Assembly (NCBI GenBank): GCA_037130755.1 | Contig: JBAXSI010000002.1 | Coordinates: forward strand, 47,621 to 111,620 | Direction of reading: 5' to 3' | Source of the DNA: Actinomycetes bacterium | GTDB lineage: Bacteria; Actinomycetota; Actinomycetes; S36-B12 | Length of the DNA stretch: 64,000 bases | Shown here: positions 1 to 64,000 of the stretch, piece after piece | Position numbering within the stretch: position 1 is the first letter of the stretch | Layout of the letters: each line of letters begins with the position of its first letter | Made by a program: the position numbers and the translations under genes | Notes under the pieces: generated by a model | The model's input: only the letters and a program-made list of their open reading frames with translations | Told to the model about the DNA's origin: nothing | The model's database searches: none

Positions 1-28
1 CAGGTGCCGGGCCCGCCGGAGGGGGAGG

Positions 29-1141
29 GTGATCACCCCGATGGCTAGTGAAGTCAGCCCGTCGATCTTCGGCCGCGTTCGTCTGGCCCTCACCCCCGAA
101 CCGACTCCGGTGCTGCTGCGCACGGGCATCGCGGTTCTCATCGACGTCCTTGTGGTCTTCGCGGTCGTCCGGACGGCCCTGGTGTTCGCCGGTCACGGTG
201 AGGTGGGTCTCACGCACGCCGTACTGCCGGCCGTGTTCGGCGGCATCTTCGGGTTCCTCGGCTCGCTGGGTGGTTCGGCCCGCAGCGGACTGGCTCGAGC
301 GCTGCTGCTGTCGCTCGCGTCGTTCCCGTTGACGTTGCTGGCCATCGCCGTTCGCGACGTGCCGATCGCCGCCGGGCTCGCATTGGCAGCGGTCGCTGCT
401 GGCGCCGGGTTCCTTGCCTGGCACGGCGAGCCGCTGGCGACCTTGGGCAGCGTCCTGCTCTACATGTTCTTCCTGCCGCTGGTGTTCGGGGCCGGCTCAG
501 GCGTGCCGATCGGATACCTCGCGCTCGGCTTCGCCGTGATGGTGGTGTGCTCGGTAGTGCTGCGGGGGATCGTCGCGCTGCTGCCGCGCCATCGTCGCGC
601 GGCGCGGGTCAAGGCCACCGACGAGGCAACGCACACTCGACGCTTTGCGCTCGTCGCACAACCGCAACTGTCGCGCCTTCGCCGCACGACACTGAGGTCG
701 GCGATCGGCCTGGGGGTAGGTGCGTTCGTGATGGCCCTGACTCGCCGGCACGACGCGGTGTGGGTCCTGATGACGCTGATCGCACTGATCCCGCCGGCGC
801 TGCCCTTGACGATCGATCGGCTGCTGCAGCGACTCGCGGGCACCGCCGTCGCGATGGTGCTGCTGACCGCAGTCGACGCCCTTGTGCCGCCGGGACCCTG
901 GCGACTGCTCGCCCTTGCGCCCGGCATCGTCATCACGATCGCGTACATGCGGCGCAGCTACACGCTGTCGGTGATGGGTATCAGCCTCGTTGCCGTGCTG
1001 GCCTACGCCCAGGTGCAGGCACCGCTGGGCGAGGCCCTGCTCTTCCGCGGCATGGACACCCTCATCGGTGCGGCCATCGCCATCGCGGTCACGTTGATCA
1101 TCCCGGTGGGGCGGCGCCCGGAGCCGGTGTGGGGTAGGTGA
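29..1141 (+). CDS. polytopic integral membrane protein (FUSC/aromatic-acid-exporter-like; family uncertain)
   Basis: 370-aa ORF with many hydrophobic helices (IAVLIDVLVVFAVV, LLYMFFLPLVFGAG, IGAAIAIAVTLII). Composition is typical of the window. No catalytic motif recognised. Confidence 0.6.
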   Translation: MITPMASEVSPSIFGRVRLALTPEPTPVLLRTGIAVLIDVLVVFAVVRTALVFAGHGEVGLTHAVLPAVFGGIFGFLGSLGGSARSGLARALLLSLASFPLTLLAIAVRDVPIAAGLALAAVAAGAGFLAWHGEPLATLGSVLLYMFFLPLVFGAGSGVPIGYLALGFAVMVVCSVVLRGIVALLPRHRRAARVKATDEATHTRRFALVAQPQLSRLRRTTLRSAIGLGVGAFVMALTRRHDAVWVLMTLIALIPPALPLTIDRLLQRLAGTAVAMVLLTAVDALVPPGPWRLLALAPGIVITIAYMRRSYTLSVMGISLVAVLAYAQVQAPLGEALLFRGMDTLIGAAIAIAVTLIIPVGRRPEPVWGR

Positions 1142-1149
1142 CGCGGGCC

Positions 1150-1209
1150 GTAAGTTACGGTACAGTAAGTTACGCAACCGTAGGTTACGGAAGGGTAGGT
1201 TCCACGATG
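1150..1209. repeat. four tandem 15-bp units with core GTA(A/G)GTT(A/C)C; first two cores sit in palindromes CCGTAAGTTACGG
   Basis: Units read directly: gtaagttacggtaca / gtaagttacgcaacc / gtaggttacggaagg / gtaggttccacgATG. Exact 15-bp period, locally low GC, ends on ATG 1207. Confidence 0.7.
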
Positions 1210-2055
1210 AGGCAGTCAGTCCTCCTCCACAGTCACGAGGTGGCCTATGTCGACCACGCGGGCGCGGGCATTCCGCTGCTCCTGGTCCATGGCGTCGGCT
1301 CCAGCCTCGAGACGTGGGGCGACGTGCCCGACCGACTCGCGGCCACCGGCTTCCGCGTGATCGCCGTCGACCTGATCGGCCACGGCGAGTCCGGGCTCGG
1401 CAACGGCGACTTCAGCCTCGGCGCCAACGCGAGCGTGATCCGCGACCTGCTCGACCATCTCGGCGTCGGCCGCGTCCACCTCGTGGGCCACTCCCTGGGC
1501 GGAGGCGTGAGCATGCAGTTCCTCTACCAGTTCCCCGACCGGGTGGAGACGCTCACGCTGGTGTCCAGCGGTGGCCTCGGCCCGGACGTGGCGGCCACGC
1601 TGCGCGCGGCGACGCTGCCAGGCTCGCGCATGGTCATCCGGCTGGCCAGCCGGCCCGGCTTCGTCAGCACGGCGTCCTGGCTTGGGCGTGCGCTCAACGC
1701 GTTCGGCAAGGACGTCGACGCATTGAGCCCGCGGGCCATGAGCCGGCTCAGTGCGCTCAGTGACGACGGCCGGTCCGCCGCGTTCCTCGCGACGCTGCGC
1801 AGCGTCGTCGGCCCGGCCGGACAGACCGTGTACGCCATGAACAAGCTCCAGTCCGTCGACCCCGAACGCGTCCTGGTGATCTGGGGCGCCGAGGACCCGA
1901 CTCTGCCTGTGCAGCATGCCTGGGACACGCACGAGCAGTTGCCCGGCAGCCGCATCGTCATCGTCCCTGGGGCGCACCACCACCCGCACACCGACAACCC
2001 GGACCTGTTCGTCCGAGCCCTGGTGCAGCACGTGGGCCTCCCCGTTGCACACTGA
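1207..2055 (+). CDS. alpha/beta-fold hydrolase
   Basis: HGVGSS oxyanion region, nucleophile elbow GHSLGG, C-terminal GAHH. Start moved to ATG 1207 (MRQSVLLHSHEVAYVDHAG), after the repeat array. Confidence 0.85.
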   Translation: MRQSVLLHSHEVAYVDHAGAGIPLLLVHGVGSSLETWGDVPDRLAATGFRVIAVDLIGHGESGLGNGDFSLGANASVIRDLLDHLGVGRVHLVGHSLGGGVSMQFLYQFPDRVETLTLVSSGGLGPDVAATLRAATLPGSRMVIRLASRPGFVSTASWLGRALNAFGKDVDALSPRAMSRLSALSDDGRSAAFLATLRSVVGPAGQTVYAMNKLQSVDPERVLVIWGAEDPTLPVQHAWDTHEQLPGSRIVIVPGAHHHPHTDNPDLFVRALVQHVGLPVAH

Positions 2056-2060
2056 GTCAT

Positions 2061-2699
2061 GTGAGGGATGGCGCTCCGCAAGAGGCTGACTTCGAAGCAC
2101 GCGGATTGGTCCGCGTGCACGACGACGACCTCGTCGCGGCAGCACGGGTGTTCGCCGCGGCCATGGTGGACGATCCGCTCCACTGCTACTTCGTGCCCGA
2201 TGCGCGTCATCGACTGGAGCGACTCCAGGACGTCTACGAGTTCCGGCTGAAGACTCGTCGCGAAGCGTGGGCGCTCCCTGGCGGCCTCCATGCGCTCGCG
2301 CTATGGGAACAGCCCGGTTTGACGATCGCCGATGGCCGGCCGCCGTGGGACAAGGTCCGGGCCGGGTTCGCTCTCGTGGCAGGCGGTGCTCCGTCCGCCC
2401 TTGTCCGGATGCTGAAGTACAAGTCCTTCGCCCGCCGCGTTCGCGCGCGCATCCTGCCGGGACCGGCTTGGTACCTGGACACCATCGTCGTCGACCCGGC
2501 GCACCAGCGCCAGGGTCTGTCAGGGCGGCTGCTGCGGCCGTTGCTTTCGGTCGCCCACGGCGATTCTCTGCCGGTGTTCCTGGAGACCCAGAGTCCGGCG
2601 AACGTCGCTATCTACCGCCGGTTCGGCTTCGTGGTGGCGGATGAGTCGACCGTTCCGGGCGCCCCCATGACCCACTTCGCCATGGTGATGAACCCGTAG
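2061..2699 (+). CDS. GNAT family N-acetyltransferase
   Basis: Acetyl-CoA pocket motif QRQGLSGRLLRPLL and a C-terminal YRRFGF motif typical of GNAT. Exact start uncertain. Confidence 0.75.
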   Translation: MRDGAPQEADFEARGLVRVHDDDLVAAARVFAAAMVDDPLHCYFVPDARHRLERLQDVYEFRLKTRREAWALPGGLHALALWEQPGLTIADGRPPWDKVRAGFALVAGGAPSALVRMLKYKSFARRVRARILPGPAWYLDTIVVDPAHQRQGLSGRLLRPLLSVAHGDSLPVFLETQSPANVAIYRRFGFVVADESTVPGAPMTHFAMVMNP

Positions 2700-2714
2700 G
2701 AAGCCTTGTCGGAG

Positions 2715-2743
2715 GGTTTACATATCTATATGGTTTGTAAACC
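2715..2743. promoter_or_regulatory. AT-rich inverted repeat GGTTTACA-N13-TGTAAACC upstream of alkB (candidate TetR/AlkU operator overlapping the promoter)
   Basis: Perfect 8-bp arms read in sequence. Spacer tatctatatggtt contains -10-like TATCTA/TATAT. Lies 17 nt upstream of ATG 2760. Confidence 0.5.
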
Positions 2744-2759
2744 GAACTTCGGAGGTGCG

Positions 2760-4151
2760 ATGAACTGGCGCGACCGCAAGCGGTACCTGTGGCTCTTCGC
2801 ACTCCTCATGCCGTGCCTGCCCTTCGCCGCTGTCGGCCTGTTCATCGTCACGGGTTGGGGAGTCTGGCTGTGGCTGGGGCCGATCGTGATCCTCGGCGTC
2901 GTCCCGATCGTCGACGTGCTGGCCGGACGCGATTCCTCCAACCCGCCCGACGATGTCATCGGGCAGTTGGAGAACGACCGCTACTACCGGTGGATCACCT
3001 ACCTGTTCCTTCCGATCCAATACGCCGCTTTCGCCTTCGGATTCTGGACGATCGAGAACGGCGAGCTCACGACCGTCGAGAAGGTAGGACTGTCCGTCAC
3101 CGTCGGCTTCATCGCCGGCCTGGGAATCAACACGGCCCACGAGCTCGGGCACAAGCGCGAGAGCCACGAACGGTGGCTGGCCAAGATCGCCCTTGCGCAG
3201 AGTGTCTACGGCCACTTCCACATCGAGCACAACCGCGGGCATCACGTGCGCGTGGCGACGCCTGAGGATCCCGCGAGCAGTCGGGTAGCGGAGAGCTTCT
3301 ACCTGTTCTGGCCGAGGACTGTTTTCGGATCCGCCCGCAGCGCGTGGCGGATCGAGGCCAAGCGCTACGCGGCGCGCAAGCAGCAGCCGTTCCGTATCGG
3401 CAACGACGTGCTCAATGCCTGGCTCATCTCAGCCGTTCTCTGGCTCGTCATGGTGCTGTGGCTCGGAGTGGGCGTGCTGCCCTACCTCGTCATCCAGGCG
3501 GTGGTGGGATTCACGCTGCTCGAGGCCGTCAACTACCTCGAGCACTACGGGATGCTGCGCCAGCGGGTCGGATCCGGCGATCGCGAACGCTACGAGCGCG
3601 TCGAGCCGCGACACAGCTGGAACGCGAACAACATCGCCACCAACGTCCTGCTGTACCACCTGCAGCGGCACAGCGACCATCACGCGAACCCGACCCGCCG
3701 CTACCAGGCGCTACGCGACTACGAGGAGGCTCCGCAACTGCCATCGGGATATGCCTCGATGATTCTGCTGGCGCTGGTGCCGCCGCTGTGGCGGCGAGTG
3801 ATGGACGCGAAGGTGCTCGAGCACTTCGACGGTGACATGAGCCTGGCGAACATCCGCCCGAGCCGGCGCACCAAGGTCCTCGCGCGGTATCCCGTCTCAT
3901 CGAAGCCGCTTGGCGCGGCCGGGCCGGACGTGACGACTCAGCTCGTCACCGAGGATCCGCCTGTCGCGGGGAACGCACGCGGTGGCCGGTGTCCTGGCTG
4001 TGGCTACACCTACGACCAGGTGAGCGGGGACCCGCGGGAGGGCTTCCCCGCGGGGACACCCTGGACGTCAGTGCCCGACACCTGGATCTGCCCGGACTGC
4101 GGCGTTCGCGAGAAGTCGGATTTCGTCGCGCTCGACGGTGCCAGTACGTGA
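2760..4151 (+). CDS. alkB: alkane 1-monooxygenase fused to a C-terminal rubredoxin domain
   Basis: His boxes HELGHK, EHNRGHH, LQRHSDHH plus NYLEHYG. The C-terminus has two CxxC pairs (CPGCGY...CPDCGV). GGAGG RBS at 2751-2755 before ATG 2760. Confidence 0.9.
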   Translation: MNWRDRKRYLWLFALLMPCLPFAAVGLFIVTGWGVWLWLGPIVILGVVPIVDVLAGRDSSNPPDDVIGQLENDRYYRWITYLFLPIQYAAFAFGFWTIENGELTTVEKVGLSVTVGFIAGLGINTAHELGHKRESHERWLAKIALAQSVYGHFHIEHNRGHHVRVATPEDPASSRVAESFYLFWPRTVFGSARSAWRIEAKRYAARKQQPFRIGNDVLNAWLISAVLWLVMVLWLGVGVLPYLVIQAVVGFTLLEAVNYLEHYGMLRQRVGSGDRERYERVEPRHSWNANNIATNVLLYHLQRHSDHHANPTRRYQALRDYEEAPQLPSGYASMILLALVPPLWRRVMDAKVLEHFDGDMSLANIRPSRRTKVLARYPVSSKPLGAAGPDVTTQLVTEDPPVAGNARGGRCPGCGYTYDQVSGDPREGFPAGTPWTSVPDTWICPDCGVREKSDFVALDGAST

Positions 4152-4747
4152 CGGCGGTCGCGGGGGACCGGGACACGGCGACGCGATCACGCATCCTCGA
4201 GGCTGCCGAGGAGCTGACGGTGGCGGGCGGCTGGTCCTCGGTGACGATGGCCCGCATCGCGGAGCACGTCGGTGTCAGCCGGCAGACGGTGTACAACGAG
4301 GTCGGCTCGAAGCCTGACCTCGCGAAAGCGCTGATCCTCGAACAGCTCGCGGCATTCCTCGACGTCGTCGAGCGGGCCTTCGATCGCCACGGTGACGATC
4401 CGGTCGCAGCGATTCGGCAGGCGACGCGGGGCGTGCTCGAGCACGCTGAGGGGCACGCCCTCCTGCGGACCGTGGTCGCGGCGCCGCAGGGCACGGACAG
4501 CGACCTGCTGCCGTTCCTCACGACCCGATCGGCATCCCTCCTCGGGTCCTCCTGCGACGTGCTTCGGGACCGGCTCGCACCGCTGACGCCGCACATGTCG
4601 CAGGCCGAGCGCGACGCGAGTATCGACGTCATCGTCCGCACCGTCCTCAGCCATGTCGTCCAGCCCTCGAGCACCCCGAGGCGGACTGCGGAATCCCTCG
4701 GCTGGACTGCTGACCGCCTGCTCAGTGCGCGCGTACCCTTGGAGTGA
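4148..4747 (+). CDS. TetR family transcriptional regulator (AlkU-like, coupled to alkB)
   Basis: N-terminal HTH SRILEAAEELTVAGGWSSVTMARIAEHVGVSRQTVYNEVGSK. GTG 4148 overlaps the alkB stop (GTGA). The ORF-track start 3989 lies inside alkB and was rejected. Confidence 0.85.
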   Translation: MTAVAGDRDTATRSRILEAAEELTVAGGWSSVTMARIAEHVGVSRQTVYNEVGSKPDLAKALILEQLAAFLDVVERAFDRHGDDPVAAIRQATRGVLEHAEGHALLRTVVAAPQGTDSDLLPFLTTRSASLLGSSCDVLRDRLAPLTPHMSQAERDASIDVIVRTVLSHVVQPSSTPRRTAESLGWTADRLLSARVPLE

Positions 4748-4772
4748 GTTCAAGGCAAGTGGGGAGACCTCC

Positions 4773-4940
4773 GTGAGAACTCCGAAACCGCGCGACACGA
4801 CGCGTCGATCGCTGCGCTGCCGGCTGGGCTTCCACGCCTGGGAACTGATACACGGCCCGACGGGAGAGCGCTATGACCTCTGCTCCCGCTGCGGGGACGT
4901 CGGACCGGGAATGCCGACCGGCTTCGGGTGGAGCGCCTAG
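4773..4940 (+). CDS. small (55 aa) Cys-containing hypothetical protein
   Basis: GTG 4773 preceded by GGGGAG at 4761-4766. Sequence RCRLGFHAWE...CSRCG suggests a small zinc-ribbon-like protein. Weak support. Confidence 0.35.
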   Translation: MRTPKPRDTTRRSLRCRLGFHAWELIHGPTGERYDLCSRCGDVGPGMPTGFGWSA

Positions 4941-5031
4941 CGCTCACGGTGCCGGGATGGTGATCCTCCACAAGGGCCACGGCGAGTCCTGGGACCGTCA
5001 CGGCGTGCGGTCGGACTGGGAGGATGACGGC

Positions 5032-5676
5032 GTGGAGGCGTTGCTCGCTGGTCTGGTCATCGGTCTCGGATCCGGCGTGGCACCGGGTCCGCTGCTTGCC
5101 CTGGCGATTGCCACGACGTTGCGCCGTGGACTCGCGGCCGGCCTCGCGGTCGCGTGCGGGCCGTTGGTGTCCGACGCCCTCATCATCGCCCTGACGGTGA
5201 CAGTGGTCAGCCAGCTCTCCGACACGGCCGTCACTGTGCTGTCGCTCATCGGTGGCCTCGTCATCGCGGCATTCGGCATTGAGACGCTGCGAGCCGCGCG
5301 CACGGCTGATGTCGACTCGATGCGCGAGGAAGTGGCCGAGCCCGAGCGCGGACGAATGCGCTCCCTTGCCAGTCATCCACTGGCGCAGGCAACGGTGCTC
5401 AACCTGCTGAATCCCGCCCCGTGGCTGTTCTGGGCCACCGCGGGAGCGGCCCTGCTCCTGTCCTTCTGGGATCGCAGCCCGGCTCTGGGTGTTGCCTACC
5501 TCGTGTTCTTCTACGCGGGGCTGGTCGGCAGCAAGGCGATCGTGGTGCTGGGCATCGCGGCCGGGCGTCATCGGCTTTCGACGCCGGTCTATCGCCTGAT
5601 CCTTGCGGGTGCTGGCGTGCTCATGCTGGTCCTTGCGGCCGTGTTCCTCGTCCGCGCTGCAACAACGCTGTGGTGA
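5032..5676 (+). CDS. LysE family amino-acid/homoserine-lactone exporter
   Basis: LLAGLVIGLGSGVAPGPLLALAI N-terminal LysE signature and about 6 TM segments. GTG 5032 has GGGAGG 8 nt upstream. Confidence 0.8.
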   Translation: MEALLAGLVIGLGSGVAPGPLLALAIATTLRRGLAAGLAVACGPLVSDALIIALTVTVVSQLSDTAVTVLSLIGGLVIAAFGIETLRAARTADVDSMREEVAEPERGRMRSLASHPLAQATVLNLLNPAPWLFWATAGAALLLSFWDRSPALGVAYLVFFYAGLVGSKAIVVLGIAAGRHRLSTPVYRLILAGAGVLMLVLAAVFLVRAATTLW

Positions 5677-5681
5677 CGGAC

Positions 5682-6467
5682 TCAGCCGAGCGCAGGGAAG
5701 GGTCCGACGAGGTCCCAGCCGCCGTCGGCGACGAGTGTTGTGCCGGTGATGTAGTCGCCGGCAGGCGACAGGCAGAACGCGATGATCGAGGCGACCTCTT
5801 CGGGTCGCTGCAGTCGCTTGAGCAGCATCATGTCGGCCACACCTTGCGGGTCCAGGCCGTAGCCCTCCCACGCCTCGGTGTGGACGATGCCAGGCGCCAC
5901 CGCGACGAGTCGGATGCCATAGCCGCCCCATTCGACGGCGAGGGTCTTCGTCAGGCTCTCCATCGCCGCTCGCGCGGCGGACGAGTGGGCCATGCCGGGG
6001 ATGCCGCGCTGTGGCGTCATCGTGACGCTCGCGACCTTCCCGTACCCGTTTGGGATCATCGATCGTGCAGCCACGCGTGTGGTGAGGTACCAGGGCGCAT
6101 CGAGGTTCAGGCGCGTCACGGCGCGAAAGCCGTTGGCCGACACGGCCTCGGCCGGGGCCATGAACTGGCCACCGGCGTTGTTGACCAGCAGGTCGATGCG
6201 GCCGTGCTGCTCGAGCACCCGATCGAGGGCCGCGTCGACGTCCTCGAACTCGCGCAGATCAACGGCGATCGCGGTGACCTGCCCGGTCTCGGCGAGGTCG
6301 CGCGTCTCCTCCAGGCGCTCCAGTCGGCGACCCAGGACGACCACCTTGGCCCCCAGCCGGGCCAGTTGAAGGGCGGTCGCGCGGCCGATGCCTGACCCGC
6401 CACCGGTGACGAGGGCGACGCGCCCGTCGAGGCAGCCGGGCTGCAGGACGTCGGCGGGATCGGTCAT
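5682..6467 (-). CDS. short-chain dehydrogenase/reductase (AtuB/AtuG-like position)
   Basis: TGGGSGIGRA Rossmann motif, NNAG, and a YxxxK-type active-site region. Divergent from the carboxylase operon. Confidence 0.85.
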   Translation of the reverse strand: MTDPADVLQPGCLDGRVALVTGGGSGIGRATALQLARLGAKVVVLGRRLERLEETRDLAETGQVTAIAVDLREFEDVDAALDRVLEQHGRIDLLVNNAGGQFMAPAEAVSANGFRAVTRLNLDAPWYLTTRVAARSMIPNGYGKVASVTMTPQRGIPGMAHSSAARAAMESLTKTLAVEWGGYGIRLVAVAPGIVHTEAWEGYGLDPQGVADMMLLKRLQRPEEVASIIAFCLSPAGDYITGTTLVADGGWDLVGPFPALG

Positions 6468-6509
6468 GGCTCCTCCGGGGGTCGGGTCGGGTCAGCCTAG
6501 CCGGACATC

Positions 6510-6541
6510 TTGACGCCCGTATCAACTTGACGCTAGCGTCA
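6510..6541 (+). promoter_or_regulatory. candidate promoter (-35 TTGACG 6510-6515, -10 TAGCGT 6534-6539) overlapped by the perfect 14-bp palindrome TGACGCTAGCGTCA (6528-6541)
   Basis: All elements read directly. The palindrome ends 5 nt before GTG 6547 and no SD is present, so a leaderless transcript is plausible. Confidence 0.5.
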
Positions 6542-6546
6542 GATTC

Positions 6547-8166
6547 GTGGCACCGGTCCTGCGCACCCACGTGGATCCGCGGTCCGACGAGTTCGCCGCC
6601 AACCGGGCGGCCCTGCTCGCGGCGATCGCGGAGATCAACACGCTCTACGGCCAGGTCGTCAGCGGGGGCGGCACCGCCGACCCGCAGAAGAACGCCAGGA
6701 CGGTGGCCCGCCATCGCGACCGCGGCAAGCTGCTGCCGCGCGAGCGCATCGCCCTGCTTCTGGACCCGGGCTCGGCCTTCCTCGAGCTCTCGCCCCTCGC
6801 CGGCTGGGGCACCGACGACGCCATGGGCGCGGGACTGGTGACCGGCATCGGCCGGGTCAGCGGCGTCGAGTGCATCGTCAGCGCCAACGACCCCACCGTG
6901 AAGGGCGGCTCGCAATCGCCGATCACGGTGACGAAGGCGCTGCGCGCGATGGAGATCGCGCACGACAACCGGCTGCCCCTCATCTCGCTCACCGAGTCTG
7001 GCGGCGCGGACCTCACCAAGCAGGTCGACGTCTTCAACCCCGGCGGTGCGACCTTCAAGAATCTCACCCGCCTGTCGGCTGCGGGCATCCCGACGATCAC
7101 GCTCGTCTTCGGTTCATCGACGGCGGGTGGCGCCTACGTGCCGGGCATGAGCGACTACGTGGTGCTGCAGAAGGACTCCGCACGCGTCTATCTCGGCGGG
7201 CCGCCGTTGGTGAAGATGGCCATCGACGAGGATGCCGACGACGAGACCCTCGGCGGTGCCGAGATGCATGCGCGGGTCTCCGGGCTCGCGGACTACCTCG
7301 CGCTCGACGAGCCCGATGCCCTGCGCATCGGACGTGACATCGTCGGCCACCTCAACTGGACGAAGCTCGGCCCCGGTCCGGCCCTCGCGCCGCGCGCGCC
7401 TCTGTACGACCCCGAGGAACTACTCGGCATCGCGTCGGCCGACATCAAGATCCCCTTCGAGGCCCGCGAGGTCCTCGCGCGGATCCTCGACGCGAGCGAG
7501 TTCGACGAGTTCAAGCCGCTGTACGGCTCCACGCTCGTCACGGGCTGGGGGCACCTCAACGGATTCCCGGTCGGAGTGCTCGCCAACAACGGGATCCTCT
7601 TCAGCGAGGAGGCCCACAAGGGTGCGCAGTTCATCCAGCTCTGCAATCGCATGGACGTGCCGATCCTGTTCCTGCAGAACATCACTGGCTTCATGGTCGG
7701 CACGAAGTACGAGCAGGGCGGCATCATCAAGGACGGCGCCAAGCTGATCAACGCGGTGAGCAACTGCGGTGTCCCGATGATCACGCTGATGATGGGTGCG
7801 TCCTACGGCGCCGGCAACTACGGGATGGCTGGACGGGCCTACGACCCGCGCTTCATCTTCACGTGGCCCAACCACCGGATCGCAGTGATGGGGCCCAAGC
7901 AGCTTGCCGGCGTCCTGACGATCGTCGCCCGACAGAAGACCGAGTCGGCGGGCCAGGTGTTCGACGAGGAGGGGTTCGCGCCCATCCGTGATGCATTCGA
8001 AAAGCAGGTCGAGGACGAGTCCACGGCACTGTTCGCGACCGGCCGGCTCTGGGACGACGGCGTCATCGACCCGCGCGACACCCGCACCGTATTGACGATG
8101 GCACTGTCCGCCGCCCACTCCGCCCCCGTCACCGGCACCGAGCGCTTCGGCGTCTTCCGGATGTGA
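6547..8166 (+). CDS. acyl-CoA carboxylase carboxyltransferase (beta) subunit, methylcrotonyl-/geranyl-CoA carboxylase type
   Basis: 539-aa carboxyltransferase fold throughout ([34 protein letters not shown]). Resembles MccB/AtuC. Confidence 0.9.
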
Positions 8167-10229
8167 TGACGATGACGACTCCGATTCGTTGCATCCTCGT
8201 CGCGAACCGCGGCGAGATCGCCTGTCGCGTCATGCGGACGGCACGCGCCCTCGGCATCGCCACGGTCGCCGTGCACTCCGACGTCGATGCCGATGCGCCA
8301 TTCGTGCGGCTGGCCGATCGCGCGGTGCACCTGCCGGGCGTGACCAGCGCAGAGACGTACCTCGACGGCGGCCTGGTCATCGAAGCGGCACGAAGGTCTG
8401 GCGCCGACGCGATCCACCCCGGCTACGGCTTCCTCTCGGAGAACCCGGGGTTTGCCCGGGCCGTGCAGGCGTCGGGACTGACATGGATCGGCCCGACTCC
8501 GGAGTCCATCGAGGCGATGGCCCTTAAGGTCGAGGCGAAGCGGATCGCGGAGGCAGCGGGTGTTCCGCTGGTGCCCGGTGCTGAGCTCCCCGCGGGCAGC
8601 ACGGACGAGGCGGCCTTGGCGATCGGCGACGGCGTGGGCTACCCCCTGCTCATCAAGGCGAGCGCCGGCGGCGGCGGCAAGGGCATGCGGGTGGTCACCG
8701 AGCGTGGCGACCTCGTTGAGTCCCTGCAGTCCGCGCGCCGTGAGGCCCGTAGCGCATTTGGCGACGACACGGTCTTCCTCGAGCGGTATCTGACTGGCGC
8801 CCGGCATGTCGAGGTCCAGGTGTTCGGTGACGTGCACGGTGCCGTCCTCCACCTCACTGAGCGGGAGTGCTCGATCCAGCGTCGTCACCAGAAGGTCGTC
8901 GAGGAGGCGCCCTCGCCCGGAGTCACCGATGCCGTGCGCGCCCGCCTGCACGAGTCCGCTGTCGCGCTTGCACGGACGATCGGCTACGTGGGCGCCGGCA
9001 CCGTGGAGTTCATGGTCTTCGGGTCGGGGGAGGAGCAGGAGTACTTCTTCCTGGAGATGAACACGCGGTTGCAGGTCGAGCACCCCGTCACGGAGCTGAT
9101 CACCGGTATCGACCTCGTCGCCTGGCAGATCGCTGTGGCGCAGGGACAGTCGCTGCCCTTGACGCAGGAGCAGGTCGAAGTGAGCGGCCATGCCATCGAG
9201 GTGCGGCTCTACGCCGAGGACCCGGCCAACGACTACCTGCCCGCGACGGGAGTCATTCACCGTTTCGCACCGCAGGAGCGCAGCGGCCTGCGCGTCGACT
9301 CCGGCGTGGTCAACGGCTCTGTCATCACGCCGTTCTACGACCCCATGCTTGCCAAGGTCATCGGCCATGCGCCGACTCGGGACCTGGCCGCATCCGTACT
9401 CGCCGACGGCCTGGCCCGAACGGCGATCCACGGTCCGGCCAACAACCGGGACTCGCTGGTCGCGATCCTCCGGTCGCCGGCCTTCCTCGCCGGTGACACG
9501 ACGACGGCTTTCCTCGACGAGCACCCCGATGTGTCGCGACCGGTGCTCGCGGCCGACGACCAGACCCGTCACGTCGTCGCCGCTGCGGCGGCCATCGCGG
9601 CGCTCGACGCTCCCGATCCGACCGTTCCGCTGGGCTGGCGCAACGTCCCGGGCGTGCCGGAGTTCGTCTCGCTGCGCAGTCGGACCGCAAGTGAGGTCAT
9701 CACGGTCCTGCAGGATGCCGGCGGCATCGTCCGCCTGGCCCGTACCGACGCCTCGCCCTTCGGCAGGGTCTTCGACCTCGACTCGTCCACCGTCGACGAC
9801 GTCGTCGTGCACGTTCGATACTCGACGCGGGACGGCGGGTCCGACATCGTGCATGTGCACGCGCAGGTGGGTGGAGTGGCAGCGGTGTGCATCGTCTCGC
9901 GCTATGGCGACGAGGTGTTCGTCGACGACGGACTCTGCAGTTCCGCGTGGACGATCGAGCCGCGGTTCGTCGACCACTCCACAGACGCCGCCGGGCACGG
10001 CCCCGCCACGAAGGTGCCGGGCACGATCACCGCGGTGCAGGTGGCGGCTGGTGACGCGGTCGTCGAGGGACAGGTGCTCGTCATCCTCGAGGCAATGAAG
10101 ATGGAGCACTCCATCCGCGCCGATGTCGACGGAGTGATCGAGCGGGTGCTCGTCGAGGTGGGTCAGTCGGTCGAGGCGCACACCGTCGTCGTCGAGTTCC
10201 GCGAGGATGGGGAGGCGTCGGATGGCTGA
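8163..10229 (+). CDS. acyl-CoA carboxylase biotin carboxylase/BCCP (alpha) subunit
   Basis: ATP-grasp biotin carboxylase N-terminus ([18 protein letters not shown]) and a C-terminal biotinyl domain with EAMKMEH. ATGA overlap with the beta subunit. Confidence 0.9.
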
Positions 10230-11649
10230 GCCCATTCGCATCGCCAACTGCAGCGGGTTCTTTGGCGACCGCATCGATGCGGCTCGCGAGATGGTCGAAG
10301 GCGGCCCCATCGACGTCCTCACCGGCGACTGGCTCGCCGAGTTGACGATGCTCATCCTGGCACGCCAGAAGATGAAGCACGGCAACGGTTTTGCTCGCAC
10401 CTTCATGACCCAGATGGAACAGGTCCTGGGCACCTGCCTCGATCGTGGAATCCGCGTCGTCAGCAACGCCGGCGGCCTCGATCCCGAAGGGCTCGGGGCG
10501 GCGGTGCATGAGCTGGCTTCGACACTCGGACTCAGCGTGAGTGTGGGTGTGGTCAGTGGCGACGACATCGCACCTCGGCTCGGCGACCTTGCGTCGACCG
10601 GCGAGGAGTTCATCAACCTCGACACCGGCGAGACCATGGCCGGCGCGGGTGTGCACCCGATCACGGCCAATGCCTACATCGGCGGCGAGCCGATCACCGC
10701 GGCACTCGACGCCGGCGCGCAGATCGTGATCACCGGACGCGTGACCGATGCTGCGCTCGTCATCGGGCCTGCGGCCTGGCGCCACGGCTGGGACTACTCA
10801 GCCGCCCGCGCGGGCGACGCGCAGATGCTCGATGCACTGGCTGGCGCACTCGTGGCCGGGCACGTCATCGAGTGCGGCGCGCAAGCCACTGGCGGCAACT
10901 ACGCGTTCTTCACGCAGGTGCCTGGCCTGGAGCACCCGGGCTTCCCCATTGCGGAGGTCGCTGCCGACGGCAGCAGCGTGATCACCAAGCACGAGGGCAC
11001 GGGCGGCATGGTCACTGTGGGCACCGTCACGGCGCAACTGCTCTACGAGGTCGCCGGGCGTGAGTACTTCAATCCCGACGTCACGGCCCTGTTCGACACG
11101 ATCCACCTCGATCAGGTGGGCCGCGACCGCGTGCTCGTGAGTGGGTCGACCGGCGCTCAACCGCCCGAGCGGCTCAAGGTCGCGATGAACTACCTCGGCG
11201 GTTTCCGCAACACGCTGACCCTCGTGATCACCGGGGGACTGGTCGAGGAGAAGGCCGACCTGGCCCTGCGCGCCTTCGCCGGGGTGACGCTGGCGGATGC
11301 CAGTGCACTCGGCGCGGCAGACCTCGCCGCGAAGTCGTCGCTGGAAGTCGCCGAACTGACTGCTCAGCTCCAGCGCAGCCCGCACACTGACCCGGCCCTG
11401 CCCGCCGACGCGCAATCGTTCCTGCGGATCACGGTCAAGGACCCCAACGACAAGGTGGTGGGCAAGGCCTTCACCGAGCCGCTCATCGAGGCGGCGTTGG
11501 CCTCGTACCCCGGCTACTTCCCGACCACGCCGCCGGGTCCAGCTGCGCCGTACGGCGTCTATTGGCCCACCACGGTGTCGCGCGACGCGGTTACGGCGAT
11601 TGCCACGGTCGACGGCGAGCAGGTCTGGTCAGGCGGTGCGTCGTCGTGA
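10222..11649 (+). CDS. AtuA-family (DUF1446) acyclic-terpene-utilisation protein, N-terminal module
   Basis: IRIANCSGFFGDRIDAAREMVEGGPIDVLTGDWLAELTM is the typical AtuA N-terminus. Start ATG 10222 overlaps the end of the alpha subunit. Confidence 0.8.
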   Translation: MAEPIRIANCSGFFGDRIDAAREMVEGGPIDVLTGDWLAELTMLILARQKMKHGNGFARTFMTQMEQVLGTCLDRGIRVVSNAGGLDPEGLGAAVHELASTLGLSVSVGVVSGDDIAPRLGDLASTGEEFINLDTGETMAGAGVHPITANAYIGGEPITAALDAGAQIVITGRVTDAALVIGPAAWRHGWDYSAARAGDAQMLDALAGALVAGHVIECGAQATGGNYAFFTQVPGLEHPGFPIAEVAADGSSVITKHEGTGGMVTVGTVTAQLLYEVAGREYFNPDVTALFDTIHLDQVGRDRVLVSGSTGAQPPERLKVAMNYLGGFRNTLTLVITGGLVEEKADLALRAFAGVTLADASALGAADLAAKSSLEVAELTAQLQRSPHTDPALPADAQSFLRITVKDPNDKVVGKAFTEPLIEAALASYPGYFPTTPPGPAAPYGVYWPTTVSRDAVTAIATVDGEQVWSGGASS

Positions 11650-12101
11650 ACGAGGCAGTCGTGGCACGCCCGCTGGGGACGTTCGTCGGGGCCCGTAGCG
11701 GCGACAAGGGCGGCAACGCCAACGTCGGCCTGTGGATCGTCGACCCAGTTGAGAGCGCGGCCGTCACCTTGGCGCACGGTGGGGTCGCCGCGCTCGAGCC
11801 GGACGCGTCCGCGGTCGCCCTCGCCGATGCGAGGTATGCGTGGCTGCTGACCGTCGTCACTGTCGACGGGATCCGACGTCAGCTGCCCGAGTGCGCCGAC
11901 CTCGAGGTCGATGTTCATCCCTTCCCGAACCTGCGCGCCGTCAACGTCGTGATCCACGGGGTCCTGGGGCGTGGCGTCGCCGAGTCGTCGCGCGTTGATC
12001 CTCAGGCGAAGGGCCTCGGCGAGCATGTCCGTTCGCGACTGGTCGAGATGCCAGCGCGCCTTCTTAGCCCCCTGCTCCCGGAGGACGGTGAGCAGTCGTG
12101 A
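11646..12101 (+). CDS. AtuA C-terminal-domain protein encoded as a separate ORF
   Basis: LGTFVGARSGDKGGNANVGLW resembles the C-terminal part of single-chain AtuA. GTGA overlap with the preceding ORF. Confidence 0.65.
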   Translation: MNEAVVARPLGTFVGARSGDKGGNANVGLWIVDPVESAAVTLAHGGVAALEPDASAVALADARYAWLLTVVTVDGIRRQLPECADLEVDVHPFPNLRAVNVVIHGVLGRGVAESSRVDPQAKGLGEHVRSRLVEMPARLLSPLLPEDGEQS

Positions 12102-12739
12102 CCGCTGAACTGGCGTCGGCCTCCCGTGAGCCGCTCTCCGAGCGCGGCCGGCGCACGCGCGAGCGACTCGTTGCAGCGGCGCGCGCCGTGTTCGAGGAGC
12201 GCGGCTTCGACGCGACGCGAATGAGCGACATTGCGGCAGCTGCGGGCGTCAGCCACGGAACCGTCTACACGTGGTTCCCGACGAAGGAGGACGTGCTGCA
12301 CGCGGCGGTCGACTCGGTGACCGAGGAGATGTACAGCGTCCTCAGCACGCCGGACATCACCGACCCCATCGAGCGGATCTCTGTTGCCAATGCCCGCTAC
12401 CTCGAGGTGCATCGCCAGACCGCACGCCTGATGGAGGTCGTCGCCCAGGCCGCGGTGAACGATGCGTCGTTCCGTGCCGTTCTCACCGACCTCCGACGCA
12501 CGCACGTAGACCGGGTGGCCAAGACCATCGAGAAGCTGCAGAAGGACGGGCACGCTGCCCGCAGCCTCGATCCGCGGATCGCCGCCGCCGCGCTGTGCGC
12601 GATGGTCGAGGGCTTCGCCCGCCACTGGATGGGCGGTCAGGGCGAGCTCGGCCCGGTTGCCCCTGAAGCCCCCGTTGTCCGAACGCTGACCGAACTATGG
12701 GCCCGATCCCTCGGGCTCATCGAACCTGGAGGTAACTGA
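12098..12739 (+). CDS. TetR family regulator embedded in the operon (AtuR-like)
   Basis: HTH RTRERLVAAARAVFEERGFDATRMSDIAAAAGVSHGTVYTWF. GTGA overlap upstream and ATGA-type overlap downstream. Confidence 0.85.
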   Translation: MTAELASASREPLSERGRRTRERLVAAARAVFEERGFDATRMSDIAAAAGVSHGTVYTWFPTKEDVLHAAVDSVTEEMYSVLSTPDITDPIERISVANARYLEVHRQTARLMEVVAQAAVNDASFRAVLTDLRRTHVDRVAKTIEKLQKDGHAARSLDPRIAAAALCAMVEGFARHWMGGQGELGPVAPEAPVVRTLTELWARSLGLIEPGGN

Positions 12740-13887
12740 TGCTGTTCACGGCCGAGCATGAGCAGTTCCGCAAGTCCGTGCGCAAGCTGGTCGAGGAGGA
12801 GATCAACCCGTACGCCGACGAGTGGGAGGCAGCGGAGATCTTCCCGGCGCACGAACTGTTTCCCAAGATAGGTGCCATCGGTGGATTCGGGCTCGAGTAC
12901 GACACCGAGTTCGGCGGCGGCGGCGCTGATCACTCCTTCACCCTCGTGCTTGCCGAGGAGCTCGGCCGTGCCGACGTGGGCGGCGTGCCGATGGCGATCG
13001 CAGTGCAGGCGGGCATGGCCACGCCGGCGCTCGCGCGCTTCGGCTCCGATGAGCTGAAGCGTCAGTTCCTGGAGCCGACCCTGGCCGGCGAGATGGTCTG
13101 CTCCATCGCGGTGAGCGAGCCAGGAGCTGGCTCGGACGTCGCGGGCATCACCACGCGGGCCCGACTCGACGGCGACGACTGGGTGATCAACGGTCGCAAG
13201 ATGTGGATCACGTCCGGCACGCAGTCCGACTGGGTGTGCCTGCTCGCGCGAACGTCCGACGAGGGCGGCTACCACGGCATGAGCATGATCATCGTGCCGA
13301 CGGACACGCCTGGGTTCAGTGTTGGCCGCAAGCTGAAGAAGATGGGCAACAACTCGTCGGACACTGCCGAGCTCGTCCTCGACGACGTTCGCGTTCCCGT
13401 GCGGTACACCATCGGCGAGGAGGGCCGCGGCTTCCAGATGCAGATGGCGCAGTTCCAGGACGAGCGCCTGTGGATCTGTTACATGGCCGTCACCGGTGCG
13501 CGGCGTGCCATCGACCGCACGATGGAGTACCTGCACATGCGCGAGGCGTTCGGCAAGCCGCTGATGGCCAACCAGTACATCCAGTACACGCTTGCTGAGT
13601 TGATCGCCGACATCGATGTGCTGCAGGGGTTCCTCCACCACACCGCCGAGCGGTACGTCGCAGGCGAGGACGTCACGCGCGCGGCGACGGTAGCGAAATT
13701 GCAGGCGGGCCGACTCAGCCGCCGGGTCGCCGACGCGTGCGTGCAGTTCCACGGCGGCATGGGCTATGCCGAGGAGCTGTGGGTGGCGCGCTACTTCCGC
13801 GACTGTCGGCTTGGCAGCATCGGCGGCGGCGCCGACGAGGTGATGCTGCGCATCATCACCGCGCTCGAGGGCATGGGCAAGCGGTGA
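12739..13887 (+). CDS. acyl-CoA dehydrogenase
   Basis: 382-aa ACAD fold, with C-terminal catalytic region QFHGGMGYAEE and GGGADEVM. Confidence 0.9.
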   Translation: MLFTAEHEQFRKSVRKLVEEEINPYADEWEAAEIFPAHELFPKIGAIGGFGLEYDTEFGGGGADHSFTLVLAEELGRADVGGVPMAIAVQAGMATPALARFGSDELKRQFLEPTLAGEMVCSIAVSEPGAGSDVAGITTRARLDGDDWVINGRKMWITSGTQSDWVCLLARTSDEGGYHGMSMIIVPTDTPGFSVGRKLKKMGNNSSDTAELVLDDVRVPVRYTIGEEGRGFQMQMAQFQDERLWICYMAVTGARRAIDRTMEYLHMREAFGKPLMANQYIQYTLAELIADIDVLQGFLHHTAERYVAGEDVTRAATVAKLQAGRLSRRVADACVQFHGGMGYAEELWVARYFRDCRLGSIGGGADEVMLRIITALEGMGKR

Positions 13888-14669
13888 CGTCGCAGGCGGC
13901 AGCGCTGTACGACGTCAGTGCCGGCGTGGCCACGATCACGCTGAACCGGCCCGAGGCTCGCAACCGGCTTGATGCCGAGGCGGTGGCGCTGCTCGTCCAG
14001 CACTTCGACGCGGCAGCGCAGGACCCGGGAGTGCGAGTAGTCGTGCTCACGGGCTCGGGCTCGACATTCTGCGCGGGCGCCGACCTTGCGGCTGCCGCGG
14101 CCGGCGACGAGGCCGGCTTCGCCGGTTCCGGACCTCAGGCGATGGTGCGCCTGCTGACAACGATGCTCGACCACCCAAAGCCGATTGTCGCCAAGGTGCA
14201 AGGGCACGTCGCCGGTGGTGGCAACGGACTGGTCGCCGCGTGCGACATCGCCGTCGCGTCGAGCGACGCGCTCTTCGCCTTCAGCGAGGTCCGGGTTGGT
14301 GTCGCCCCCGCGGTGATCTCCGTCGCGTGCTTGGCGGTGATGGGTCGACGCGATGCGCAGGAGTTGTTCCTGACCGGCGAGCGGGTCGACGCCCAACGGG
14401 TCCGCGAGGCTGGGCTCGTCACGCGAATCGCTCCGCCCGACGCGCTCGACGCGGTCGTGGCCGGGTATGCGGCGCTGCTGATGGCTGGTGGGCCTGAGGC
14501 GCTGGCGAAGGCCAAGAGGCTGATCCGCCGGGTCCCCGGACTGTCGCGTGACGAGGCGTTCGCCGAGACGGCGGAACTGTCGGCGAGCCTGTTCTCCTCC
14601 GCGGAGGCTCACGAGGGGATGACGGCATACCTGGAGAAGCGCCCGCCGTCGTGGACGGCCTCAGCCTGA
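13884..14669 (+). CDS. enoyl-CoA hydratase/isomerase family protein
   Basis: ITLNRPEARNRL, FCAGADL and GGGNGLVAACD crotonase motifs. GTG 13884 overlaps the ACAD stop (GTGA). ORF-track start 13737 rejected. Confidence 0.9.
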   Translation: MTSQAAALYDVSAGVATITLNRPEARNRLDAEAVALLVQHFDAAAQDPGVRVVVLTGSGSTFCAGADLAAAAAGDEAGFAGSGPQAMVRLLTTMLDHPKPIVAKVQGHVAGGGNGLVAACDIAVASSDALFAFSEVRVGVAPAVISVACLAVMGRRDAQELFLTGERVDAQRVREAGLVTRIAPPDALDAVVAGYAALLMAGGPEALAKAKRLIRRVPGLSRDEAFAETAELSASLFSSAEAHEGMTAYLEKRPPSWTASA

Positions 14670-15227
14670 CGTCGTCGGTGTCGCCTCGGCCAGTAGCCCC
14701 AGGTGGTCGAGAACCCGGTAGGCAACGCCCTGATCGGTGAGCTCGCCGCTGCGGACCAGTGCGATGAAGGTCGGCGTGTCAACGACCAGCACCTTGCCGA
14801 ACTCGTCACGGTCGAACTCCGGGTCGGCCACCTTCGTGCAGCCGATCGCGAGGGCGACGAACCGCTCGACGGTGGAGTTCGCGGTCATCCAGTTGCTGCC
14901 GATGACCTCGATGCTCGACGCCCGATAGCCGGTCTCCTCCAGAAGTTCACGAGCGGCCGTCTCCTCGATGCTCTCGCCGTCGCGTCCGTAGCCGCCGGGA
15001 AGCTCGTCGAGAACCTTCATCGGGCCTGGGCGGAACTGGCGCACCAGGAGGAAGTCCCCCGAGGGGACGCGTGCCACGACAGCGACGGTCCGGGAGCCCT
15101 TGACGACGTCCCACTCGGACACCTCGCCGTCGGGCATCTGGAACGTGCGGCGCTTGACGGTGACCCAACTGGAGTAGGCAGGGTCCTCCGAGAGAAGCTG
15201 CCACTCCTCGTCGGCCTGCGGGTCCAT
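14661..15227 (-). CDS. NUDIX hydrolase
   Basis: Nudix box GGYGRDGESIEETAARELLEETGY. Confidence 0.85.
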   Translation of the reverse strand: MDPQADEEWQLLSEDPAYSSWVTVKRRTFQMPDGEVSEWDVVKGSRTVAVVARVPSGDFLLVRQFRPGPMKVLDELPGGYGRDGESIEETAARELLEETGYRASSIEVIGSNWMTANSTVERFVALAIGCTKVADPEFDRDEFGKVLVVDTPTFIALVRSGELTDQGVAYRVLDHLGLLAEATPTTSG

Positions 15228-15256
15228 GGACGCTCATAGTAGAGCGGGCGACCGGC

Positions 15257-15496
15257 GTGTTGCCGGATGACCGCGAGGTGGATGATGAGCAGGTGACCTC
15301 GCAGACCGCGCGCCGCCCTGTATGGCGGGTCGATGCAGCGTGCCCCCTGCGGCTAGGCCAGCCCTGCAACCTGTGCCACCCCGAGGCGCATCTTGGTCCG
15401 CAGGACTGCCCCACGGTGGCTCTCGTCATGGAGGACGATCTCCTGCGGGCCGAACTGGTCAGGCGCCGGTCAGCCGAGGCGAACGGCTCGGCCTAG
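15257..15496 (+). CDS. small Cys-rich hypothetical protein
   Basis: CPLRLGQPCNLCHPEAHLGPQDCPTVALVMEDD resembles a small conserved actinobacterial Cys4 protein. Start uncertain; the 3' end overlaps the convergent gene by 27 nt. Confidence 0.35.
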   Translation: MLPDDREVDDEQVTSQTARRPVWRVDAACPLRLGQPCNLCHPEAHLGPQDCPTVALVMEDDLLRAELVRRRSAEANGSA

Positions 15497-16576
15497 GTAC
15501 TGGCCGAACGCATCGAACGCGGTAGAAGCCCGCGCCATGTGCTGTGGGCTGAGTGGCCGGAACGGCACGAACTCGATGACGACCTCGGTGCGCTTGATGC
15601 TTCGCGTCCACGTCCCGACGGCCCGACCGTCGATGCACAGCGTGGGGCGGAAGACACCGTTGCCGCCCGGGACGACCTGTTCGAAGTCGTCCGGGCCGAG
15701 CTGCACGCTGCGGTCCTTGTAGCCCAGGATGAATTCGTCGAAGCCGGGCAGGGCCACGGCAGCCGACCGAGTTCGGCCGATGCCGTCCATCCTCTCGTCG
15801 AGCTCCTTCGTCAGCCACACCTCACCGCCGCGGAACGAACCTGGCACCAGCCGACCGACGTTGGACGCGACGCCGGCCTTCACGTCCGTGAGCGTGAGCC
15901 CCGACCAGCCCGCGAAGTCCCGCATGTTAGCTGGACCGTGGCTGCGGAAGAACCGGAAGGTGAGCTCGGTGAGCGCCTCCGATCTTTCGAATCGCACCTG
16001 ACTTGGCGCCCAGGTGTCGATGAGGGCGAACGTCTGCTCGCTGCCCTGATTCGGCCCCAGGCAGATGACGCCCGTCTGTGCGGCGTATCCGAGCAGGTGG
16101 TAGCCACGTTGTCCGTCGGTGGCGATGCCCGCCTGCTGCAGTGCTGCCAGGCAGTCGGTGCGAGTCAGGCGGTCCGTCTCGCGCAGCGCCGCCTCGAGAA
16201 CTGCTGAACCTCGCTCCGCCTCAGAAACGTCCAGGCCGAGCTGCCGGCGTCGGGCGACAGAGGCGTTCAGCGCCCTGATGCCGGTCAGCTCCAGCATCCA
16301 TCGGACATCACGTGCGGGGACGATGTGGATGGTTCCGCGCATGGGCCACGTACGGACGACCTCAGCCCGTTCGAACGCCTCATCGACATCCGTCTCCTGA
16401 GCGCCGGCCAGCCGGACGCCGAGTGACCACTTGCCGCTCGCGGCGTCCTGAGCCTGCATGGCGCCGAACCACGTCGCGATCTGATCGAACGATGAGGGCT
16501 GATACCCGGCGAGCAGCAGGCTGTGCAGACGTGCTCGGGCAACGGCTGACTCCGACAGTTCGCGCACGGGTTGCAT
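15470..16576 (-). CDS. winged-helix DNA-binding protein of the YcaQ/AlkZ (HTH_42) DNA-glycosylase family
   Basis: FGAMQAQDAASGKWSLGVR, VVRTWPMRGTIHIVPARDVRWML and GWSGLTLTD are typical of this family. Confidence 0.75.
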   Translation of the reverse strand: MQPVRELSESAVARARLHSLLLAGYQPSSFDQIATWFGAMQAQDAASGKWSLGVRLAGAQETDVDEAFERAEVVRTWPMRGTIHIVPARDVRWMLELTGIRALNASVARRRQLGLDVSEAERGSAVLEAALRETDRLTRTDCLAALQQAGIATDGQRGYHLLGYAAQTGVICLGPNQGSEQTFALIDTWAPSQVRFERSEALTELTFRFFRSHGPANMRDFAGWSGLTLTDVKAGVASNVGRLVPGSFRGGEVWLTKELDERMDGIGRTRSAAVALPGFDEFILGYKDRSVQLGPDDFEQVVPGGNGVFRPTLCIDGRAVGTWTRSIKRTEVVIEFVPFRPLSPQHMARASTAFDAFGQYLGRAVRLG

Positions 16577-16587
16577 CTTGCCCTGTG

Positions 16588-16617
16588 GACGTCACTAGGG
16601 TCGACGCGTGACGTCAC
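16588..16617. promoter_or_regulatory. inverted repeat GACGTCAC-N12-GTGACGTC (second copy is the 10-bp palindrome GTGACGTCAC) in a divergent promoter region
   Basis: Read directly between the starts at 16576 (-) and 16644 (+). Confidence 0.4.
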
Positions 16618-16643
16618 AGCGGGCAATCGGGCGCTGACGCGCG

Positions 16644-17321
16644 ATGCATGCGGCCGAGCTCCTTATGCGGGTCCTGCCCCTCGCCATCGCGGCTGCCTTC
16701 ACGCCTACGCTGCTCGCACTCCAGCTGCTGGTGGTGGCCGGGGAGTCGTGGGTACGACGTTCGATCGCGGTCGCGGTAGCGAACGCCGTGGCCTTCGCGA
16801 TCGTCATCACCATCGTGCTGGCCGGGCTGGCGCAGTTGCCGGATCAGGGGACCGGGCACCTTGGCCCGATCGATCGCTGGATCCGCGGAGTCTGCGGAGC
16901 CCTGCTCCTGCTGGCATGCGTGTTCTTCCTGTGGCCGCATCCGGAGATGAGCAGGAGGGCGCAGGCATCACTCGAGCGGCGCGCGAAGAACGCCTCGATC
17001 TGGGTGTTCTTCGGGCTGGCGTTCTACTTCAGCATCACGGACCTGTCGTCATTCATCGTCCTCATCCCCGCGCTGCACGAGGTGACGGTGTCGACGCTCG
17101 CGATCGAGTTCAAGGCCGTCGTCGTGCTGATCGTCCTCGCCGTGGCCCTCTCGACCACCTGGCTGCCCCCGACGGCACGTGCGGTGCTCGGAAGACGGAT
17201 CACGCCGTTCCTCGACCGCCTCTACCAGTTCGTGATGACCTACCAGTTCCAGATCGTCGGCACCGTGTGCCTGATCTTCGGTATCTACCTGCTGGCCACC
17301 GGGCTCACCGGCGGGGGATAG
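16644..17321 (+). CDS. GAP-family-like integral membrane protein
   Basis: 225 aa with about 6 TM helices. N-terminus LLMRVLPLAIAAAFTPTLLALQLLVV. Confidence 0.6.
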   Translation: MHAAELLMRVLPLAIAAAFTPTLLALQLLVVAGESWVRRSIAVAVANAVAFAIVITIVLAGLAQLPDQGTGHLGPIDRWIRGVCGALLLLACVFFLWPHPEMSRRAQASLERRAKNASIWVFFGLAFYFSITDLSSFIVLIPALHEVTVSTLAIEFKAVVVLIVLAVALSTTWLPPTARAVLGRRITPFLDRLYQFVMTYQFQIVGTVCLIFGIYLLATGLTGGG

Positions 17322-17374
17322 CGCTTCGCCCAATCGGGCTGACGGGTGGCCCGAAGTGCCTTACATTCGACCGC

Positions 17375-17665
17375 ATGTGCTGCTTCGTTCTTGTGCTCGG
17401 GTTCCTCGGCCCTCGGCTTGCCTTCCTGTTTGTGTGGCTGTTCAACAGTGCGCGCATCACCGTCGCCTTCGGCGGGAGCTTCTGGTGGCCCCTGCTGGGC
17501 CTGCTGTTCCTCCCCTGGACGGCGCTGGCCTGGGTGGCCGCGTACGCCGCCGTGGGTGGAGTGACCGGGATCGGCTGGGTCGTCGTCGCCTTCGGGTTCC
17601 TGCTCGACATCGCCAGCTACAGCGGTCGCCTCGCCCAGAGCCGCTACGAGACCCGAGCGGCCTGA
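17375..17665 (+). CDS. small (96 aa) membrane protein
   Basis: ATG 17375. Three hydrophobic helices (FVLVLGFLGPRLAFLFVWLF, WWPLLGLLFLPWTALAWVAA, GIGWVVVAFGFLL). It is the only plausible part of ORF 16571-17665. Confidence 0.5.
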   Translation: MCCFVLVLGFLGPRLAFLFVWLFNSARITVAFGGSFWWPLLGLLFLPWTALAWVAAYAAVGGVTGIGWVVVAFGFLLDIASYSGRLAQSRYETRAA

Positions 17666-17693
17666 TCGCCTCATCACGTTGCCTGGAGGAACC

Positions 17694-19229
17694 ATGTCCG
17701 CACGACTCTCGGTCGCTTCGATCCTCGCCGACTCGGCACGTCGGTTCCCTGACAAGGAGGCGTTGATCCTCGGTGACACCCGACTGACGTACCAGCAGGT
17801 CTGGGGGATGGCCCGCCGGTTCGCGGCCGTCCTGCGCAACGACGGGGTGGGTCCGGGCGACCGCGTCGCCCTGCTGCTGCCCAACATCCCGCACTTCGCC
17901 TTCGCGTACTACGGCGCGATCGCGATCGGCGCCACGGTGGTGCCGGTGCACGCCCTTCTCAAGGCCGACGAGATCGCCTACACGCTGACCGACTCCGAAT
18001 GCGTTGCCCTGATCACCGCTGCGCCGCTGCTTCCCGAGGCAGCGAAGGGCGCCGAGATCGCGGGCGTACGCCTGTACTCCGTGCTGGACTCGGATGCGGA
18101 CTTCTCAGACGTCGCCCGCATCGATGCGATGGCCATGCAGGTCGAGCCGATCTCCGCGCTCGTGCCGCGCCGTCCCCAGGACGAGGCCGTGATCCTCTAC
18201 ACGTCGGGCACCACCGGTAAGCCGAAGGGCGCGGTCCTCACGCAGGACAACATCCTGTGGAACACCACGATGTGCGCTTTCGACATCATCGACATCAAGA
18301 GCGACGACGTCGCACTCGGTGCGCTGCCGCTGTTCCACTCGTTCGGCCAGACCTGCGTGATGAACGCCGGCTTCCGTGTCGGCGCCACGATCGTCCTCAT
18401 CCCGAGGTTCGACGGCGTCGCGGCACTGGACCTCATGGTCAAGGAGAACGTGACCTACTTCGCGGGCGTGCCGACGATGTACATGGCCCTCCTCGCCGCC
18501 ACCGAGCAGACCGAGTCCCGGCCGAAGCTGCGACTGGCCGCCAGCGGTGGCGCCGCCATCCCGGTCGCCGTGATCACGAAGGTCAAGGAGGTCTTCGGGG
18601 CGGAGATCCTCGAGGGCTACGGACTGTCGGAGACGTCGCCCGTCGCGACGTTCAACCAGCAGGTCTACGGTCGCAAGCCGGGCTCGATCGGCTGCTCCAT
18701 CTGGGGTGTCGACGTCGCGATCGCCAACGCCGACCTCGAGGGCGCAATCGAACTGCTGCCGAGTGGCACCAACGGCGAGATCGTCATCCGCGGCCACAAC
18801 GTCTTCGACGGGTACCTCAACAAGCCCGAGGCCACGGCGGCGGTCATGGTCGACGGCTGGTTCCGCACAGGAGACATCGGCTACGAGGATGAGGAAGGCT
18901 TCTTCTTCATCGTCGACCGCAAGAAGGACCTCATCATCCGCGGCGGCTTCAACGTCTACCCGCGCGAGGTGGAGGAAGTCATCGCCCAGCATCCAGCGGT
19001 GGCACAGGTTGCCGTCGTCGGCGTCGCCGACGATCACTACGGCGAGGAGATCCACGCGGTAGTCGTCCTCGTGACACCGGACGCCATCGACGAGGTCGAG
19101 CTCGGCGAGTGGGTCAAGGAGCGGATCGGCCTGCACAAGTACCCTCGCCGGATTCACATCCGCGAGAGTCTTCCCACCGGGCCGTCGGGCAAGGTGCTCA
19201 AGAGAGTCATTGTTGAGGAACTCGGCTAG
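17694..19229 (+). CDS. long-chain fatty-acid-CoA ligase (AMP-binding enzyme)
   Basis: YTSGTTGKPKGA AMP motif, GYGLSET, TGDIG, and a C-terminal PSGKVLKR. GGAGGA RBS before ATG 17694. Confidence 0.9.
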   Translation: MSARLSVASILADSARRFPDKEALILGDTRLTYQQVWGMARRFAAVLRNDGVGPGDRVALLLPNIPHFAFAYYGAIAIGATVVPVHALLKADEIAYTLTDSECVALITAAPLLPEAAKGAEIAGVRLYSVLDSDADFSDVARIDAMAMQVEPISALVPRRPQDEAVILYTSGTTGKPKGAVLTQDNILWNTTMCAFDIIDIKSDDVALGALPLFHSFGQTCVMNAGFRVGATIVLIPRFDGVAALDLMVKENVTYFAGVPTMYMALLAATEQTESRPKLRLAASGGAAIPVAVITKVKEVFGAEILEGYGLSETSPVATFNQQVYGRKPGSIGCSIWGVDVAIANADLEGAIELLPSGTNGEIVIRGHNVFDGYLNKPEATAAVMVDGWFRTGDIGYEDEEGFFFIVDRKKDLIIRGGFNVYPREVEEVIAQHPAVAQVAVVGVADDHYGEEIHAVVVLVTPDAIDEVELGEWVKERIGLHKYPRRIHIRESLPTGPSGKVLKRVIVEELG

Positions 19230-20419
19230 TCGTCGACCTGGCCGAGCCACGATCGCGCCACAAGCATCGCGACGGCCGCGAACAGCGCAACGGTCCCGGA
19301 CACGATCAGGGGGACCACGCCGCTGCCGGACCCGCTGGTCCACAGCACGCCCGCCCACAGGCCCGCAGTCAGGATCGCTCCAGCACTCAAGGCCTGGAAC
19401 ACTCCCTGCGCGCGGCCACGGTGCTCGTCCGGCACGAGGGATGACACCCATGCCTTGCCGACGCCGTCCGTGAACGCAGGGAACAGCCCGTAGATCGCGA
19501 TCAGCACGTAGACGGCGGGCCCTGAGTCGACGAGGCCCAGCCCGAGGTAGCCGATGGCGAATGCCACCAGGCCCACCGTGTAGACGATCGGACGGGGCCA
19601 GCGATCGGCGAGCACCCCGGCCGGGTACGAGCCGAGCGTGTAGACGACGTTGAACGCCACATAGGCGAGCACGACCTGCGTGGTGGTGAAGCCGAGTTCC
19701 ATGACCCGCAGCAGCAGCAAGGCGTCCGGGAAGTTCACGACCGCGATGGCGACCAGCACGATGGTCACCCGCCAGAACGCCGGCGGCAGGGGTGTCGGCG
19801 CGATGAGGTGTTCCCTGGGCGGCTCTGCGGGACGAGGTGCCGGCTTGGGCTCGCAGACGAGCAGCACGAGCAGTACGGAGAGCACCGCGGGCACGACCGC
19901 CCACCACATGGCAGCACGCACGTTGTCGTTGAGCAGGGACAGCGCCAGAAGTCCGAGCAGTGGGCCGATCACTGCGCCCAGACTGTCGCCCATGCGGTGG
20001 AAGCCGAATGCGCGGCCGAACGCCTCGGGCGGGACGGACGACGCGATCAGGGCGTCGCGGGGTGCAGCGCGAACCCCTTTGCCGAATCGATCGACGACCC
20101 GTCCGGCGAGTACGACCGGCCAGATCCACGCGGCCGCGACGAGCACCTTGCCGACGGCGGCGAGGGCGTAGCCCGCTGCGACGAAGGGTTTGCGGCCGCG
20201 CCGGTCCGACCATCTACCGGAGAAGTACTTGGTGATGCCCGCGGTTGCCTCGGCGATGCCCTCGATAACGCCCAGCACCACCGGTGGTGCGGCGAGCACG
20301 CCGGTGAGGAACAAGGGCAGGAGCGGGTACAGCAACTCGCTCGCAGCGTCCTGCGTCATCGAGACCAGCGTGAGGATGACGAGGTTGCGGGTCAGCCACG
20401 AGCGTGCCGGCACGGCCAT
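19226..20419 (-). CDS. MFS transporter
   Basis: 12-TM-type profile and SGRWSDRRGRKP loop motif. Start ATG 20419 is preceded by GGAAGGGGAG. Confidence 0.85.
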   Translation of the reverse strand: MAVPARSWLTRNLVILTLVSMTQDAASELLYPLLPLFLTGVLAAPPVVLGVIEGIAEATAGITKYFSGRWSDRRGRKPFVAAGYALAAVGKVLVAAAWIWPVVLAGRVVDRFGKGVRAAPRDALIASSVPPEAFGRAFGFHRMGDSLGAVIGPLLGLLALSLLNDNVRAAMWWAVVPAVLSVLLVLLVCEPKPAPRPAEPPREHLIAPTPLPPAFWRVTIVLVAIAVVNFPDALLLLRVMELGFTTTQVVLAYVAFNVVYTLGSYPAGVLADRWPRPIVYTVGLVAFAIGYLGLGLVDSGPAVYVLIAIYGLFPAFTDGVGKAWVSSLVPDEHRGRAQGVFQALSAGAILTAGLWAGVLWTSGSGSGVVPLIVSGTVALFAAVAMLVARSWLGQVDD

Positions 20420-20535
20420 GGACTCCCCTTCCCATGACGAACGGTAGGGATGTTCGCGGTCGTGCGGCGCTGCTCGGCGGATTTCCGGCAGATCGGGCAT
20501 ACCCTGCGAACGTGCAGGGGGTTGATCGATTCCGC

Positions 20536-21822
20536 ATGGCCATAGATGCCGTGCTCGATCCCTACCTGCTGACCACCGCGCTGCGCGGCCCCACGGGGGC
20601 GATAGCGGACTTCCTCATCGTCGATGCGAACGTTGCCGCCTGCGAGGCCCTGGGGTCCGACCGCGAGAGCCTCATCGGCCGAACCGTGCAGATGACGATG
20701 CCGCACACCGTGGCGGACGACCTGATCTGCGCCTGTGTGTCCGTGATCGAGGAGCAGGGCCGGTACGAGGGCCGCGACCAGGCCTACGTGAGCATGCCTG
20801 CTGCAGACGCACCTGACTGGTACGACGTCCGCATCGTGCAGGTCGCTGATGGCGTCGGGGTCACCTGGCGGAACGTCACCGAGCAGCACGAGGCGCATGA
20901 CGAGCTCGTCAGGAGCGAGGCGCGCTTCCGGCTGCTGGCGGAGAACGCCTCCGACTTCGTGTACTTCGCCGACGAGGATGGCCGGGCCGCATGGGTGGCT
21001 CCGACCGTCACCCGGACCCTGGGCTGGTCGGTCGATGAGGTCGAGGGCTCGTTCGTCACGGACCTGGTGCATCCGGACGACTGGGATGTCGTCGTGGCCC
21101 TGCGTGAGGTCACCGCCTTGGGCGCCGAGGTCGTGGCGCTGAGCCCGGGCGCGCTGAATCCCGTGATCGCCCGACTGAGGCAAAAGGACGGGCACTATCG
21201 CTGGATGAGCGTCACGGCGACGCGTGTCCAGGAGTTGGGCAGCCAGAGCCAGAGCGTCGTCGTGGGCATGCGCGACGTCGACCAGCTCGTGGCGACGATC
21301 GCCCTTGCCGAGCGAAGCCAGCGGGACGACCTCACGGGACTGGCCAATCGGCCATACCTCCTCGAGCGCATGGAGAAGCTCATCGGCGAGTGCCGGCGCA
21401 CCAGCGACCAGCACGCCGTCCTCTACTGCGATGTCGACTACTTCAAGGAGATCAACGACACGTATGGCCACGCCGTCGGTGACGAGGTGCTCCGCAACAT
21501 CGCCGCGCGCATCCGGCGCAGCGTTCGTGAGAGCGACGTCGTCGCGCGACTTGGTGGTGACGAGTTCGTGGTGGTGCTGCAGGGAGTGGGCGGCCCAGCC
21601 GACGCTGAGGCGGTCGCGGCCAAGATCCAGTCGGCGATGAGCGAGGCACTGCTGGTCGACGGCATCGACCTGTCCCGCAGCTTCAGCATCGGTGTGGCCA
21701 TGGTGCGTGCGGACTCGACGCCGGACCGGGTCCTACGCGATGCGGACGCCGCCCTGTACGAGGCCAAGGAGGGCGGTCGGGACCGCACCGTGACGCACCG
21801 GGGTCATGCAGTAGCCAGCTGA
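20536..21822 (+). CDS. PAS-domain diguanylate cyclase (GGDEF)
   Basis: Two PAS-like segments, then DDLTGLANRPYL...RLGGDEFVVVL with the GGDEF active site. Start could be GTG 20512 or ATG 20536. Confidence 0.85.
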   Translation: MAIDAVLDPYLLTTALRGPTGAIADFLIVDANVAACEALGSDRESLIGRTVQMTMPHTVADDLICACVSVIEEQGRYEGRDQAYVSMPAADAPDWYDVRIVQVADGVGVTWRNVTEQHEAHDELVRSEARFRLLAENASDFVYFADEDGRAAWVAPTVTRTLGWSVDEVEGSFVTDLVHPDDWDVVVALREVTALGAEVVALSPGALNPVIARLRQKDGHYRWMSVTATRVQELGSQSQSVVVGMRDVDQLVATIALAERSQRDDLTGLANRPYLLERMEKLIGECRRTSDQHAVLYCDVDYFKEINDTYGHAVGDEVLRNIAARIRRSVRESDVVARLGGDEFVVVLQGVGGPADAEAVAAKIQSAMSEALLVDGIDLSRSFSIGVAMVRADSTPDRVLRDADAALYEAKEGGRDRTVTHRGHAVAS

Positions 21823-22358
21823 ACCCGATGGATCACCGTGTGGACCGGAGTCGGCCCGCCCTGCGATCGCACGGCCAACAGTTCGGTGACCGGCCAGGAC
21901 GGGCCGGAGTAGGACTCCAGGAAGGCTGCCGCGGGGCGGGCGTCCGAGCCACGCGAGCGGGCCAGGGTGAGGTGCGGCCGCCAGGGCCGGTGCTCGAGGC
22001 GGAAGCCGGCCCGCCGCAGGACGACATGCAGGCTGAGGCCCAGGTCGGCAAAGCCTTCGGTGTCGTCGTCATGCACCCCGTGGACGCCGGTCCACATGAT
22101 CTGCCGGCCGAAGACACCCGATCCGACCAGTCTCAGCGACGGACCAGGGGTCCGCGCCGCGATCGCGTCCAGATGGGCGGCGACCGGCTCGTCGGCGTGG
22201 TCGTCGACATCGCCGAGGAAGGCCATCGTCACGTGCCACCGGTCCGCGGGCTGCCAGCGCAGGTCACGGCAGGCGGCGAGGTGCCTGATCGCGTGCACCC
22301 GGTCCCCAAGATCCTCGATCGCACCCGACGACGGGACGATGGCCACGAAGAGGCTCAC
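21804..22358 (-). CDS. RNA 2',3'-cyclic phosphodiesterase / 2H phosphoesterase (ThpR/LigT-like)
   Basis: Two HxT/S motifs: WHVTMAFLG and PHLTLARS. Confidence 0.8.
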   Translation of the reverse strand: MSLFVAIVPSSGAIEDLGDRVHAIRHLAACRDLRWQPADRWHVTMAFLGDVDDHADEPVAAHLDAIAARTPGPSLRLVGSGVFGRQIMWTGVHGVHDDDTEGFADLGLSLHVVLRRAGFRLEHRPWRPHLTLARSRGSDARPAAAFLESYSGPSWPVTELLAVRSQGGPTPVHTVIHRVQLATA

Positions 22359-22365
22359 GAGTGCC

Positions 22366-23325
22366 TCAGGCGGAAACCCGGTCCAGTTCGGCCAGGTCGT
22401 CAGTGGTCAGTTGCAGCGAGGTCATCGCCCTGAGGTCGTCGAGCTGATCGGTGTTCCGCGCGCTGGCGATCGGTGCGGTGATGGTCGGCTGCGCGAGCAG
22501 CCATGCAAGCGACACCGCCGCAGACGTCGTGCCGTGGCGGTGGGCGCACTGCTCGAGCGCGGCCAGAATCCGCTCGCCGCGAGGGTTCGCATACTGTGCG
22601 ACGCCTTCGGCTCTCGGACTGTCGACGATCTGTCCCGCGCGGTACTTGCCCGTCAGGAAGCCGCGGGCCAGGCCGTAGAACGGCAGGCTCGCGAGTCCGT
22701 TGCTGTCCACCACTTCGCGCACCGAGTCCTCGTAGCCGGCCCGTTCGGCGAGGTTGTAGTGGTTCTGCAGGGCGACCAACGGTGCCAGCCCCTCTTCTGC
22801 GCTGACCGCGATGGCCTCGGCGAGGCGGTCGGCGGAGAAGTTCGAGGCGGCCACGTGTCGCACCTTCCCTTCGCGGACGAGCTGGTCGAAGGCGCCCAGC
22901 GAATCCTCGAGCGGGACGGCATGGTCATCGAGATGCGCGTAGTACAGGTCGATGCTGTCGGTGCGCAGCCGGGTGAGGGAGTCATGCGCAGCCCGACGGA
23001 TCGTGTCCGGCGAGAGTCCTGCGGCGCTCGGCAGCTTGCCGACCTTCGTGGCGATGATCATCTGGTCGCGGTTGCCGCGAGCGGCCATCCAGTCACCGAT
23101 GATCGTCTCGGACTCGCCGCCGACGTTGCCCGGCTTCCATGCGCTGTACGCATCAGCGGTGTCGATGAAGTTGCCGCCGGCCCCGACGTAGGCGTCGAGC
23201 ACGGCATAGGAGGTCGGCTCGTCAGCGGTCCAGCCGAACACGTTGCCGCCCAGGCACAACGGGGCCACCTGAAGGCCCGTGCCACCCAGCGGGCGACGGC
23301 CTGCGAACGGTGCGCTTTCGCTCAT
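22366..23325 (-). CDS. aldo/keto reductase
   Basis: LGGTGLQVAPLCLGGNVFGW, IDTADAY and LYYAHLDD. Start ATG 23325 (MSESAPF). Confidence 0.9.
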   Translation of the reverse strand: MSESAPFAGRRPLGGTGLQVAPLCLGGNVFGWTADEPTSYAVLDAYVGAGGNFIDTADAYSAWKPGNVGGESETIIGDWMAARGNRDQMIIATKVGKLPSAAGLSPDTIRRAAHDSLTRLRTDSIDLYYAHLDDHAVPLEDSLGAFDQLVREGKVRHVAASNFSADRLAEAIAVSAEEGLAPLVALQNHYNLAERAGYEDSVREVVDSNGLASLPFYGLARGFLTGKYRAGQIVDSPRAEGVAQYANPRGERILAALEQCAHRHGTTSAAVSLAWLLAQPTITAPIASARNTDQLDDLRAMTSLQLTTDDLAELDRVSA

Positions 23326-23348
23326 GCAGGGATTCTCACACCACTGGG

Positions 23349-24047
23349 TCAGGCGCGCGTGCAGAACATGAGGTCGGTAATGGCGCGGCCCTCGCGCAGC
23401 GCGCGCTCCTCGTAGTGCGTCACCGGTCGCCATGCCGGGCGTTCGATGCGACCCCCGGTCCAGCCCGGCTGGGCAGCGAAGGTCTCCTCGATGGCGACGA
23501 CATATGCGTCCCAGTCCGTCGCCACATGCCAGCAGCCACCCGGCCGCATGCGCGATGCCACCAGTTCCAGGACCGGACGCTGGATGATCCTGCGCTTGTG
23601 GTGACGCGCCTTCGGCCAGGGGTCGGGGAAGTACGAGCGCACCCCGGCCAGTGCACCGACGGGGATCATCCGCTTGAGCACCGTCAGGGCGTCGGCCTCC
23701 ATGACGCGGACGTTGGTGATCCCCGTCCCGGCGATCAGGTCGAGGAGGTTTCCGACGCCGGGCGTGTGGATGTCGAGCGCGAGGATCCCCGAGCGCGGCT
23801 CCGCGGCCGCCATCTGCGCGGTGGCCGCGCCGGTGCCGAAGCCGATCTCGAGGATGACCGGGACATCAGCTCCCCACACGCTTGCGAGGTCGATCTCCTG
23901 ATCGCCTGGCTCAAGGCGCCAGCGAACCTCGCTCAGGGCAAGCAGCTGTCGCTGGGTGATGCGACTTCGTCGCGGCTTGTAGGTGCGGATGCCCGGGCCG
24001 AGGACGCCTGCGTCGGCGTGCCCGCGCAGTTCGTACCGTCCCGTCAT
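23349..24047 (-). CDS. trmB: tRNA (guanine46-N7)-methyltransferase
   Basis: SAM-MTase motif LEIGFGTGAA and the FPDPWPKARHHKRR signature. ATGA overlap with the upstream gene. Confidence 0.85.
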   Translation of the reverse strand: MTGRYELRGHADAGVLGPGIRTYKPRRSRITQRQLLALSEVRWRLEPGDQEIDLASVWGADVPVILEIGFGTGAATAQMAAAEPRSGILALDIHTPGVGNLLDLIAGTGITNVRVMEADALTVLKRMIPVGALAGVRSYFPDPWPKARHHKRRIIQRPVLELVASRMRPGGCWHVATDWDAYVVAIEETFAAQPGWTGGRIERPAWRPVTHYEERALREGRAITDLMFCTRA

Positions 24048-24763
24048 CCGGTGACGCGCAGTCGCAGGGGAGCGTTGACACGATGCCGACGATCCGCCTC
24101 GATCCGCCACGCGGACTGCCGTCCGCGCGAGCGGAACTCCCACAGTCCGTCCTCGCTCGGCCCCTCGGAGACCAGCGCCGTGTCCTCGTCGATGCCGACA
24201 ACGATCGCGGTATCCGTGACGAGAGGGCGCATGACGAAGTCAGGGATCATGCGGCTGTACTTGTCGAAGTGGGGAAGCACGCGGATGTCGGGGACGACGC
24301 CGAGGCCGTCGACTCCACCGCGCTTGGGATGACGGAAGTCGGGGATGTAGCCGCCGAGTGCCATGGCACCGGCGCTGCAGCCGGCCAAGGACGCGCCGGC
24401 TCGCCATTCCTCCTGGATCGCTTCCCACACTCGAGTGCCGCGCAGTGCCTTGGCCAGATGGCTGGGATTGCCACCGGAGAGGTAGATGAGCCCCGCGCCG
24501 CGGATCAGGTCCGCGTTGGCGGCATCGTTCGCGGTGGCCGCATCCCGCACGTCGACCACCACCTGCTCGGCATCGAGTCGCTCAGCAGCCTCGGCGCCGA
24601 GTTGGTGCCAGCGCGCCAGCGATCGTTCGCCCTCCGGTGATGCCGCCGTGGCGAGCTGGACGTACCGGCGCGGCCGACCCTCCAGCAGCCAGCCCTCCAC
24701 GTCCTGCATGACCGGCAGGTACTCGCCACTGCCGACGAGAGCCAGTCGTCCGGGGGTGTTCAT
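24044..24763 (-). CDS. peptidase S51 / type-1 glutamine-amidotransferase-like protein (cyanophycinase/peptidase E family)
   Basis: LALVGSGEY, IYLSGGNPSHL and a nucleophile-type GCSAGAMALG. Confidence 0.7.
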   Translation of the reverse strand: MNTPGRLALVGSGEYLPVMQDVEGWLLEGRPRRYVQLATAASPEGERSLARWHQLGAEAAERLDAEQVVVDVRDAATANDAANADLIRGAGLIYLSGGNPSHLAKALRGTRVWEAIQEEWRAGASLAGCSAGAMALGGYIPDFRHPKRGGVDGLGVVPDIRVLPHFDKYSRMIPDFVMRPLVTDTAIVVGIDEDTALVSEGPSEDGLWEFRSRGRQSAWRIEADRRHRVNAPLRLRVTG

Positions 24764-24785
24764 CGCCCCACCGTAGGAGAAGAGG

Positions 24786-26345
<1,560 letters not shown>

Positions 26346-26409
26346 GCCGCGACCTGTCCGATACCTTCATTCCACCGAACGACATGGACCCCACCAGCAA
26401 GGAGCAGAA

Positions 26410-26625
26410 ATGACCACGCAGGTCTTCAAGGTTTCCGGCATGACGTGCGAGCACTGCGTCGCGTCCGTCACTGAGGAGCTCACCGAGCTTCCGGGCGTCG
26501 GGGCCGTGAATGTCGATCTGGTCCCCGGTGAGGTCTCGTCCGTGACCGTCGAGAGCGAGGCCGAGCTCGACGCCGCTGCGGTGCGTGCCGCGATCGACGA
26601 AGCCGGCTACGAACTCGTCGACTAG
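26410..26625 (+). CDS. copZ: heavy-metal-associated (HMA) domain protein, CopZ-like
   Basis: 71 aa with the GMTCEHC metal-binding motif and a ferredoxin-like pattern. Confidence 0.85.
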   Translation: MTTQVFKVSGMTCEHCVASVTEELTELPGVGAVNVDLVPGEVSSVTVESEAELDAAAVRAAIDEAGYELVD

Positions 26626-26661
26626 GAAGCGAGGTCCGGCCTCGTCCTGCATGATCGGGGC

Positions 26662-27819
26662 GTGCCCGACTTCGATGTTGACGCAATAGACCTAGCCGAA
26701 CTCCGCACGCGCCGCAGCGCGAAGTGGCGCGAGTTCCCGCCGGACGTGCTGCCCTCGTGGGTCGCCGAGATGGACTTCCCACTCGCGACACCCATCGCCA
26801 CCGCGCTGCGCAATGCGATCGACCGCTCCGACACCGGATACCGCTCCTTGCTGGGCCTGCCACAGGCACTGTCGCTGTTCGCGGCCCGTTCGTGGAACTG
26901 GTCGGTGGACCCGGCCGACGTGCTGGTCGTGCCGGACGTGGTCTCCGGACTCGTGCATGCCGTCAACGTCTTCACCGAGCCGGGCGACGGGGTCGTCATC
27001 AACCCGCCCGTCTATCACCCCTTCTTCATGGTGGTGGACGACGTTACGCACCGGACCGTGGTCGAGGTCCCGATGGCTCGCGCCGACGACGGCAGCTACT
27101 CCCTGGACCTCGATGCACTGGCACTGGCGTTCGCGCGCCCTGACGTGACGGCGTACATCCTCTGCAGCCCCCACAACCCCTCCGGCAGCGTGCCGACGCG
27201 CGCAGAACTGGAGACGATCAGCTCGCTCGCCGAGCAGCACGGCGTTGCCGTGATCTCCGATGAGATCCATGCACCCCTCGTGATGCCTGGCGCCCAGCAC
27301 GTGCCGTACCTGACGGTCGCTCCCGATCATGCCCGGGCAGTGACCGTGATCTCCGCGTCGAAGGCGTGGAACATCCCCGGCCTGAAGTGCGCGCAGATCG
27401 CTACGACGCCCGAGGTGTCCGCCGAGTTCGCGCGTCGGTTGCCGCTGGAGATGTCGTTCGGCACAGGGCACTTCGGGGTGATTGCGCAGATCGCCGCGTA
27501 CATGGACGGAGCAGAGTGGCTTGAGCAGGTCGTCGGGATCCTTGACGGGAACCGTCGCCTCCTGACGGAGTTGCTGGCCGCCCGGCTGCCGCTTGCGGGC
27601 TACGTCACACCACAGGCCTCCTATCTGGCCTGGCTCGACCTCGCCGCTTACGGGCTGGGCGATGACCCCGCTGAGGTGATCCGCGAACGGGCGCAGCTGG
27701 CCCTCAGTCCCGGCCTGAGCTTCGGCAGGCAGGGTCGAGGCTTTGCCCGACTGAACTTCGGGACGTCCCCCGTTCTGGTGGCCGAGATTGTCGATCGGCT
27801 GGCTTCCGTGGTGCAATAG
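26662..27819 (+). CDS. class I/II aminotransferase of the MalY/PatB C-S lyase type
   Basis: AEMDF, NPHNPSG and SASKAWNIPGLK (PLP lysine) are typical of cystathionine beta-lyase PatB/MalY. Confidence 0.8.
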   Translation: MPDFDVDAIDLAELRTRRSAKWREFPPDVLPSWVAEMDFPLATPIATALRNAIDRSDTGYRSLLGLPQALSLFAARSWNWSVDPADVLVVPDVVSGLVHAVNVFTEPGDGVVINPPVYHPFFMVVDDVTHRTVVEVPMARADDGSYSLDLDALALAFARPDVTAYILCSPHNPSGSVPTRAELETISSLAEQHGVAVISDEIHAPLVMPGAQHVPYLTVAPDHARAVTVISASKAWNIPGLKCAQIATTPEVSAEFARRLPLEMSFGTGHFGVIAQIAAYMDGAEWLEQVVGILDGNRRLLTELLAARLPLAGYVTPQASYLAWLDLAAYGLGDDPAEVIRERAQLALSPGLSFGRQGRGFARLNFGTSPVLVAEIVDRLASVVQ

Positions 27820-27823
27820 TTCA

Positions 27824-28468
27824 GTGAGGCGCCTTCCCCTGGCCGCCGCGTCGGCGGCTGCCCTGATCGCTGCCTTCGCCATCCCCTCTGCCGCTGCAGC
27901 TCCCGTGATTCACACCGCGCCGCTGGTAGCGCCGGCGAAGGATCGCTACGCGGTGGGCGACTCCGTGATGCTCGGCGCGAAGTCGAACCTCAAGGGCAAG
28001 GGCTTCAAGATCGTCGATGCCGTCGAGAGCCGGCAGGCTTACCTGGGACCTTCACTCCTGCGCAAGCGGGGCGTGACCCTCCCGAAGAACGTCGTCGTCC
28101 ACCTCGGCACCAACGGCACCTTCCCACTGTCGGTCTGCAAGAAGATCGTGTCGGCGGCCGGGCCGGACCGGCGGGTCTTCCTGGTGACGGTGCACGTGCC
28201 GAGGTCGTGGCAGAAGCCGAACAACAAGGTGATCCGTCAGTGCGATTCGGCCTTTGCGGCAGACCGGGTGCATGTCATCGACTGGAACACGGCGGTCAAG
28301 GCGCACCCGAAGTGGCTATACGGCGATCACACGCACCTTCGCCCGGCCGGCGCCAAGGGCTTCGCGTCGCTGATCGACTACAACGTCGACCAGGCCGTCG
28401 CCGCCGCGCACAAGCGGGCTGTCGACGCTGCCGCCGGGGCCGGTTCCGCGGGTACTGTCACGCTGTGA
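27824..28468 (+). CDS. secreted SGNH/GDSL-like hydrolase-domain protein
   Basis: Signal peptide RRLPLAAASAAALIAAFAIPSAAAAP, GDSV block (AVGDSVMLGA) and a C-terminal DHTHL block. GTG 27824. Confidence 0.55.
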   Translation: MRRLPLAAASAAALIAAFAIPSAAAAPVIHTAPLVAPAKDRYAVGDSVMLGAKSNLKGKGFKIVDAVESRQAYLGPSLLRKRGVTLPKNVVVHLGTNGTFPLSVCKKIVSAAGPDRRVFLVTVHVPRSWQKPNNKVIRQCDSAFAADRVHVIDWNTAVKAHPKWLYGDHTHLRPAGAKGFASLIDYNVDQAVAAAHKRAVDAAAGAGSAGTVTL

Positions 28469-29403
28469 CCTCAGACGCTCTCGTTGCGCCACTCTCCGAC
28501 GATTGCGAGCAACTGCGCCGTGACCTCATCGAGCGGCAACTCCCTCCGGTGTGGTCGCTGGATGCCCAGACTGCTCGCCGTCTCCACCGCGAGGGCGCCG
28601 ATGCTGTCCGGGCGGCATGGCAGCCTCCGCTCGACTCGCTGCCCGTCGTCACTGAGGATGTCGTTGCCGTCGATGGCCGTCCCGCCATGCGCATCTACCG
28701 CAACACCGAAACGGTGAACGCGGCCGTCACCATCGCGTGGTTCCATGGCGGTGGCTGGGTGCTCGGTGATCTGGAAACGGGGCATGCCGCGGCAAGCACG
28801 GCCTGTGCACAGACCGGCTGGGACGTCGTCAACGTCGACTACCGGTGCGCTCCTGTCGATCCCTTCCCGGCCGCTGTCGACGACGCGATCGCAGCCACCC
28901 AATGGCTGCTGGACGAGGGCCGGCGCGTGGTCGTGGCAGGCGACAGCGCCGGCGGCAATCTGGCAGGCGTCGTTGCGCAGCGGCTTGCTGGCCACGCCGG
29001 ACTGATCGGGCAGGTGCTCGTGTACCCGGCCACCGACCCCACGCTGTCGTACCCCTCGGTCGAGGAGTTCACCGAAGGCCCCTTCCTGACCGGGCGCGAC
29101 ATGAAGTGGTTCTACGACCAGTACCTGCCCGCCCGCCAGGACCGGACCGACGATCGCCTTGACCTGATGACGGCAGAGCGCGACAGGCCAACCTTGCCGG
29201 CTGTCGTCCTCACCGTTGGCCATGACCCCTTGCGTGACGAGGGCATCGCCTACGCGCGACTGCTTGGCGCGCGAGGGGCTGAAGTGACGTGGATCCACGC
29301 CCCTGAGCTGTTCCACGGCTGCGTCACGCAGTCCGGCGTGCTGCCGTCGAGTGCCGCGCGCGTCCGCGAAATATGGCAAGCCGCACGTCAACTGTTCACC
29401 TGA
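28465..29403 (+). CDS. alpha/beta hydrolase, hormone-sensitive-lipase (family IV) esterase type
   Basis: HGGGW oxyanion motif and GDSAGGNL nucleophile motif. GTG 28465 overlaps the preceding stop (GTGA). Confidence 0.85.
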   Translation: MTSDALVAPLSDDCEQLRRDLIERQLPPVWSLDAQTARRLHREGADAVRAAWQPPLDSLPVVTEDVVAVDGRPAMRIYRNTETVNAAVTIAWFHGGGWVLGDLETGHAAASTACAQTGWDVVNVDYRCAPVDPFPAAVDDAIAATQWLLDEGRRVVVAGDSAGGNLAGVVAQRLAGHAGLIGQVLVYPATDPTLSYPSVEEFTEGPFLTGRDMKWFYDQYLPARQDRTDDRLDLMTAERDRPTLPAVVLTVGHDPLRDEGIAYARLLGARGAEVTWIHAPELFHGCVTQSGVLPSSAARVREIWQAARQLFT

Positions 29404-29541
29404 CCTGTGGACTTGGTCACAGGACAGCGTTTGCATGGGCTTTGTGGTCATCCGTACGGTTGCACTAAGGGCATCCTGTGACCTTCACCGTCACGCCATG
29501 CCCCTGCCCGAGCGTCCCTGCGACAGCACTGGAGCGAGTAC

Positions 29542-31368
29542 ATGACCATCCCCGGCCTGGAAAATCCGCCGACCAAGAACAAGCAACTGCTCAAGTGGGT
29601 CGAGGAGACCGCGGCGCTCACGAAGCCTGATCGCGTCGAATGGGCCGATGGCTCGGAGGAAGAGTGGCAGCGCCTGACGCAGCTGCTCGTCGATGGCGGC
29701 ACGTTCATCCGCCTCAACCCGGAGATCCGCCCGAACTCGTTCCTCGCGCGCTCGGACCCCAGTGACGTCGCTCGAGTCGAGGACCGCACGTTCATCTGCT
29801 CGGCACGCGAGGAGGACGCCGGCCCTACCAACAACTGGGCAGAGCCGTCCGAGATGCGCGAGAAGCTGCACGGACTGTTCGACGGCTGCATGCGCGGCCG
29901 CACCATGTACGTCGTGCCCTTCTCCATGGGCCCGCTCGGCTCGCGGATCTCGCAGCTCGGCGTCGAGATCACCGACTCGCCGTACGTCGTGGTGAGCATG
30001 AAGATCATGACGCGCATGGGGCGCGCGGCGCTCGACCAGATCGGCGAGACCGGCGAGTTCGTCCCGGCCGTGCACACCGTGGCCTTCCCGCTCGTCGATG
30101 CCGCGGGTACGCGTCGCGACGACGTCTCGTGGCCGTGCAACTCCGAGAAGTACATCGTCCACTTCCCCGAGACCCGCGAGATCTGGTCATTCGGGTCCGG
30201 GTACGGCGGCAACGCACTGCTCGGCAAGAAGTGCTTCGCGCTGCGCATCGCCTCCGCCATGGCTCGCGACGAGGGCTGGATGGCCGAGCACATGCTCATC
30301 CTCAAGCTGACGTCGCCGACCGGTGACTCGCGCTACATCTCGGCGGCGTTCCCGTCGGCATGCGGGAAGACCAACCTCGCCATGCTCGAGCCGACCGTGC
30401 CCGGCTGGACCGTCGAGACCGTGGGCGACGACATCGCCTGGATGCGTTTCGGTGAGGATGGTCGGCTCTACGCGATCAACCCGGAGGCCGGGTTCTTCGG
30501 TGTCGCTCCGGGCACCGGCATGGCCACCAACGCCAACGCCGTTCGTGCCCTGTACGCCAACTGCATCTACACGAACGTCGCCCTCACGGACGACGGCGAC
30601 ATCTGGTGGGAGGGGCTGACCGATGACGCGCCGGCTCACCTGATCGACTGGAAGGGCCGCGACTGGAATCCGGAGTCACCGGAGCCGTCGAGCCACCCGA
30701 ATGCTCGCTTCTCCGCGCCGGCGGGCCAGTGCCCGTCGATCGCGCCGAACTGGGAGGACCCGGCCGGCGTGCCGATCGAGGCGATCCTGTTCGGCGGCCG
30801 TCGCGCTACGAACGTCCCGCTCGTGGCGGAGTCGTTCGACTGGGCGCATGGCGTGTTCATGGGTGCGACCGTCTCCAGCGAGATGACGGCTGCTGCCGTC
30901 GGCGGCGTCGGCCAGCTGCGGCGCGACCCGTTCGCCATGCTCCCGTTCTGCGGCTACAACATGGCCGACTACTGGAGCCACTGGCTGAAGATCGGCACCA
31001 TGACCGACGCCGCCAAGTTGCCGCGCATCTACGCGGTGAACTGGTTCCGCAAGGACGCCGACGGCAACTTCCTGTGGCCCGGATACGGCGAGAACTCCCG
31101 GGTGCTCGAGTGGGTAGTGCGCCGGCTCGAGGGAGTGGTCGAGGCAGCGGACACGCCGATCGGCCGCGTCCCGGAGCGGGGCGACCTCGCGCTCGAAGGG
31201 CTTGACGTCACCGCCGAGCAGCTTGAGGAGCTCTTCGCGATCGACCCGGTCACCTGGCTGGCCGAGTCGAACCTGACCGAGGAGTACTTCGACAAGTTCG
31301 GCGACCGCGTTCCGGCCGAACTGCGCGCGCAGTTGGCCGCACTCCGGGAGCGCCTGAACAACGCCTAA
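29542..31368 (+). CDS. pckG: phosphoenolpyruvate carboxykinase (GTP)
   Basis: 608 aa, colinear with GTP-PEPCK ([14 protein letters not shown]-loop, [26 protein letters not shown]). Confidence 0.95.
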
Positions 31369-31398
31369 CCCCTCAAGTCGCCACTCGCGGAAGTGGGG

Positions 31399-32391
31399 TT
31401 AGGACAGGGTGGCGACGAGGATCGCCTTGATGGTGTGCATGCGGTTCTCGGCCTGGTCGAACACGATGCTGGCCGGGGACTCGAACACCTCGTTGGAGAC
31501 CTCGACCCCGTCAGTCAAGCCGAAGTCGGCCGACAGTGACCGGCCGATGGCCGTCTTCTGGTCGTGGTAGGCCGGCAGGCAGTGCATGAACTTCGCGTTC
31601 ACGGCCGCCAGTGCCATGGTCGACGCATCGACGCGGTACGGCCGCAGCAACTCGACGCGTTCTGCCCAGACCTCCTTGGGCTCGCCCATCGAGACCCACA
31701 CGTCCGTATGGACGAACTCCGCTGCGGCGAGGCCCTCCTCGGGGTCCTCGGTCAGCGTCAGCCTCGCGCCGGTCTGCGCGGCAAGATCCGACGCCAGGCT
31801 GCGCACCTCCGCGGTCGGCCAAAGTGCCTTCGGGGCGACGATGCGGACGTCAGAGCCCATGATCGCGCCCATGACGAGCAGTGAATTGCCCATGTTGCTT
31901 CGGGCATCGCCGAGGTAGGCGTAGGACAGCGGCGCCGCCGTATCGACGGTGTGCTCGCGCATCGTCAGGAAGTCGGCGAGCATCTGAGTGGGATGCCACT
32001 TGTCGGTGAGGCCGTTGTAGACAGGCACGTCAGCGAAGGCGGCCAGTTCGTCGACCGTCTCCTGCGAGGCGCCCCGGTACTCGATCGCGTCGAAGATCCT
32101 GGCGAGCACGCGGGCGGTGTCGGCGGGTGACTCCTTGTGGCCGATCTGGCTGCTCGCCGGGTCCAGCACGGTGGCGTGCCCGCCTTGGTCGCGGATGGCG
32201 ACCTCAAAGCTCACGCGGGTGCGCGTCGACGTCTTCTCGAAGATGAGGGCGATCTGCTTGCCCACGAGGCGTTGGCGCTCGCTACCGCTGCGACGCTCGG
32301 CCTTGAGCTCGGCCGCGAGGGTCAGCAGCCCGTCGAGTTCTGCCGTGGTGAAGTCGGCCTCTTTGAGGAAGTCACGTCCGGAAAGGGTCAC
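31399..32391 (-). CDS. argF: ornithine carbamoyltransferase (ArgI/ArcB-like HCLPAYH type)
   Basis: [25 protein letters not shown] and HCLPAYH motifs. Confidence 0.9.
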
Positions 32392-32434
32392 CGCTGAACG
32401 CTACTAGGGCGCTCGAGGCGAACCTCAGGCGATG

Positions 32435-32590
32435 CCAGCCTTTGCTCACGCGAGTCCTAGCCTTGCTCCGCGAAGGCAGAGCCTTCGCTCACGCGATTCC
32501 TAGCCTTGCTTCGCGAAGGCAGAGCCTTCGCTCACGCGATTCCTAGCCTTGCTCCGCGAAGGCAGAGCCTTCGCTCACGCGATTCCTAGC
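32435..32590. repeat. 43-bp tandem repeat: degenerate half copy, 3 near-identical full copies, then a 4-nt remnant; each unit holds hairpin GCGAAGGC-AGA-GCCTTCGC
   Basis: Full copies at 32458-32500, 32501-32543 and 32544-32586 differ at one position only (c/t). Unit: tagccttgctccgcgaaggcagagccttcgctcacgcgattcc. Confidence 0.9.
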
Positions 32591-32946
32591 GCACGGGGCG
32601 ACACGGCCGCCGCGATCTCCTCGCTGGCCACGCGCAGGCCTTCGCCGCGCTCGCGTGGGTAGTGCCGCGAGTCGAGCCGGGCGTAGATGTGCTCGCGGTC
32701 CTCTTCGGACAGCCCGCCCCAGACGCCGTACGGCTCACGGGCGCGCACGGCGTAGTCGGCGCATTCCATGCGGACGTCGCAGCTTGCGCAGACGATCTTG
32801 GCGGCCCGATCACGACGGGCTCGCGACGAGCCGCGCTCGTTCTGCGGGTGGAAGAACAGGAGCGGGTCGGCCTCACGGCATGAGCCGTGCTCCTGCCAGT
32901 GCCACTGGGCATCCTTGGGCACCTGTGCCAGCGGTTGCTGGGGCAT
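32575..32946 (-). CDS. WhiB-family Fe-S transcription factor (WhiB3/WhiD-like)
   Basis: WHWQEHGSC...LFFHP...ERG...AKIVCASCDVRMEC...EPYGVWGGLSEEDRE. The stop codon and last 5 codons lie inside the tandem repeat. Confidence 0.85.
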   Translation of the reverse strand: MPQQPLAQVPKDAQWHWQEHGSCREADPLLFFHPQNERGSSRARRDRAAKIVCASCDVRMECADYAVRAREPYGVWGGLSEEDREHIYARLDSRHYPRERGEGLRVASEEIAAAVSPRALGIA

Positions 32947-33054
32947 CTCGCCATCCTCCCGACCCGATCTCGTCTCGTATCACGGTAGTTGTCCCGTTTC
33001 AACTCGGAAACCGACAAAGGTCCCGTTGCGCAGGGCCTTCGGCCTCGAGAGGAT

Positions 33055-33444
33055 CTAGGCTTCCGTGTCCCCTGTATCGGACGGATCTGCTGACTTTGCG
33101 AGCGATTCGCGAACTTCGTCCATGTCCACGCCGCGGATGGCCTGGATGAGGTTCGTCAGGGCCTGCTCGGGCAGCGCGCCGGCCTGCGAGTACAGGACCA
33201 CGCCGTCGCGGATGGCCATGAGGGTGGGGATCGAGGAGATGCCGAAGGCGCTGGCCAGGCCCTGCTCGGCCTCGGTGTCGACCTTGGCGAAGACGATGTC
33301 GGGGTTGGCGCCGGAAACGGTCTCGTAGACCGGGCCGAACTGGCGGCAGGGGCCGCACCACTCGGCCCAGAAGTCGACCAGCACGATCGGGTTGCCCTCG
33401 ATCGTCCCGGCGAAGGTGGACTCGGTCACGTTGATGGTCGTCAT
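33055..33444 (-). CDS. trxA: thioredoxin with an acidic C-terminal extension
   Basis: FWAEWCGPCRQ active site. Start ATG 33444 (MTTINVTESTF). The longer ORF-track start was rejected. Confidence 0.9.
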   Translation of the reverse strand: MTTINVTESTFAGTIEGNPIVLVDFWAEWCGPCRQFGPVYETVSGANPDIVFAKVDTEAEQGLASAFGISSIPTLMAIRDGVVLYSQAGALPEQALTNLIQAIRGVDMDEVRESLAKSADPSDTGDTEA

Positions 33445-33454
33445 GACCCCAAAT

Positions 33455-33470
33455 ATACCCCTTGGGGTAT
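33455..33470. promoter_or_regulatory. second CsoR-type palindrome ATACCCC-TT-GGGGTAT
   Basis: Perfect 7-bp arms, 10 nt upstream of the thioredoxin ATG (minus strand) and 57 nt upstream of ATG 33528 (plus strand). Same half-site as the box at 26052. Confidence 0.5.
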
Positions 33471-33527
33471 TGCCGCGCGACGATCGGCCCGGCGACGCCC
33501 AGGGCGGGGAAGGCCTACAATCCGCCC

Positions 33528-33806
33528 ATGACTTCCGAGCCGCTCGAGACCCCGGGCCTGTCCGGCGGGACCCTGCTGGAGGAGCGCACATCGCTCACCA
33601 ACGACGACGGGGACCACGAGCGGTTCGCCCACTACGTCCAGAAGGACAAGATCGTCGAGAGTGCCGTCACCGGCACGCCCGTCAAGGCCCTGTGCGGCAA
33701 GACCTGGGTGCCCGGTCGGGATCCGTCGAAGTTCCCGATCTGTCCCGACTGCCAGAAGATCCACGCCGGGCTTCCGCGCGGTGGCGGTTCCGGGAACGAC
33801 TCCTGA
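33528..33806 (+). CDS. DUF3039-like small zinc-ribbon protein
   Basis: HERFAHYV...KALCGKTWVPGRDPSKFPICPDC matches the conserved actinobacterial DUF3039 pattern. Confidence 0.75.
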   Translation: MTSEPLETPGLSGGTLLEERTSLTNDDGDHERFAHYVQKDKIVESAVTGTPVKALCGKTWVPGRDPSKFPICPDCQKIHAGLPRGGGSGNDS

Positions 33807-33847
33807 GCCCGCCCCCGGCGCAGCTGGGGGACCACGAGAACCGTTCC

Positions 33848-35191
33848 GTGTGGGGTGCTGAGCACCGCGCACTGACAATCGGCATCGTCTCGCTCGTCAC
33901 CCTCTTCGCCTTCGAGGGCATCGCCACCACGACGGCGATGCCGGCGGTCGCGAAGGATCTCGATGCCCTCGGCGGCTACACATGGGCGTTCAGCGCCTAC
34001 GTGGCTGCCTCGCTCATCGCCATGGTCGGCGGGGGGCTGTGGGCGGACGCTTCCGGACCGCGTGATCCGCTCGTGGCGAGCGTCGTCACGTTCGCGGCAG
34101 GCGCCACCGTAGCCGGGCTGGCCCCGGGGCTGCCGCTGCTGGTGGCGGGCCGGGCGCTGGAGGGCCGCGGAGGAGGGGCGCTCATCGTCGGCCTCTACGT
34201 GTTGATCGCGCGGGCCTACTCCGTCCAGCAACGGCCCAGGGTGTTCTCCGTGGTGTCCGCCGCCTGGGTGATCCCGTCGCTGGTGGGACCGCTCCTGGCC
34301 GGGTGGCTGACGGACAACGTGTCCTGGCGCGCGGTGTTCTTGCTCGTACCGGTGTTCGTGATCCCGCCGGCGATCCTGCTCTTCCCGCGCATCCGTGGGC
34401 TGCACGAGGGCGTGCCGCACGCCTCGACGCGGACCAGGCTGATCGCGGGACTCGCTGCGACGTTCGGGCTGTTCGCGGTCCAGGACGGCGTCCTTCGACT
34501 GTCCGTGGCGGGTGGGGTCGAGTTCCTGATCGGCGTCGTCGTGCTCCTCGTCTCGTTGCGCTACCTCCTGCCACACGGCGCTCTCGTCCTTCGCCGCGGA
34601 CTGCCGACGACGGTCATGATGCGCGGCTTCCTGTCGGGTGCCTTCTTCGCCGCCGAGGTGTTCCTTCCGCTGGCCCTCGTGCAGATCCGCGACCTGTCCA
34701 TCACGCAGGCGGGTCTCGTGCTCGCCGCCTCGGCGACCATGTGGTCGATCGGGTCCTTTCTCCAGGCCCGGATCCCAGGGGACCGGGACCGCGGTGCCAC
34801 CGTGCGCGCGGGCGCCCTGCTCATCGCGGCGTCGGTTCTGACGCTGCCGCTATGCCTGCTGCCGGCCGTGCCCCCGTGGATCGCCGCGTTCTCCTGGGCG
34901 GTCGGGTCGCTCGGCATGGGGTTGGCCATGCCCTCGATTGCCGTTCAGGTCATGCGGTTGTCCCCGGAGTCGGACCAAGGCATCAACAGCGCCGCCATCC
35001 AGATCATCGACTCGGTCACCGTGGTCCTCGCGGTGTCGATCCTGGGACTGGGCCACGCCCAGGCCGTGGCCGCGGGCGGTGCCACGGCGGCCACCTACAC
35101 CGTGCTCTGGCTCGGCGCCGGCGCCCTGGCGCTGGTGGGGGCAGCGGTCGCCGGACGCATGCGACCTTTGTCTATCGATATAGCCGGGTAA
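33848..35191 (+). CDS. MFS transporter
   Basis: 12-14 TM-like helices starting at GTG 33848 (VWGAEHRALTIGIVSLV). Upstream part of ORF 33392 rejected. Confidence 0.8.
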   Translation: MWGAEHRALTIGIVSLVTLFAFEGIATTTAMPAVAKDLDALGGYTWAFSAYVAASLIAMVGGGLWADASGPRDPLVASVVTFAAGATVAGLAPGLPLLVAGRALEGRGGGALIVGLYVLIARAYSVQQRPRVFSVVSAAWVIPSLVGPLLAGWLTDNVSWRAVFLLVPVFVIPPAILLFPRIRGLHEGVPHASTRTRLIAGLAATFGLFAVQDGVLRLSVAGGVEFLIGVVVLLVSLRYLLPHGALVLRRGLPTTVMMRGFLSGAFFAAEVFLPLALVQIRDLSITQAGLVLAASATMWSIGSFLQARIPGDRDRGATVRAGALLIAASVLTLPLCLLPAVPPWIAAFSWAVGSLGMGLAMPSIAVQVMRLSPESDQGINSAAIQIIDSVTVVLAVSILGLGHAQAVAAGGATAATYTVLWLGAGALALVGAAVAGRMRPLSIDIAG

Positions 35192-35264
35192 TCATCACCG
35201 GCAGCCGTCTGAGAGGATGACGGCGCCGATGCGACCGCCCTCGGCTCGAAGGAGATCCCCCTAC

Positions 35265-36269
35265 ATGTCCGGCCTGCCCACCCGCCGTGCCCTGATCCCC
35301 GCCCTCGCCCTCGCCTCCGCCGGCCTCATGCTGGCGGCCTGCGCGCAGGAGCCCGCGGCGTCGTCCTCATCATCGGCGGCCGCCGCCACCTCTGCTGCCG
35401 CTTCCGCGGCCGCTTCGGCTGCTGCCTCCACCGCTGCCTCCACCGCGGCTTCGAGCGCCGCCCCGGCCGCCTCGTCGGCCGCCGCCGCCCTCGACGGCTG
35501 CTCGCCGGAGAACCTCACGCTGGTCAACCCCGGCGCGCTGACCATCGGCACCGACACCCCGGCCTACCCGCCGTACTTCGTCACCGATGACCCGGCCAAG
35601 CAGGACGCCGGCGACCCGGCCAGCGGTCAGGGCTTCGAGTCCGCCGTGGCCTACGCGGTCGCCGACAAGCTCGGCTTCACCAAGGACCAGGTGAAGTGGA
35701 CCGTCGTCCCCTTCAACTCCTCCTACGCACCCGGCGACAAGGCGTTCGACTTCGACGTCAACCAGATCTCGATCACCCCGAAGCGCCAGAAGGTCGTGGA
35801 CTTCTCGGACGGCTACTACACGGTGAACCAGGCGGTCGTCGCGCTGAATGACTCGCCCATCGCGGGCGCGACCTCGGTTGCTGACCTCGCCAAGGCCAAG
35901 CTCGGTGCGCAGGTCGGCACCACGAGCCTTGACTTCATCACCAACGTGATCAAGCCGGCCGACAAGCCCTTCGTCTACAACGACACCAACGACGCCAAGA
36001 GCGCCCTCCAGAACGGCCAGATCGACGGCATCGTCGTCGACCTGCCGACCGCGTTCTTCATCACCGCGGCCGAGATCGACAACAGCAAGATCGTCGGTCA
36101 GTTCAAGGCGCAAGACGGCGGCGAGCAGTTCGGCGCGCTCTTCGCCAAGGGCAACCCGCTGGTCACCTGCGTCAACAAGGCGCTTGCCGCGCTCAAGGAC
36201 TCCGGTGAGCTCCAGCAGATCCAGGACCAGTGGCTCGCCGGCGCGGCCGCGCCGTACTTCACCGAGTAG
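35265..36269 (+). CDS. amino-acid ABC transporter substrate-binding lipoprotein (family 3)
   Basis: Lipobox LAAC, a long Ala/Ser linker, then the SBP_bac_3 fold (DFDVNQISITPKR, VGTTSLDF). AAGGAG RBS before ATG 35265. Confidence 0.85.
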   Translation: MSGLPTRRALIPALALASAGLMLAACAQEPAASSSSSAAAATSAAASAAASAAASTAASTAASSAAPAASSAAAALDGCSPENLTLVNPGALTIGTDTPAYPPYFVTDDPAKQDAGDPASGQGFESAVAYAVADKLGFTKDQVKWTVVPFNSSYAPGDKAFDFDVNQISITPKRQKVVDFSDGYYTVNQAVVALNDSPIAGATSVADLAKAKLGAQVGTTSLDFITNVIKPADKPFVYNDTNDAKSALQNGQIDGIVVDLPTAFFITAAEIDNSKIVGQFKAQDGGEQFGALFAKGNPLVTCVNKALAALKDSGELQQIQDQWLAGAAAPYFTE

Positions 36270-36321
36270 TGCAGACGGGTAGCGACGCGTCCGATCCGGC
36301 GCGGCACTACCCTCACGCAGC

Positions 36322-37191
36322 ATGACCACGACAACGCCAGCGCCTGGCAGCCCGGTCGCCTACAAGGACCCGGTGCGCCAGGCGCTGGCGCGTCGAAAGG
36401 CCCGCCGCGACGCCTTCGTCGGCATGGCCAGCCTGATCGGCTTCACCATCGTCGTGGCCGTCCTGGTGTCGCGGACGCCCGGCTGGCCGGTGGTGCAGGA
36501 GACCTTCTTCAACCCGGCCGAGTTCAAGGACACCCTTCCGGGGCTCCTCGAGGCCTTCCTGCTCAACGTCAAGATCTTCCTCATTGCCGAGCCGATCATT
36601 CTGGTCTTCAGCCTGCTCATCGCCCTCACGCGGACCCTGCAGTCGCCGATCTTCCTGCCGCTGCGGGTGCTGGCGACCATCTACGTCGACGTGTTCCGGG
36701 GCGTGCCCACCATCCTCGTCATCTTCCTGCTCGGCTTCGGCGTGCCGGCTCTGCGGCTTCAAGGCGTTCCGACGAACCCGGTGTTCTGGGGCACGGCGGC
36801 GCTGATCTTGTCGTACAGCGCCTACGTCGCCGAGGTCTTCCGCGCCGGCATCGGCTCGGTCCATCCCAGTCAGCGGATGGCGGCTCGCTCGCTGGGCCTG
36901 TCGACGCTGCAGACCAATCGCTACGTGGTGCTTCCGCAGGCGATCAGAAACGTCGTACCGCCGCTGCTGAACGACTTCATCTCGCTGCAGAAGGACACGG
37001 CGCTGGTGTCCGTCCTCGGCCCGATCGAGGTCCTGCGGCAGGCGCAGATCGATGCGTCTTCGACGTTCAACTACACGGCGTACGTGGCGGCCGCCTGCAT
37101 CTTCATCGCGCTGACCATCCCGATGACGCGATTCGCTGACTGGGTGCAGGCGCGGATGTCGCGGCGCCAGCGGGCGGGAGCGGTCGCATGA
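36322..37191 (+). CDS. amino-acid ABC transporter permease
   Basis: His/Glu/Gln/Arg-type permease with an EAA-like loop (SAYVAEVFRAGIGSVHPSQRMAARSLGLS). Confidence 0.9.
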   Translation: MTTTTPAPGSPVAYKDPVRQALARRKARRDAFVGMASLIGFTIVVAVLVSRTPGWPVVQETFFNPAEFKDTLPGLLEAFLLNVKIFLIAEPIILVFSLLIALTRTLQSPIFLPLRVLATIYVDVFRGVPTILVIFLLGFGVPALRLQGVPTNPVFWGTAALILSYSAYVAEVFRAGIGSVHPSQRMAARSLGLSTLQTNRYVVLPQAIRNVVPPLLNDFISLQKDTALVSVLGPIEVLRQAQIDASSTFNYTAYVAAACIFIALTIPMTRFADWVQARMSRRQRAGAVA

Positions 37192-37931
37192 CGACGCAGA
37201 CGCTGCTGGACGCCAAGGGCGTCTGGAAGTCATTCGACGACCACGCCGTCCTGCGCGGACTCGATCTCGAGGTCCGCCTGCATCAGGCGGTCGTCCTGAT
37301 CGGCGCGTCCGGTTCGGGCAAGTCGACGTTGCTCCGTTGCATCAATGGACTCGAGTCGGTGGACGCAGGCTCAATCATCCTCGACGGCGACATCGAGGTC
37401 ACGGATCCGTCGATCGACCTCGACAAGATCCGTCGTCGCATCGGCATCGTCTTCCAGTCGTACAACCTGTTCCCGCACATGACGGTGATCGACAACGTCA
37501 TGCTCTCGCCACGCAAGGTGACCAAGACCCCGGCCGGTCAGGCCCGCGACGAGGCCATGGAACTGCTTCGCCGGTTCGGGCTGGAGACCAAGGCCGACGA
37601 GTACCCCGATCGACTCTCGGGCGGGCAGGCCCAGCGGGTGGCGATCGTGCGGGCCCTGGCGATGCAGCCGGAGCTGATGCTCTTCGACGAGATCACCTCG
37701 GCCCTGGACCCGCTGCTGGTCGGCGAGGTGCTCGACGCCGTCCGGGAGCTGAAACTGGGCGGCCTGACCATCGTCATGGCGACTCACGAGATGGGATTCG
37801 CGCGAGAGGTGGCCGATCGGGTCTGCTTCCTCAAGGAGGGGATCGTGCTGGAGGAGGGGCCGCCAGAGCAGGTGTTCGGCGACCCGATGCACGAGCAGAC
37901 CCGGGAATTCCTCGCTCGCGTGCTGGGCTGA
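37188..37931 (+). CDS. amino-acid ABC transporter ATP-binding protein
   Basis: Walker A GASGSGKST, signature LSGGQAQR, Walker B LMLFDE. ATGA overlap with the permease. Confidence 0.95.
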   Translation: MTTQTLLDAKGVWKSFDDHAVLRGLDLEVRLHQAVVLIGASGSGKSTLLRCINGLESVDAGSIILDGDIEVTDPSIDLDKIRRRIGIVFQSYNLFPHMTVIDNVMLSPRKVTKTPAGQARDEAMELLRRFGLETKADEYPDRLSGGQAQRVAIVRALAMQPELMLFDEITSALDPLLVGEVLDAVRELKLGGLTIVMATHEMGFAREVADRVCFLKEGIVLEEGPPEQVFGDPMHEQTREFLARVLG

Positions 37932-38053
37932 CGTCCTGCTGACACAATTTGGGGTCTCTTCACCCCATGTGTGTCACGCCCCTGCGGCGGGTTGATGCGC
38001 CTAGGATTCTCGGCGGAACGCATCGTGCGTTCGCATCGGTGGTTGGAGGAGAT

Positions 38054-38635
38054 ATGACCACAGTGGATCAGGAGTTCGTCGAGGTCGACGGTGGGGGCAT
38101 GGGCTCCATCGGCGAGCACTGGGGAGTGCTCCTCTTCCTTGGTCTGACGAGCCTCGTCGTCGGCATCATCGCCCTGGTGTGGCCCGGCGCCACGATCGTC
38201 GTCATCGCCGTGCTGCTGGCGATCTGGCTGATCATCTCCGGCATCTTCCAGATCATCCGCGGCTTCAGCCGTGGACTCTCCGGCGGCATGCGGGCCCTGC
38301 TGTTCATCGGCGGCGCGCTGTCATTGATCCTGGGCCTCATCGCGATCGGCGGCATGTTCCGCGCGGTGGAGATCCTGGCGATCTTCATCGGCATCGCGTT
38401 CTTGTTCCGCGGCTTCGGCTCGCTGTTCCTTGCTGGCGAGCAGAAGGAAGGCCGCGGCTGGAACATTTTCGGCGGCATCATCATGCTGATCGGCGGCCTG
38501 GTCATTCTCGTGTACCCGGGGATCTCGCTCGTCACGCTCGCCTGGGTCACCGGCATCTGGCTGATCGTCAGCGGGATCTTCGAGATCATCGCGGCCTTCC
38601 GCCTGCGCTCGGTGCACAAGGCGGCGACGGCCTGA
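38054..38635 (+). CDS. HdeD/DUF308-family membrane protein
   Basis: Repeated GxxxxxxGI helices (LVVGIIALVWPG, WLIISGIFQIIRGF, WLIVSGIFEIIAAF). GGAGGAG RBS before ATG 38054. Confidence 0.7.
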   Translation: MTTVDQEFVEVDGGGMGSIGEHWGVLLFLGLTSLVVGIIALVWPGATIVVIAVLLAIWLIISGIFQIIRGFSRGLSGGMRALLFIGGALSLILGLIAIGGMFRAVEILAIFIGIAFLFRGFGSLFLAGEQKEGRGWNIFGGIIMLIGGLVILVYPGISLVTLAWVTGIWLIVSGIFEIIAAFRLRSVHKAATA

Positions 38636-38657
38636 CGATCTCCACTGGTTCCCGCTG

Positions 38658-39305
38658 ATGGCGGCGGAGACCTCCCAGACCCTTGACCGAGGGCTGCGGG
38701 TCCTTGAGGTGGTGGCCGAGTCCCCGGATGGGCTCACCGTCACCGAACTGGCCGCAGCCCTCGGCATTGGTCGTACCGTCGTCTACCGGCTCGTGGTGAC
38801 GCTGGAGAACCACGCCTACCTGCGTCGGTCGTCCGACGGCAAGTGCCGCCTGGGACTCGGCGTCCTCTCCCTGGGCCGAATGGTGCAGCCACTGGTGCGC
38901 GACACCGCGCTTCCGGCACTTCGCCTTCTCGCCGACGCCGTTGGGGCGACCGCCGTCCTGACGATCGTGGACGGGCAGGAGGCCCTGTCGGCCGTCGTCG
39001 TGGAGCCCACCCGCTCCGACCTGCACGTGGCGACTCGGCCGGGCTCCCGCTACCCGCTCGAGCACGGAGCTGCCGGTCGGGCGATCCTGGCGGCCCGCAC
39101 CACGGCCGGTCGCCCCCTGGATCCGCCGTGGGTCATCGCCACAGGCGACGGACCCCAGGGCGCCTACGGCATCGCGGTCCCGGTGCTGGGCGTACCCGGT
39201 CTCGAGGCCAGTGTCGGCGTGCTGGCGTTGAGGGAATTGAACGAGGCTGATGTGGGCCCGCGGGTCGCGCGTGCGGCCGGGGAGATCGCCCGGGCGCTGC
39301 GCTAG
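38658..39305 (+). CDS. IclR family transcriptional regulator (short)
   Basis: LDRGLRVLEVVAESPDGLTVTELAAALGIGRTVVYRLVVTLE HTH followed by an effector-domain-like remainder. Confidence 0.8.
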   Translation: MAAETSQTLDRGLRVLEVVAESPDGLTVTELAAALGIGRTVVYRLVVTLENHAYLRRSSDGKCRLGLGVLSLGRMVQPLVRDTALPALRLLADAVGATAVLTIVDGQEALSAVVVEPTRSDLHVATRPGSRYPLEHGAAGRAILAARTTAGRPLDPPWVIATGDGPQGAYGIAVPVLGVPGLEASVGVLALRELNEADVGPRVARAAGEIARALR

Positions 39306-40576
39306 TCCCAGCAGCCGGTGATCGTGGCCGTCAGCCCGTCGAGCACCTGACGCGTCGACAGGGCCGAGTACTTCGCCGGCCGGTGATTGACCAGGATCGA
39401 GAACACCCGTTCGCCGCCCGAGACCGTGTCGGCAATGCCCGAGAGCGCAGTGGTGTCGAACAGCGATCCGGTCTTCGCATGGACGTCGCCTCGCGCGCAC
39501 TTCGACTGGTTGGTGGTGAACCTGCCGAACCGCGAGGACAGCGTGCCGCTCTTCCCGGACACGGGAAGGGCATCCGCCGCGAACATGGGGGCGAACGTGT
39601 CGGCCTTGGTGATGCGGGCAAGGCGGAGCACGTCGGACAGGAAGCGCGGCGACACTCGGTCCTTGCGCGACAGCCCGCTGCCGTCGAGCAGCTGCATCGA
39701 ACCGTCGTCGATCCCGAGCTTCGTCAAAGTCTCGTGGGCTGCCGCGTGGGCGCCCTGCCACGTGGCCGGGTGCCCGGTGGCCAGGGCCACCTGCCGGTAG
39801 AGGATCTCCGCGACGTTGTTCTCTGACTCCCGGAGCATGAGTGCGACCGCATCGGCAACCGTGTGCGGGCTCGCATCCGCGATGACCCCCGCATCGTCGG
39901 CCGCGTCGGCCCCGTCTCCGAGTCGGGCGTGCACTCCGTTGTCGCGGAGTGCGCTCACGAACACCTTCGCGGCGTTGCCCGCGGGGTCCGGGGAGTATTC
40001 GCCAAGACGCGCGAGCGGCACCACGGGCGCGGCGACGTAGGGCAGGTACTGAGTGGTCCAGCCAGGCCCGCGTCGCGAAGCGGGGAACAGGTTCGTGTCG
40101 ACGTGAACGGTGACCTTCGCATCGTGCGGCAGCGACTCGGCGGCGGTGGCGGCCAATTGCCGCAGATCGCTCGACGAGAGCAGCGGGTCGCCTCCGCCCT
40201 GGAGGATCACGTCGTTCGACGTGGCACCCGTTCTTACGAAGGTGTGGAACTTGGCGTCGGCGCCCATCGTCTCGAGCGCATCGACGGCCGTGACGATCTT
40301 CATGTTCGAGGCGGGCAGCATCAGTCGGTCGGCGTTGTGCGACGAGACGAGCGTGCCGGTGCCTGCATCGATGACGACCAGTCCGATGTCACTGCCCACG
40401 TGGGGGTTGGCCAGGCGCCTCTGCAGCAGTGCATCGACGCCGGGGTCGCTCGTGCCGCCGTCGGTCGCCGCTGCCCACTGCGGTGTGGCAATGCTCACAC
40501 CCAGCAGGAGAGCCCCCACGGCGAGGGAGGCGGCACGGGGAATCGCCCCTATGCGCCCTCGTGGCGCGGTCGTCAT
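39302..40576 (-). CDS. dacB: D-alanyl-D-alanine carboxypeptidase/endopeptidase (PBP4, peptidase S13)
   Basis: SxxK motif PASNMKIVT, signal peptide, and a KTG-type motif (HAKTGSL). Start choice ATG 40576 is uncertain. Confidence 0.85.
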   Translation of the reverse strand: MTTAPRGRIGAIPRAASLAVGALLLGVSIATPQWAAATDGGTSDPGVDALLQRRLANPHVGSDIGLVVIDAGTGTLVSSHNADRLMLPASNMKIVTAVDALETMGADAKFHTFVRTGATSNDVILQGGGDPLLSSSDLRQLAATAAESLPHDAKVTVHVDTNLFPASRRGPGWTTQYLPYVAAPVVPLARLGEYSPDPAGNAAKVFVSALRDNGVHARLGDGADAADDAGVIADASPHTVADAVALMLRESENNVAEILYRQVALATGHPATWQGAHAAAHETLTKLGIDDGSMQLLDGSGLSRKDRVSPRFLSDVLRLARITKADTFAPMFAADALPVSGKSGTLSSRFGRFTTNQSKCARGDVHAKTGSLFDTTALSGIADTVSGGERVFSILVNHRPAKYSALSTRQVLDGLTATITGCWD

Positions 40577-40675
40577 GGTGACCATGGTGCGACAGGCCGC
40601 ATCCGTGCCGGTGCCCGGGGTCGTGCAGCGAGTAACGCACAATGGCAGGACTGTCCCCGCCCGAAGAGGTCTGCT

Positions 40676-42487
40676 GTGCGCCGTGCCGTGATCGCCCTGC
40701 TGTCCATGCTGATGGCGGCTGCGCTGGTCGGAGTGCCGACGGCAGCCAACGCCGACGCACCGCCGCCCAAGAAGGTGGCCAGCGGGTGGATGCCGTACTG
40801 GATGACGTCACCTGCTCATCCCCAGGGCGTCAACTCCGCCGTGCAGAACGCCGGGATCTTCACCGACGTATCGCCGTTCTGGTACTCAGCCACCGGGAAG
40901 CCGGGCGGCGGCGTTCAGGTGGGACTCAACCCCAACTTCACGAACGGCAAGGCCAACGCTGCGTGGGCCATGGGCCAGCTCAAGGGCGCCGGACTGGTGG
41001 TTCTCCCGTCGATCGCCGACGGATCCGGCAGGGGCCGCATGGCCGCGACTCTCGCCGATCCGGCGCTGCGGGCGGCCCACATCGGCGACATCGTCAACAC
41101 CGTCATGAGCAACGGCTACGACGGTATCGACCTCGACTACGAGACGTTCGCCTTCACCGACGGTCGGGGGTCGTGGGCGGCTACTCAGCCGAACTGGACC
41201 GCCTTCATCAACGAGCTCGCTGCGGCGTTGCACGCGCAGGGCAAGCAACTGTCCGTGACGATCCCGCCTCCGTGCACCTCGAGCGGCGTCTGCGGTCCGA
41301 CAGCGGGCTACTCGGTCTACAACATCGCAGGCATCGCACCGGCCGCTGACCGGATCCGGATCATGGCGTACGACTACCACGTCGGCGCCGCTGGTCCGAT
41401 CGCGCCGATGCCGTGGGTGCGCGCCATCGTGTCGTACTCCGTGTCGGTGATGGATGCGGCGAAGCTGCAGATCGGTGTGCCGACGTACGGTCGTGCGTGG
41501 GGTGTCAAGAAGGCTTCCGGTGGCTACCAGACGTCGGGAACCTGTCCGTCGACCAGCTCGGCCGCCTACAAGTCGCTGGTCTCGTCGCAGTCGGTCAACG
41601 ATGCCGACGTCCCGGCACTTCTCGCGTCCGTCGGCAAGACCGATGCCGACGTCCAGTGGGCGCCGACGGAACAGGAGAACGTCCTCTACTACGACAAGAC
41701 ACTGCAGTGGACGGACTCATCCGGTGCCGCCCAGACCTGCAAGGCCAGTCGAGTCCTGTGGTTCGTGGGGCCGCAGGCCGTGCTGGCCCGCACGCAACTG
41801 GTCGGCGAGTTCGGGATCAACGCCGCCGCCTACTGGACCGTGGGCGGGGAGAACCCGGCACAGTGGGCGCTGCTGGGCAGCTACGGCCAGTCCTTGGCTC
41901 CGGCGAGCACGGACATCTCCATTTCGGGCACGCCGGCCGTCGTCTACGGGTCGCCCATGACGGTGACGGCCGTGGTGTCGTCTCGTGGCGTACCGGTGGT
42001 GGGTGCGGCTGCGACGGTGCAGTTCCTCCCGACCGGCAGTAAGAAGTGGACGGACGTGCAGGCGGCCACGACCGCTCCCGACGGGACCGTGTCGTTCCAG
42101 GTGCAGCCGCAGTCGACTGGTGACTGGCAGGTCTTCGTTCCTGGCGCGCCTGGTCGCGTCGACGGGACCAGCACTCCGTTCACCACTCAGGTCATCGCGT
42201 TGGTGTCGGCCACGCCCGTGGCCACCAAGGTGAAGGCGAAGTCGACGATCATCGTGAAGGTGCTCGTGCAGCCAGCCATGCGTGGCCAGAAGGTCGCGCT
42301 GCAGATCAAGCGTGGCGACGGCTGGCGCAACGTCGCGCGCGGCACCACCAACGCCCGCGGTCGGGACAAGCTGCGCGCCGAGGCGCCGAAGGTGAAGGGC
42401 CTGTACGTCTACCGGGTGGTGGCCGTGGGCCAGCAGTCCATCCTGTCGGGGGCCTCGAACGAGTTCCCGATCCGCGTCACGAAGTAG
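40676..42487 (+). CDS. secreted glycoside hydrolase family 18 protein with two C-terminal Ig-like domains
   Basis: Signal peptide. GH18 catalytic motif YDGIDLDYE. The C-terminal ~200 aa are beta-rich repeats. GTG 40676; ORF-track start 39863 rejected (antisense to dacB). Confidence 0.8.
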   Translation: MRRAVIALLSMLMAAALVGVPTAANADAPPPKKVASGWMPYWMTSPAHPQGVNSAVQNAGIFTDVSPFWYSATGKPGGGVQVGLNPNFTNGKANAAWAMGQLKGAGLVVLPSIADGSGRGRMAATLADPALRAAHIGDIVNTVMSNGYDGIDLDYETFAFTDGRGSWAATQPNWTAFINELAAALHAQGKQLSVTIPPPCTSSGVCGPTAGYSVYNIAGIAPAADRIRIMAYDYHVGAAGPIAPMPWVRAIVSYSVSVMDAAKLQIGVPTYGRAWGVKKASGGYQTSGTCPSTSSAAYKSLVSSQSVNDADVPALLASVGKTDADVQWAPTEQENVLYYDKTLQWTDSSGAAQTCKASRVLWFVGPQAVLARTQLVGEFGINAAAYWTVGGENPAQWALLGSYGQSLAPASTDISISGTPAVVYGSPMTVTAVVSSRGVPVVGAAATVQFLPTGSKKWTDVQAATTAPDGTVSFQVQPQSTGDWQVFVPGAPGRVDGTSTPFTTQVIALVSATPVATKVKAKSTIIVKVLVQPAMRGQKVALQIKRGDGWRNVARGTTNARGRDKLRAEAPKVKGLYVYRVVAVGQQSILSGASNEFPIRVTK

Positions 42488-44216
42488 GCGGGGCCAGCAG
42501 GCTGACGGCAGGCAGTTCGAACCACTGCAGCGATCGGAAGTCCTCGGACAGTCCCGTCGTGGCGGAGTCGCCGATCTCGTCAGTCAGGGCGTCGAGCAGG
42601 TCGCGCGCCTGCACTAGGTAGTCGGCCAGCGCGGACTCCGGTGCCCTGTCGTTCTGCTCGGGGTAGCGGAGCACGCCGGCCGGGTCGTAAGTGAGGTCGG
42701 TCAGGCGAAGTGGCGGCTCGACGGCGCCGTCGCGGTGGTGCCACCGCCCGGAAGTCGCATCGAACCGGTACTGCGGGGTGAGCTTCCAGCCCTGCTCGGC
42801 GACGAGGTCGACGGCCGACACGATGTACTCGAAGACCGCGTCCGAGATGAAGTAGTTGAAGTTCACGCGGACCCATCCGGGCTTGATGCCCTCGCAGCCA
42901 TGCGTGATCTCGCGCTCGAACTCGTGGCTTCGGGCGATGTCGATGCCGAGGAGTCGGTGGCCGTAGGGGCCGGCGCAACTGCACCCGCCGCGGGCCTGAA
43001 TCCCGAACAGGTCGTTGAGAATCGCCACGACGAGGTTGTGGTGCATGAAACGGCCGCCGGGCCGTCGGATCACGAACGAGACGATCGACAGCCGCTCGGC
43101 GTTGCGATTGCCGAGGATGTCGATGGCGGAGTTTGCCGACCACGCCGCGATAGCGCGATGAACGAAGTCCTCCTCGTGCGCTCGGATCACGTCGACGCCC
43201 ACGGCATCCTTGAGCTGGAAGACCAGTCCCGCTCGGATCGACTCGACGATGGCGGGAGTGCCGCCCTCCTCGCGATGCTCGGCGTCCGTGAGGTACTGGT
43301 GATCCTCAGGGTTGACGTAGGCGACGGTGCCGCCACCAACGACGTCGGGCACCGAGTTCGACAGCAGCTCGCGCCGAACGATGAGGACGCCAGGGGTTCC
43401 GGGTCCGCCGATGAACTTGTGCGGGGACAGGAAGATCGCATCCTTGTAGGCGAGCGGGTGCTCGTCGCACCGCGGCATCATGTCGATGTCGACGTACGGT
43501 GCGGCCGCGGCGTAGTCCCAGAACGCCAGCGCGCCGTGCTCGTGCAGCAGCTGGCTCACGGCGTGGGTGTCCGTGACGATGCCGGTGACGTTGCTGGCGG
43601 CGCTGAACGAGGCGATACGGAGCGGGCGATCGGCGTACGCGTGCAGTTGCCGTTCGAGCTCGGCGAGATCGATGTGACCGTCGGAGTCCTCGCGGATGGT
43701 GACGACGTCGGCGATCGTCTCGCGCCACGGAAGTTCGTTGCTGTGATGCTCGAACGGCCCGATGAAGATGACGGGTCGCTCGTCGGCGGGGATGTGAGCC
43801 GACAGGCCGTAGGCGCTGTCCAGGTCGGCGGGCAGGCGCAGGTTGAGGATCCCGACGAGGCGGTTGATGGCGGCGGTCGATCCGGATCCGCAGAAGATGA
43901 CGCAGGTGTCTGCGTCGCCGTTGACTGCCTCTCGGATGATGCGTCGGGCATCCTCGCGAAGCCGCGTGGTCTGAAGGCCGGTGCCGCTCGACTCCGTGTG
44001 CGTGTTGGCGTAGCGGGGAAGTACCTCGGCTCGGATGAAGTCCTCGATGAAGGACAGGGCGCGCCCGCTGGCGGTGTAGTCGGCGTACGTGACGCGTCGG
44101 GCACCGAACGGGCTGGTCATGACCTGGTCGTCGCCGATGACGCTGGCCCGGATCCGCTCGAGCAGGGCGGGCTCCGGCAGGCTAGGAGCACGCCCGGGGA
44201 TGTTGACTGCTGGCAC
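42477..44216 (-). CDS. class V aminotransferase-fold PLP enzyme, cysteine-desulfurase-like, with a C-terminal extension
   Basis: PLP-lysine context FLSPHKFIGGPG and a SufS-like Cys loop ARGGCSCAGPY. 579 aa. Confidence 0.75.
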   Translation of the reverse strand: MPAVNIPGRAPSLPEPALLERIRASVIGDDQVMTSPFGARRVTYADYTASGRALSFIEDFIRAEVLPRYANTHTESSGTGLQTTRLREDARRIIREAVNGDADTCVIFCGSGSTAAINRLVGILNLRLPADLDSAYGLSAHIPADERPVIFIGPFEHHSNELPWRETIADVVTIREDSDGHIDLAELERQLHAYADRPLRIASFSAASNVTGIVTDTHAVSQLLHEHGALAFWDYAAAAPYVDIDMMPRCDEHPLAYKDAIFLSPHKFIGGPGTPGVLIVRRELLSNSVPDVVGGGTVAYVNPEDHQYLTDAEHREEGGTPAIVESIRAGLVFQLKDAVGVDVIRAHEEDFVHRAIAAWSANSAIDILGNRNAERLSIVSFVIRRPGGRFMHHNLVVAILNDLFGIQARGGCSCAGPYGHRLLGIDIARSHEFEREITHGCEGIKPGWVRVNFNYFISDAVFEYIVSAVDLVAEQGWKLTPQYRFDATSGRWHHRDGAVEPPLRLTDLTYDPAGVLRYPEQNDRAPESALADYLVQARDLLDALTDEIGDSATTGLSEDFRSLQWFELPAVSLLAPPTS

Positions 44217-44280
44217 CTGCTCACCCTAGGCGCTTCGGGTTGAGGGCGTCAGGCAGCGAGCCCGGTGGGAGGATGGCTCT

Positions 44281-44565
44281 GTGTCTGTTGCCCCCGCCGA
44301 AGTGGAGCGGCCTGAGGTCGACGAGGCGACGGACCGGCCGTGGATCACGATCGTGTGGAACGACCCGGTGAACCTCATGTCCTACGTGACCTACGTGTTC
44401 ATGACCTACTTCCACTACGACCGCGCCAAGGCCGAGTCGCTGATGCTCGACGTCCACGAGAAGGGCAGGGCGGTCGTGTCCAACGGCAGTCGCGAGGAGA
44501 TGGAGCGCGACGTCACCGCGATGCACGGCTTCGGGCTGTGGGCGACCATGCAGAAGGACGACTGA
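44281..44565 (+). CDS. clpS: ATP-dependent Clp protease adaptor ClpS
   Basis: [41 protein letters not shown]. Confidence 0.9.
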
Positions 44566-45110
44566 TGGGGCGGCCGTACGGCTTCTCCCGAGGCCGCCGC
44601 CGTGAGCTGCGGATCAACCTCGAGCAGGTCGAACGCGAGCTGCTGCTCTCGCTCGCCAAGCAGCTGATCGCCTTCGTCGAGCCGGACCCCGTGTCCGCGG
44701 ATGCCGATCCGCTGGCGACCATGGTCGGCATCGACCTGTCCGCGGAGACACCGGACGATCCGGCCTTGGCCCGACTGCTGCCGGACGCCTTCATCGACGA
44801 CCCTGATGCGGCGGTGGAGTTCCGTCGTTTCACCGAGCGGGACCTGCGCGCAGGGAAGGTCGCCAATGCGACCACCGTCGCGACCGACATCGAGGCCGGC
44901 CTCGACGTGCTGCCGGACGATCACGTCGCTGCCTGGCTCGGCTTCCTCAACGACACGCGACTGGCGCTGGGCACGCGAATCGAGATCACCGAGGACAACC
45001 ACGACGAACTCGACGCACTCCCGGACGAGGATCCGCGCGCCGGGATGTTCCACGTGTATGACTGGCTGACCTACCTGCAGGACTCGTTGGTGCAACTGCT
45101 GCTGCCCTAG
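44565..45110 (+). CDS. DUF2017-like protein (conserved ClpS neighbour)
   Basis: ATGA-type overlap with clpS. Acidic 181-aa protein in the same position as the mycobacterial Rv1332-like gene. Confidence 0.7.
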   Translation: MGRPYGFSRGRRRELRINLEQVERELLLSLAKQLIAFVEPDPVSADADPLATMVGIDLSAETPDDPALARLLPDAFIDDPDAAVEFRRFTERDLRAGKVANATTVATDIEAGLDVLPDDHVAAWLGFLNDTRLALGTRIEITEDNHDELDALPDEDPRAGMFHVYDWLTYLQDSLVQLLLP

Positions 45111-45113
45111 GGT

Positions 45114-45536
45114 GTGCCGGTGCTCGTCATCCGCCAGGACCTCGTTGACGCCATCGTCGCCCATGCGCGCGCCGATCACCCCGACGAGGCGTGCGGGGTC
45201 GTGGCCGGTCCGTCTCCGGATCAGCCGGAGCGCTTCATCCCGATGGTCAATGCCGCTCGGTCCCCGACCTTCTACGAGTTCGACTCCACGGACCTGCTGC
45301 GCCTCTACCGCGACATGGACGACCGTGACGAGGTGCCGTCCGTGATCTACCACTCCCACACCGCCACCGAGGCGTATCCATCGCGCACTGATGTCTCGTA
45401 CGCGTCCGAGCCCGACGCCCACTACGTGCTCGTCTCGACCCGGGAGACCGGTAACGCTGCTGGACCGGCCGAGTTCCGGTCCTTCCGCATCGTCGACGGA
45501 GAGATCACCGAGGAACCGGTCGAGATCGTGGACTAG
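45114..45536 (+). CDS. mec: JAMM/MPN+ metalloprotease (Mec-type, CysO C-terminal processing)
   Basis: EACG plus the HSHTATEAYPSRTD (HxHx7Sx2D) JAMM motif. Confidence 0.85.
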   Translation: MPVLVIRQDLVDAIVAHARADHPDEACGVVAGPSPDQPERFIPMVNAARSPTFYEFDSTDLLRLYRDMDDRDEVPSVIYHSHTATEAYPSRTDVSYASEPDAHYVLVSTRETGNAAGPAEFRSFRIVDGEITEEPVEIVD

Positions 45537-45563
45537 GGCCGCGCGCCTACCCGTTCTGCAAAG

Positions 45564-45593
45564 GGTTCGCATGTGCGAACCTGCTACAGCAGG
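45564..45593. promoter_or_regulatory. two abutting palindromes GGTTCGCA-TG-TGCGAACC and CCTGCT-AC-AGCAGG
   Basis: Perfect arms read directly, 28 nt after the mec stop and just upstream of the putative cysO promoter. Confidence 0.45.
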
Positions 45594-45596
45594 TCG

Positions 45597-45622
45597 GGAA
45601 TGCCAGTTCCTAATCTGGCGTT
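45597..45622 (+). promoter_or_regulatory. SigH/SigR-type promoter GGAAT-N18-GTT upstream of cysO-cysM
   Basis: GGAAT at 45597-45601, an 18-nt spacer, and GTT at 45620-45622, 44 nt before ATG 45666. Confidence 0.5.
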
Positions 45623-45665
45623 CCCTGTCCACAGTCCCGCACCACCCCCTGATCCTGGAGCAGCA

Positions 45666-46888
<1,223 letters not shown>

Positions 46889-46938
46889 GGCCCGGGGTCC
46901 CGCAGCCTGCTGGCCGTTCGCCCTAGGCTGGTAGGGCC

Positions 46939-47733
46939 ATGAATGACGCACCCATCGGGATCTTCGACTCCGGCGTCGGCGGGCTCACGGTGGCCCGCGC
47001 CGTCCTCGACCAGTTGCCCCATGAGCCGGTGCGCTACGTCGGCGACACCGCCCGAGGTCCCTACGGCCCTCGACCCTTGGCCGAAGTGAGGGCGTTCTCG
47101 CTCGAGATCATGGACCACCTCGTCGACAACGGCGTGAAGCTGCTCGTCATCGCCTGCAACTCGGCCTCGGCGGCAACGCTGCGTGATGCGCGCGAACGCT
47201 ACGACGTCCCCGTGATCGAGGTCGTGCACCCTGCAGTGCGCCGCGCCGTCGCTGCCACGCGTACCGGACACGTCGGTGTCATCGGCACGGCCGCGACGAT
47301 CACCTCGGGTGCCTACGAGGACGCCTTCGCGGCGGCGCCGCAGGTGAGCCTCACGACGATCGCGTGCCCCCGGTTCGTAGAGTTCGTGGAGGCTGGGATC
47401 ACCAGCGGTGACGAGCTCATCGAGGTGGCGCGCGAGTACCTCGACCCGATGCACGACGCCGGGGTCGACACCCTCGTCCTCGGCTGCACCCATTACCCCC
47501 TGCTGACGGGCGTGATCTCGTACGTGATGGGCGAGGGCGTCTCGCTGGTGTCCAGCGCCGAGGAGACGGCCAAGGACGTCTACGGAACGCTGGTCCGTCA
47601 CAAACTGCTCCGCGACCCGGCCCTGCCCGACCCGGTGCACCAGTTCATGGCGACAGGCGACCCGACGCAGTTCCAGCGCCTGGGCCGCCGCTTCCTCGGG
47701 CCGGAAGTCGGTCGAGTCGAGGTGATGCCGTGA
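46939..47733 (+). CDS. murI: glutamate racemase
   Basis: DSGVGGLTV, catalytic IACNSAS and GCTHYP. Confidence 0.95.
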
Positions 47734-48482
47734 GGCTCACCGTCATCGGCTGTGCGGGGTCCTACCCGACACCGGACTCGCCCGCGTCCTGCTACCTCAT
47801 CGAGCACGACGGCCACCAGATCGTCCTCGACCTCGGCAACGGCGCGCTCGGGTCGCTGCAGCGTCATATGGACCCGGTTCTCGATCCGTCGTTCTGCGGG
47901 GTCGTCCTGAGTCACTGCCACATCGACCACTGCGCGGACGTCGGCTCCTTGTACGTCATGCGTCACTACGGGCCGACCCGACCACCGGCTCGGCTGGACC
48001 TCGTCGGGCCTATCGAGATGCGTGCTCGGCTTGCCGGCGTCTACGGGATGGCGGACGAGTCCGCGCTCGACGTCGAGTTCGCGATCGGATCCCTGACTGA
48101 CACACCGATGTCGTTGGGCCCGTTCGAGATATCGGCCGTGCCGGCCCGTCACCCGGTGGAGTCGTACTCCATCCGGGTCTCGGCAGGCGGGCGCTCGATC
48201 ACGTACTCCGGCGACACCGGGCCCAATCCCGCCCTTCCCGTGCTCGCCAAGGGCACCGACCTCGCCCTGTTCGAGGCGTCCTTCGTCGGCACGGACAACC
48301 CGACCGACCTTCACATGAGCGGCGCCGACGCGGCGCGGGCGGCCACGCAGGCGGGTGCGGGGCTGCTGGTCCTGACCCATCTGGTCACGTGGAACGACAA
48401 CGACGTCGTCATGCGCGAGGCGGTCGAGCACTTCACTGGGCCTATCGAACGGGCCGAGCCGGGGATGTCGATCGCGCTGTGA
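47730..48482 (+). CDS. MBL-fold metallo-hydrolase (Rv1339-like position)
   Basis: HCHIDH metal motif. GTGA overlap with murI. Confidence 0.8.
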
Positions 48483-48491
48483 TGGCCTCGC

Positions 48492-48899
48492 TCATGCTCC
48501 CTTAACGGTCAGCCCAAGCTCGCGCGCCCCAGCGGCCTGCCGGCTATCGAAGGTGACGAAGTTCGCCGTGGTGCCGAGTGCCCGTTGAGCCGACGCCACG
48601 TGAATCGCGTCGAGTGATCGAAGCGCCGTGCGCTCGGCGAACTGCGCCGCGAGCTCGCATACCTGCGCGTCGGCCTCGATGACGAACATCAGCGACAGAT
48701 CCTGCATGAAGAGCGTCTTGGCCATGCCGCGCTCGACTGGATTCTCGATGCGCGAGATGCCTCTGCGCACTTCGACTACGGCGACCCGCGAGGTGAAGAT
48801 GCCGCCGGCGTCGTCGAGGAGTCCCTGGGCCGCATCCGAGTCCGGCTCATCCAGGTAGCGCTTGAGCAGGGCGCTGCTGTCGACATAGGCGGGCATCAC
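48492..48899 (-). CDS. vapC: PIN-domain toxin VapC
   Basis: N-terminal YVDSSALLKRYL with acidic D/E residues, plus DAIHVASA. 135 aa. Confidence 0.85.
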   Translation of the reverse strand: MMPAYVDSSALLKRYLDEPDSDAAQGLLDDAGGIFTSRVAVVEVRRGISRIENPVERGMAKTLFMQDLSLMFVIEADAQVCELAAQFAERTALRSLDAIHVASAQRALGTTANFVTFDSRQAAGARELGLTVKGA

Positions 48900-49156
48900 T
48901 CGGCCCGGTCATCGTCAAGCAGCGCAGCAACGGACGCGGAGGCCTGGTAGCGGGGCACCGTGGGAAGCGGTCCGCGCTTCTCGGGCGGAGTAATCCACCC
49001 CTCCGACAGGCCCAGGTCGACATTCGAGAGGTAGTTGGGCGGCACCAGGTGTGCGGTGACACGACCGCGATCTGTGATCGTGACTACTTCCCCTTGGCTC
49101 ACCCGTCGCAGACACTCAGAGAAATGTGCCCTGGCCTCGCGAATCCCGACGTTCAT
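48896..49156 (-). CDS. Phd/YefM-type antitoxin (VapB role)
   Basis: MNVGIREARAHFSECLRRVSQGEVVTITDRGRVTAHLVP. 4-nt overlap with vapC. Confidence 0.8.
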   Translation of the reverse strand: MNVGIREARAHFSECLRRVSQGEVVTITDRGRVTAHLVPPNYLSNVDLGLSEGWITPPEKRGPLPTVPRYQASASVAALLDDDRAE

Positions 49157-49187
49157 GTAGTCACTTTAACTCATGAATGTAGTCACT
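49154..49187 (-). promoter_or_regulatory. two 12-bp direct repeats ATGTAGTCACTT (plus-strand reading) 22 bp apart at the antitoxin start; candidate autoregulatory operator
   Basis: Copies at 49154-49165 (includes the antitoxin start codon) and 49176-49187. Low-GC tract. Confidence 0.45.
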
Positions 49188-49274
49188 TCAAGATTCCGTG
49201 TCCCCGTGGATCAAGCGCACCTCCAGCGTGCGACGGCCTGACGACCTCACGAACCCGCTGGATAGGGTCGCGCC

Positions 49275-50018
49275 ATGACACGATCCGATGGCCGGGCGGC
49301 CGATGAACTGCGTCCCATCACCTTCGAGCGGGGCTGGCTCGAGCAGGCCGAGGGGTCCACGCTCGTCTCCTTCGGCCGCACGCGCGTGCTGTGCACGGCC
49401 TCGTTCTCCAAGGGCGTCCCGCGCTGGCTCAAGGACTCCGGCACCGGCTGGGTCACCGCCGAGTACGCGATGCTGCCGCGCGCGACCAATACCCGCAACG
49501 ACCGCGAGTCGGTCAAGGGCAAGCTAGGCGGGCGCACGCAGGAGATCTCCCGGCTCATCGGTCGCAGCCTGCGGGCCGTCGTCGACATGAAGGCCCTGGG
49601 TGAGAACAGCATCCTCATCGACTGCGACGTCCTTCAGGCTGATGGTGGTACGCGCACCGCGGCGATCACCGGTGCGTACGTCGCACTGAGCGATGCCATG
49701 ACATGGGCGCGCGGTCAGGGCCTCATCAAGCCGGGCGTCGAGCCGCTGAAGTCGTCCGTCGCCGCCGTGAGCGTCGGCATCGTCGACGGTGAGCCTCGAC
49801 TCGACCTGCACTACGACGACGATGTGCGCGCCGACACCGACATGAACGTCGTGATGACGGGCGACGGCCGATTCGTGGAGGTGCAGGGAACGGCCGAGGG
49901 CGAGGCGTTCGACCGGGCGCTGTTGGACCAGTTGCTCGACCTCGCCGCCACGGGCTGCGGGCGGCTCGCCGAACTCCAGACCGCGGCGCTCGCCGCGACC
50001 CTCGCCCCGAGGGGGTGA
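49275..50018 (+). CDS. rph: ribonuclease PH
   Basis: [29 protein letters not shown] and [14 protein letters not shown]. Confidence 0.95.
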
Positions 50019-50629
50019 CGGTGCCGAAGTCGATCGTCCTGGCGACGAGGAACCGCCACAAGCTCGCCGAGCTGCATCGCATCCTCGACGCGGCCGGCCT
50101 CGACATCGAGTTGCTCGGCGCCGACGCCTTCCCCGCCCTGCCGGACATTCCCGAGACCGAGTCCTCATTCGCCGGCAACGCCCTGCTGAAGGCACGGGAG
50201 ATCGCGCGCATCACCGGGCTGCCGGCCGTGGCCGACGATTCCGGCCTGTGCATCGACGCCCTCAACGGCATGCCGGGGATCCTGTCGGCACGTTGGTCCG
50301 GACGTCACGGTGACGATGTCGCCAATCTCAACCTCGTCCTCGGTCAGCTCAGCGACATCCCCGACCGTCGCCGCGGAGGTGCCTTCCACTGCGCGGCGGC
50401 GATCGCGCTTCCCGACGGCACCGAGCGCGTGGTCGAGGGAACGATCGAGGGGTCCATCATCCGCGAGGCTCGTGGTACCAACGGCTTCGGCTATGACCCG
50501 ATCTTCGTGCCAGTGGGACGCACGCAGACCATGGCCGAGATCCCCGCGGAGGAGAAGGACGCCATCAGTCATCGCGGGCGCGCGCTCGAAGCACTGGCAC
50601 CCGTGATCGCCGAGTTGCTGGCGCACTGA
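50015..50629 (+). CDS. rdgB: non-canonical purine NTP pyrophosphatase (RdgB/HAM1)
   Basis: [17 protein letters not shown] and GFGYDPIF motifs. GTGA overlap with rph. Confidence 0.9.
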
Positions 50630-51084
50630 TGCTGGGCGACTGCTACCCCTGCCGCATGACGGCGCATATCGATGAACTACCGCCGCGGGAGAAGATCTTC
50701 ATGCAGGGCGGCTGGCGCATCGCGCACGCGTTCAACTCCGCCCTGCCGGGCTGGCTGGTCCTCGTCCCGACGCGCCACGTCACCGGCCTCGACGAGCTCA
50801 CGACCGCGGAGTCCGAGGAGCTGGGGCTGCTCGCTCACCGTGCATCAGTCGCGTTGAAGTCCGTGACCGGCTGCTCGAAGACATACCTGATGCTCTTCGC
50901 CGAGGCCGAGGGCTTCAGCCACCTGCACGTGCACGTGGTTCCGCGGATGCCTGACTTGGCCCCAGAGGTGACCGGTCCACGGGTCTTCGCCTTCCTGGGC
51001 GAAGACGAGACGGTGTGGGTATCCGATGCCGATCAAGACGCTGTGTCTTTGCGGCTGCGATCGGCGCTGGCCGTCGCGAGGTGA
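50629..51084 (+). CDS. HIT family hydrolase
   Basis: N-terminal DCYPCR and the histidine triad HLHVHVVPR. Confidence 0.8.
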   Translation: MLGDCYPCRMTAHIDELPPREKIFMQGGWRIAHAFNSALPGWLVLVPTRHVTGLDELTTAESEELGLLAHRASVALKSVTGCSKTYLMLFAEAEGFSHLHVHVVPRMPDLAPEVTGPRVFAFLGEDETVWVSDADQDAVSLRLRSALAVAR

Positions 51085-51085
51085 G

Positions 51086-51167
51086 TGCGGGAGAAGGGAG
51101 TCGAACCCTCACGCCCGAAGGCACACGGCCCTAAACCGTGCGTGGCTGCCTATTACACCACTCCCGC
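51086..51167 (-). tRNA. tRNA-Leu (anticodon UAG)
   Basis: Manual cloverleaf: acceptor GCGGGAG/CUCCCGC, anticodon stem CACGG/CCGUG with loop UUUAGGG, long variable arm, T-loop UUCGACU. No encoded CCA. Confidence 0.85.
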
Positions 51168-51479
51168 TTGTGAAGTCAGTCTAGATGTCGGCGCCTCGAC
51201 CGGGCGTGACGACGGCCCTCGGCAGAAGGTGGGCGTCTGAGAATGACAGTTGGGGCATAGGAACCTCAGGTTCTCCGCGACGCAGTTGAGCGGATCTCCA
51301 TCACGGTGGTCCACGTGAAGAATGAGAACAGCCCCGTTCCAAACAGAACCAGTGCCGCATTGCTCGCACGTGTAGTCACGGCCGATCTCGATGAGCGAGC
51401 GCCGCAGGTATCGGGCTTCTATGCGCCGTGAGGTAACTGGCAGTCGGATGAGGAATTCCTCAGGTCTCTTGCGCGGCAA
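51153..51479 (-). CDS. small HNH endonuclease-domain protein
   Basis: CEQCG...HVDHRDGDPLNCVAENLRFLCPNCH HNH/zinc-finger motif. GC is lower than the surroundings. The 3' end overlaps the tRNA-Leu 5' end by 15 nt. Confidence 0.6.
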   Translation of the reverse strand: MPRKRPEEFLIRLPVTSRRIEARYLRRSLIEIGRDYTCEQCGTGSVWNGAVLILHVDHRDGDPLNCVAENLRFLCPNCHSQTPTFCRGPSSRPVEAPTSRLTSQAGVV

Positions 51480-51640
51480 GATCTTCCCTGCATTGTGACC
51501 CTGCCCGGTGAAGTGCGAACTATCGAGCCCGAGCGCTCGGATGCGCTTGCTGATGTGGGAGTGCGAACCGCCTGCGGTTCAACGTATGCCGAGGGTGTGA
51601 CATGGACCGGGCTGTCACGGCCCTGGTGGCGTCGCGCCAG

Positions 51641-52444
51641 TCAGGGGCGCAGCAGCGGGAACAGCGGGTGATCCATAGCGGCGCCGGCAGGGAGTTCAGC
51701 TTCCAGCCCGTCGAACTGCGGTGAGGTGCGCCACGGGCGCGGGGCGTGCGTCGCGTCATCCCCGAGGAACCGCAACGAGAACGCGCGACGACGGGAGGTT
51801 CCCGGAACCCCGTAGGCGTGGTGCGCCGTGAGCATGTGGAAGAAGACGACGTCGCCGGGCTCGAGCGCCCACGCACGAACGTCGTAGGCGCCGCGATCAC
51901 TCTCGATGTCGGGCAGTTCGTCGAGTGACCCTTCGGGGAACCACTTCGCCTGCTCGGTGAGGAAGGTGCGCGGCATCAGCCAGCCATCGAGATGGGAGCC
52001 CGCGAGGAACTCGAGGGTCGACTCGACGGGAACAGGATCGACCGGCATCCACATCGAGCAGTTCTGGAAGCCCTCGACGTTGTAGTACGGCTGGTCCTGG
52101 TGCCAGGGCGTGTGCTGCCGCGTGCCCGGCTCCTTGACGAGCAGGTGGTCGTGGAAGAGGCGCACGGTGGTGCTGCCCATGAGCGCGCCCGCGACGTCGG
52201 CGGCCTTCGACTCGAAGGCGATCTGCCGGTACTCGGGGATGCGCTGCCAGTTGCAGAAGTCCTCGACGAATCGACCCGGATCGTCGTCCTGGCTGGCGAC
52301 ACCGAACAGCGGACCGGGCTCGGCGAGGTTGCGCTCGATGCCGCGGCGCACCACCTCCACCTCGTCGACGCTGAACAGCGACCGGAGTACCACGCACCCG
52401 TCAGCGCGGTAGGCGTCGATCGCCGCCTGCTCGATGGCGGTCAT
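51641..52444 (-). CDS. phytanoyl-CoA dioxygenase (PhyH) family Fe(II)/2-oxoglutarate oxygenase
   Basis: WHQDQPY (HxD facial triad), a distal His in HMLTAHHA, and a typical PhyH N-terminus YRADGCVVLR. Confidence 0.8.
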   Translation of the reverse strand: MTAIEQAAIDAYRADGCVVLRSLFSVDEVEVVRRGIERNLAEPGPLFGVASQDDDPGRFVEDFCNWQRIPEYRQIAFESKAADVAGALMGSTTVRLFHDHLLVKEPGTRQHTPWHQDQPYYNVEGFQNCSMWMPVDPVPVESTLEFLAGSHLDGWLMPRTFLTEQAKWFPEGSLDELPDIESDRGAYDVRAWALEPGDVVFFHMLTAHHAYGVPGTSRRRAFSLRFLGDDATHAPRPWRTSPQFDGLEAELPAGAAMDHPLFPLLRP

Positions 52445-52905
52445 GCCAGCCCGAGGTCCTTGATCAGCTTCGCGACATGTCCGGTGGCCTTCACGTTGTA
52501 GAAGGCCTGCTCGATCTTGCCCTTGCCCGAGATGAGGAAGGTCGACCGGATCACGCCGGTGACCACCTTGCCGTAGAGCTTCTTCTCCCCGAAGGCGCCG
52601 TAGGCGGTGAGGACGGACTTGTCGGGGTCCGAGAGCAGCGGGTAGGTGAGGTGGTCGCGATCCTTGAACTTCGCGAGCTTCTCCGGCTTGTCCGGCGAGA
52701 TGCCGAGGATGGCGATGCCGTGCTCACCGAAGACCTCGAGGCGGTCGCGGAAGTCGCAGGCCTCCTTGGTGCAGCCAGGCGTCATGGCGGCGGGATAGGC
52801 GAACAGGAGCACCTGCTGCCCCGCGAAGTCCTTCAGGCGCACGATGGCGCCGGTGTCGTCGGTGAGGGCGAAGGCGGGAGCCTTGTCGTCGGGCGCGAGG
52901 GTCAT
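52441..52905 (-). CDS. bcp: thioredoxin-dependent peroxiredoxin Bcp
   Basis: FAYPAAMTPGCTKEAC peroxidatic Cys motif. Start ATG 52905. ATGA overlap with the downstream phyH gene. Confidence 0.9.
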   Translation of the reverse strand: MTLAPDDKAPAFALTDDTGAIVRLKDFAGQQVLLFAYPAAMTPGCTKEACDFRDRLEVFGEHGIAILGISPDKPEKLAKFKDRDHLTYPLLSDPDKSVLTAYGAFGEKKLYGKVVTGVIRSTFLISGKGKIEQAFYNVKATGHVAKLIKDLGLA

Positions 52906-52980
52906 AGTGGCCTCCTGGGGCGGTGCGGGGGAGCACCACGCTAGGCGATGGTCGCCAGCCTTCTGTCCAAGACCATGCAA

Positions 52981-52997
52981 CTGCAAACGATTTGCAG
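52981..52997. promoter_or_regulatory. palindrome CTGCAAA-CGA-TTTGCAG (Zur-box-like) upstream of the metal ABC operon
   Basis: Perfect 7-bp arms, 30 nt before ATG 53027. Architecture resembles the actinobacterial TGAAAAT-N-ATTTTCA Zur box as I recall it. Confidence 0.5.
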
Positions 52998-53026
52998 AAA
53001 GACACCGGTGAACTTAGGGTTCCCTC

Positions 53027-54040
53027 ATGCGACTCAGGGCGTCCCTCATGCCGATCGCGGTTGCGCTGATGCTCGCCGCCTGCTCGTCCGGTTCCTCGGC
53101 TGGCTCCTCATCGGAGCCTACGGCTGCCGGCCAGGGTCCGCTCGTCGCGACCACGGTCTCGCCGATCACCTCGATCGCGGCCTCGATCGCCGGCGACCGT
53201 GCGCGGGTGCAGGGCATCGTCCCCGAGGGATCCAACAGCCACACCTACGAGCCGGCCCCGCAGACTGCGGAGCTGCTGAGCAACGCCGATCTCATCCTCG
53301 TCAACGGACTGAAGCTCGAGGACCCCACGGTCGAGCTCGCGAAGTCCAACAAGAAGGAGTCCACGCCGATCGTCGAGATCGGCACGGCGGTCCTGCCCGA
53401 GTCGGACTACATCTACGACTTCTCCTTCCCGAAGGAGGACGGCAAGCCCAACCCGCACCTGTGGACGGACCCCAACTACGCGATCAAGTACGCCGCGGTG
53501 ATCCGCGACCAGCTGAGCACGCTCGACCCGACCAACGCCTCGTACTACTCCGCCAACTACGACTCCTTCGCCAAGAAGGCCAACGAGCTGGCCGACGCGC
53601 TGCGGGCCGATCAGAAGACGGTTCCTGACGGGAACCTCAAGCTGCTGACGTACCACGACGCCTACGCGTACTTCGCCAAGGACTTCGGCTGGCAGGTCAT
53701 CGGAGCGTTGCAGCCCAAGAACTTCTCCGACCCGACGCCTTCTGAGGTGGCCACGCTCATCGACCAGGTCAAGGCCGAGAAGGTGCCGACCATCTTCGGC
53801 TCCGAGGTGTTCCCCTCGTCGGTGCTCGAGGAGATCGGGCGTGCGACGGGAGCCCGCTACGAGGACTCCCTGCGCGACGACGACCTGCCCGGCACACCTG
53901 GGGAGCCGGACCACTCCTGGCTCGGCCTGATGAAGTACGACTACTCGACCATGATCAAGGGCCTGGGCGGGAATCCCACGAACCTCGATGCGGTTGACGT
54001 GACCAGTTCGGTTCCCGACAAGGCGGAGTACCCCCAGTGA
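53027..54040 (+). CDS. metal ABC transporter substrate-binding lipoprotein (cluster A-I, Zn-type ligand set)
   Basis: Lipobox LAAC. Metal-ligand contexts NSHTYEP, NPHLW and YHDAYAYF (His rather than the Glu of Mn-type proteins). Confidence 0.85.
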   Translation: MRLRASLMPIAVALMLAACSSGSSAGSSSEPTAAGQGPLVATTVSPITSIAASIAGDRARVQGIVPEGSNSHTYEPAPQTAELLSNADLILVNGLKLEDPTVELAKSNKKESTPIVEIGTAVLPESDYIYDFSFPKEDGKPNPHLWTDPNYAIKYAAVIRDQLSTLDPTNASYYSANYDSFAKKANELADALRADQKTVPDGNLKLLTYHDAYAYFAKDFGWQVIGALQPKNFSDPTPSEVATLIDQVKAEKVPTIFGSEVFPSSVLEEIGRATGARYEDSLRDDDLPGTPGEPDHSWLGLMKYDYSTMIKGLGGNPTNLDAVDVTSSVPDKAEYPQ

Positions 54041-54053
54041 ACAGAGCGCGGCC

Positions 54054-54839
54054 ATGACCGGCACCGGGGTCGGCCCTGAGCTGATCAGGCTCGACGACGT
54101 GAACGCGGGCTACGGCCAGCACGTGGTGCTGCACGACGTGTCATTCCACATCCACGAGGACCAGTTCACCGGCATCGTCGGGCCGTCCGGCGCGGGTAAG
54201 ACGACGCTGCTGCGCGTGCTCCTCGGCACGCTCGGCACCGAGTCCGGCACGCTGTGGCGTCGACCGGACCTCCGCGTCGCCTACGTGCCGCAGCTTGAGA
54301 CCGTCAACTGGAACTTCCCGGTCACGGTCATGGAGTGCGTACTCATGTCCAAGACCCGCGGCCGGCTCCTGCCGTGGGCCAGTCGGCAGGAGAAGGCGCA
54401 GGTTCTCGACGTGCTGGACCGGCTCGGCATCGGCGGCCTGTCCCAGCGTCACATTCGCGAGCTCTCCGGCGGCCAGCAGCAGCGGATGTTCCTCGCTCGC
54501 GCCCTCCTTCGCGACCCGCAACTGCTCCTCATGGACGAGCCCACCAGCGGTGTCGACGTGTCGACCCGGCATGACGTGCTCCACTTGCTGGCCGACCTGC
54601 ACGAGGAGGGCGTGGCCATCGTCCTCACCACGCACGACCTCAACGGCATGGCGGCGCACCTGCCGCACCTGGTGTGCGTCAACCATCGGATCGTCGCTGA
54701 CGGCACCCCGAACGAGGTCATCACGCCTGCCGTGCTCGAGCAGACGTTCGGCGCCCGCATGGAGGTCCTCGAGCATCTGGGCATGCGGGTTGTCGTCGAC
54801 GAGGCCCCGGTCTCGTACCTGCCCGGGGTGAGCAACTGA
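54054..54839 (+). CDS. metal ABC transporter ATP-binding protein
   Basis: Walker A GPSGAGKTT, signature LSGGQQQR, Walker B LLLMDEP. Confidence 0.9.
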   Translation: MTGTGVGPELIRLDDVNAGYGQHVVLHDVSFHIHEDQFTGIVGPSGAGKTTLLRVLLGTLGTESGTLWRRPDLRVAYVPQLETVNWNFPVTVMECVLMSKTRGRLLPWASRQEKAQVLDVLDRLGIGGLSQRHIRELSGGQQQRMFLARALLRDPQLLLMDEPTSGVDVSTRHDVLHLLADLHEEGVAIVLTTHDLNGMAAHLPHLVCVNHRIVADGTPNEVITPAVLEQTFGARMEVLEHLGMRVVVDEAPVSYLPGVSN

Positions 54840-54840
54840 C

Positions 54841-55716
54841 ATGGAGACACTCCTCGCGCCCCTGGCCTACGCCTTCTTCCAGAAGGGGCTGCTGGTCGCC
54901 TGCCTGTCCGGCGCACTGCTCGGGTTCATCGGCGTCTACATCGTCCTGCGCGGCATGAGCTACATCGGCCACGGGCTGTCGCACTCGATCTTCGGCGGAT
55001 TCGCGGCGGCGCAGCTCTTCGCGGCGCAGTTCTACGTGATCGGGGCCGGACTGTGGGGAATCGCGTCGGCCCTCGCCATCACGGTCGTGGTGAAGAAGAG
55101 TCGCGTCGGAGCCGATGCCGCCATCGGAGTGATCACGCTCGCGTCGTTCGCCCTGGGCGTCGCGCTGTTCGCGAAGTTCGGGAGCACCGGTCCGTCCTTC
55201 GACAATGCGCTGTTCGGCAGCATCCTGGGGATCACGCCGATACAGATCCTCGGGCTGGTCGCCGTCACCGTGCTGACCGGTCTGTTCGTGTTCTTCCGCT
55301 ACCGGGCGCTGCTGTTCAGCACCTTCGATCCGGACGTGGCCACGGTGTCCGGAGTGCAGGTCGCTCGCATCGAGGCGTCGCTGATGGTGATCCTCTCGCT
55401 GGCGATCCTGGCCACGCTGACCGTCGTCGGCGTGACCCTCGTTGCGGCCATGCTGGTCATCCCGGCGGTGATCGCGCGCATGCTGACGGACTCCTTCGGA
55501 CGGATGCTCACCTACAGCACGATCGTCGGTTCGATCTGCGGTCTTGCCGGCATGTACCTCAGCTACTACGCGGGCGTGCCGTCCGGCACGATGATCGTCC
55601 TGGTGGGCGCCGCGCTGTTCATCGTCGTCCTCGCTTTCACCGGGGGACGGGGTCTTCGGCGCTCCGCCGGATTGGACAGCCACTCCGAGGACCTGCTCGC
55701 CGAGCCTGCCGCGTAG
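54841..55716 (+). CDS. metal ABC transporter permease (ZnuB/TroC-like)
   Basis: 8-9 TM ABC-3 family profile, directly downstream of the ATPase. Confidence 0.9.
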   Translation: METLLAPLAYAFFQKGLLVACLSGALLGFIGVYIVLRGMSYIGHGLSHSIFGGFAAAQLFAAQFYVIGAGLWGIASALAITVVVKKSRVGADAAIGVITLASFALGVALFAKFGSTGPSFDNALFGSILGITPIQILGLVAVTVLTGLFVFFRYRALLFSTFDPDVATVSGVQVARIEASLMVILSLAILATLTVVGVTLVAAMLVIPAVIARMLTDSFGRMLTYSTIVGSICGLAGMYLSYYAGVPSGTMIVLVGAALFIVVLAFTGGRGLRRSAGLDSHSEDLLAEPAA

Positions 55717-55727
55717 GCTTGCGTTCC

Positions 55728-56021
55728 ATGTCGGACGTCATGCCACCCGCCCTGGACGCGACCACGCCCGTGAAGGCCCCTGCTCCCTCCGTGGAGGACC
55801 TGCAGGCGGAGATCGAGTCCGCTCGCGACGACCTGGTCCAATCGCTCAACGAGCTCAAGGCGCAGACCAAGCCTGGGGCCCTGGTCAAGCGCGGACAGCG
55901 CAACGTCCTGGGCTTCTTCACCGACGAGTTCGGCGGGGTAAGGCCTGATCGCGTGGCGATCGTCGGTGCCGTCGTGGTCGGCATCCTCGCTCTCGGCGCG
56001 CTTCGCCGCCGCCGCCGCTAG
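55728..56021 (+). CDS. DUF3618-like small protein with C-terminal TM anchor
   Basis: ATG 55728. Coiled segment LQAEIESARDDLVQSLNELKAQTKP, then AIVGAVVVGILALGALRRRRR. Confidence 0.65.
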   Translation: MSDVMPPALDATTPVKAPAPSVEDLQAEIESARDDLVQSLNELKAQTKPGALVKRGQRNVLGFFTDEFGGVRPDRVAIVGAVVVGILALGALRRRRR

Positions 56022-56030
56022 CCAGCGTCC

Positions 56031-56402
56031 GTGGCCGCGAGTGCACACGAAGTCGTGACGTCCCCCGACACCACCCCGAACCCCGACGGTTCGGTCCCGA
56101 TCAAGCTGCTCCACGATCGCGTCCTCGTGCACGAGGACAACGACGGCCGCGAGCGCAAGTCGCTTGGCGGGATCGTCATCCCGGCCACCGCGCAGGTCGG
56201 CCGCAGGCTCGCCTGGGCCAACGTCGTAGCGATCGGACCGAACGTTCGCAGTCTCGAGGTGGGCGACCATGTGCTGTTCGAGCCGGAGGACCGCGGGCTC
56301 GTCGAACTCCAGGGCATCGAGTACGTCCTGCTGCGCGAGCGAGATGTCCATGCCGTGGCAGTGGAACGTGACCAGTCGTCCGGCACCGGTCTGTATCTGT
56401 AG
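56031..56402 (+). CDS. GroES/Cpn10-fold protein (orphan; no groEL adjacent)
   Basis: IKLLHDRVLV...GGIVIP...VVAIGP...VGDHVLF follows the Cpn10 pattern. Start uncertain (56031 or about 56055). Confidence 0.65.
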   Translation: MAASAHEVVTSPDTTPNPDGSVPIKLLHDRVLVHEDNDGRERKSLGGIVIPATAQVGRRLAWANVVAIGPNVRSLEVGDHVLFEPEDRGLVELQGIEYVLLRERDVHAVAVERDQSSGTGLYL

Positions 56403-56407
56403 GTGAC

Positions 56408-57289
56408 GTGACAGAGACTCCACTGCGCCGACCGGTGCTCGTCGGTGGGACTGGTCGCAGTGGTTCCACGATCGTGGGCCACCTGCTCGACAACCACCCC
56501 GATCTGACGCTGACCCGCCCGATGGAGGTCAGGTTCATCGCCGGGCATCAGGGGCTCGCGGACGCGCTGGCGAAGGCGCAGCGCAAGCCTGGCAGCTCCG
56601 AGGCGACGGCGGCCGCGCAGTTGGCAGTGGACCGGCTGCTCAACCGGTGGTTCTACCGCGCCGAGCACGTGGGGCTGCACGAGTCGATGTCGAAGGACGA
56701 GGTCGAGGAGTGGTCGAAGGACTATCTCGCGACGTTCGGCACCGACGCGGTGACGGCCACCCGCACGTTGACCGATCGCATCATGGCGCGCATCGCGGCG
56801 CGGCTGAATGCCACGCGCCTGGTCGACACCACTCCGGCCAACGCCCGCAAGGCCGATCGGCTCGAGCCCATCTATCCGGAGTCCAAAGTCGTCATGGTGA
56901 CCCGCGACGGCCGCGACGTCTCCGCGTCGTTCGTCAGTCAGAGCTTCGGGCCGGACGACGTGTTCGAGGCGCTCGACCAGTGGGAGGCACGCATGCTGGC
57001 CTCGCATCGCGCGGCGGCACGGTGCCGCGCCGACCGGATCCTGACCTTCGAGCTCATGGACCTCGTGGTCCGTGACCGAGCAGTCACGCTGGCCCGACTG
57101 TGCGACTTCCTCGGCGTGCCGGTCGACCCGGCGATGGTTGCGTGGTTCGACGAGAACGTGACGAGCGATGGCATGCACCCGGGCCGTTGGCGTCGGGACT
57201 TCGATGACCAGACAGGTGCACGCATCGATGAGCACTATGCGGCCGCCTGCGCGCGCTTAGCGGCTGAAGGCGTCCCGATCCCCTCCTGA
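56408..57289 (+). CDS. sulfotransferase family protein
   Basis: 5'-PSB-like loop GTGRSGSTIVGHLL and 3'-PB-like VTRDGRDVSAS. Confidence 0.7.
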   Translation: MTETPLRRPVLVGGTGRSGSTIVGHLLDNHPDLTLTRPMEVRFIAGHQGLADALAKAQRKPGSSEATAAAQLAVDRLLNRWFYRAEHVGLHESMSKDEVEEWSKDYLATFGTDAVTATRTLTDRIMARIAARLNATRLVDTTPANARKADRLEPIYPESKVVMVTRDGRDVSASFVSQSFGPDDVFEALDQWEARMLASHRAAARCRADRILTFELMDLVVRDRAVTLARLCDFLGVPVDPAMVAWFDENVTSDGMHPGRWRRDFDDQTGARIDEHYAAACARLAAEGVPIPS

Positions 57290-57349
57290 CGGGGGGCGTT
57301 TTGCCGCGAACGGGGCGAGTGTGATTACATCTGCCTCACAACTGAATAC

Positions 57350-57469
57350 CTCATCCAGAGGGGCAGAGGGATACGGCCCGTTGAAGCCCCGGCAACCTTT
57401 TCGGTGACTCTCGCGTGCGAGGCCGCCCGAAAGTGGTGCCACTTCCGACCTGAAACCAGGGCAGATGAG
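57350..57469 (+). promoter_or_regulatory. SAM-I (S-box) riboswitch
   Basis: P1 CTCATC...GATGAG. Conserved cores CAGAGGGGCAGAGGGA, CGGCCCGTTGAAGCCCCGGCAACC and GGTGCCACTTCCGACC. RBS AGAGAGG lies directly after the 3' P1 strand; ATG at 57485. Confidence 0.85.
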
Positions 57470-57484
57470 AAGAGAGGCCTCGTC

Positions 57485-58738
57485 ATGACTGTTCAACTGA
57501 CCAACCCCTCGCTGGGATCGGCGTACGCGCTGAAGTGCCGCGAGTGCGGCGCCACCACCGAGCTCGACGCCAGCTACGCCTGCATGGAGTGCTTCGGCCC
57601 CCTCGAGGTGGCGTACCACCCCACCGCGATCACGCGCTCGCAGATCGAGGCGGGTCCGCTGTCGATGTGGCGCTATGAGGCGCTGCTGCCGGTGGTGCCC
57701 GGGGCCGGTGGCCGGCCGGGTCTGCAGCCGGGCCTGACCAAGCTCGTCCGCGCGGACAACCTGGCTGCGGCGCTGGGTGTGAAGACCCTCTGGGTCAAGG
57801 ACGACTCGGGTAACCCGACGCACTCCTTCAAGGACCGCGTGGTTGCCGTGGCGCTGGAGAACGCGCGGCGGCTGGGCTACGGCACCATCGCCTGCGCGTC
57901 CACCGGCAACCTCGCCAACGCGGTGGCAGCTGCCGCATCGCGAGCGGGTCTCAAGTCCGTCGTCTTCGTGCCGTCAAATCTCGAGGCCGGCAAGATCGTG
58001 ACCACCGCCGTCTATGGCGGCACGCTGGTCGCCATCGACGGCAACTACGACGACGTCAATCGGCTGTGCAGCGAGGTCGCGTCGTCGCGTGACTGGGGCT
58101 TCGTCAACGTCAACCTCCGGCCCTACTACGCCGAGGGGAGCAAGACGGTCGGCTACGAGGTCGCCGAGCAGCTGGGCTGGCGCCTGCCAGATGCCGTCGT
58201 GTCGCCGGTGGCGTCCGGCTCGCTCCTGACCAAGGTCGACAAGGCGTTCCGCGAGTTCGTCGAGCTCGGTCTGGTCGACGAGCACGAGTACCAGGTCTTC
58301 GGGGCGCAGGCCACGGGCTGCTCGCCGGTCGCGCAGGCGTTCCGTGCTGGGCACGACGTCATCCGCCCGGTCAAGCCCGACACGATTGCGAAGTCACTCG
58401 CCATCGGGAACCCTGCCGACGGGCCTTATGCGCTCGACGCCGTCCGCCGCACCGGTGGGGCAGTGGCTGACGTCTCGGACGACGAGATCGTTGGGGGGAT
58501 CAAGCTGTTGGCGCAGACCGAGGGCATCTTCGCCGAGACTGCAGGCGGGGTCGTGGTGGCCACCTACCGCAAGCTCCTGGCCGAGGGCCTCATCGATCCG
58601 GCCGCAGAGACCGTGCTCCTGAACACCGGCGACGGACTGAAGACGCTCGACGCGGTCGCCCCGACATCGCAGCCCACGTTCACGATCTCCCCGTCCTACG
58701 ACGACTTCGAGGACAACTACACCGAGGTGACCTCATGA
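57485..58738 (+). CDS. threonine-synthase-fold PLP enzyme (candidate homocysteine synthase, MetM-like)
   Basis: N-terminal Cys4 ribbon CRECG...CMECFG. PLP lysine HSFKDRV. ThrC-like throughout. Under SAM riboswitch control. ORF-track start 57404 lies inside the riboswitch and was rejected. Confidence 0.85.
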   Translation: MTVQLTNPSLGSAYALKCRECGATTELDASYACMECFGPLEVAYHPTAITRSQIEAGPLSMWRYEALLPVVPGAGGRPGLQPGLTKLVRADNLAAALGVKTLWVKDDSGNPTHSFKDRVVAVALENARRLGYGTIACASTGNLANAVAAAASRAGLKSVVFVPSNLEAGKIVTTAVYGGTLVAIDGNYDDVNRLCSEVASSRDWGFVNVNLRPYYAEGSKTVGYEVAEQLGWRLPDAVVSPVASGSLLTKVDKAFREFVELGLVDEHEYQVFGAQATGCSPVAQAFRAGHDVIRPVKPDTIAKSLAIGNPADGPYALDAVRRTGGAVADVSDDEIVGGIKLLAQTEGIFAETAGGVVVATYRKLLAEGLIDPAAETVLLNTGDGLKTLDAVAPTSQPTFTISPSYDDFEDNYTEVTS

Positions 58739-59010
58739 GTATCGCCGTCAAGGTCCCGACCATCCTCCGCACGTACACCGGCGGCGTCGCCGACGTGACG
58801 GTCACAGGCGCAACGCTCGCCGAGGCGCTGACGGACCTCGACACGCAGTACCCGGGAATCGGCGCGCGGGTGCTCGACGACGAGGGCAAGCTGCGTCGTT
58901 TCGTGAACGTCTACGTCAACGACGATGACGTGCGGTTCCTTGAGGACCTGCAGACGCCCACGCCGGATGGCACGAGCATCTCGATCATCCCGGCGGTTGC
59001 CGGCGGCTGA
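58735..59010 (+). CDS. MoaD/ThiS-fold sulfur-carrier protein (second copy, MetO-like), C-terminal GG
   Basis: 91 aa ending in AVAGG. ATGA overlap with the ThrC-like gene. About 56 of 90 positions are identical to CysO at 45666 by manual alignment. Confidence 0.85.
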   Translation: MSIAVKVPTILRTYTGGVADVTVTGATLAEALTDLDTQYPGIGARVLDDEGKLRRFVNVYVNDDDVRFLEDLQTPTPDGTSISIIPAVAGG

Positions 59011-59087
59011 GGAATGAGCGCCGCGAGTCCCGGAGGCAGCCGGCCATGAACGCGCGACGGTTAGCGCTTCGTCAGGGGCGTGCGTGA

Positions 59088-59747
59088 CTAGGTGAACGCG
59101 GTGAGCGCACTCCACCCGATGACCAGTACGAGCAGTCCACCTGCGCAGGTGGCCAGGAACGGTCGCATGCGCTTGGCGACCTGGGCCAAGCCGAGCAGGA
59201 AGAACGTGATCGCCAGCACGCTGAGGATCGCCACGTAGGTGTCGCTGCGTGAGTTCCACAGGTTGTATGCGTCGGAGGCGTCGTTCTGCTGAGCCACCAG
59301 GTCCTTCTCCCCTGCAGCGCGGGCATCGAGGTAGCCCTTGACGTCAGGGAACCCGTCAGGCGTCGCTGGGGCGAACGCCGGATCGGCATAGATGTCGGAC
59401 AGTGCCTGAGCCTGGTCCGCGCGTGCGTGCGCTGCTGCGGCGAGAGCGCCGAGTTCCTCTGCTTCGGACGTCTTGCCGGCGCTGCCCTGCTGAAGCGCCG
59501 CGTAGTCCAGCGCCAGGCTCTGCTGGGTGTTGGCGAGGACTTCCGTGACCAACCGGGTCTGGTAGCCCTCGGCGACGGTGTCGCTGACCTGCCGCGCGGC
59601 CGCGGTCAGCACGAGTCGCTCGGAGTCACGGTTCGCGGCGTCGCCCTGAGTGCTGGCCTCGACCTCGAGCCCGGCGACCACGGCGGCGACGATGGTCGTG
59701 AGCAGGGTCAGCACGACCACCGTGCGACGCCCGCGATCGCCGGTCAC
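59088..59747 (-). CDS. membrane protein of unknown function (paralogue B)
   Basis: GTG 59747 overlaps the upstream stop (GTGA). One N-terminal TM, ~150-aa Ala/Gln-rich helical region, two C-terminal TMs (ILSVLAITFFLLGLAQV, GGLLVLVIGWSAL). Confidence 0.6.
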   Translation of the reverse strand: MTGDRGRRTVVVLTLLTTIVAAVVAGLEVEASTQGDAANRDSERLVLTAAARQVSDTVAEGYQTRLVTEVLANTQQSLALDYAALQQGSAGKTSEAEELGALAAAAHARADQAQALSDIYADPAFAPATPDGFPDVKGYLDARAAGEKDLVAQQNDASDAYNLWNSRSDTYVAILSVLAITFFLLGLAQVAKRMRPFLATCAGGLLVLVIGWSALTAFT

Positions 59748-60430
59748 AGGATGCCGCCTCGGCTCGTGACGAACCAGGCCTCGATGATGAGGAAGGCTCC
59801 GATGCCCACCACCCACAGGGCCACGCCGACCGCCAAGTTGAGCACGCGCCAGCGCCCTGCGGTGATCTCCGCCATGCCGAGCCAGAACAGTGCGATGGCC
59901 AGCAGCACCGACAGGATCGTCAGCCAGCGTTTCTCGTTCGCGTAGTTGTCCGCCGTGGCGAAGGACGTCGTCGGGACGATCGCCTGGTACTGCTGGTCCT
60001 GCTCCTCCATCTGCGCGACCCGACCCGGAACGTCGAACGTGCCGAGGGAGGTCGTGAGGGTGCCTTGGGGGAATGGCCCGGCGAGCTGGCCCATGCTCGG
60101 CACGAGGTTGTCGCGGAGGCTCGTCCCGGCAGCAGCCAGCGCCGGGTGGCCGCTGTCGATCAGGGACTTGGCCTCGGCAGCTTTCATGGCGGTCTGCACG
60201 GCATAGTCCGCCTCGCCATAGGCGCCGGTCTCGTTGATGTGGTGCATCGCCGCCTGCTTGCTGACGTCGATCAGGCCGGCGCGATTGGTGTCGGCCACCT
60301 GCGATCCGACCACGCTGGTGCGCCAGGCGGCGAAGGCCGCAGTGACGGCGACGACGGCCAGCAGGATCGCGATCGCGACGTCCAGCCGGCTCCCGGAGTG
60401 GTGCTCGATCGGCTCCTGATCGGTTGCCAC
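59744..60430 (-). CDS. membrane protein of unknown function (paralogue A)
   Basis: GTG 60430. Same architecture as paralogue B (ILSVLLAIALFWLGMAEI, VALWVVGIGAFLII). The ORF-track N-terminus runs through tRNA-Lys and was rejected. Confidence 0.6.
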   Translation of the reverse strand: MATDQEPIEHHSGSRLDVAIAILLAVVAVTAAFAAWRTSVVGSQVADTNRAGLIDVSKQAAMHHINETGAYGEADYAVQTAMKAAEAKSLIDSGHPALAAAGTSLRDNLVPSMGQLAGPFPQGTLTTSLGTFDVPGRVAQMEEQDQQYQAIVPTTSFATADNYANEKRWLTILSVLLAIALFWLGMAEITAGRWRVLNLAVGVALWVVGIGAFLIIEAWFVTSRGGIL

Positions 60431-60458
60431 CAGTGCCCCCCACTCGGCAGATGAAGAA

Positions 60459-60479
60459 GGCCACCCGAGGAGGGTGGCC
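60459..60479 (-). terminator. stem-loop GGCCACCC-N5-GGGTGGCC immediately downstream of tRNA-Lys
   Basis: Perfect 8-bp GC-rich stem 5 nt after the tRNA 3' end, followed on the minus strand by TTCTTCAT. Confidence 0.55.
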
Positions 60480-60483
60480 GACT

Positions 60484-60558
<75 letters not shown>

Positions 60559-60597
60559 GCGAGCAGGAACATACCACCGGGCCGATACCATCCAAAC

Positions 60598-61254
60598 GTG
60601 GCCCGGCTCCGACCTGCGAGCACCGCGACGACGGTCGCGCTCATCGGCATCGTCCTGGTCATCGTCGCGATCCAGATGTCCTTGCCCCCATCGGTGACCG
60701 TCGGACCAACGTGGCTCATACCCGTCATCGAGCTCGGTGGCATCCCGATCGCCATTGCGTTGACGATGTGGCTGGGCTCCGACGAGCCGGTCGTGCGAGC
60801 AATCATGACGGCCTATCTCGTGTTCCTCGTCCTCGCGTGCGTCACCAACGCTGTGTTGCTGCTTGTCTCGCTGCTTCGCGGCTCGGAGGACACGGGGGAG
60901 TACCTGCTCTTCGCGGGGTTCGGCGTTCTGGCCATCAACGTCCTGAGCTTCGGGCTGGTCTACTGGTGGATCGACGGCGGTGGACCGGGTCGCCGCAGCG
61001 ACGGCACCGTCACGCTCCCGGACTTCCTCTTCCCGCAGCAGGGCCAGGGCCAGACCGAATGGAGGCCGGGGCTGATCGACTACCTCTTCACGGCGTACAC
61101 GAACATCATCGCGTTCAGCCCAACGGACACCATGCCGCTGACGCATCGGGTGAAGATCCTCTTCACCGTGCAGTCCGCCACGGCGCTGCTCACGGTCGTG
61201 GTGACCTTGAGCCGAGCCGTGAACCTCATCCCCGGCGGCCTTCCCGGGACGTGA
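60598..61254 (+). CDS. DUF1345-like integral membrane protein
   Basis: 218 aa with about 5 TMs and a LLFAGFGVLAINVLSFGLVYWWID-type motif. Confidence 0.65.
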   Translation: MARLRPASTATTVALIGIVLVIVAIQMSLPPSVTVGPTWLIPVIELGGIPIAIALTMWLGSDEPVVRAIMTAYLVFLVLACVTNAVLLLVSLLRGSEDTGEYLLFAGFGVLAINVLSFGLVYWWIDGGGPGRRSDGTVTLPDFLFPQQGQGQTEWRPGLIDYLFTAYTNIIAFSPTDTMPLTHRVKILFTVQSATALLTVVVTLSRAVNLIPGGLPGT

Positions 61255-62643
61255 TCACTGCACGATGCGGACTGGGGTCTCCTTGAGCGCGATCGGCCCC
61301 GCCACGGGCTTGCAGGTGTTGGCCGTGTTGCAGACCTGCGTGTAGCCCTCCGGGGCGGTGTAGATGCCGGTGTTGTTGACTGCCCAGGCGATGATCGAGG
61401 GGATCCCGTTCTTCTCCACGAAGCAGTTGACGACGACGCCGTCGTCGTTGCAGCCGTTGAACGTCGAGCCCACGAGCCACTGGTGGATGATCCGCAGGCC
61501 CTCGACGGCGCCCGAGTCGTTCGTCAACTGCATGCCGAGCAGCGGATACGGCTGCGGCGTCCAGATGTACCAGTAGGTGCGGGCGAAGCCGAGGTGCAGT
61601 GAATCCAACTCCGTCTGCACGACCCAGTCTCGGGCTTTCGGTCCCTCGATGGTCTGGTGCGGATTGCTGGGGCCGGGCCCCGCGAGTCCGTAGTTGAGCT
61701 CGGTGTCCCACACGGGCTTGTCAGGAGCCCCCGCCGCGCTGATCGCCTGCTTGACCGTGGCGATGAAGGCAGCGCGCTCGTCGGTGGTCTGCAGGCTCGA
61801 CGGGTACAGGTGCGCGGCGAACACGTCGATGGGCCAGCCCAACTGTCCCAGTGCCGCGAGGTAGCGCGGGAAGAACCGCGAGAAGCTGCCGGCCAGGCGC
61901 ACCGTGGTGCTCGCTGCGACCACCTTGGCCTTCGGGTCGCCCGTGTGGATGATGTCGGCCGCGCTCTTGGTCATCTTCGCGAGCGTCTCCGGCGTGCCGT
62001 TCCAGAACATGACGAGGCTCGCCTCGTTCCAGATCTGGTAGGACGTGATCTTGCCGGCGTAGCGCTTCACTACGGCCCGCACGAAGGCGTCCCATGCCGC
62101 CAGGCTCTTGGGCGTGGACGCTGCACCGGGCCCGGGGTAGTCGGTCTTCTTGATCCTCGAGGCGTTCCACGTCGGGGTCCCGCCGAGCACCAGGAGGATG
62201 TCCTTGACGCCGTGCGCCCGCGCGTTCGTCACGGCGGCGTCAAGCGGCTTCCAGTTGTACTGGCCCTTCACCGCCTCGATCTGCGACCAGTTCGTGCCGT
62301 TGTCCCACAAGCGGAGCGCGCCGAACGGATCGTTCCGATCCGGCCAGGCGCCGTCCTGGACGCCTGCGACGTGCATGCCCGTGATCGTGGCGGGGATGAC
62401 CTCGCCCATGTGCGCACCGCTGGGCGTGGCCGAGGGCGTCGCGGATGCCGAAGCGCTCGGGGTGAGGGCCACTGATGCCGACGGAGTCGGGACGGTGGAC
62501 CCGGCTGCGGTCGGCACCGCGCTGACGGCGGCGGCGCTCGATGCGGGTGTCCCGGTGTCCGTCGATGACGAGCAGCCGGCGATCGCGACGGCGAGCACAG
62601 TCAGGCCAATGGCGACGTGGGTGGTGATGAGGCGGCGAGGCAC
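61255..62643 (-). CDS. secreted lipoprotein glycoside hydrolase (clan GH-A TIM-barrel type; family not assigned)
   Basis: Lipobox IAGC and a Pro/Ser/Thr/Ala linker. Acid/base-type IWNEAS and nucleophile-type TELNYG contexts. Cys-containing C-terminal domain. Confidence 0.65.
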   Translation of the reverse strand: MPRRLITTHVAIGLTVLAVAIAGCSSSTDTGTPASSAAAVSAVPTAAGSTVPTPSASVALTPSASASATPSATPSGAHMGEVIPATITGMHVAGVQDGAWPDRNDPFGALRLWDNGTNWSQIEAVKGQYNWKPLDAAVTNARAHGVKDILLVLGGTPTWNASRIKKTDYPGPGAASTPKSLAAWDAFVRAVVKRYAGKITSYQIWNEASLVMFWNGTPETLAKMTKSAADIIHTGDPKAKVVAASTTVRLAGSFSRFFPRYLAALGQLGWPIDVFAAHLYPSSLQTTDERAAFIATVKQAISAAGAPDKPVWDTELNYGLAGPGPSNPHQTIEGPKARDWVVQTELDSLHLGFARTYWYIWTPQPYPLLGMQLTNDSGAVEGLRIIHQWLVGSTFNGCNDDGVVVNCFVEKNGIPSIIAWAVNNTGIYTAPEGYTQVCNTANTCKPVAGPIALKETPVRIVQ

Positions 62644-62652
62644 TCGAACAGC

Positions 62653-63663
62653 CTACGGTCGCACCGCCGCAGAGTTCCCCGCGACCTTCATTCCGGACGT
62701 GTCAACCGCCTCGAACGCCGCCGCCGGGATGGTCTTGAGCTCGTCGATGAGGTTCGCCGGCCAGTCCGGGTCGGCCGTGCCCTGGAAGTACCAGGGCGAG
62801 CCATTGTCTGCGAGCACCAGCCCGTACTGCTTCAGGGCGGTGATGACGGCATTTGCCTCCTTGCTGTGGCCGACGGTCGGGTACGTGGACTTCAGCCGGA
62901 AGCGGGCGCCCATCGGCGGGAACTGCGGGTCATTCGTCGATCCGGCCTGATGCCGCGCTGGCCACACGAAGGCACGCCGGGTCACGTTCGTGGTGAACCT
63001 GATCGCGTGGTCCACCCGGCCGGCCGACACCTCATCCCATCGCAGGAGCCCGGGGAGGATCGGCAGTCCGGCAGCGTCGGCAGAGGTCCAGGTCGACGGG
63101 CGGAGCCGGTTCGACCTCAGGTCCCATGTGGCTCCGGAGCCGGCGGTCCAGCCGTCCTCGCTCTCGTGGGTGTTCCACGTCTCGAAGAGGGTGCACGTTG
63201 CCGAGTCCACGATGATCGCGTGTCGGTCACCTTCGGAGGTGGGGCCGCCTTCGATGAGCGTCTCCTTGCCGAGGGGGTAGCCGATCGAGTCGCTCTCGTC
63301 GGCGTAGTCGAACGTCACCGATACGCGCGGTGTGCCGTCGACCACGGTGATCGGGATGCCGTAGGGCACGTCCTGGGCGCCGTAGCTCGGGCCGAAGTCC
63401 GGGTGCAGGTTGATCGAGGAGTGCATGTGCGACATCCACGCGGCCGAGAGCCGATTGACGGGCAGTCGGTCCACTCGTGCGTGCCAGTAGTTGTCATCCG
63501 GGAACATCGGGCACGCCGTACCCGGGATCGGGTTCGTGCGCGGCGCGGCCCCACGATCCGGCGCGCTCGCCGCCGCAGGTGCGGCGGCCTGTGATGCCAT
63601 GACGATGAGGGCGATCGCCGTCGCCAGTGCGGGCAGTCGCAGGCCGTCGGGGGCACGGACCAT
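62653..63663 (-). CDS. secreted protein of unknown function
   Basis: ATG 63663 with signal peptide LRLPALATAIALIVMASQAAAPAAASA. No motif recognised. ORF-track start 63912 rejected. Confidence 0.55.
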   Translation of the reverse strand: MVRAPDGLRLPALATAIALIVMASQAAAPAAASAPDRGAAPRTNPIPGTACPMFPDDNYWHARVDRLPVNRLSAAWMSHMHSSINLHPDFGPSYGAQDVPYGIPITVVDGTPRVSVTFDYADESDSIGYPLGKETLIEGGPTSEGDRHAIIVDSATCTLFETWNTHESEDGWTAGSGATWDLRSNRLRPSTWTSADAAGLPILPGLLRWDEVSAGRVDHAIRFTTNVTRRAFVWPARHQAGSTNDPQFPPMGARFRLKSTYPTVGHSKEANAVITALKQYGLVLADNGSPWYFQGTADPDWPANLIDELKTIPAAAFEAVDTSGMKVAGNSAAVRP

Positions 63664-63823
63664 CCGCCCAGTATCGGTCGGAGCGACTCCTGTGTCAGGC
63701 CGGCAGGGAGTGCAAGGGCTGTCATTGCTGTGTCGTTGGTCGCACGAGCGGCACGTCGGTTCGACTCGAAGGCTCGGCGGCAGGAGTATGTGGATACGAC
63801 CGTCATCGCGGAGAGGCTTCCAG

Positions 63824-64000
63824 ATGGACCAGCGCCGGTGGTACGAGCGGCGATGGCTGCCCTTGATACTTACTGCCCTCGTGCTGCTCCTCGCCGGCGT
63901 CGGCACGGTCATGCTGGAGGCCGGCCTGACACCATTCCTGGTCCTCCTGCTTGTCCTGATCGTTCTGGGCGGTGTGGTCCTGCTCCTGGCCGTCAGGATG
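63824..64000 (+). CDS. partial (5' end only) membrane protein, continues beyond the window
   Basis: ATG 63824, open to the window end. MDQRRWYERRWLPLILTALVLLLAGVGTVMLEAGLTPFLVLLLVLIVLGGVVLLLAV. Confidence 0.35.
   Translation, partial: MDQRRWYERRWLPLILTALVLLLAGVGTVMLEAGLTPFLVLLLVLIVLGGVVLLLAVRM

Follow-up and report, generated by a model that had tools for sequence, protein, structure and literature searches.

The DNA analysed here, a stretch of 64,000 nucleotides (the window) from a high-GC freshwater actinobacterium of an uncultured MAG lineage, quite likely carries a self-contained, TetR-controlled module that takes the 3-methyl branch off acyl-CoAs longer than C5, using the chemistry of the Atu pathway. 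Its substrates might be acids of the isoprenoid type, citronellate or geranate for instance, or compounds left by the breakdown of phytol or pristane. The locus comprises a divergent short-chain dehydrogenase/reductase (SDR) and a seven-gene plus-strand operon, and is listed below with its control region and two neighbouring units.

2706..4747, plus strand: AlkB-rubredoxin fusion (2706-4151; FA_desaturase and Rubredoxin in one ORF) with its own TetR (TetR_N and TetR_C_35, end at 4747)
5682..6467, minus strand: divergent SDR, AtuB-like and PECR-like (adh_short; adh_short_C2, E 3e-48)
6510..6541, plus strand: conserved promoter/operator block of 32 nt, nearly invariant in 17 genomes
6547..8166, plus strand: acyl-CoA carboxyltransferase, beta subunit, GCC/AccD2 type (Carboxyl_trans, E 6e-134)
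8163..10229, plus strand: biotin carboxylase-BCCP, alpha subunit, MCC/GCC lineage (Biotin_carb_N/CPSase_L_D2/Biotin_carb_C/Biotin_lipoyl)
10222..11649, plus strand: AtuA large half, predicted catalytic subunit of a C-C lyase (PF07287, E 4e-149)
11646..12101, plus strand: AtuA small half, a separate ORF with GTGA overlap (PF23544 AtuA_ferredoxin, E 1e-12)
12098..12739, plus strand: TetR-family regulator inside the operon, presumed autorepressor at O1/O2 (TetR_N, E 3e-17; TetR_C_24)
12739..13887, plus strand: acyl-CoA dehydrogenase (ACAD), medium/long-chain type, not IVD-like (three ACAD domains)
13884..14669, plus strand: enoyl-CoA hydratase (crotonase; ECH_1, E 4e-54)
17679..19229, plus strand: acyl-CoA synthetase, a candidate activating enzyme in loose association (AMP-binding, E 7e-95)

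The eight ORFs that the sequence-only reading had described as an Atu-like set are real, each with one terminal stop, and their coordinates and Pfam content are as it gave them. It had also matched every atu function with a homologue; for the dehydrogenase and the hydratase this holds at family level only, and the set is nevertheless Atu-like, in a way that, from sequence, is more specific than the earlier reading could tell. All six operon junctions overlap, in order by 4, 8, 4, 4, 1 and 4 nt, as had been reported except at 12739, where the TetR and ACAD genes share a single nucleotide (TGATG) rather than 4 or 8. Six overlaps in a row make a tight operon, in kind nothing unusual, since overlapping junctions are common here (13 of the 37 same-strand junctions in the window, namely the operon's six and seven others). 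Stoichiometric co-translation, expected earlier on this ground, was overstated, because overlaps alone do not show that much. The layout is no assembly accident of the window, because an independent JGI metagenome contig, Ga0194057_10000461, has the identical locus with matching gene calls. A synteny comparison showed the core of carboxyltransferase, biotin carboxylase and AtuA to be kept across Actinomycetota, and the SDR adjoins the operon divergently in most close relatives.

The class of substrate, which had been thought unreadable from sequence, is partly readable in the carboxyltransferase, as larger than 3-methylcrotonyl-CoA. A pocket residue (Phe191 in 3-methylcrotonyl-CoA carboxylase, MCC; Gly162 in geranyl-CoA carboxylase, GCC) and a three-residue insertion decide MCC versus GCC preference, and have been put forward as annotation rules (Jurado et al. 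2015, PMC4673880). Both published GCC-beta discriminators are present in the window protein, which has Gly166 (7042-7044) at this position and neither the Phe191 nor the REH insertion found without exception in proven MCCs; the pocket reads 'VFNPG-GATF' in the window, 'IFVEG-ARGF' in PaGCC and 'VFPDREHFGRIF' in MCC. The motif RQDEVFPDREHFGRIF is likewise invariant in proven MCCs and divergent in mycobacterial AccD2, whose knockout retained growth on isovalerate (Ehebauer et al. 2015, PMC4347857). A phylogeny of the kind suggested earlier places the carboxyltransferase with Pseudomonas GCC-beta, apart from proven MCCs: in a simple neighbour-joining tree, rooted on divergent acidobacterial carboxyltransferases and without a PCC outgroup, it forms one clade with PaGCC-beta and all actinobacterial AtuA-linked carboxyltransferases (100% bootstrap), and the four MCC-type references form their own (100% bootstrap). 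Because the MCC Phe and insertion are absent, Gly166 is present and the protein groups with GCC-beta, it is, by these sequence marks, not a leucine-pathway MCCase.

Overall similarity runs the other way, with 56% identity (600 bits) to PaMCC-beta against 49% (519 bits) to PaGCC-beta; the top PDB match of the biotin carboxylase-BCCP is P. aeruginosa MCC alpha (3u9s, 537 bits). That each carboxylase subunit has an MCC subunit as its top overall PDB match speaks for leucine/isovalerate catabolism of the Liu type, in which the operon would encode a 3-methylcrotonyl-CoA carboxylase, a methylglutaconyl-CoA hydratase and an isovaleryl-CoA dehydrogenase, with AtuA replacing HMG-CoA lyase. Weak 3-methylcrotonyl-CoA activity also persists in GCC-type enzymes (PMC4673880), and because an AtuA pair in Thermoanaerobaculia adjoins a carboxyltransferase with the MCC signature, some MCC-type pathways elsewhere may use lyases of the AtuA type. 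We nonetheless consider this reading improbable for the window, given the pocket and the branching with GCC-beta, a dehydrogenase that resembles mycobacterial ACADs and the LCAD type rather than IVD, and the fact that the related mycobacterial AccD2-AccA2 is not needed for growth on isovalerate (PMC4347857). Even less plausible is an anabolic role, in which lipid or polyketide synthesis would receive an unusual carboxylated extender or building block from the carboxylase, with the remaining genes doing no more than tailor it. Actinobacterial acyl-CoA carboxylases often supply these syntheses (PMC4347857), but the carboxyltransferase belongs to the gamma-carboxylating MCC/GCC lineage rather than the alpha-carboxylating PCC/ACC lineage, its conserved partner genes are catabolic enzyme types, PKS/FAS genes were absent from the window ORFs scanned, and the mycobacterial accD1/accD2 knockouts had no lipid phenotype (PMC4347857).

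Of the remaining enzymes, the dehydrogenase ranks in the PDB first with the mycobacterial ACADs 3oib and 3r7k and then with human LCAD (8w0t), and reaches only E 4e-16 against the NCBIfam isovaleryl-CoA dehydrogenase model. The hydratase is nearest to the NCBIfam model PRK07827 (249 bits, under the cutoff of 283); it scores 175 against the AtuE-type gamma-carboxygeranoyl-CoA hydratase model PRK05674 (cutoff 426) and only 95 bits against AtuE itself (PDB 4zu2). On these matches the two are no orthologues of AtuE and AtuD. The SDR has joint-best PDB matches to human peroxisomal trans-2-enoyl-CoA reductase (1yxm, E 2e-51) and to 6lln (E 2.7e-51), described as a Pseudomonas 'putative dehydrogenase involved in catabolism of citronellol'.

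The two-piece AtuA is probably the long-missing carbon-carbon lyase of the Atu pathway, as its modelled fold and family membership suggest. The AlphaFold (AF2) model of the large half (pLDDT 88, pTM 0.83) had a sole significant Foldseek match in the PDB, CmlA of the two-subunit citramalate lyase (9evf_A, E 2e-22, TM 0.70/0.73), and a profile search returned 9erq_A, 'AtuA family protein | Citramalate lyase subunit A' (E 1.7e-4). The role of AtuA had been called still unknown; that statement has been overtaken both by this solved citramalate lyase, in which an AtuA-family protein is subunit A (9erq/9evf), and by ThnQS, a reported AtuA-like lyase (PMC12016498). Neither a thiolase nor a gene of the HMG-CoA lyase family turned up in the window ORFs that were scanned against Pfam. 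Against the lyase reading, experiments in Pseudomonas cited within PMC12016498 gave the lyase step to LiuE, not to AtuA.

The split itself is genuine and conserved. It is not a frameshift relative to close relatives, as the 4-nt stop/start overlap between the halves recurs in 15 related species-level genomes; the best 120 of 1779 homologues of the small ORF are all 136-167 aa long, and GTG 11661, the start that JGI calls, is an alternative start. As a novelty the split fares less well, since beyond these 15 genomes a second, independent one occurs in Acidobacteriota, and the small ORF is already named 'AtuA-related protein' at NCBI. More distant Actinomycetota have a fused AtuA with a variable, low-confidence linker, and a fused homologue was modelled as one body (pTM 0.84) with the linker again at low confidence.

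Given the CmlA fold match and the report of ThnQS as a lyase, the operon would therefore encode dehydrogenation, gamma-carboxylation, hydration and acetate-releasing cleavage. The acyl-CoA dehydrogenase would form a 3-methyl-2-enoyl-CoA, whose gamma-methyl group would be carboxylated by the carboxyltransferase and biotin carboxylase-BCCP, which presumably assemble into an alpha6-beta6 enzyme of the MCC/GCC lineage. The crotonase would then hydrate the product to a tertiary 3-hydroxy-3-(carboxymethyl)acyl-CoA, from which the AtuA polypeptides, joined as a heteromeric retro-aldol lyase, might release acetate and leave a 3-oxoacyl-CoA, which ordinary thiolysis would take further. The AtuB/PECR-like SDR might perform some accessory redox step.

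Control of the module would be exerted just upstream of the carboxyltransferase, the operon's first gene. The 32-nt block consists of an imperfect palindrome, O1 (TTGACGCCCGTATCAA, 6510-6525), and a perfect 7+7 palindrome, O2 (TGACGCTAGCGTCA, 6528-6541); the 64 kb window has no second site of this kind. The block lies a fixed 7 nt from the start codon (6 nt in two of the 17 genomes), and the sequence further upstream of it is not conserved. A putative -35 element TTGACG (6510-6515) and -10 element TAGCGT (6534-6539) would be separated by an 18-nt spacer; a sigma-70 consensus scan of promoter hexamers gave no score for the block. The start at 6547 is the earliest possible for the carboxyltransferase ORF and no Shine-Dalgarno sequence was found before it, and the gene is probably leaderless, judging from the sequence. 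The biotin carboxylase start overlaps the carboxyltransferase stop by 4 nt, with ATG 8166 or 8172 as alternatives. The TetR, noted earlier as lying in mid-operon rather than divergent, is so placed in all close relatives (L001-L016 and L020, identity 73-89%). It is predicted to bind the tandem palindromes, which would overlap the putative -10 of a probably leaderless promoter, and a pathway acid or CoA ester may release it. In Pseudomonas, too, AtuR recognises an inverted repeat that overlaps elements of the promoter, and citronellic acid is among the fatty acids to which it responds (bioRxiv 10.1101/2025.09.24.678253).

The AlkB-rubredoxin unit had been taken as a sign of a hydrocarbon/isoprenoid degradation region. 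The fusion is present, but the link is weak: it adjoins the SDR only in L007, L008, L010 and L014 (4 of the roughly 11 related genomes whose flanks are long enough), and no copy of the operon's operator was found at the unit, which is possibly related to the operon in function and is not part of it. The acyl-CoA synthetase lies 3 kb downstream, and likewise downstream of the operon in L008, L010, L012, L013 and L015 (identity 74-88%). The AlkB-type alkane hydroxylase, adjoining the operon in 5 genomes, is one of several points that would fit the same chemistry acting on other beta-branched or alicyclic carboxylic acids, such as derivatives of methyl-branched alkanes or naphthenic acids, or sterol or hopanoid side chains; in that case the operon would have to be called an AccD2-type module, not an 'Atu' cluster. 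The pocket motif of mycobacterial AccD2-AccA2, an MCC paralogue that is an orphan as to substrate, is divergent (PMC4347857), the AtuA-like ThnQS reportedly acts on an alicyclic CoA ester (PMC12016498), Pseudomonas atu promoters are responsive to fatty acids in general, straight as well as branched (bioRxiv 10.1101/2025.09.24.678253), and neither the hydratase nor the ACAD is an orthologue of AtuE or AtuD. We hold this to be a real but distinctly less likely possibility, as the pocket residue is Gly, just as in GCC, the SDR matches the citronellol-catabolism dehydrogenase 6lln, and the sequence gives no pointer to any particular non-terpenoid substrate.

Among known systems, ThnQ and ThnS of anaerobic naphthalene degradation (culture N47) are likened to the AtuA pair by description, as two adjacent 'AtuA-like' genes; their reaction, from a tertiary 3-hydroxyacyl-CoA to a 3-oxoacyl-CoA, cited as unpublished (PMC12016498), is of the type needed in the window pathway, whereas their substrate is alicyclic, a carboxylase is absent and the host is a strict anaerobe. 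Citramalate lyase CmlAB (9erq/9evf; Raoultella planticola; E. coli O157 ECs_0760/ECs_0759), expressed as two subunits from cmlAB, converts citramalate to pyruvate and acetate (bioRxiv 10.64898/2026.01.16.699985). Its AtuA-family large subunit has the same fold, in E. coli O157, as in the window, the gene for the small partner overlaps the end of the large one by 4 nt, and the enzyme cleaves a C-C bond beside a tertiary hydroxyl with release of acetate, as proposed here. Counting against the lyase reading, identity is only 18%, CmlA acts on a dicarboxylic acid in free form instead of a CoA ester, and the window's PF23544 protein showed no significant similarity by profile comparison to the CmlB-like DUF4387 protein that is the small partner. 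The pathway context also differs, being that of glutamate/methylaspartate. Mycobacterial AccD2-AccA2 shares an MCC-lineage carboxyltransferase with a divergent pocket motif. The retrieved Mycobacterium and Nocardia loci (CT-BC-ECH-AtuA-ACAD) have carboxyltransferases in the window's clade (identity 60-61%); they differ in a fused AtuA and in a pocket Ala ('FVHA-GRIF') where the window has Gly, and no embedded TetR was detected in them. The Liu/MCC systems (PaMCC 3u9r; M. tuberculosis AccD1-AccA1) share the gamma-carboxylating lineage, with the highest overall scores for PaMCC, and the logic of dehydrogenase, carboxylase, hydratase and lyase; unlike them, the window lacks the MCC Phe and 3-residue insertion, falls in a separate clade, has a dehydrogenase that is not IVD-like, and yielded no HMG-CoA lyase. 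In comparison with Atu of Pseudomonas aeruginosa/citronellolis (atuR, atuABCDEFGH; geranyl-CoA carboxylase AtuC/AtuF), the window differs in its actinobacterial host, in AtuA as two overlapping ORFs, in a TetR within the operon that is divergent in Pseudomonas, in gene order, in the subfamilies of hydratase and dehydrogenase, in an operon without AtuG or AtuH and in a probably leaderless first gene. Both have the same enzyme classes, namely a Gly-type GCC carboxyltransferase, a biotin carboxylase-BCCP, AtuA (PF07287 and PF23544), an AtuB-like SDR, an ACAD, a crotonase and a TetR repressor, and both have an inverted-repeat operator over promoter elements (predicted in the window), with unrelated operator sequences. 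We read the operon as a conserved variant of Atu, a pathway already known from Pseudomonas.

The locus consists of a divergent SDR gene and an adjoining seven-gene operon, and all eight open reading frames (ORFs) are intact, with a single terminal stop each:

5682-6467, minus strand, SDR gene
6547-8166, plus strand, carboxyltransferase (CT, beta subunit)
8163-10229, plus strand, biotin carboxylase (BC-BCCP, alpha subunit)
10222-11649, plus strand, large half of AtuA
11646-12101, plus strand, small half of AtuA
12098-12739, plus strand, TetR regulator
12739-13887, plus strand, acyl-CoA dehydrogenase (ACAD)
13884-14669, plus strand, crotonase

Their Pfam domain content is as the sequence-only reading had stated. 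GC content is high across the entire window (~68%), and third-position GC is coding-type (0.83-0.92) for the six of the eight ORFs captured by the GC3 filter. The six plus-strand junctions had been described as overlaps of 4 or 8 nt; this holds for five (4, 8, 4, 4 and 4 nt), whereas the junction at 12739 overlaps by 1 nt (TGATG). Since seven more same-strand junctions overlap elsewhere in the window, the run of six is a sign of a compact operon and not an oddity in itself. The host lineage is uncultured and known from MAGs. The locus recurs, at 99-100% identity and with nearly unchanged gene calls, on a contig of a JGI freshwater metagenome (3300021072, Ga0194057_10000461). Among the retrieved genome loci (L-numbers), the arrangement including the internal TetR is kept in L001-L016 and L020, and the CT-BC-AtuA core is common to loci across Actinomycetota. 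The split of AtuA and the gene order are already widespread in databases.

By overall score in the PDB sequence comparison, the 3-methylcrotonyl-CoA carboxylase (MCC) of P. aeruginosa is the nearest relative of both carboxylase subunits: the window CT reaches 600 bits with PaMCC-beta (3u9r) versus 519 bits with the beta subunit of geranyl-CoA carboxylase (GCC-beta, 5ikl), and BC-BCCP reaches 537 bits with MCC alpha (3u9s). Substrate preference has been traced to a small segment of the beta subunit. MCC-beta has Phe191 after a three-residue insertion and GCC-beta has Gly162 with no insertion; swapping the residue swaps the preference, and residue and insertion were put forward as annotation rules (Jurado et al. 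2015, PMC4673880). Moreover, all proven MCCs keep the motif RQDEVFPDREHFGRIF unchanged, the orphan paralogue AccD2 diverges from it, and an accD2-accA2 knockout grew normally on isovalerate (Ehebauer et al., PMC4347857). The window CT bears the GCC-beta signature, with Gly166 opposite Gly162 of the Pseudomonas enzyme (PaGCC) in a gap-free alignment, and it also shares with PaGCC the GCC-type residues neighbouring Gly166. The MCCs in the alignment have a REH, RDH or KEH insertion plus Phe. The motif RQDEVFPDREHFGRIF is not found in the window CT, where the central Phe (Phe191 in P. aeruginosa, Phe157 in M. tuberculosis) and the insertion are absent and the flanking Phe residues remain.

A phylogeny against MccB and AtuC had been proposed as a check. 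By neighbour joining (483 columns, 100 bootstraps; a simple method, with a long GCC branch and without a PCC/PccB outgroup), the window CT, every retrieved actinobacterial AtuA-linked CT and PaGCC-beta form one clade with 100% support, and a separate clade, also at 100%, unites PaMCC with human MCCB and two other MCC-type structures. The window CT thus groups on the AtuC (PaGCC-beta) side and not with MccB. Given the GCC signature and this clade, the carboxylase does not cluster firmly with the leucine-pathway MCCase. A leucine/isovalerate pathway, towards which the overall scores lean, appears improbable to us; the clustered isovaleryl-CoA dehydrogenase and HMG-CoA lyase of leucine-type loci were not found among the window ORFs scanned. 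Our literature search on actinobacterial GCCs returned nothing relevant. As a side observation, three AtuA-linked CTs from Acidimicrobiales/Actinomycetes MAGs (L025:4319-5911, L030:4525-6021 and L031:1-1551) carry a Gly-rich insertion of 10-11 residues (RGGGGGG.DPEAAL) shortly before the substrate-specificity segment, and their sequences suggest a further pocket subclass.

Both AtuA domains are present on two polypeptides (PF07287, E 4e-149; PF23544, E 1e-12) whose genes overlap by 4 nt. The sequence-only reading had left it open whether this split was a sequencing frameshift. The same form, two ORFs in different frames with a 4-nt stop/start overlap, is found in 15 species-level genomes among 80 genome loci (L001-L014 and L020). 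Of the best 120 large-half homologues, 100 are shorter than 500 aa and lack the C domain; such proteins fill ranks 1-81 entirely (~70-100% identity) and extend to ~66%, and fused proteins of 618-685 aa appear from rank 82 onward (66-70% identity). A frameshift was therefore ruled out by the overlap in 15 genomes, the identical sequence on independent JGI contigs and the lack of the C domain in those 100 homologues. Among the 1,779 homologues of the small half, one of which NCBI names 'AtuA-related protein', the top 120 measure 136-167 aa without exception. In the whole-library search the family of the small half is modest (889 clusters), with lengths blurred by fragments. Acidimicrobiia, Frankia, Mycobacterium and Nocardia have a single AtuA ORF of 580-638 aa. 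In the alignment, the break point falls exactly at a poorly conserved linker of variable length, which is at low confidence in the model of a fused homologue (pTM 0.84 overall). From the conserved two-ORF overlap and the position of the break, the split is thus a genuine clade-level gene fission. Two-ORF AtuA, again with 4-nt overlaps, is also found in Thermoanaerobaculia (Acidobacteriota), and the split architecture is therefore recurrent. In one Thermoanaerobaculia MAG (L056:3145-10482), with a 4-nt overlap at each junction, the genes are:

7875-9359, PF07287 ORF
9356-9691, PF23544 ORF of 111 aa
9688-10482, crotonase

A similar layout is seen in L043-L079. The CT near the L056 genes bears the MCC-type Phe and three-residue insertion, and from this pairing AtuA-type lyases may also serve leucine-type pathways. 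In one close relative, a long-read MAG (L015:8065-9882, 73% identity), both parts of AtuA share a reading frame in a 605-aa ORF, through either re-fusion or an indel error. Biotin-carboxylase matches are fragmented in L003, L015 and L016, so assembly indels are likely there. Alignments of the small half (A3, A5) show an invariant GARSGDKGG.AN.G near the N-terminus and an almost invariant DPQAKGLGE near the C-terminus. By analogy with the ADP in the crystal structure of the citramalate lyase subunit CmlA, it is pure speculation that this half might bind a nucleotide or CoA-phosphate.

That structure also bears on what AtuA does. A direct PDB sequence search gave no match for the large half and noise alone for the small half; CmlA was reached solely through profile and fold searches. 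Modelled with AlphaFold, the large half (pLDDT 88, pTM 0.83) has a single PDB match below 1e-3 in Foldseek, 9evf_A, 'citramalate lyase - ADP - pyruvate complex' (E 2e-22, TM 0.70/0.73). Its profile matches 9erq_A, labelled by the depositors 'Acyclic terpene utilization AtuA family protein | Citramalate lyase, subunit A (cmlA)'. For the fused homologue, Foldseek returned CmlA chain A only, and a profile search of the PDB with the small half found nothing. A two-subunit cmlAB construct from Raoultella converts citramalate directly to pyruvate and acetate (bioRxiv 10.64898/2026.01.16.699985). A comparable pair, with a 4-nt overlap, lies in E. coli O157:H7 Sakai (L085:6933-8617 = NC_002695.2 846933-848617):

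ECs_0760, 456 aa, PF07287
ECs_0759, 105 aa, DUF4387

ECs_0760 is as long as the PDB CmlA, and the pair, which is probably citramalate lyase CmlAB, adjoins glutamate mutase and methylaspartase genes, a neighbourhood already noted for a DUF1446 gene (PMC4682846). The record names of the two genes ('3-methylaspartate ammonia-lyase' and 'acyl-CoA synthetase', respectively) both look wrong. A small ORF following a large AtuA-family ORF with a 4-nt overlap is thus seen in the window, E. coli O157 and Thermoanaerobaculia. No significant similarity was detected by hhalign between the small half (PF23544) and the CmlB-like DUF4387, with shallow and deeper alignments in local and global modes (E 0.21-0.43).

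The adjacent 'AtuA-like' genes thnQ and thnS of anaerobic naphthalene degradation are described, from work quoted as unpublished, as a lyase converting a tertiary 3-hydroxyacyl-CoA to a 3-oxoacyl-CoA (2025 review, PMC12016498). The CmlAB and ThnQS reactions have in common a C-C cleavage beside a tertiary hydroxyl, and in the Atu pathway such a cleavage is the step after hydration. Among the window ORFs scanned with Pfam, no gene of the HMG-CoA-lyase family (HMGL-like) was found. We see an even chance that AtuA's two polypeptides assemble into a heteromeric lyase specific for CoA esters which, in place of an enzyme of the HMG-CoA-lyase family, carries out the acetate release in 3-methyl-branch removal.

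A complete set, with one homologue for each atu function, had been proposed. This stands at family level; only the carboxylase, AtuA and the SDR are orthologue-like. The SDR is of the AtuB/AtuG type: two PDB entries share the top place among its matches, human peroxisomal trans-2-enoyl-CoA reductase and the Pseudomonas protein 6lln, described as a 'putative dehydrogenase involved in catabolism of citronellol' (E 2.7e-51 for 6lln). The ACAD is a clear family member; among solved structures it comes closest to mycobacterial ACADs and human LCAD rather than to IVD, and its match to the IVD model is weak. The crotonase is not the equivalog of AtuE, the isohexenylglutaconyl-CoA hydratase: it scores 175 bits against that model (NCBIfam PRK05674; cutoff 426), and 95 bits with AtuE in the PDB (4zu2) versus 174 for the best crotonases.

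Taken together, the operon probably serves, under TetR control, to strip 3-methyl branches from isoprenoid-type acyl-CoAs longer than C5, and the split AtuA would be its lyase. Dehydrogenation would be followed by gamma-carboxylation, hydration and an acetate-releasing lysis, the last step being assigned to the split AtuA. We regard the same chemistry acting on non-terpenoid branched or alicyclic acids as unlikely, though less so than the leucine pathway; an anabolic role for these genes is hardly credible.

A putative promoter/operator block of 32 nt, TTGACGnnnGTATCAAnTTGACGnTAnCGTCA, lies at 6510-6541 and is nearly invariant in 17 genomes, in contrast to the unconserved sequence upstream of it. 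Between the block and the start codon of the first gene are 7 nt (6 nt in two genomes). The block contains a perfect 7+7 palindrome; no further credible operator copies were found in the window. Since 6547 is the earliest possible start of the CT ORF and no Shine-Dalgarno sequence precedes it, the first-gene transcript is predicted to be leaderless. The promoter would consist of TTGACG and TAGCGT separated by 18 nt. Across 5400-15400, consensus scans for sigma-70 promoters and for terminators returned nothing and the block did not score, so this assignment draws on conservation and the TANNNT rule for actinobacteria. The TetR gene is internal to the operon and the conserved palindromes overlap the putative -10, where the regulator may repress.

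The surroundings had been taken for a hydrocarbon/isoprenoid degradation region, in part because of a unit upstream:

2706-4747, AlkB with a C-terminal rubredoxin in one 481-aa ORF, and its own TetR (with TetR_C_35)

This pair, followed by a LysE-type exporter gene, is a regulatory unit apart from the operon. AlkB adjoins the SDR in only four of ~11 assessable relatives; on this ground, and because it has its own TetR and no shared operator, its membership in the operon unit was downgraded. An acyl-CoA synthetase is encoded 3 kb downstream of the operon and recurs downstream in five related genomes. The other window ORFs scanned are unrelated (for example PEPCK, OTCase, transporters and a chitinase-like protein). 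The idea of a hydrocarbon/isoprenoid region is plausible but weakly supported. Two further gene pairs were observed:

14661-16576, minus strand, genes for a NUDIX hydrolase and an AlkZ-like DNA glycosylase, immediately downstream of the operon
61255-62643 and 62653-63912, minus strand, adjacent ORFs of 462 and 419 aa

The former occupy the same place in L001, L004, L005, L012, L013 and L015, a synteny without obvious functional link. The latter have coding-type third-position GC of 0.92 and 0.84 and no Pfam match at E 1e-5.

Two long-standing gaps meet at this locus, the role of AtuA and the substrate of the actinobacterial MCC-paralogous AccD2-type carboxylases. The operon combines a GCC-signature carboxylase, a hydratase, a dehydrogenase and AtuA, with no HMG-CoA-lyase-family gene found in the scanned window ORFs. 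This gene set, together with AtuA's solved C-C lyase relative, makes it a clean and testable case for AtuA as the missing lyase and for the orphan AccD2-type carboxylases. Moreover, the natural split allows the subunits to be expressed separately for reconstitution. If the lyase assignment is true, canonical AtuA gains a function, and in Actinomycetota, among them mycobacteria, the orphan carboxylases of AccD2-AccA2 type would form with linked AtuA a catabolic module for isoprenoid or beta-methyl-branched lipids. The locus also points to a capacity of abundant freshwater actinobacteria to break down isoprenoid acids, such as those derived from phytol.

In Pseudomonas, the inverted repeat recognized by AtuR overlaps the atu promoters, and the regulator responds to citronellic and other fatty acids (bioRxiv 10.1101/2025.09.24.678253); the predicted promoter and TetR design of the window appears to parallel it. 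Overall, the locus represents a conserved version of an established type of pathway and not a new kind of system.

Follow-up and report, generated by a model that had tools for sequence, protein, structure and literature searches.

In enterobacteria, REP/BIME elements are extragenic palindromes that are located between co-transcribed genes, are dispersed in hundreds of copies and can stabilize the upstream mRNA. The MIRUs of Mycobacterium tuberculosis are tandem units of 46–101 bp that are found at 41 loci in H37Rv (PMC3914561), and they carry an ORF whose translation is coupled, through a −4 overlap, to the start of the downstream gene (PMC12548453). The MIRUs in the senX3-regX3 intergenic region are an example of MIRU-VNTR (Supply et al. 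1997 and 2000, as cited in PMC3914561 and PMC12548453). At transcript 3' ends of Streptomyces lividans, a U-rich motif was found at 194 of the 1,640 mapped ends, with a stem directly upstream of both kinds of ends, and the ends lacking the U motif showed more read-through (PMC6742748).

The array studied here is located between a whiB-like gene and an ornithine carbamoyltransferase (OTCase) gene in a window of 64,000 nt, the window being the whole stretch of DNA that was analysed. According to the ORF list, both genes are on the minus strand. The product of the upstream gene (32575..32946, minus strand, 123 aa) matched the Pfam family Whib (3.4e-23), and its best PDB match was M. tuberculosis WhiB3 (8cyf, E 3.2e-22), in agreement with the WhiB3/WhiD-like identity proposed in the initial annotation. 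The OTCase gene (31399..32391, minus strand, 330 aa, GTG start) scored 381.8 bits against TIGR00658, above the cutoff of 280.85 bits. Its start codon position is conserved in relatives, and the GTG at 32391 lies 45 nt past the end of the array, which matches the distance of about 45 bp given earlier. Two other elements were detected at a distance in the window, namely a SAM riboswitch (73.7 bits) at 57348–57471 (+) and a tRNA gene at 60487–60558 (−). At 1150–1206 (+), three 15-nt direct repeats (GTAAGTTACGGTACA, GTAAGTTACGCAACC and GTAGGTTACGGAAGG) and a partial fourth were found directly upstream of the ATG at 1207; they are AT-rich within a 68% GC genome and resemble a putative operator array.

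Inspection of the window with TRF revealed a tandem array at 32437–32590 with a period of 43, 3.6 copies, 96% matches and a score of 287, while the runner-up array in the window scored 59. Three 43-nt units were found head-to-tail at 32461–32589 with no spacers, just as the initial annotation had described. The unit on the sense (minus) strand is CTAGGAATCGCGTGAGCGAAGGCTCTGCCTTCGCGGAGCAAGG, with the layout CTAGGAATCGCGTGA|GCGAAGGC TCT GCCTTCGC|GGAGCAAGG. Unit 1 (32547..32589, minus strand, exact match) forms the functional whiB end: the last four codons of whiB, CTA GGA ATC GCG (LGIA), and the TGA lie inside this unit, the first in sense order, so that the earlier statement that a terminal unit supplies the LGIA codons and the stop was correct. 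Unit 3 (32461..32503, minus strand, exact match) has the same sequence as unit 1. Unit 2 (32504..32546, minus strand) carries one mismatch, G-to-A (GCGAAGC), which appears as t at 32511 on the plus strand and accounts for the single c/t difference reported for copy 2. The near-identity of the units had been read as recent expansion, and this reading was supported.

The perfect stem GCGAAGGC-NNN-GCCTTCGC occurred exactly three times, once per unit, giving three perfect inverted repeats with an 8-bp stem and a 3-nt loop at 32470–32488, 32513–32531 and 32556–32574, as annotated. On the sense RNA, each of them begins at the first nucleotide after a TGA. With up to 3 mismatches allowed, no further match to the 43-nt unit was found in the window, and 0 matches were obtained in 100 shuffles. 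The array therefore has the properties of a VNTR or minisatellite, i.e. head-to-tail units of at least 10 bp and a score (TRF 287; 0 shuffle matches) far above chance. It was also observed that the whiB TGA overlaps a GTG (GTGA), and that in every unit an 11-codon ORF, VSEGSAFAEQG*, crosses the hairpin to the TAG of the next unit; a frame opened in the last degenerate unit continues across the OTCase start.

The array was called 'MIRU-like' in the initial annotation, and as an analogy this held. Like MIRU-VNTR loci, it consists of tandem units of tens of bp between co-oriented actinobacterial genes, touches a stop codon and is strain-variable in copy number. The same resemblance in size, tandem layout, gene orientation, stop-codon overlap and polymorphism (PMC3914561, PMC12548453) would be expected of a MIRU/REP-like dispersed or mobile repeat inserted between whiB and OTCase, an explanation that we consider extremely unlikely on the following grounds. 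The first 15 nt of every unit are homologous to the whiB coding end, which is conserved as coding sequence in relatives that lack the repeat. MIRUs are scattered over the genome and appear mobile, whereas the unit was present at one locus only in the window and the 129 fetched loci, which speaks against a dispersed family. With its 43-bp unit and 21/22-bp sub-period, the array falls just outside the MIRU size range. In contrast to MIRUs, it contains no ORF coupled to the downstream gene: all three sense frames are closed within a unit or at a junction, the only GTGA overlap is upstream, and 45 nt separate the end of the array from the OTCase start. Searches of Rfam gave no hit at gathering thresholds and only noise at E values up to 10, and there were zero matches in plasmids, phages or viral contigs, in line with the remark that the unit was not recognised as a described repeat family. 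Unlike REP/BIME palindromes, the palindrome occurs here at one locus, and no other copy was found within 2 mismatches in 64 kb.

The internal structure of the unit was more informative about its origin. TRF also reported a 21-nt period across 32424–32583, and the 43-nt unit can be divided into two diverged half-units of 21/22 nt, a (CTAGGAATCGCGTGAGCGAAGG) and b (CTCTGCCTTCGCGGAGCAAGG), which match in 16 of the 23 alignment columns and form the hairpin at their junction. The segment GCCTTGC, described earlier as a third segment able to pair with the first hairpin arm, is the second-half-unit homologue of that arm, as judged from the sequence. On the OTCase side of the 43-nt units lies a degenerate 22-nt unit without hairpin (CTAGGACTCGCGTGAGCAAAGG, 32439..32460, minus strand), which is 20/22 identical to half-unit a and would read LGLA-TGA; it contains ACTC or AATC among conspecific contigs. 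By its sequence, this unit is an older copy of the whiB terminus. It is followed by the oldest copy, a fossil whiB terminus, CTGGCATCGCCTGA (32425..32438, minus strand), which agreed in 14 of 15 positions, with one 1-nt gap, with the genuine whiB terminus CTCGGCATCGCCTGA of the relatives L093 and L100; none of 5000 shuffles was as good. The 'degenerate half unit' of the initial annotation is thus the 22-nt unit, which is followed by this further fossil terminus. Taken together, the half-units, the degenerate unit and the fossil indicate that the array is a stack of whiB termini decaying toward the OTCase gene. The same fossil termini, together with the repeat-less relatives and the lack of any other locus among those fetched, show that the array was born locally rather than inserted as a dispersed element.

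We therefore favour, with moderate confidence, the view that the array is a locus-specific minisatellite grown from the 3' end of the whiB3-like gene. A segment of about 21–22 nt, made up of the four terminal codons (LGIA), the stop and a spacer of 6–7 nt, would have been tandemly duplicated several times. The whiB-proximal copy would have stayed the working gene end, and the other copies, being non-coding, would have decayed toward the OTCase gene in the order seen today: three near-identical 43-nt units, then the 22-nt unit, then the fossil terminus. Two adjacent half-units would have diverged into the 43-nt unit, which would have placed the perfect 8-bp hairpin at their junction, directly after the stop codon. 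Later, within the species of the window, slippage during replication or unequal recombination would have changed the length of the array. The WhiB protein was never altered, since an LGIA and a stop are present in each unit. Other assignments were considered and rejected. CRISPR and MITE do not fit a unit of local derivation that lacks both spacers and terminal inverted repeats. The 21-nt period was also not attributed to an operator of the ARG-box, GlnR or PhoP type, since the ancestry in the whiB terminus explains the period; to our knowledge, the period does not resemble the consensus sequences of ARG-box, GlnR or PhoP.

Length variation of the array was demonstrated by comparison of conspecific sequences. 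By exact look-up of the WhiB protein, ten metagenome contigs that share the gene order were obtained from ENA, JGI and, in one case, an NCBI MAG; in these contigs WhiB was identical and the flanks were at least 98.9% identical to the window. Three alleles were found among the 11 conspecific sequences. Allele A (window, L003, L007 and L010) has three 43-nt units with the copy-2 variant and a whiB-OTCase gap of 183 nt. Allele B, in L004, has one 43-nt unit and a gap of 97 nt. Allele C has one 43-nt unit and a 21-nt hairpin-less unit, CTAGGAATCGCGTGAGCAAGG, with a gap of 118 nt in L001, L002, L006, L008 and L009; in L005 the stem has lost 1 nt, which shortens the gap to 117 nt. The gap differences correspond to 2 × 43 nt and to one 21-nt unit, respectively, indicating that both the 43-nt and the 21-nt registers are polymorphic. 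These results showed that the array behaves as a VNTR, as had been predicted, and an array arising by local duplication and varying in copy number is very probably the correct description. By the comparison with L106 described below, the 1-unit allele is probably ancestral in the species of the window. No strict linkage was observed between repeat alleles and flanking SNP haplotypes, in contigs that are metagenome consensus sequences and can be chimeric.

The possibility that the array or its length differences were made by short-read assemblers deserved attention, because all conspecific contigs are short-read metagenome assemblies (with k141-type names), which can collapse tandem repeats, the array (∼165 nt) is near read and k-mer length, and a 2-unit allele was not seen among the conspecific contigs; the 1-unit allele of L004 is the least secure in this respect. 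Nevertheless, the same 3-unit allele, including the copy-2 variant, was recovered from different samples in L003 (ENA) and in L007 and L010 (JGI), and its presence in three independent assemblies argues against a one-off artefact. The third allele also differs in sequence and not merely in length, namely in the 21-nt unit, in AATC versus ACTC and in A/G at −33, and a single-unit version exists in another species (L106). An artefact, which the initial annotation had named as a reason for doubt, was thus judged very improbable.

In a single locus, near-identical copies, a decay gradient and whole-unit alleles, the array resembles generic minisatellites ('exact tandem repeats'), as it does in its palindrome, which can facilitate slippage or the loss of sequence between short direct repeats. 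It differs from them in that the duplicated segment includes the last codons and the stop of a gene, and in that one unit has a hairpin shared across species. We classify the feature as a bacterial minisatellite that is confined to a single locus, arose locally and carries a 3' hairpin that may be functional.

The closest genomes are MAGs of uncultured Actinomycetota or of 'Candidatus Nanopelagicales'. In about 20 related lineages, the gene order thioredoxin, whiB, OTCase and PEPCK was kept, WhiB ended in ...ALGIA as in all close WhiB homologues, and no repeat was present in the whiB-OTCase gap of 20–60 nt. The closest OTCase relatives (81–84% nucleotide identity) had no repeat either. Among the 129 fetched loci, the array was confined to the conspecific contigs; the closest WhiB and OTCase variants were checked for intermediates, and L106 alone shared the hairpin unit. 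A clade-wide conserved hairpin after whiB was therefore rejected: most sister lineages had no hairpin at all, and most relatives' spacers folded no better than shuffles. Some further observations were made on these loci. The adjacency of whiB3-like and OTCase genes is conserved across the Nanopelagicales-like clade (L011–L129). L105 has the same WhiB protein as L106 (the S22A variant) but a hairpin-less gap of 34 nt, so WhiB protein identity is a poor guide to lineage here. In an unrelated lineage, a long inverted repeat (L017:3369–3465; MFE −56 kcal/mol, z −6.8) lies between whiB and OTCase and represents a structured insertion that arose independently at this intergenic site. The OTCase genes of L109 and L118 carry frameshifting indels (a 19-nt deletion and a 2-nt insertion) compared with sister contigs having the same WhiB, and are either assembly errors or pseudogenes.

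The comparison with L106 bears on the age of the hairpin. WhiB of L106 differs from that of the window by S22A only, while the nucleotide identity is 89% for whiB, 68% for its third codon positions and 79.5% for the upstream flank. After the whiB stop, L106 has TGA-GCGAAGGCTCTGCCTTCGC-GGAGCA as in the window, in a single copy, followed by divergent forms of the 22-nt unit and the fossil terminus (∼60–65% identical, with indels) and then by an identical core promoter. It follows from these sequences that the architecture of hairpin unit, hairpin-less unit and fossil would predate the split of the two lineages. The 24 non-coding nucleotides after the stop are 100% identical, and in the 2-kb alignment of the window and L106 (82.6% identical overall, and 75% in the other non-coding spacer) no perfect match exceeds the 36-nt run that contains the hairpin block. 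Since the hairpin unit is old and its 24-nt block is unchanged in a second lineage that has diverged by 11–18%, the hairpin is probably under selection. On balance we give this conclusion about an even chance: it rests on two hairpin-bearing lineages that are identical in the block and thus offer no covariation, and a short gene-conversion or transfer tract is possible.

The competing explanation is that the array is a purely neutral, slippage-prone minisatellite and that chance or a short recombination tract accounts for the identical hairpin block in L106. This would agree with the absence of the repeat from the ∼20 lineages with the same gene order, with the free variation of copy number within one population and with the deletion that breaks the stem in L005. 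The hairpin RNA of 19 nt alone had a folding energy of −12.5 kcal/mol (z −4.1), but the whole region folded no better than shuffles (z −0.5), and the presence of ten other perfect 8-bp hairpins in the 64-kb window makes one such hairpin unremarkable in itself. What neutrality does not readily account for is that the 24 nt remained identical despite differences of 32% at third positions and of ∼35–40% in the adjacent array, and that the longest perfect run of 2 kb should fall on just this block. Synonymous differences between the window and L106 are found as close as 12 nt upstream of the stop, which gives no hint of a longer recombination tract. A wholly neutral array was therefore regarded as rather doubtful, and selection on the hairpin is retained, at the strength given above, in what follows.

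Leaderless genes of actinobacteria have TANNNT at −6 to −13 from the transcription start; about 24–25% of transcripts are leaderless, and amino-acid biosynthesis genes are enriched among these (PMC6448022). The OTCase gene looks leaderless with the arrangement TAGCGT-N6-GTG. The predicted −10, TAGCGT (32398..32403, minus strand), is a TANNNT located 6 nt upstream of the GTG; besides the window, 13 of 15 distinct relatives have this motif 6 nt (once 7 nt) upstream of the OTCase ATG or GTG, and no Shine-Dalgarno sequence was found upstream of the OTCase start. The sequence CTAGTAGCGTTCRGCGGTG is nearly invariant in sister lineages. Both the −10 and the −35 zone fall within the unique tail of 45 nt, reaching the fossil terminus at most, which places the OTCase core promoter outside the 43-nt array. 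The assertion of the initial annotation that the argF promoter must lie in or across the array was therefore not upheld. In the relatives, the −35 zone of OTCase falls within the whiB coding end because the gap is only 20–35 nt. Position 32424 (G on the minus strand), which is at −33 relative to the OTCase start and within the presumed −35 zone, is G or A among conspecific contigs (GAGGTT versus GAAGTT); this difference is not strictly tied to the repeat allele, as L003 has three units with A.

As another reading, a dimeric transcription factor could bind the 8-3-8 palindrome, upstream of the OTCase promoter, with copy number setting the occupancy. Such an operator array seems unlikely to us. 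The inverted repeat is perfect and is centred near −88 in the 1-unit allele, L106 conserves its sequence and not merely its pairing, including the loop and the 6 nt after it, and the 43-bp spacing would arithmetically correspond to about four helical turns and put the sites on one face of the helix. Nevertheless, a search of the 64 kb with 2 mismatches allowed gave no second copy of the palindrome, relatives that share the nearly invariant core promoter have no palindrome, the position is far upstream for a repressor, and no candidate regulator was found.

A role of the hairpin in RNA was also considered. A U-tract of 7–9 nt directly after the hairpin is a feature of intrinsic terminators, and mycobacterial RNA polymerase did not terminate in vitro at hairpins without a U-tract (PMC3993855). 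The hairpin of the array is GC-rich, as expected of such a terminator, with an 8-bp stem, but it is followed by GGAGCAAGGCUAGG and the U-tract is absent. A terminator scan gave 0 terminator-like sites, and no canonical promoter or terminator was found in or near the array. Given the lack of termination in vitro at U-less hairpins, a role, if any, would lie in Rho-dependent termination, processing or protection from exonucleases. The U-less stem-loops at S. lividans 3' ends (PMC6742748) are the nearest parallel, with a GC-rich stem right after the stop codon, no U-tract and partial read-through to be expected; they differ from the present case in that the stem here exists in up to three copies. 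As the most plausible, though tentative, proposal, somewhat short of an even chance, the U-tract-less stem-loop at the 3' end of the whiB mRNA may have a 3'-end function. It would set or protect the whiB mRNA 3' end and limit read-through into OTCase, i.e. act as a partial insulator, and any dosage effect of the copy number of the units would be a further supposition.

In the context of the unit, the 8-bp hairpin competes with one of 7 bp, GCUCUGC/GCGGAGC, which was found to be of equal stability when combined with a small stem that has the UGA in its loop. The 24-nt block may thus encode two mutually exclusive hairpins, H1 (GCGAAGGC/GCCUUCGC) and H2 (GCUCUGC/GCGGAGC), the latter of which is disrupted by the G-to-A of unit 2. 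This raises the idea of a translation-sensing 3' switch, which we hold to be very unlikely. If a ribosome terminated at the UGA, the 5' arm of H1 would be covered and H2 would be favoured, so that the translation status of whiB would decide whether the transcript ends or is trimmed, or runs on across the leaderless OTCase promoter; the copy number of the units (1 versus 3) would then serve as a population-variable dial on the insulator. If true, this would link a redox-sensing WhiB3-like regulator to arginine metabolism.

The finding leaves the current understanding of repeats, of WhiB and of arginine regulation unchanged. The small hairpin at the 3' end of whiB, conserved across species, is a candidate for an insulator or 3'-end element in front of an OTCase gene that looks leaderless. 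The tolerance of the array is explained by the fact that changes of its length leave the protein unchanged, and the array could readily serve to mark strains in an uncultured actinobacterial population from freshwater. It provides a clean natural record of the birth of a bacterial minisatellite, in which the last codons and the stop of a gene were serially duplicated and the fossils decay with distance.

Follow-up and report, generated by a model that had tools for sequence, protein, structure and literature searches.

A putative operator of a His-less CsoR-family repressor upstream of an actinobacterial thioredoxin gene

The thioredoxin gene and its operator-like repeat

Divergently arranged in the 64-kb stretch of DNA analysed here (referred to as the window; GC content of about 68%) are a thioredoxin gene, trx (33055–33444, minus strand), and a DUF3039 gene (33528–33806, plus strand; PF11238). 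The thioredoxin, the predicted regulated target, has 129 residues, the WCGPC active site (read as WAEWCGPC) and an acidic C-terminal tail of about 25 residues; it matches PF00085 with 84 bits and TIGR01068 with 98.6 bits (cutoff 96.8), in agreement with a thioredoxin fold and active site. A WhiB-family gene (32575–32946, minus strand) follows trx after 108 nt in the same orientation, and beyond the DUF3039 gene lies an MFS transporter gene (33848–35191). The starts of trx and of the DUF3039 gene were set by translation and by agreement of the N termini with homologues. Profile matches to PF00085 and TIGR01068, PF11238 and PF02583 bear out the gene identities given in a preliminary description of this DNA for the thioredoxin, the DUF3039 protein and the regulator considered below.

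Between the two divergent genes is an inverted repeat at 33455–33470 (in the context ...caaatATACCCCTTGGGGTATtgcc...), which reads ATACCCCTTGGGGTAT, or ATACCCC-TT-GGGGTAT. It is separated by 10 nt (33445–33454) from the trx ATG at 33444 on the minus strand and by 57 nt (33471–33527) from the DUF3039 ATG at 33528 on the plus strand, as the preliminary description had it. The same description called the repeat a perfect 16-bp palindrome; its 7-bp arms are indeed perfect inverted copies, but the central TT is a 2-bp spacer that is not self-complementary (the reverse complement, ATACCCCAAGGGGTAT, has AA in the centre), so the site is not a true 16-bp palindrome. A twin box at 26052–26067, ATACCCCTGCGGGTAT or ATACCC-CTGC-GGGTAT, lies 7,403 bp away, matching the 7.4 kb given earlier.

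Both boxes are intergenic, fit the formula ATACC-N6-GGTAT and have the form of the type-2 operators of the CsoR family, TAC-CCCTTGGG-GTA and TAC-CCCTGCGG-GTA. The twin precedes the sole PF02583 (CsoR-family) gene of the window, which has its own, putatively autoregulatory copy of the box upstream. Pattern scans that allowed mismatches returned these two sites only, in keeping with the earlier remark that no other such palindrome occurs in the window: ATACCC-N4-GGGTAT with up to two mismatches and ATACC-N5-7-GGTAT with up to one mismatch each matched the two boxes alone in 64 kb, and TACCC-N2-8-GGGTA matched twice against 0.09 matches expected, a count reached in none of 100 shuffles. The repeat before trx is thus an operator-like element unique in the window apart from its twin.

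A strict scan for E. coli-type sigma-70 promoters and terminators around both boxes returned neither; because the consensus scan was empty, the promoters of trx, the regulator gene and the DUF3039 gene were assigned by hand from TANNNT hexamers. On the trx strand the spacer reads ...GGCAATACCCCAAGGGGTATATTTGGGGTCATG, and its sole TANNNT hexamer is TATATT (33452–33457, minus strand), the putative −10 element, which lies 7 nt before the ATG and whose first three bases (TAT) are the end of a box arm. In the relatives described below, a TACACT, TAGACT or TACGAT hexamer stands 6–7 nt before the trx ATG, with the −10-like hexamer 2–5 nt after the box. The box at 33455–33470 is likely to overlap the core promoter of trx at its −10 element, a geometry that it shares with the regulator's own box. 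No SigR/SigH motif (GGAAT-N16-19-GTT) was found within 300 nt upstream of the window's trx, and the gene seems to use a sigma-A-type −10 element embedded in the box arm.

Leaderless transcripts are established in Actinobacteria, and a −10 element just before the ATG is the layout expected of a leaderless gene; judged by the 7 nt between the two, the trx transcript is apparently leaderless. The regulator gene (26073–26087), trx (33442–33457) and the DUF3039 gene (33516–33530) all have a TANNNT hexamer 6–7 nt before the start, without Shine–Dalgarno-like spacing, and all three genes look leaderless.

A reading in which the DUF3039 gene is the one regulated from the box was considered and rejected. 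That gene has a −10 hexamer of its own, TACAAT (33516–33521), 6 nt before its ATG; about 65 nt separate its start from the box centre upstream, and wherever the two genes have become separated it is trx that keeps the box. DUF3039 is therefore probably not controlled from this site.

The regulator and its operon

Following the twin box is the gene for a CsoR-family (PF02583) repressor (26085–26345, plus strand). The box lies 17 nt upstream of the ATG, and a TACACT hexamer (26073–26078) is placed 5 nt after the box and 6 nt before the ATG. The protein carries Cys35, Gly60 at the position of the histidine ligand, Cys64, an RLKR DNA-binding motif and the C-terminal sequence EKLFLSLA. Cys35 and Cys64 correspond to Cys36 and Cys65 of Mycobacterium tuberculosis CsoR, and Gly60 aligns with its His61 (SGLQQC compared with NHLETC), so that the regulator had rightly been called His-less. 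In place of the Cys-His-Cys ligand set for Cu(I) (C36/H61/C65 in M. tuberculosis), it has Cys35, Gly60 and Cys64, and because the defining His ligand is missing it falls outside the class of Cu(I) CsoRs. The first cysteine is preceded by Ser, whereas copper CsoRs have Tyr there.

Two cysteines about 29 residues apart and no His or other metal ligand constitute the x-C-x-C fingerprint of CstR-like proteins, and the His position (Y of the fingerprint) is G or A in 15 of 15 subfamily members inspected. Among solved structures the best match is CstR of Enterococcus faecalis (7MQ1, E = 6e-11), ahead of the copper CsoRs; the best NCBIfam match, a weak one, is RicR (40 bits against a cutoff of 175). 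By its fingerprint, its operator and the gene neighbourhoods of its subfamily, the regulator would fit the CstR-like class.

Downstream of the regulator by 64 nt is a gene for a CopZ-like HMA metallochaperone (MTCEHC; 26410–26625, plus strand). The intervening gap contains no box and no promoter-like or terminator-like site, and copZ is probably co-transcribed with the regulator. Next on the same strand is a PatB-family C-S lyase gene (26662–27819, plus strand; TIGR04350, 308 bits, below the cutoff of 340). In the syntenic loci it is always found downstream of the regulator or of cop genes on the same strand, and in two of them (L087 and L090) it starts 4–5 nt after the regulator's stop codon; it is likely to be a further member of the operon. 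For a repressor that would sense thiols or persulfides, a cysteine/cystine C-S lyase as operon partner is suggestive. Divergent from the regulator, 70 nt from its box, is an MFS gene (24786–25982, minus strand). Absent from the 64 kb of the window are copA, a second PF02583 gene and genes for rhodanese, persulfide dioxygenase (PDO) and DUF302.

Conservation in close syntenic relatives

Six syntenic metagenomic loci (L087–L092) were reached through regulator homologues of 74–90% identity; in near-identical contigs the boxes are identical to those of the window, which itself derives from the MAG of an uncultured member of the Actinomycetota. The regulator box is kept in all six relatives, with its end 18 nt ahead of the ATG and a TAnnnT hexamer after it. 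The N6-spaced box before trx is kept in five of the six (L087, L088, L089, L091 and L092), with varying inner bases (CCCTAG, CCCGGG and CCTAGG). Across the seven syntenic genomes, with regulator identities of 74–100%, the regulator box is thus present in 7/7 and the trx box in 6/7. The box, the TAnnnT hexamer and the ATG form the conserved blocks, and the spacers have otherwise diverged (mean column identity of 53–66%). Absence of the box before trx in relatives that keep the regulator had been named beforehand as an observation that would speak against an operator; in five of six it is present. The exception, L090 (16847–16930), has lost the trx box and kept the regulator with its own box, which shows turnover of this predicted member of the regulon.

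Gene order around the boxes varies. In L089 and L092 a methyltransferase gene is inserted between trx and the DUF3039 gene, and the box remains directly before trx. The adjacency of trx and the WhiB-family gene is kept in L081–L088 and L090–L092 and is absent in L089; an E. coli-type scan found no terminator-like site between the two genes in the window, and the WhiB-family gene may be co-transcribed with trx and thereby share its box. Taking the place that the MFS gene has in the window is, in three relatives, a CMD/AhpD-like gene divergent from the regulator (L088, 9582–9956; L089, 6337–6711; L092, 9582–9956), with its start codon only 10 nt from the regulator box. The geometry of the window's trx, a −10 element embedded in the arm followed by 7 nt and the ATG, is repeated at this gene in L088, and with 6 nt in L092.

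The relatives also differ in the copper genes that follow the regulator. Directly after the His-less gene, L092 has a canonical C-H-C CsoR (DAYC...DEHLRHC; 10298–10635) with copZ-copA. The canonical gene has its own 17-bp N7 box, ATACCCCTAGGGGGTAT, whereas the His-less gene and trx of the same locus have 16-bp N6-spaced boxes with one arm mismatch each. In L088 the His-less gene is followed after a 9-nt gap by copZ-copA and in L091 by copA, with no second PF02583 gene within 10 kb in either; of copZ and copA, the window contains just the former, and both are missing from L087 and L090. The simplest reading of this graded pattern is stepwise loss of a neighbouring csoR-copZA unit, of which csoR was lost in L088 and L091, copA in the window and the whole unit in L087 and L090. 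Genes for rhodanese, PDO/CstB, TauE or SQR are not associated with the regulator in the window or in L087–L092.

Thioredoxin homologues in other actinobacteria

A genome scan with the thioredoxin protein gave, among the matches listed, at least 47 actinobacterial loci at 51–63% identity and at least 33 more distant ones; the best identity among them, 63%, is that of no close relative. Of the 47 loci among the matches listed, 15 have an exact ATACC-N6-GGTAT in the 300 nt that precede the thioredoxin homologue, against 0.007 expected from shuffles, an enrichment of about 2000-fold. Around the more distant thioredoxin genes among these matches, 550 kb of sequence contain no exact box.

At several loci trx and the regulator are neighbours. 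In L013, L040, L042 and L043 a His-less regulator, 43–60% identical to that of the window, is encoded directly downstream of trx; these proteins have G or A at the His position and end in LFLSLA (MFMKLA in L042). In L021 (Georgenia daeguensis) and L041 (Isoptericola variabilis) the order is trx, DUF302 gene, regulator, and further exact boxes precede genes for rhodanese and for MBL-rhodanese (persulfide-dioxygenase-like) fusions. L009 has the regulator in divergent orientation to a small Cys-rich open reading frame, which is followed by trx and an MBL-rhodanese gene, and at further loci rhodanese or DUF302 genes follow the thioredoxin homologue. Members of the regulator subfamily are thus associated with genes of persulfide detoxification (rhodanese, MBL-rhodanese and DUF302, with boxes, in L009, L021 and L041). 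The pairing of box, regulator subfamily and thioredoxin subfamily is therefore old and widespread, and it keeps company with a sulfane-sulfur detoxification gene set.

The small Cys-rich reading frame, of about 60 codons (MCRxxxCRTCxKTTWAGCGQHVD...), adjoins boxed trx genes and often stands between the box and trx. It has no match in Pfam and is found in L009 (9785–9973) and L006 (1807–1992, minus strand), and also in L011, L012, L020, L021, L030 and L040.

Upstream of the thioredoxin homologue, 27 of the 47 loci among the matches listed carry the SigH/SigR-type motif GGAAT-N16-19-GTT, here with N17-19 spacers. The box follows just after the GTT in L003, L005, L013, L016, L021 and L041 and lies inside the promoter spacer in L026, L040, L042 and L047, with GGAATACC merging the −35 element with a box arm. 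This arrangement suggests that in such species trx may be under dual control by a SigH/SigR-type promoter and a CsoR-type box.

Relation to known regulators

The closest described parallel is ScCsoR (SCO0620) of Streptomyces coelicolor, a two-Cys sensor of sulfane sulfur that binds ATACC-N6-GGTAT in electrophoretic mobility shift assays and is released by polysulfide through its two cysteines (PMC7533328). Like it, the window's regulator is an actinobacterial PF02583 protein that lacks the His ligand and has its two cysteines 29 residues apart. Autoregulation is predicted here too, and the putative operators follow the same formula for arms and spacing and probably lie over promoters. Rhodanese and PDO-like genes lie beside ScCsoR and likewise beside homologues of the window's regulator. 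The two differ in that the described ScCsoR regulon comprises PDO, rhodanese, TauE and ScCsoR itself, with no thioredoxin, and in that copZ and a C-S lyase gene follow the regulator in the window. Fakhoury et al. assigned the x-C-x-C fingerprint to persulfide sensors and placed ScCsoR in SSN cluster 3 of the CsoR superfamily, a large and largely uncharacterised actinomycete cluster that includes Rv1766 (PMC8643695); a literature search on Rv1766 found nothing relevant. The window's regulator is a candidate member of this cluster.

The CstR proteins of Firmicutes (Staphylococcus aureus, E. faecalis 7MQ1, Streptococcus pneumoniae and S. mitis) share the x-C-x-C fingerprint and TAC...GTA operators with C/G tracts, and these repressors are released by persulfide-driven cross-linking of their cysteines. 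They come from a different phylum, the S. mitis CstR operator, ATACCCTTATGGGGTAT, is one base longer (N7) than the window's boxes, and their targets are sulfurtransferases, CoA persulfide reductase, PDO and SQR, not thioredoxin.

Copper-sensing CsoR and RicR proteins (Streptomyces lividans, M. tuberculosis) resemble the window's regulator in fold family, in the RLxR DNA-binding motif and in the type-2 TAC/GTA operator. The operators of S. lividans CsoR, TAC-N9-GTA, have N7 spacing and are one base longer (PMC3902906), whereas the ricR operator, TACCCCGCTGGGTA, has the N6 spacing of the window's boxes (PMC3944814) and is almost identical to box 1 of the window; copZ and copA neighbours, too, occur in the window's lineage. 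Unlike these proteins, the window's regulator has no Cys-His-Cys site for Cu(I) (His is replaced by Gly60), and no thioredoxin is among the regulon members named for them (PMC3902906, PMC3944814). A rule by which N6 would mark persulfide sensors and N7 copper sensors was considered and rejected, as ricR has N6; its validity is limited to L092 and to the comparison with S. lividans CsoR. Operator spacing alone cannot identify the inducer, because a copper sensor also uses N6.

Thioredoxin genes of the SigR/SigH regulons of Actinobacteria have GGAAT-N16-19-GTT promoters (PMC3489674). The thioredoxin subfamily considered here is a classical thiol-stress gene, since 27 of the 47 homologues among the matches listed carry this motif; the window's trx differs from these SigR/SigH-controlled genes in having none. 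In S. coelicolor, thioredoxin-related removal of sulfane sulfur has been attributed to AdpA (PMC9952706). The open literature searched contains no description of a thioredoxin as the target of an actinobacterial CstR-like repressor.

A predicted thiol-responsive regulon and its alternatives

Judged from sequence comparison, the repeat at 33455–33470 is very probably a binding site of the nearby cysteine-based CsoR-family repressor, and we consider it likely that it is the operator of a CstR-like repressor with trx as a conserved target. This agrees with the preliminary description, which had read the repeat as a second operator of the His-less regulator and had placed trx in a thiol- or persulfide-stress regulon. 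Supporting that reading are the retention of the box in five of six relatives, its presence at 15 of 47 thioredoxin homologues among the matches listed (0.007 expected), and the loci in which trx is co-operonic with a His-less regulator, beside boxed rhodanese, MBL-rhodanese and DUF302 genes.

From the features above we infer a course of events that runs from binding and promoter occlusion at a leaderless start to the nature of the inducer. The reduced, tetrameric repressor (26085–26345) would bind ATACC-N6-GGTAT, a site that appears to overlap the −10 element and the −10/−35 spacer of the apparently leaderless trx promoter; given this position of the operator, the bound repressor should block RNA polymerase. 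From the box at 26052–26067 the same repressor would shut down its own operon (regulator, copZ and patB). Modification of Cys35 and Cys64, for which persulfides and polysulfides or other thiol oxidants are the likeliest agents, would cause the repressor to leave the DNA, and the thioredoxin then induced would act as a reductant of persulfides, polysulfides and disulfides, whether of proteins or of low-molecular-weight compounds. Such a predicted target is in line with biochemical evidence for persulfide reduction by thioredoxins. The best candidate for the inducer is a persulfide or some other thiol oxidant, and copper is its main rival.

That the repeat is a chance palindrome without function, or simply part of an AT-rich promoter element, has in its favour that only 14 bases are specified and that the site falls where the GC-rich spacer has its highest AT content, a place in which a −10 element would be expected in any case. 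We regard this as extremely improbable in view of the two sites found where 0.09 were expected, the persistence of the box in five of six relatives within diverged spacers, its roughly 2000-fold enrichment before thioredoxin homologues among the matches listed and its co-occurrence with the regulator. Inverted repeats can also fold, and a different palindrome-binding factor is formally possible; it is nevertheless very unlikely that the repeat serves as a hairpin within a 5′ leader RNA or as the site of an unrelated DNA-binding protein. The predicted RNA fold of the region is no better than that of shuffles (z = −1.14), no Rfam family matches at E ≤ 1, and a loop of 2 nt on a 7-bp stem is sterically unfavourable; a leaderless trx transcript would, moreover, not include the repeat. 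An unrelated factor is hard to reconcile with a motif that equals published operators of the CsoR family (PMC7533328, PMC3902906, PMC3944814).

Closer to the preferred reading is a functional CsoR-family operator whose signal is Cu(I), sensed either through the two cysteines of the His-less protein or by a canonical C-H-C CsoR or RicR-type protein encoded outside the window, so that trx would be a copper-stress gene. Copper genes are indeed the regulator's companions: it is followed by copZ in the window, where rhodanese, persulfide dioxygenase and DUF302 genes are absent, by copZ-copA at 9 nt in L088 and by copA in L091, and no second PF02583 gene lies within 10 kb in these two relatives. The copper sensor RicR uses an operator of the same spacing (PMC3944814) and supplies the regulator's best, if weak, NCBIfam match, and the rest of the genome beyond the window may encode another CsoR-family protein. 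We nonetheless hold a copper signal to be unlikely. His61 is replaced by Gly and the Tyr before the first Cys by Ser, the RicR model scores 40 bits against its cutoff of 175, and CstR is reported to be unresponsive to Cu(I) in cells (PMC8643695). The canonical CsoR-copZA unit of L092 carries a separate N7 box, distinct from the N6 boxes of the His-less gene and trx, and elsewhere members of the regulator subfamily keep company with trx, rhodanese, PDO-like and DUF302 genes.

A persulfide-responsive or otherwise thiol-responsive operator before trx allows a wider and more speculative proposal, which we put forward tentatively, as possible rather than probable. In this freshwater actinobacterial lineage the two-Cys His-less repressor may, once the canonical CsoR was lost, have taken control of a copper module made up of copZ and, in relatives, copA; one thiol-reactive switch would then co-induce copper handling, the C-S lyase and trx. 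More broadly, the thioredoxin subfamily could serve a reactive-sulfur regulon of actinobacteria as its dedicated persulfide reductase and, in many species, be wired to both a SigH/SigR-type promoter and a CstR-like operator.

The CsoR-family persulfide sensors of actinomycetes form a large group with few characterised members, and the one studied, ScCsoR, has a regulon without a thioredoxin. The loci described here yield a concrete regulon prediction in which a specific thioredoxin subfamily is a recurrent direct target, and thus belongs to the regulon as a rule and not as an oddity. At some loci it shares an operon with the sensor and adjoins rhodanese and PDO genes. In many species the operator is layered on SigH/SigR-type promoters. 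That a His-less sensor can stand immediately before copper-efflux genes prompts one to ask whether the responses to copper and sulfur stress are connected, and L092 places two paralogous CsoR-family repressors in one locus, with operators that differ by one base of spacing.

Follow-up and report, generated by a model that had tools for sequence, protein, structure and literature searches.

In Wolinella succinogenes, the HcyS/HcyD/HcyF/MetY system reportedly takes the sulfur of homocysteine from a ThiS-like protein thiocarboxylate, in work by Krishnamoorthy and Begley (2011). In Streptomyces albulus, a MetM/MetO pathway joins O-phosphohomoserine and a protein thiocarboxylate (Hasebe, Adachi, Maruyama, Hamano 2024, AEM 90:e01247-24, as outlined in PMC12172450 and GapMind 2026). 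According to these outlines, MetM is homologous to ThrC and frequently carries a wrong annotation, MetO is the carrier, and Mec and MoeZ are helpers. A SAM riboswitch is noted upstream of S. albulus metM in the account given in PMC12172450, where MetM activity was mimicked with Na2S. GapMind 2026 already includes the pathway and lists MetM as 'MetO-thiocarboxylate-dependent'.

The 64-kb stretch of DNA that was analysed, called the window below, carries a locus that, judged from its sequence, is very probably a metM-metO operon controlled by a SAM-I riboswitch, for MetM-type homocysteine synthesis with MetO. The pathway is not new, having been published in 2024, and public databases continue to list the window copy as 'threonine synthase'. 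The initial annotation of this DNA had proposed that a SAM-repressed ThrC-like enzyme and a carrier ending in GG make homocysteine from O-phosphohomoserine in the manner of MetM/MetO, and both the published system and syntenic Streptomyces orthologues support that proposal. The locus has the following elements.

57348..57471, forward strand: SAM-I riboswitch aptamer (RF00162), with P1 at 57350-57355/57464-57469, P2 at 57360-57364/57386-57390, P3 at about 57391-57440 and P4 at about 57449-57462
57472..57477, forward strand: Shine-Dalgarno (SD) sequence GAGAGG, 2 nt past the 3' strand of P1 and followed by the AUG after 7 nt, read from the sequence
57485..58738, forward strand: metM-like gene for a 417-aa ThrC-fold PLP enzyme (PF00291), with Cys4 residues C18, C21, C33 and C36, PLP lysine K116 and the motif N-V-N-L-R-P-Y-Y-A-E-G
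58735..59010, forward strand: metO-like gene for a 91-aa ThiS/MoaD-fold sulfur carrier (PF02597) ending in AVAGG, in ATGA overlap with metM

The initial description of the first gene product as a ThrC-fold PLP enzyme with an SFKDR lysine and an N-terminal Cys4 group is borne out by a PF00291 match in a profile search (E 5.5e-72), by K116 in the SFKDR motif, invariant in 11 homologues, and by C18/C21/C33/C36, also invariant in 11 homologues (44-62% identity). The N-terminal 60-80 residues that bear the four cysteines have no counterpart in solved ThrCs. An AlphaFold2 model of the protein (pLDDT 87.9) has its best PDB matches exclusively among threonine synthases, with 32-35% identity, and no solved MetM structure was found in the PDB. 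When the protein is aligned with the ThrC structures 2zsj and 6cgq, N-P-Y-R-[IL]-E-G-Q of ThrC corresponds to R-P-Y-Y-A-E-G-S, so that the arginine of the ThrC motif becomes Tyr215 and a new Arg212 stands three residues earlier. This replacement is found in 80/80 related loci and in most cluster representatives of at least about 42% identity. The arginine of the ThrC motif N-P-[YF]-R-x-E-G-Q (Arg160 of Thermus thermophilus ThrC) binds the substrate phosphate. The protein passes the thrC equivalog model TIGR00260 with 269.6 against a cutoff of 167.1, which is why pipelines name it ThrC, and its PRK08197 score lies below the cutoff of that model. Public records uniformly name MetM-like proteins threonine synthase.

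The metM stop codon TGA (58736-58738) overlaps the metO ATG (58735-58737) in a 4-nt ATGA. This overlap, the AVAGG end and a PF02597 match (E 7.5e-15) agree with the earlier reading of a translationally coupled 91-aa MoaD/ThiS-fold protein ending in GG. The best solved relatives of the carrier are the CysO proteins of M. tuberculosis (3dwg_C, 1.2e-25) and A. orientalis (4n6e_B); it is 53% identical to M. tuberculosis CysO and 62% identical to a CysO encoded in the window.

For comparison we used 80 related loci from genomes that include 27 Streptomyces species; their enzymes have 62-87% identity to window MetM. A SAM-I aptamer lies directly upstream of metM in 80/80 of these (custom model, with an Rfam cross-check), and a metO homologue lies directly downstream in 65/80. 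The remaining 15 keep the riboswitch and have no metO beside metM, so the carrier may be non-obligatory or shared. Representatives of 53-62% identity still show the riboswitch-metM-metO linkage, and metM-metO adjacency persists down to 50%. Window MetM is 62-66% identical to the riboswitch- and metO-linked orthologues of 27 Streptomyces species other than S. albulus, and from these syntenic genes we infer that it is orthologous to S. albulus MetM; S. albulus is absent from the species listed in the sequence clusters of 10 Streptomyces orthologues. The chemistry had initially been regarded as known in a few actinomycetes, but the module, with 80 related loci and 27 Streptomyces species, is widespread. 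Conserved neighbours of metM in the 80 loci are otsA/otsB, a glucosyl-3-phosphoglycerate synthase-like gene, cspA and groEL, and no Mec or MoeZ gene was found as a conserved neighbour in this set. A sulfotransferase gene is situated directly upstream in the window and is not a conserved neighbour among relatives.

A second set of sulfur-carrier genes, a mec-cysO-cysM cluster, lies 12 kb upstream of metM-metO in the window.

45114..45536, forward strand: mec-like JAMM/MPN hydrolase gene (HSHx7SxxD; PF14464 Prok-JAB, 1e-29)
45666-45938, forward strand: cysO, 90 aa, ending in AVAGG (ThiS, 3.2e-19)
45941-46888, forward strand: cysM, 315 aa (PALP, 3.1e-70; TIGR01136, 352 against a cutoff of 344)

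The window CysM matches M. tuberculosis CysM (3dwi/3dwg/3dki, E about 1e-145), and by sequence similarity cysO-cysM is a paralogous thiocarboxylate module for cysteine. The mec-like protein resembles desampylase, scoring below the desampylase cutoff, and is a possible shared helper for both carriers; its role for MetO is presumptive; MetO of the window already ends in GG. No ThiF/rhodanese E1 was found in the 64-kb window. The initial annotation had stated that neither an activating E1 nor C-terminal processing is encoded beside the operon. This holds for the immediate neighbourhood and, as regards the E1, for the entire window, but as regards processing it has to be amended for the Mec-type JAMM hydrolase at 45114-45536.

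The aptamer matches the full length of RF00162 (model positions 1-108, Rfam cmscan) with 73.7 bits against a gathering score of 44.4, at an E-value of 2.3e-15 for the whole window and 1.1e-17 locally. Its P1 strands are CUCAUC (57350-57355) and GAUGAG (57464-57469), and by Rfam its core is SAM-I, with P4 internal. The SAM-I core had been placed at 57350-57469 from the sequence, and both P1 and the core segments then quoted are present. The minimum free energy of the leader has a z-score of only -0.66; single-sequence energy is thus uninformative, and covariation was used instead. A custom covariance model trained on the relatives gives exactly one match per locus in 81/81 loci. In the 81 sequences, 97.3% of cells of the four-helix junction P1-P4 are paired, with 12 pairs changed on both sides and covariation in P2, P3 and P4. 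None of 500 shuffles attains the observed pairing values, and slid controls reach 39-53%. SAM binding and repression by the window RNA are predicted from the RNA family.

The purine-rich ribosome-binding site that was initially read beside the 3' strand of P1, ahead of the ATG at 57485, is confirmed as GAGAGG at 57472-57477. The order of P1 3' strand, purine-rich SD and start codon 12-30 nt downstream recurs in 81/81 loci, which is consistent with the earlier view that control is probably translational. In the window, P1 and the AUG are just 15 nt apart, and these 15 nt make up the entire expression platform. A consensus scan for classical intrinsic terminators found none near the aptamer, and no sigma-70 promoter was found near it. 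Because the SD follows the P1 3' strand by 2 nt and no terminator was found, the switch most likely acts by keeping translation from starting, through occlusion of the SD.

The apical region of P3 and the ribosome-binding region contain complementary segments.

57417..57424, forward strand: GCGAGGCC motif in the apical region of P3, on its 3' side; possible 5' strand of a PK-2-like pseudoknot
57476..57487, forward strand: GGCCUCGU(C)AUG, which runs from the final two bases of the SD through the spacer to the start codon and is complementary to 57414-57424

Between 57476-57487 and 57414-57424, RNAduplex predicts 11 pairs with one bulge (-18.9 kcal/mol), and the complementary stretch in the window amounts to 8-11 bp. 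With at most one mismatch, GCGAGGCC occurs in 42 of the 71 loci whose P3 is at least 30 nt long, where shuffling leads one to expect 5, and its position is constant at 9-14 nt before the P3 3' end. The P3 and tail motifs co-occur (39/3/10/28, Fisher 4e-10), and in a cross-locus energy test a locus's own P3 outdoes unrelated P3s in 54/60 loci and 35/41 distinct tails, both comparisons being confounded by shared ancestry. Compensatory variants are seen at loci L007, L034, L040 and L027. Motif-anchored covariation of the pseudoknot is not above shuffles. Against shuffled tails, single loci reach weak z-scores (median -0.57), and the complementarity is missing from distant relatives whose P3 is short. 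We tentatively suggest, as a hypothesis of fairly low probability, that metM SAM-I riboswitches of Streptomyces, the window lineage and several other actinomycete families might carry an extra PK-2-like pseudoknot that pairs GCGAGGCC in the P3 apex with GGCCUCG(C/U) between SD and AUG. Such P3-RBS pairing is possibly a new detail of metM leaders.

Other readings of the enzyme must be weighed against MetM. If it were a genuine threonine synthase beside an unrelated MoaD/ThiS carrier, the riboswitch would lower threonine synthesis at high SAM and so push more O-phosphohomoserine towards methionine, the opposite of feedback logic. The TIGR00260 score, the public names and the best structural matches all speak for ThrC, but the N-P-Y-R motif is changed, the carrier gene lies directly downstream in most loci and overlaps metM in the window, and the actinobacterial housekeeping ThrC of M. 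tuberculosis (2d1f) is distant, at 155 bits and 33% identity to window MetM. Also, no hom or thrB was found near window metM, and a SAM riboswitch with a sulfur carrier is not a context of threonine synthesis. By synteny, the Streptomyces orthologue group is moreover taken to contain the MetM that is described as experimentally defined. We give this reading very little credence. Equally improbable is a different sulfur product, or another gamma- or beta-replacement product (cysteate synthase-like or O-phosphoserine-dependent), with coincidental SAM regulation. A Cys4 N-terminus is common to cysteate synthase-type ThrC relatives, and both the weak TIGR03844 match and the adjoining sulfotransferase gene could be cited for it. 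However, the TIGR03844 score is 71.8 bits against a cutoff of 324.9, by which a cysteate synthase identity was rejected, and the sulfotransferase lacks conservation as a neighbour. SAM-I riboswitches also overwhelmingly control methionine and SAM genes, which argues against coincidence. A MetM-type O-phosphohomoserine sulfhydrylase that takes its sulfur from free sulfide or from a different carrier, for instance CysO, with MetO dispensable or an alternative donor, is unlikely, though less so than these two. The mimicry by Na2S (PMC12172450), the 15 relatives with a riboswitch and no adjacent metO, and the 62%-identical CysO paralogue 12 kb away are in its favour, whereas the ATGA junction, the metM-metO adjacency down to 50% identity and the GapMind 2026 listing of MetM as MetO-dependent count against it.

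As for regulation, control could instead be transcriptional, for example by Rho-dependent or non-canonical termination, with the P3-tail complementarity as inherited sequence that has no structural role. The terminator scan was limited to classical terminators, and the pseudoknot covariation is not significant. However, the 15 nt between P1 and the AUG cannot accommodate a terminator hairpin, an 8-nt motif is kept within a P3 apex that is otherwise unalignable and varies from 17 to 91 nt, and a few compensatory variants exist. This alternative is rather unlikely, and we prefer a metM-metO operon controlled at translation initiation.

In the preferred reading of a SAM-repressed metM-metO operon, a MoeZ-type E1 that orthology would place elsewhere in the genome would adenylate the C-terminal Gly-Gly of MetO and turn it into a thiocarboxylate. 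MetM, as a PLP enzyme descended from threonine synthase, would carry out a gamma-replacement on O-phospho-L-homoserine with MetO-COSH as the sulfur nucleophile, and the resulting homocysteine would lead to methionine and on to SAM. Abundant SAM would bind the aptamer and lock P1, as shown for the RNA family, and the locked aptamer would block translation initiation of metM, with metO presumably following through translational coupling at the ATGA overlap. Hypothetically, GCGAGGCC in the P3 apex could also pair with GGCCUCGU between SD and AUG, in a PK-2-like pseudoknot that would bury the ribosome site once the RNA is folded with SAM bound.

With the pathway already published, the value of these observations is mainly practical. 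Thousands of actinobacterial 'threonine synthase' entries, including the MAG's own, would be riboswitch-controlled homocysteine synthases, and where MetM is overlooked in reconstructions, methionine auxotrophy would be wrongly predicted for uncultured freshwater and soil actinomycetes. One organism would make both cysteine (CysM/CysO) and homocysteine (MetM/MetO) via protein thiocarboxylates, and with two modules in the window it may be asked how a single E1 and a single Mec can serve both carriers, which are 62% identical to each other. The pseudoknot, if true, would turn the aptamer into a complete expression platform for translational control, of only 15-25 nt, would blur the structural boundary between SAM-I and SAM-IV, and would offer a minimal model of a thermodynamically controlled translational switch.

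Compared with S. albulus MetM/MetO, as far as that system is outlined in the sources above, the locus has in common a ThrC-homologous PLP enzyme, an adjacent ThiS-type carrier, a SAM riboswitch and, presumably, O-phosphohomoserine as substrate as well as Mec and MoeZ helpers encoded elsewhere. The window host, in contrast, is an uncultured high-GC actinomycete MAG, with about 64-66% identity to Streptomyces orthologues. Its metM and metO overlap by 4 nt, whereas they are 11-180 nt apart in relatives, and its MetO has GG at the very C-terminus, whereas in 15 relatives the end is GGC and would have to be trimmed. With ThrC (PDB 2zsj, 6cgq, 1uim, 2d1f), window MetM shares the fold (TM-scores normalised to the target of 0.8-0.86), the PLP lysine motif and, by prediction, the substrate O-phosphohomoserine, but ThrC is without the Cys4 N-terminal domain, a carrier partner or a SAM riboswitch.

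The mec-cysO-cysM cluster of the window is orthologous to that of Mycobacterium tuberculosis (Rv1334/1335/1336; PDB 3dwg). Common to CysM/CysO and the proposed MetM/MetO chemistry is the attack of a protein thiocarboxylate on an aminoacrylate-type intermediate that is bound to PLP and stems from an O-phospho amino acid. CysM, however, belongs to the cysteine synthase family rather than the ThrC family, performs a beta-replacement on O-phosphoserine to give cysteine, and has no riboswitch. In the Wolinella HcyS system, MetY (fold type I, acting on O-acetylhomoserine) is reported to be the acceptor enzyme, the carrier needs proteolytic maturation and the helper genes are clustered with it.

Like translational SAM-I riboswitches such as SAM-I Xcc (PMC7270179), the metM leader combines a SAM-I core with control that most likely acts at the SD, but it is without a separate anti-SD hairpin. 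Its proposed P3-loop-to-3'-tail pairing would resemble PK-2 of SAM-IV and SAM-I/IV RNAs, whose hallmark has so far been this second pseudoknot, whereas SAM-I is defined as being without it.

In the metM leader, an RNA domain aligns with the SAM-I riboswitch model (Rfam RF00162) over its full length. Its score of 73.7 bits exceeds the gathering score of 44.4, and E is 2.3e-15 for a search of the window and 1.1e-17 for a local one. This domain is a bona fide SAM-I aptamer. Direct reading of the region bore out the sequence observation of the initial annotation in every detail: the SAM-I core segments, P1, the Shine-Dalgarno (SD) sequence and the ATG are all present. A consensus scan around the aptamer revealed no terminator and no sigma-70 promoter.

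Features of the probable metM-metO locus
57348-57471, + strand: SAM-I riboswitch, full RF00162 model matched
57350-57355 and 57464-57469, + strand: P1 strands CUCAUC and GAUGAG, read from the sequence
57472-57477, + strand: purine-rich SD sequence GAGAGG, read from the sequence
57485, + strand: metM start codon ATG, read from the sequence
57485-58738, + strand: metM ORF, 417 aa, read directly
58735-59010, + strand: metO ORF, 91 aa, ThiS/MoaD family (PF02597 at 7.5e-15), product ending AVAGG

The riboswitch is directly preceded (56031-57289, + strand) by a second Cpn10/GroES-like gene, which is divergent (123 aa), and by a member of the Sulfotransfer_3 family. The sulfotransferase gene is not conserved beside metM in relatives, and in Streptomyces relatives groEL is found downstream of metM-metO instead.

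The riboswitch, MetM and MetO are conserved together across the family. Scanning a single genome for each species, we took the 80 best related loci (L0xx; 62-87% identity). Every one is from Actinomycetota; Streptomyces contributes 27 species, and the others include Kitasatospora, Streptosporangium, Nonomuraea, Actinomadura, Kribbella, Nocardioides, Lentzea, Blastococcus and many MAGs. A covariance model made from 25 leaders and run on these loci and the window gave a single match in each (81/81), directly 5' of metM (59-130 bits), and an Rfam cross-check of two of them (L005, L061) returned RF00162 for both. Across the 81 sequences 97.3% of cells in the SAM-I structure are paired and 12 pairs are changed on both sides (143 cells), values that no shuffle attains; slid controls reach 39-53%. 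A metO homologue lies directly 3' of metM in 65/80 loci, and the others have cspA and groEL as next genes, or a contig end. Among more distant representatives (50-62% identity), three of five have a ThiS gene downstream and three of five a SAM-I riboswitch upstream.

Some loci keep the riboswitch without an adjoining metO (L014, L018, L024, L034, L038, L047, L048, L063, L064, L074, L084) and carry cspA-like and groEL genes 3' of metM. Such genomes may use sulfide or a shared CysO as sulfur donor. L085, a relative 56% identical and lacking the riboswitch, has a metM-ThiS pair followed by a small NIL-domain protein (3826-4062, + strand; PF09383). This domain also occurs at the C-terminus of MetN, and the protein may be a protein-based methionine-sensing alternative.

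MetM has the ThrC fold, carries an altered active-site motif and bears an extra Cys4 domain. It belongs to the fold-type-II PLP enzymes (PF00291, E = 5.5e-72, residues 83-382), and its top NCBIfam matches are threonine synthase models, with TIGR00260 above its cutoff (269.6 versus 167.1) and the Zn-ribbon-type PRK08197 below (277 versus 303). Cysteate synthase was rejected as an identity, scoring far under its NCBIfam cutoff. Threonine synthases account for all of the nearest solved structures (Aquifex 2zsj, E = 2.9e-52; B. subtilis 6cgq; T. thermophilus 1uim; M. tuberculosis 2d1f). The PDB contains no MetM-type structure, and an AlphaFold2 model (pLDDT 87.9) likewise matched only ThrCs, at 32-35% identity. 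Alignments to the solved enzymes start only at residues 61-80 of MetM. The N-terminal part holds C18, C21, C33 and C36; these four cysteines and K116 of SFKDR are invariant across 11 aligned homologues (44-62% identity). The ThrC motif N-P-Y-R-[IL]-E-G-Q-K-T, whose Arg corresponds to Arg160, the phosphate-binding residue of T. thermophilus ThrC, reads R-P-Y-Y-A-E-G-S-K-T in MetM. This R-P-Y-Y-A-E-G-S replacement occurs in 80/80 related loci, and most 50%-cluster representatives of ~42% identity or more share it; one representative, at 38%, shows the ThrC form.

A HMMER search of 1.84 billion cluster representatives gave 13,837 matches at E<=0.001 and 1,838 at E<=1e-30. The identical protein is found on freshwater metagenome contigs and in an NCBI MAG, which lists it as 'threonine synthase [Actinomycetes bacterium]'. 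Streptomyces orthologues fall into 90%-identity clusters with as many as 1,810 members, and those members that have a name are all 'threonine synthase'. The module is therefore widespread and systematically misnamed. The S. albulus protein is not among the members listed for these clusters, and we infer orthology of MetM to that characterised enzyme from genus-wide conserved synteny.

MetO is a CysO-like carrier coupled to metM, whose TGA stop overlaps the metO ATG (ATGA, 58735-58738). Its nearest solved relatives are CysO of M. tuberculosis (3dwg_C, 1.2e-25) and of Amycolatopsis (4n6e_B). Like MetO, 44 homologues end in GG, and Mec is therefore probably not needed for its maturation. In 15 others the end is GGC (L037, L042, L044-L046, L049, L050, L055, L056, L060, L061, L073, L075, L076, L078), and those of L051, L039, L041 and L071 comprise one GGS end and three 3-residue tails past GG. 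Such tails would need Mec-type trimming, in line with the report that S. albulus requires Mec, so that the need for Mec differs by lineage.

The window holds a second protein-thiocarboxylate module, for cysteine, 12 kb upstream of metM. The clpS-DUF2017-mec-cysO-cysM cluster (44302-46888, + strand) is followed by murI, an MBL-fold gene, a PIN/PhdYeFM pair, RNase PH and Ham1, an order syntenic with M. tuberculosis Rv1331-Rv1341 (clpS to cysM corresponding to Rv1331-Rv1336). The PIN-domain toxin and PhdYeFM antitoxin genes (48492-49156, - strand) interrupt this synteny between the MBL-fold and RNase PH genes.

Features of the mec-cysO-cysM region
42477-44216, - strand: class-V aminotransferase, 579 aa (PF00266 at 2e-40), beside the cluster
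44302-44565, + strand: clpS
44538-45110, + strand: DUF2017
45114-45536, + strand: Mec homologue, JAMM/MPN (PF14464 at 1e-29), motif HSHx7SxxD
45666-45938, + strand: cysO, product ending AVAGG
45941-46888, + strand: cysM, passing TIGR01136; M. tuberculosis CysM structures at E ~1e-145

The initial annotation placed no processing function beside metM-metO, which is literally true, but a Mec homologue is present in the window. The adjacent aminotransferase is SufS/cysteine-desulfurase-like, far under all NCBIfam cutoffs, and could mobilise sulfur for the carriers. Window genes were called by a codon-usage score and all scanned against Pfam, with precomputed Pfam hits for 47.5-59 kb; the scan of the 64 kb turned up neither a ThiF or rhodanese E1 nor any thrC, thrB, hom, metX, metY, metE or metH. 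A PatB/MalY-type C-S lyase-like aminotransferase (26662-27819, + strand; TIGR04350, 308 bits versus a cutoff of 340) is possibly a cystathionine beta-lyase, and would be the sole other methionine-pathway candidate in the window.

Elsewhere in the window, an acyclic-terpene/leucine-type catabolic cluster (6547-14669, + strand) encodes a carboxyltransferase, biotin carboxylase, AtuA and AtuA-ferredoxin-like proteins, a TetR regulator, acyl-CoA dehydrogenase and enoyl-CoA hydratase. A membrane fatty-acid-desaturase/AlkB-type hydroxylase with a fused C-terminal rubredoxin domain (2760-4151, + strand) is followed by a TetR regulator. A tRNA-Leu(UAG) at 51086-51167 (- strand) was called by ARAGORN and, when Rfam was run locally, scored 45.7 bits, which exceeds the gathering score; with default filters, Rfam on the entire window missed it. 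A third ARAGORN call, tRNA-Cys at 3602-3696 (- strand), is probably false, being internal to the alkB-rubredoxin ORF and unmatched at the gathering score when Rfam was run on the whole window.

A SAM-riboswitch-controlled metM-metO pair that makes homocysteine is the likely reading of the locus. By analogy with published S. albulus work, MetO would be thiocarboxylated by a MoeZ-type E1 encoded elsewhere, and MetM would exchange the phosphate of O-phosphohomoserine for MetO-borne sulfur. A true threonine synthase would suit the database models and names, and is very improbable beside a motif replacement present in every related locus. It is also improbable, if somewhat less so, that a MetM-type enzyme uses sulfide or CysO. 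Window CysO and MetO are 62% identical, and 55/64 MetOs from other loci are closer to window MetO than to window CysO. That the pair yields a different product seems most unlikely for a tandem under a SAM-I aptamer.

At the regulatory step, SAM binding would block translation initiation of metM, judging from the anatomy of the leader, and metO expression would follow by coupling. In 81/81 loci the P1 3' strand GAUGAG is immediately followed by a purine-rich SD, with the start codon 12-30 nt past P1. Translational control, as the initial annotation had proposed, is the best reading because the 15 nt between P1 and AUG in the window are too few for a terminator, and the scan detected none; non-translational control, a rival for this step only, is unlikely.

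The P3 apex, 17 to 91 nt long and otherwise unalignable, holds a conserved GCGAGGCC in the leader alignment, complementary to a conserved GGCCUCG(C/U) between SD and AUG. In the window, 57414-57424 could form 11 pairs with 57476-57487, with one bulge (computed at -18.9 kcal/mol), spanning the last two SD bases, the spacer and the AUG. The P3 motif (<=1 mismatch) occurs in 42/71 long-P3 loci, against 5 expected by shuffling, always 9-14 nt ahead of the P3 3' end. Both motifs are present in 39 loci, P3 only in 3, tail only in 10 and neither in 28 (Fisher 4e-10, not corrected for phylogeny). P3s pair better with their own tails than do P3s of unrelated-tail loci in 54/60 loci and for 35/41 distinct tails (Wilcoxon 1e-6), and compensatory variants are seen in L007 (GCGGAGAC/GUCUCCGC), L027 (GGGCGGGG/CCUUGCCC), and L034 and L040 (..GGUC/GACC..). 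On the other side, a motif-anchored count gives 85.3% paired versus 83.9% shuffled, the covariation score is no better than that of shuffles, and the pairing is absent from distant relatives whose P3 is short. Because evidence lies on both sides, we keep as a tentative and rather doubtful hypothesis a pseudoknot between the P3 apex and the SD-AUG stretch, which would bury the ribosome site in the folded aptamer. It would resemble PK-2, the feature that separates SAM-IV from SAM-I riboswitches.

The finding is of use for correcting annotation and for metabolic reconstruction, with possible further value in a compact pseudoknotted expression platform. The MetM/MetO pathway was described in 2024 for S. 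albulus (Hasebe et al.), where metM has a SAM riboswitch upstream and an adjoining metO (PMC12172450), and was restated in a 2026 preprint. PMC12172450 and GapMind 2026 present MetM as a frequently misannotated ThrC homologue, with MetO as its carrier and Mec and MoeZ as helpers. The homocysteine/thiocarboxylate interpretation in the initial annotation is thus the published one: the system is already described, and what is new is its uncultured host.
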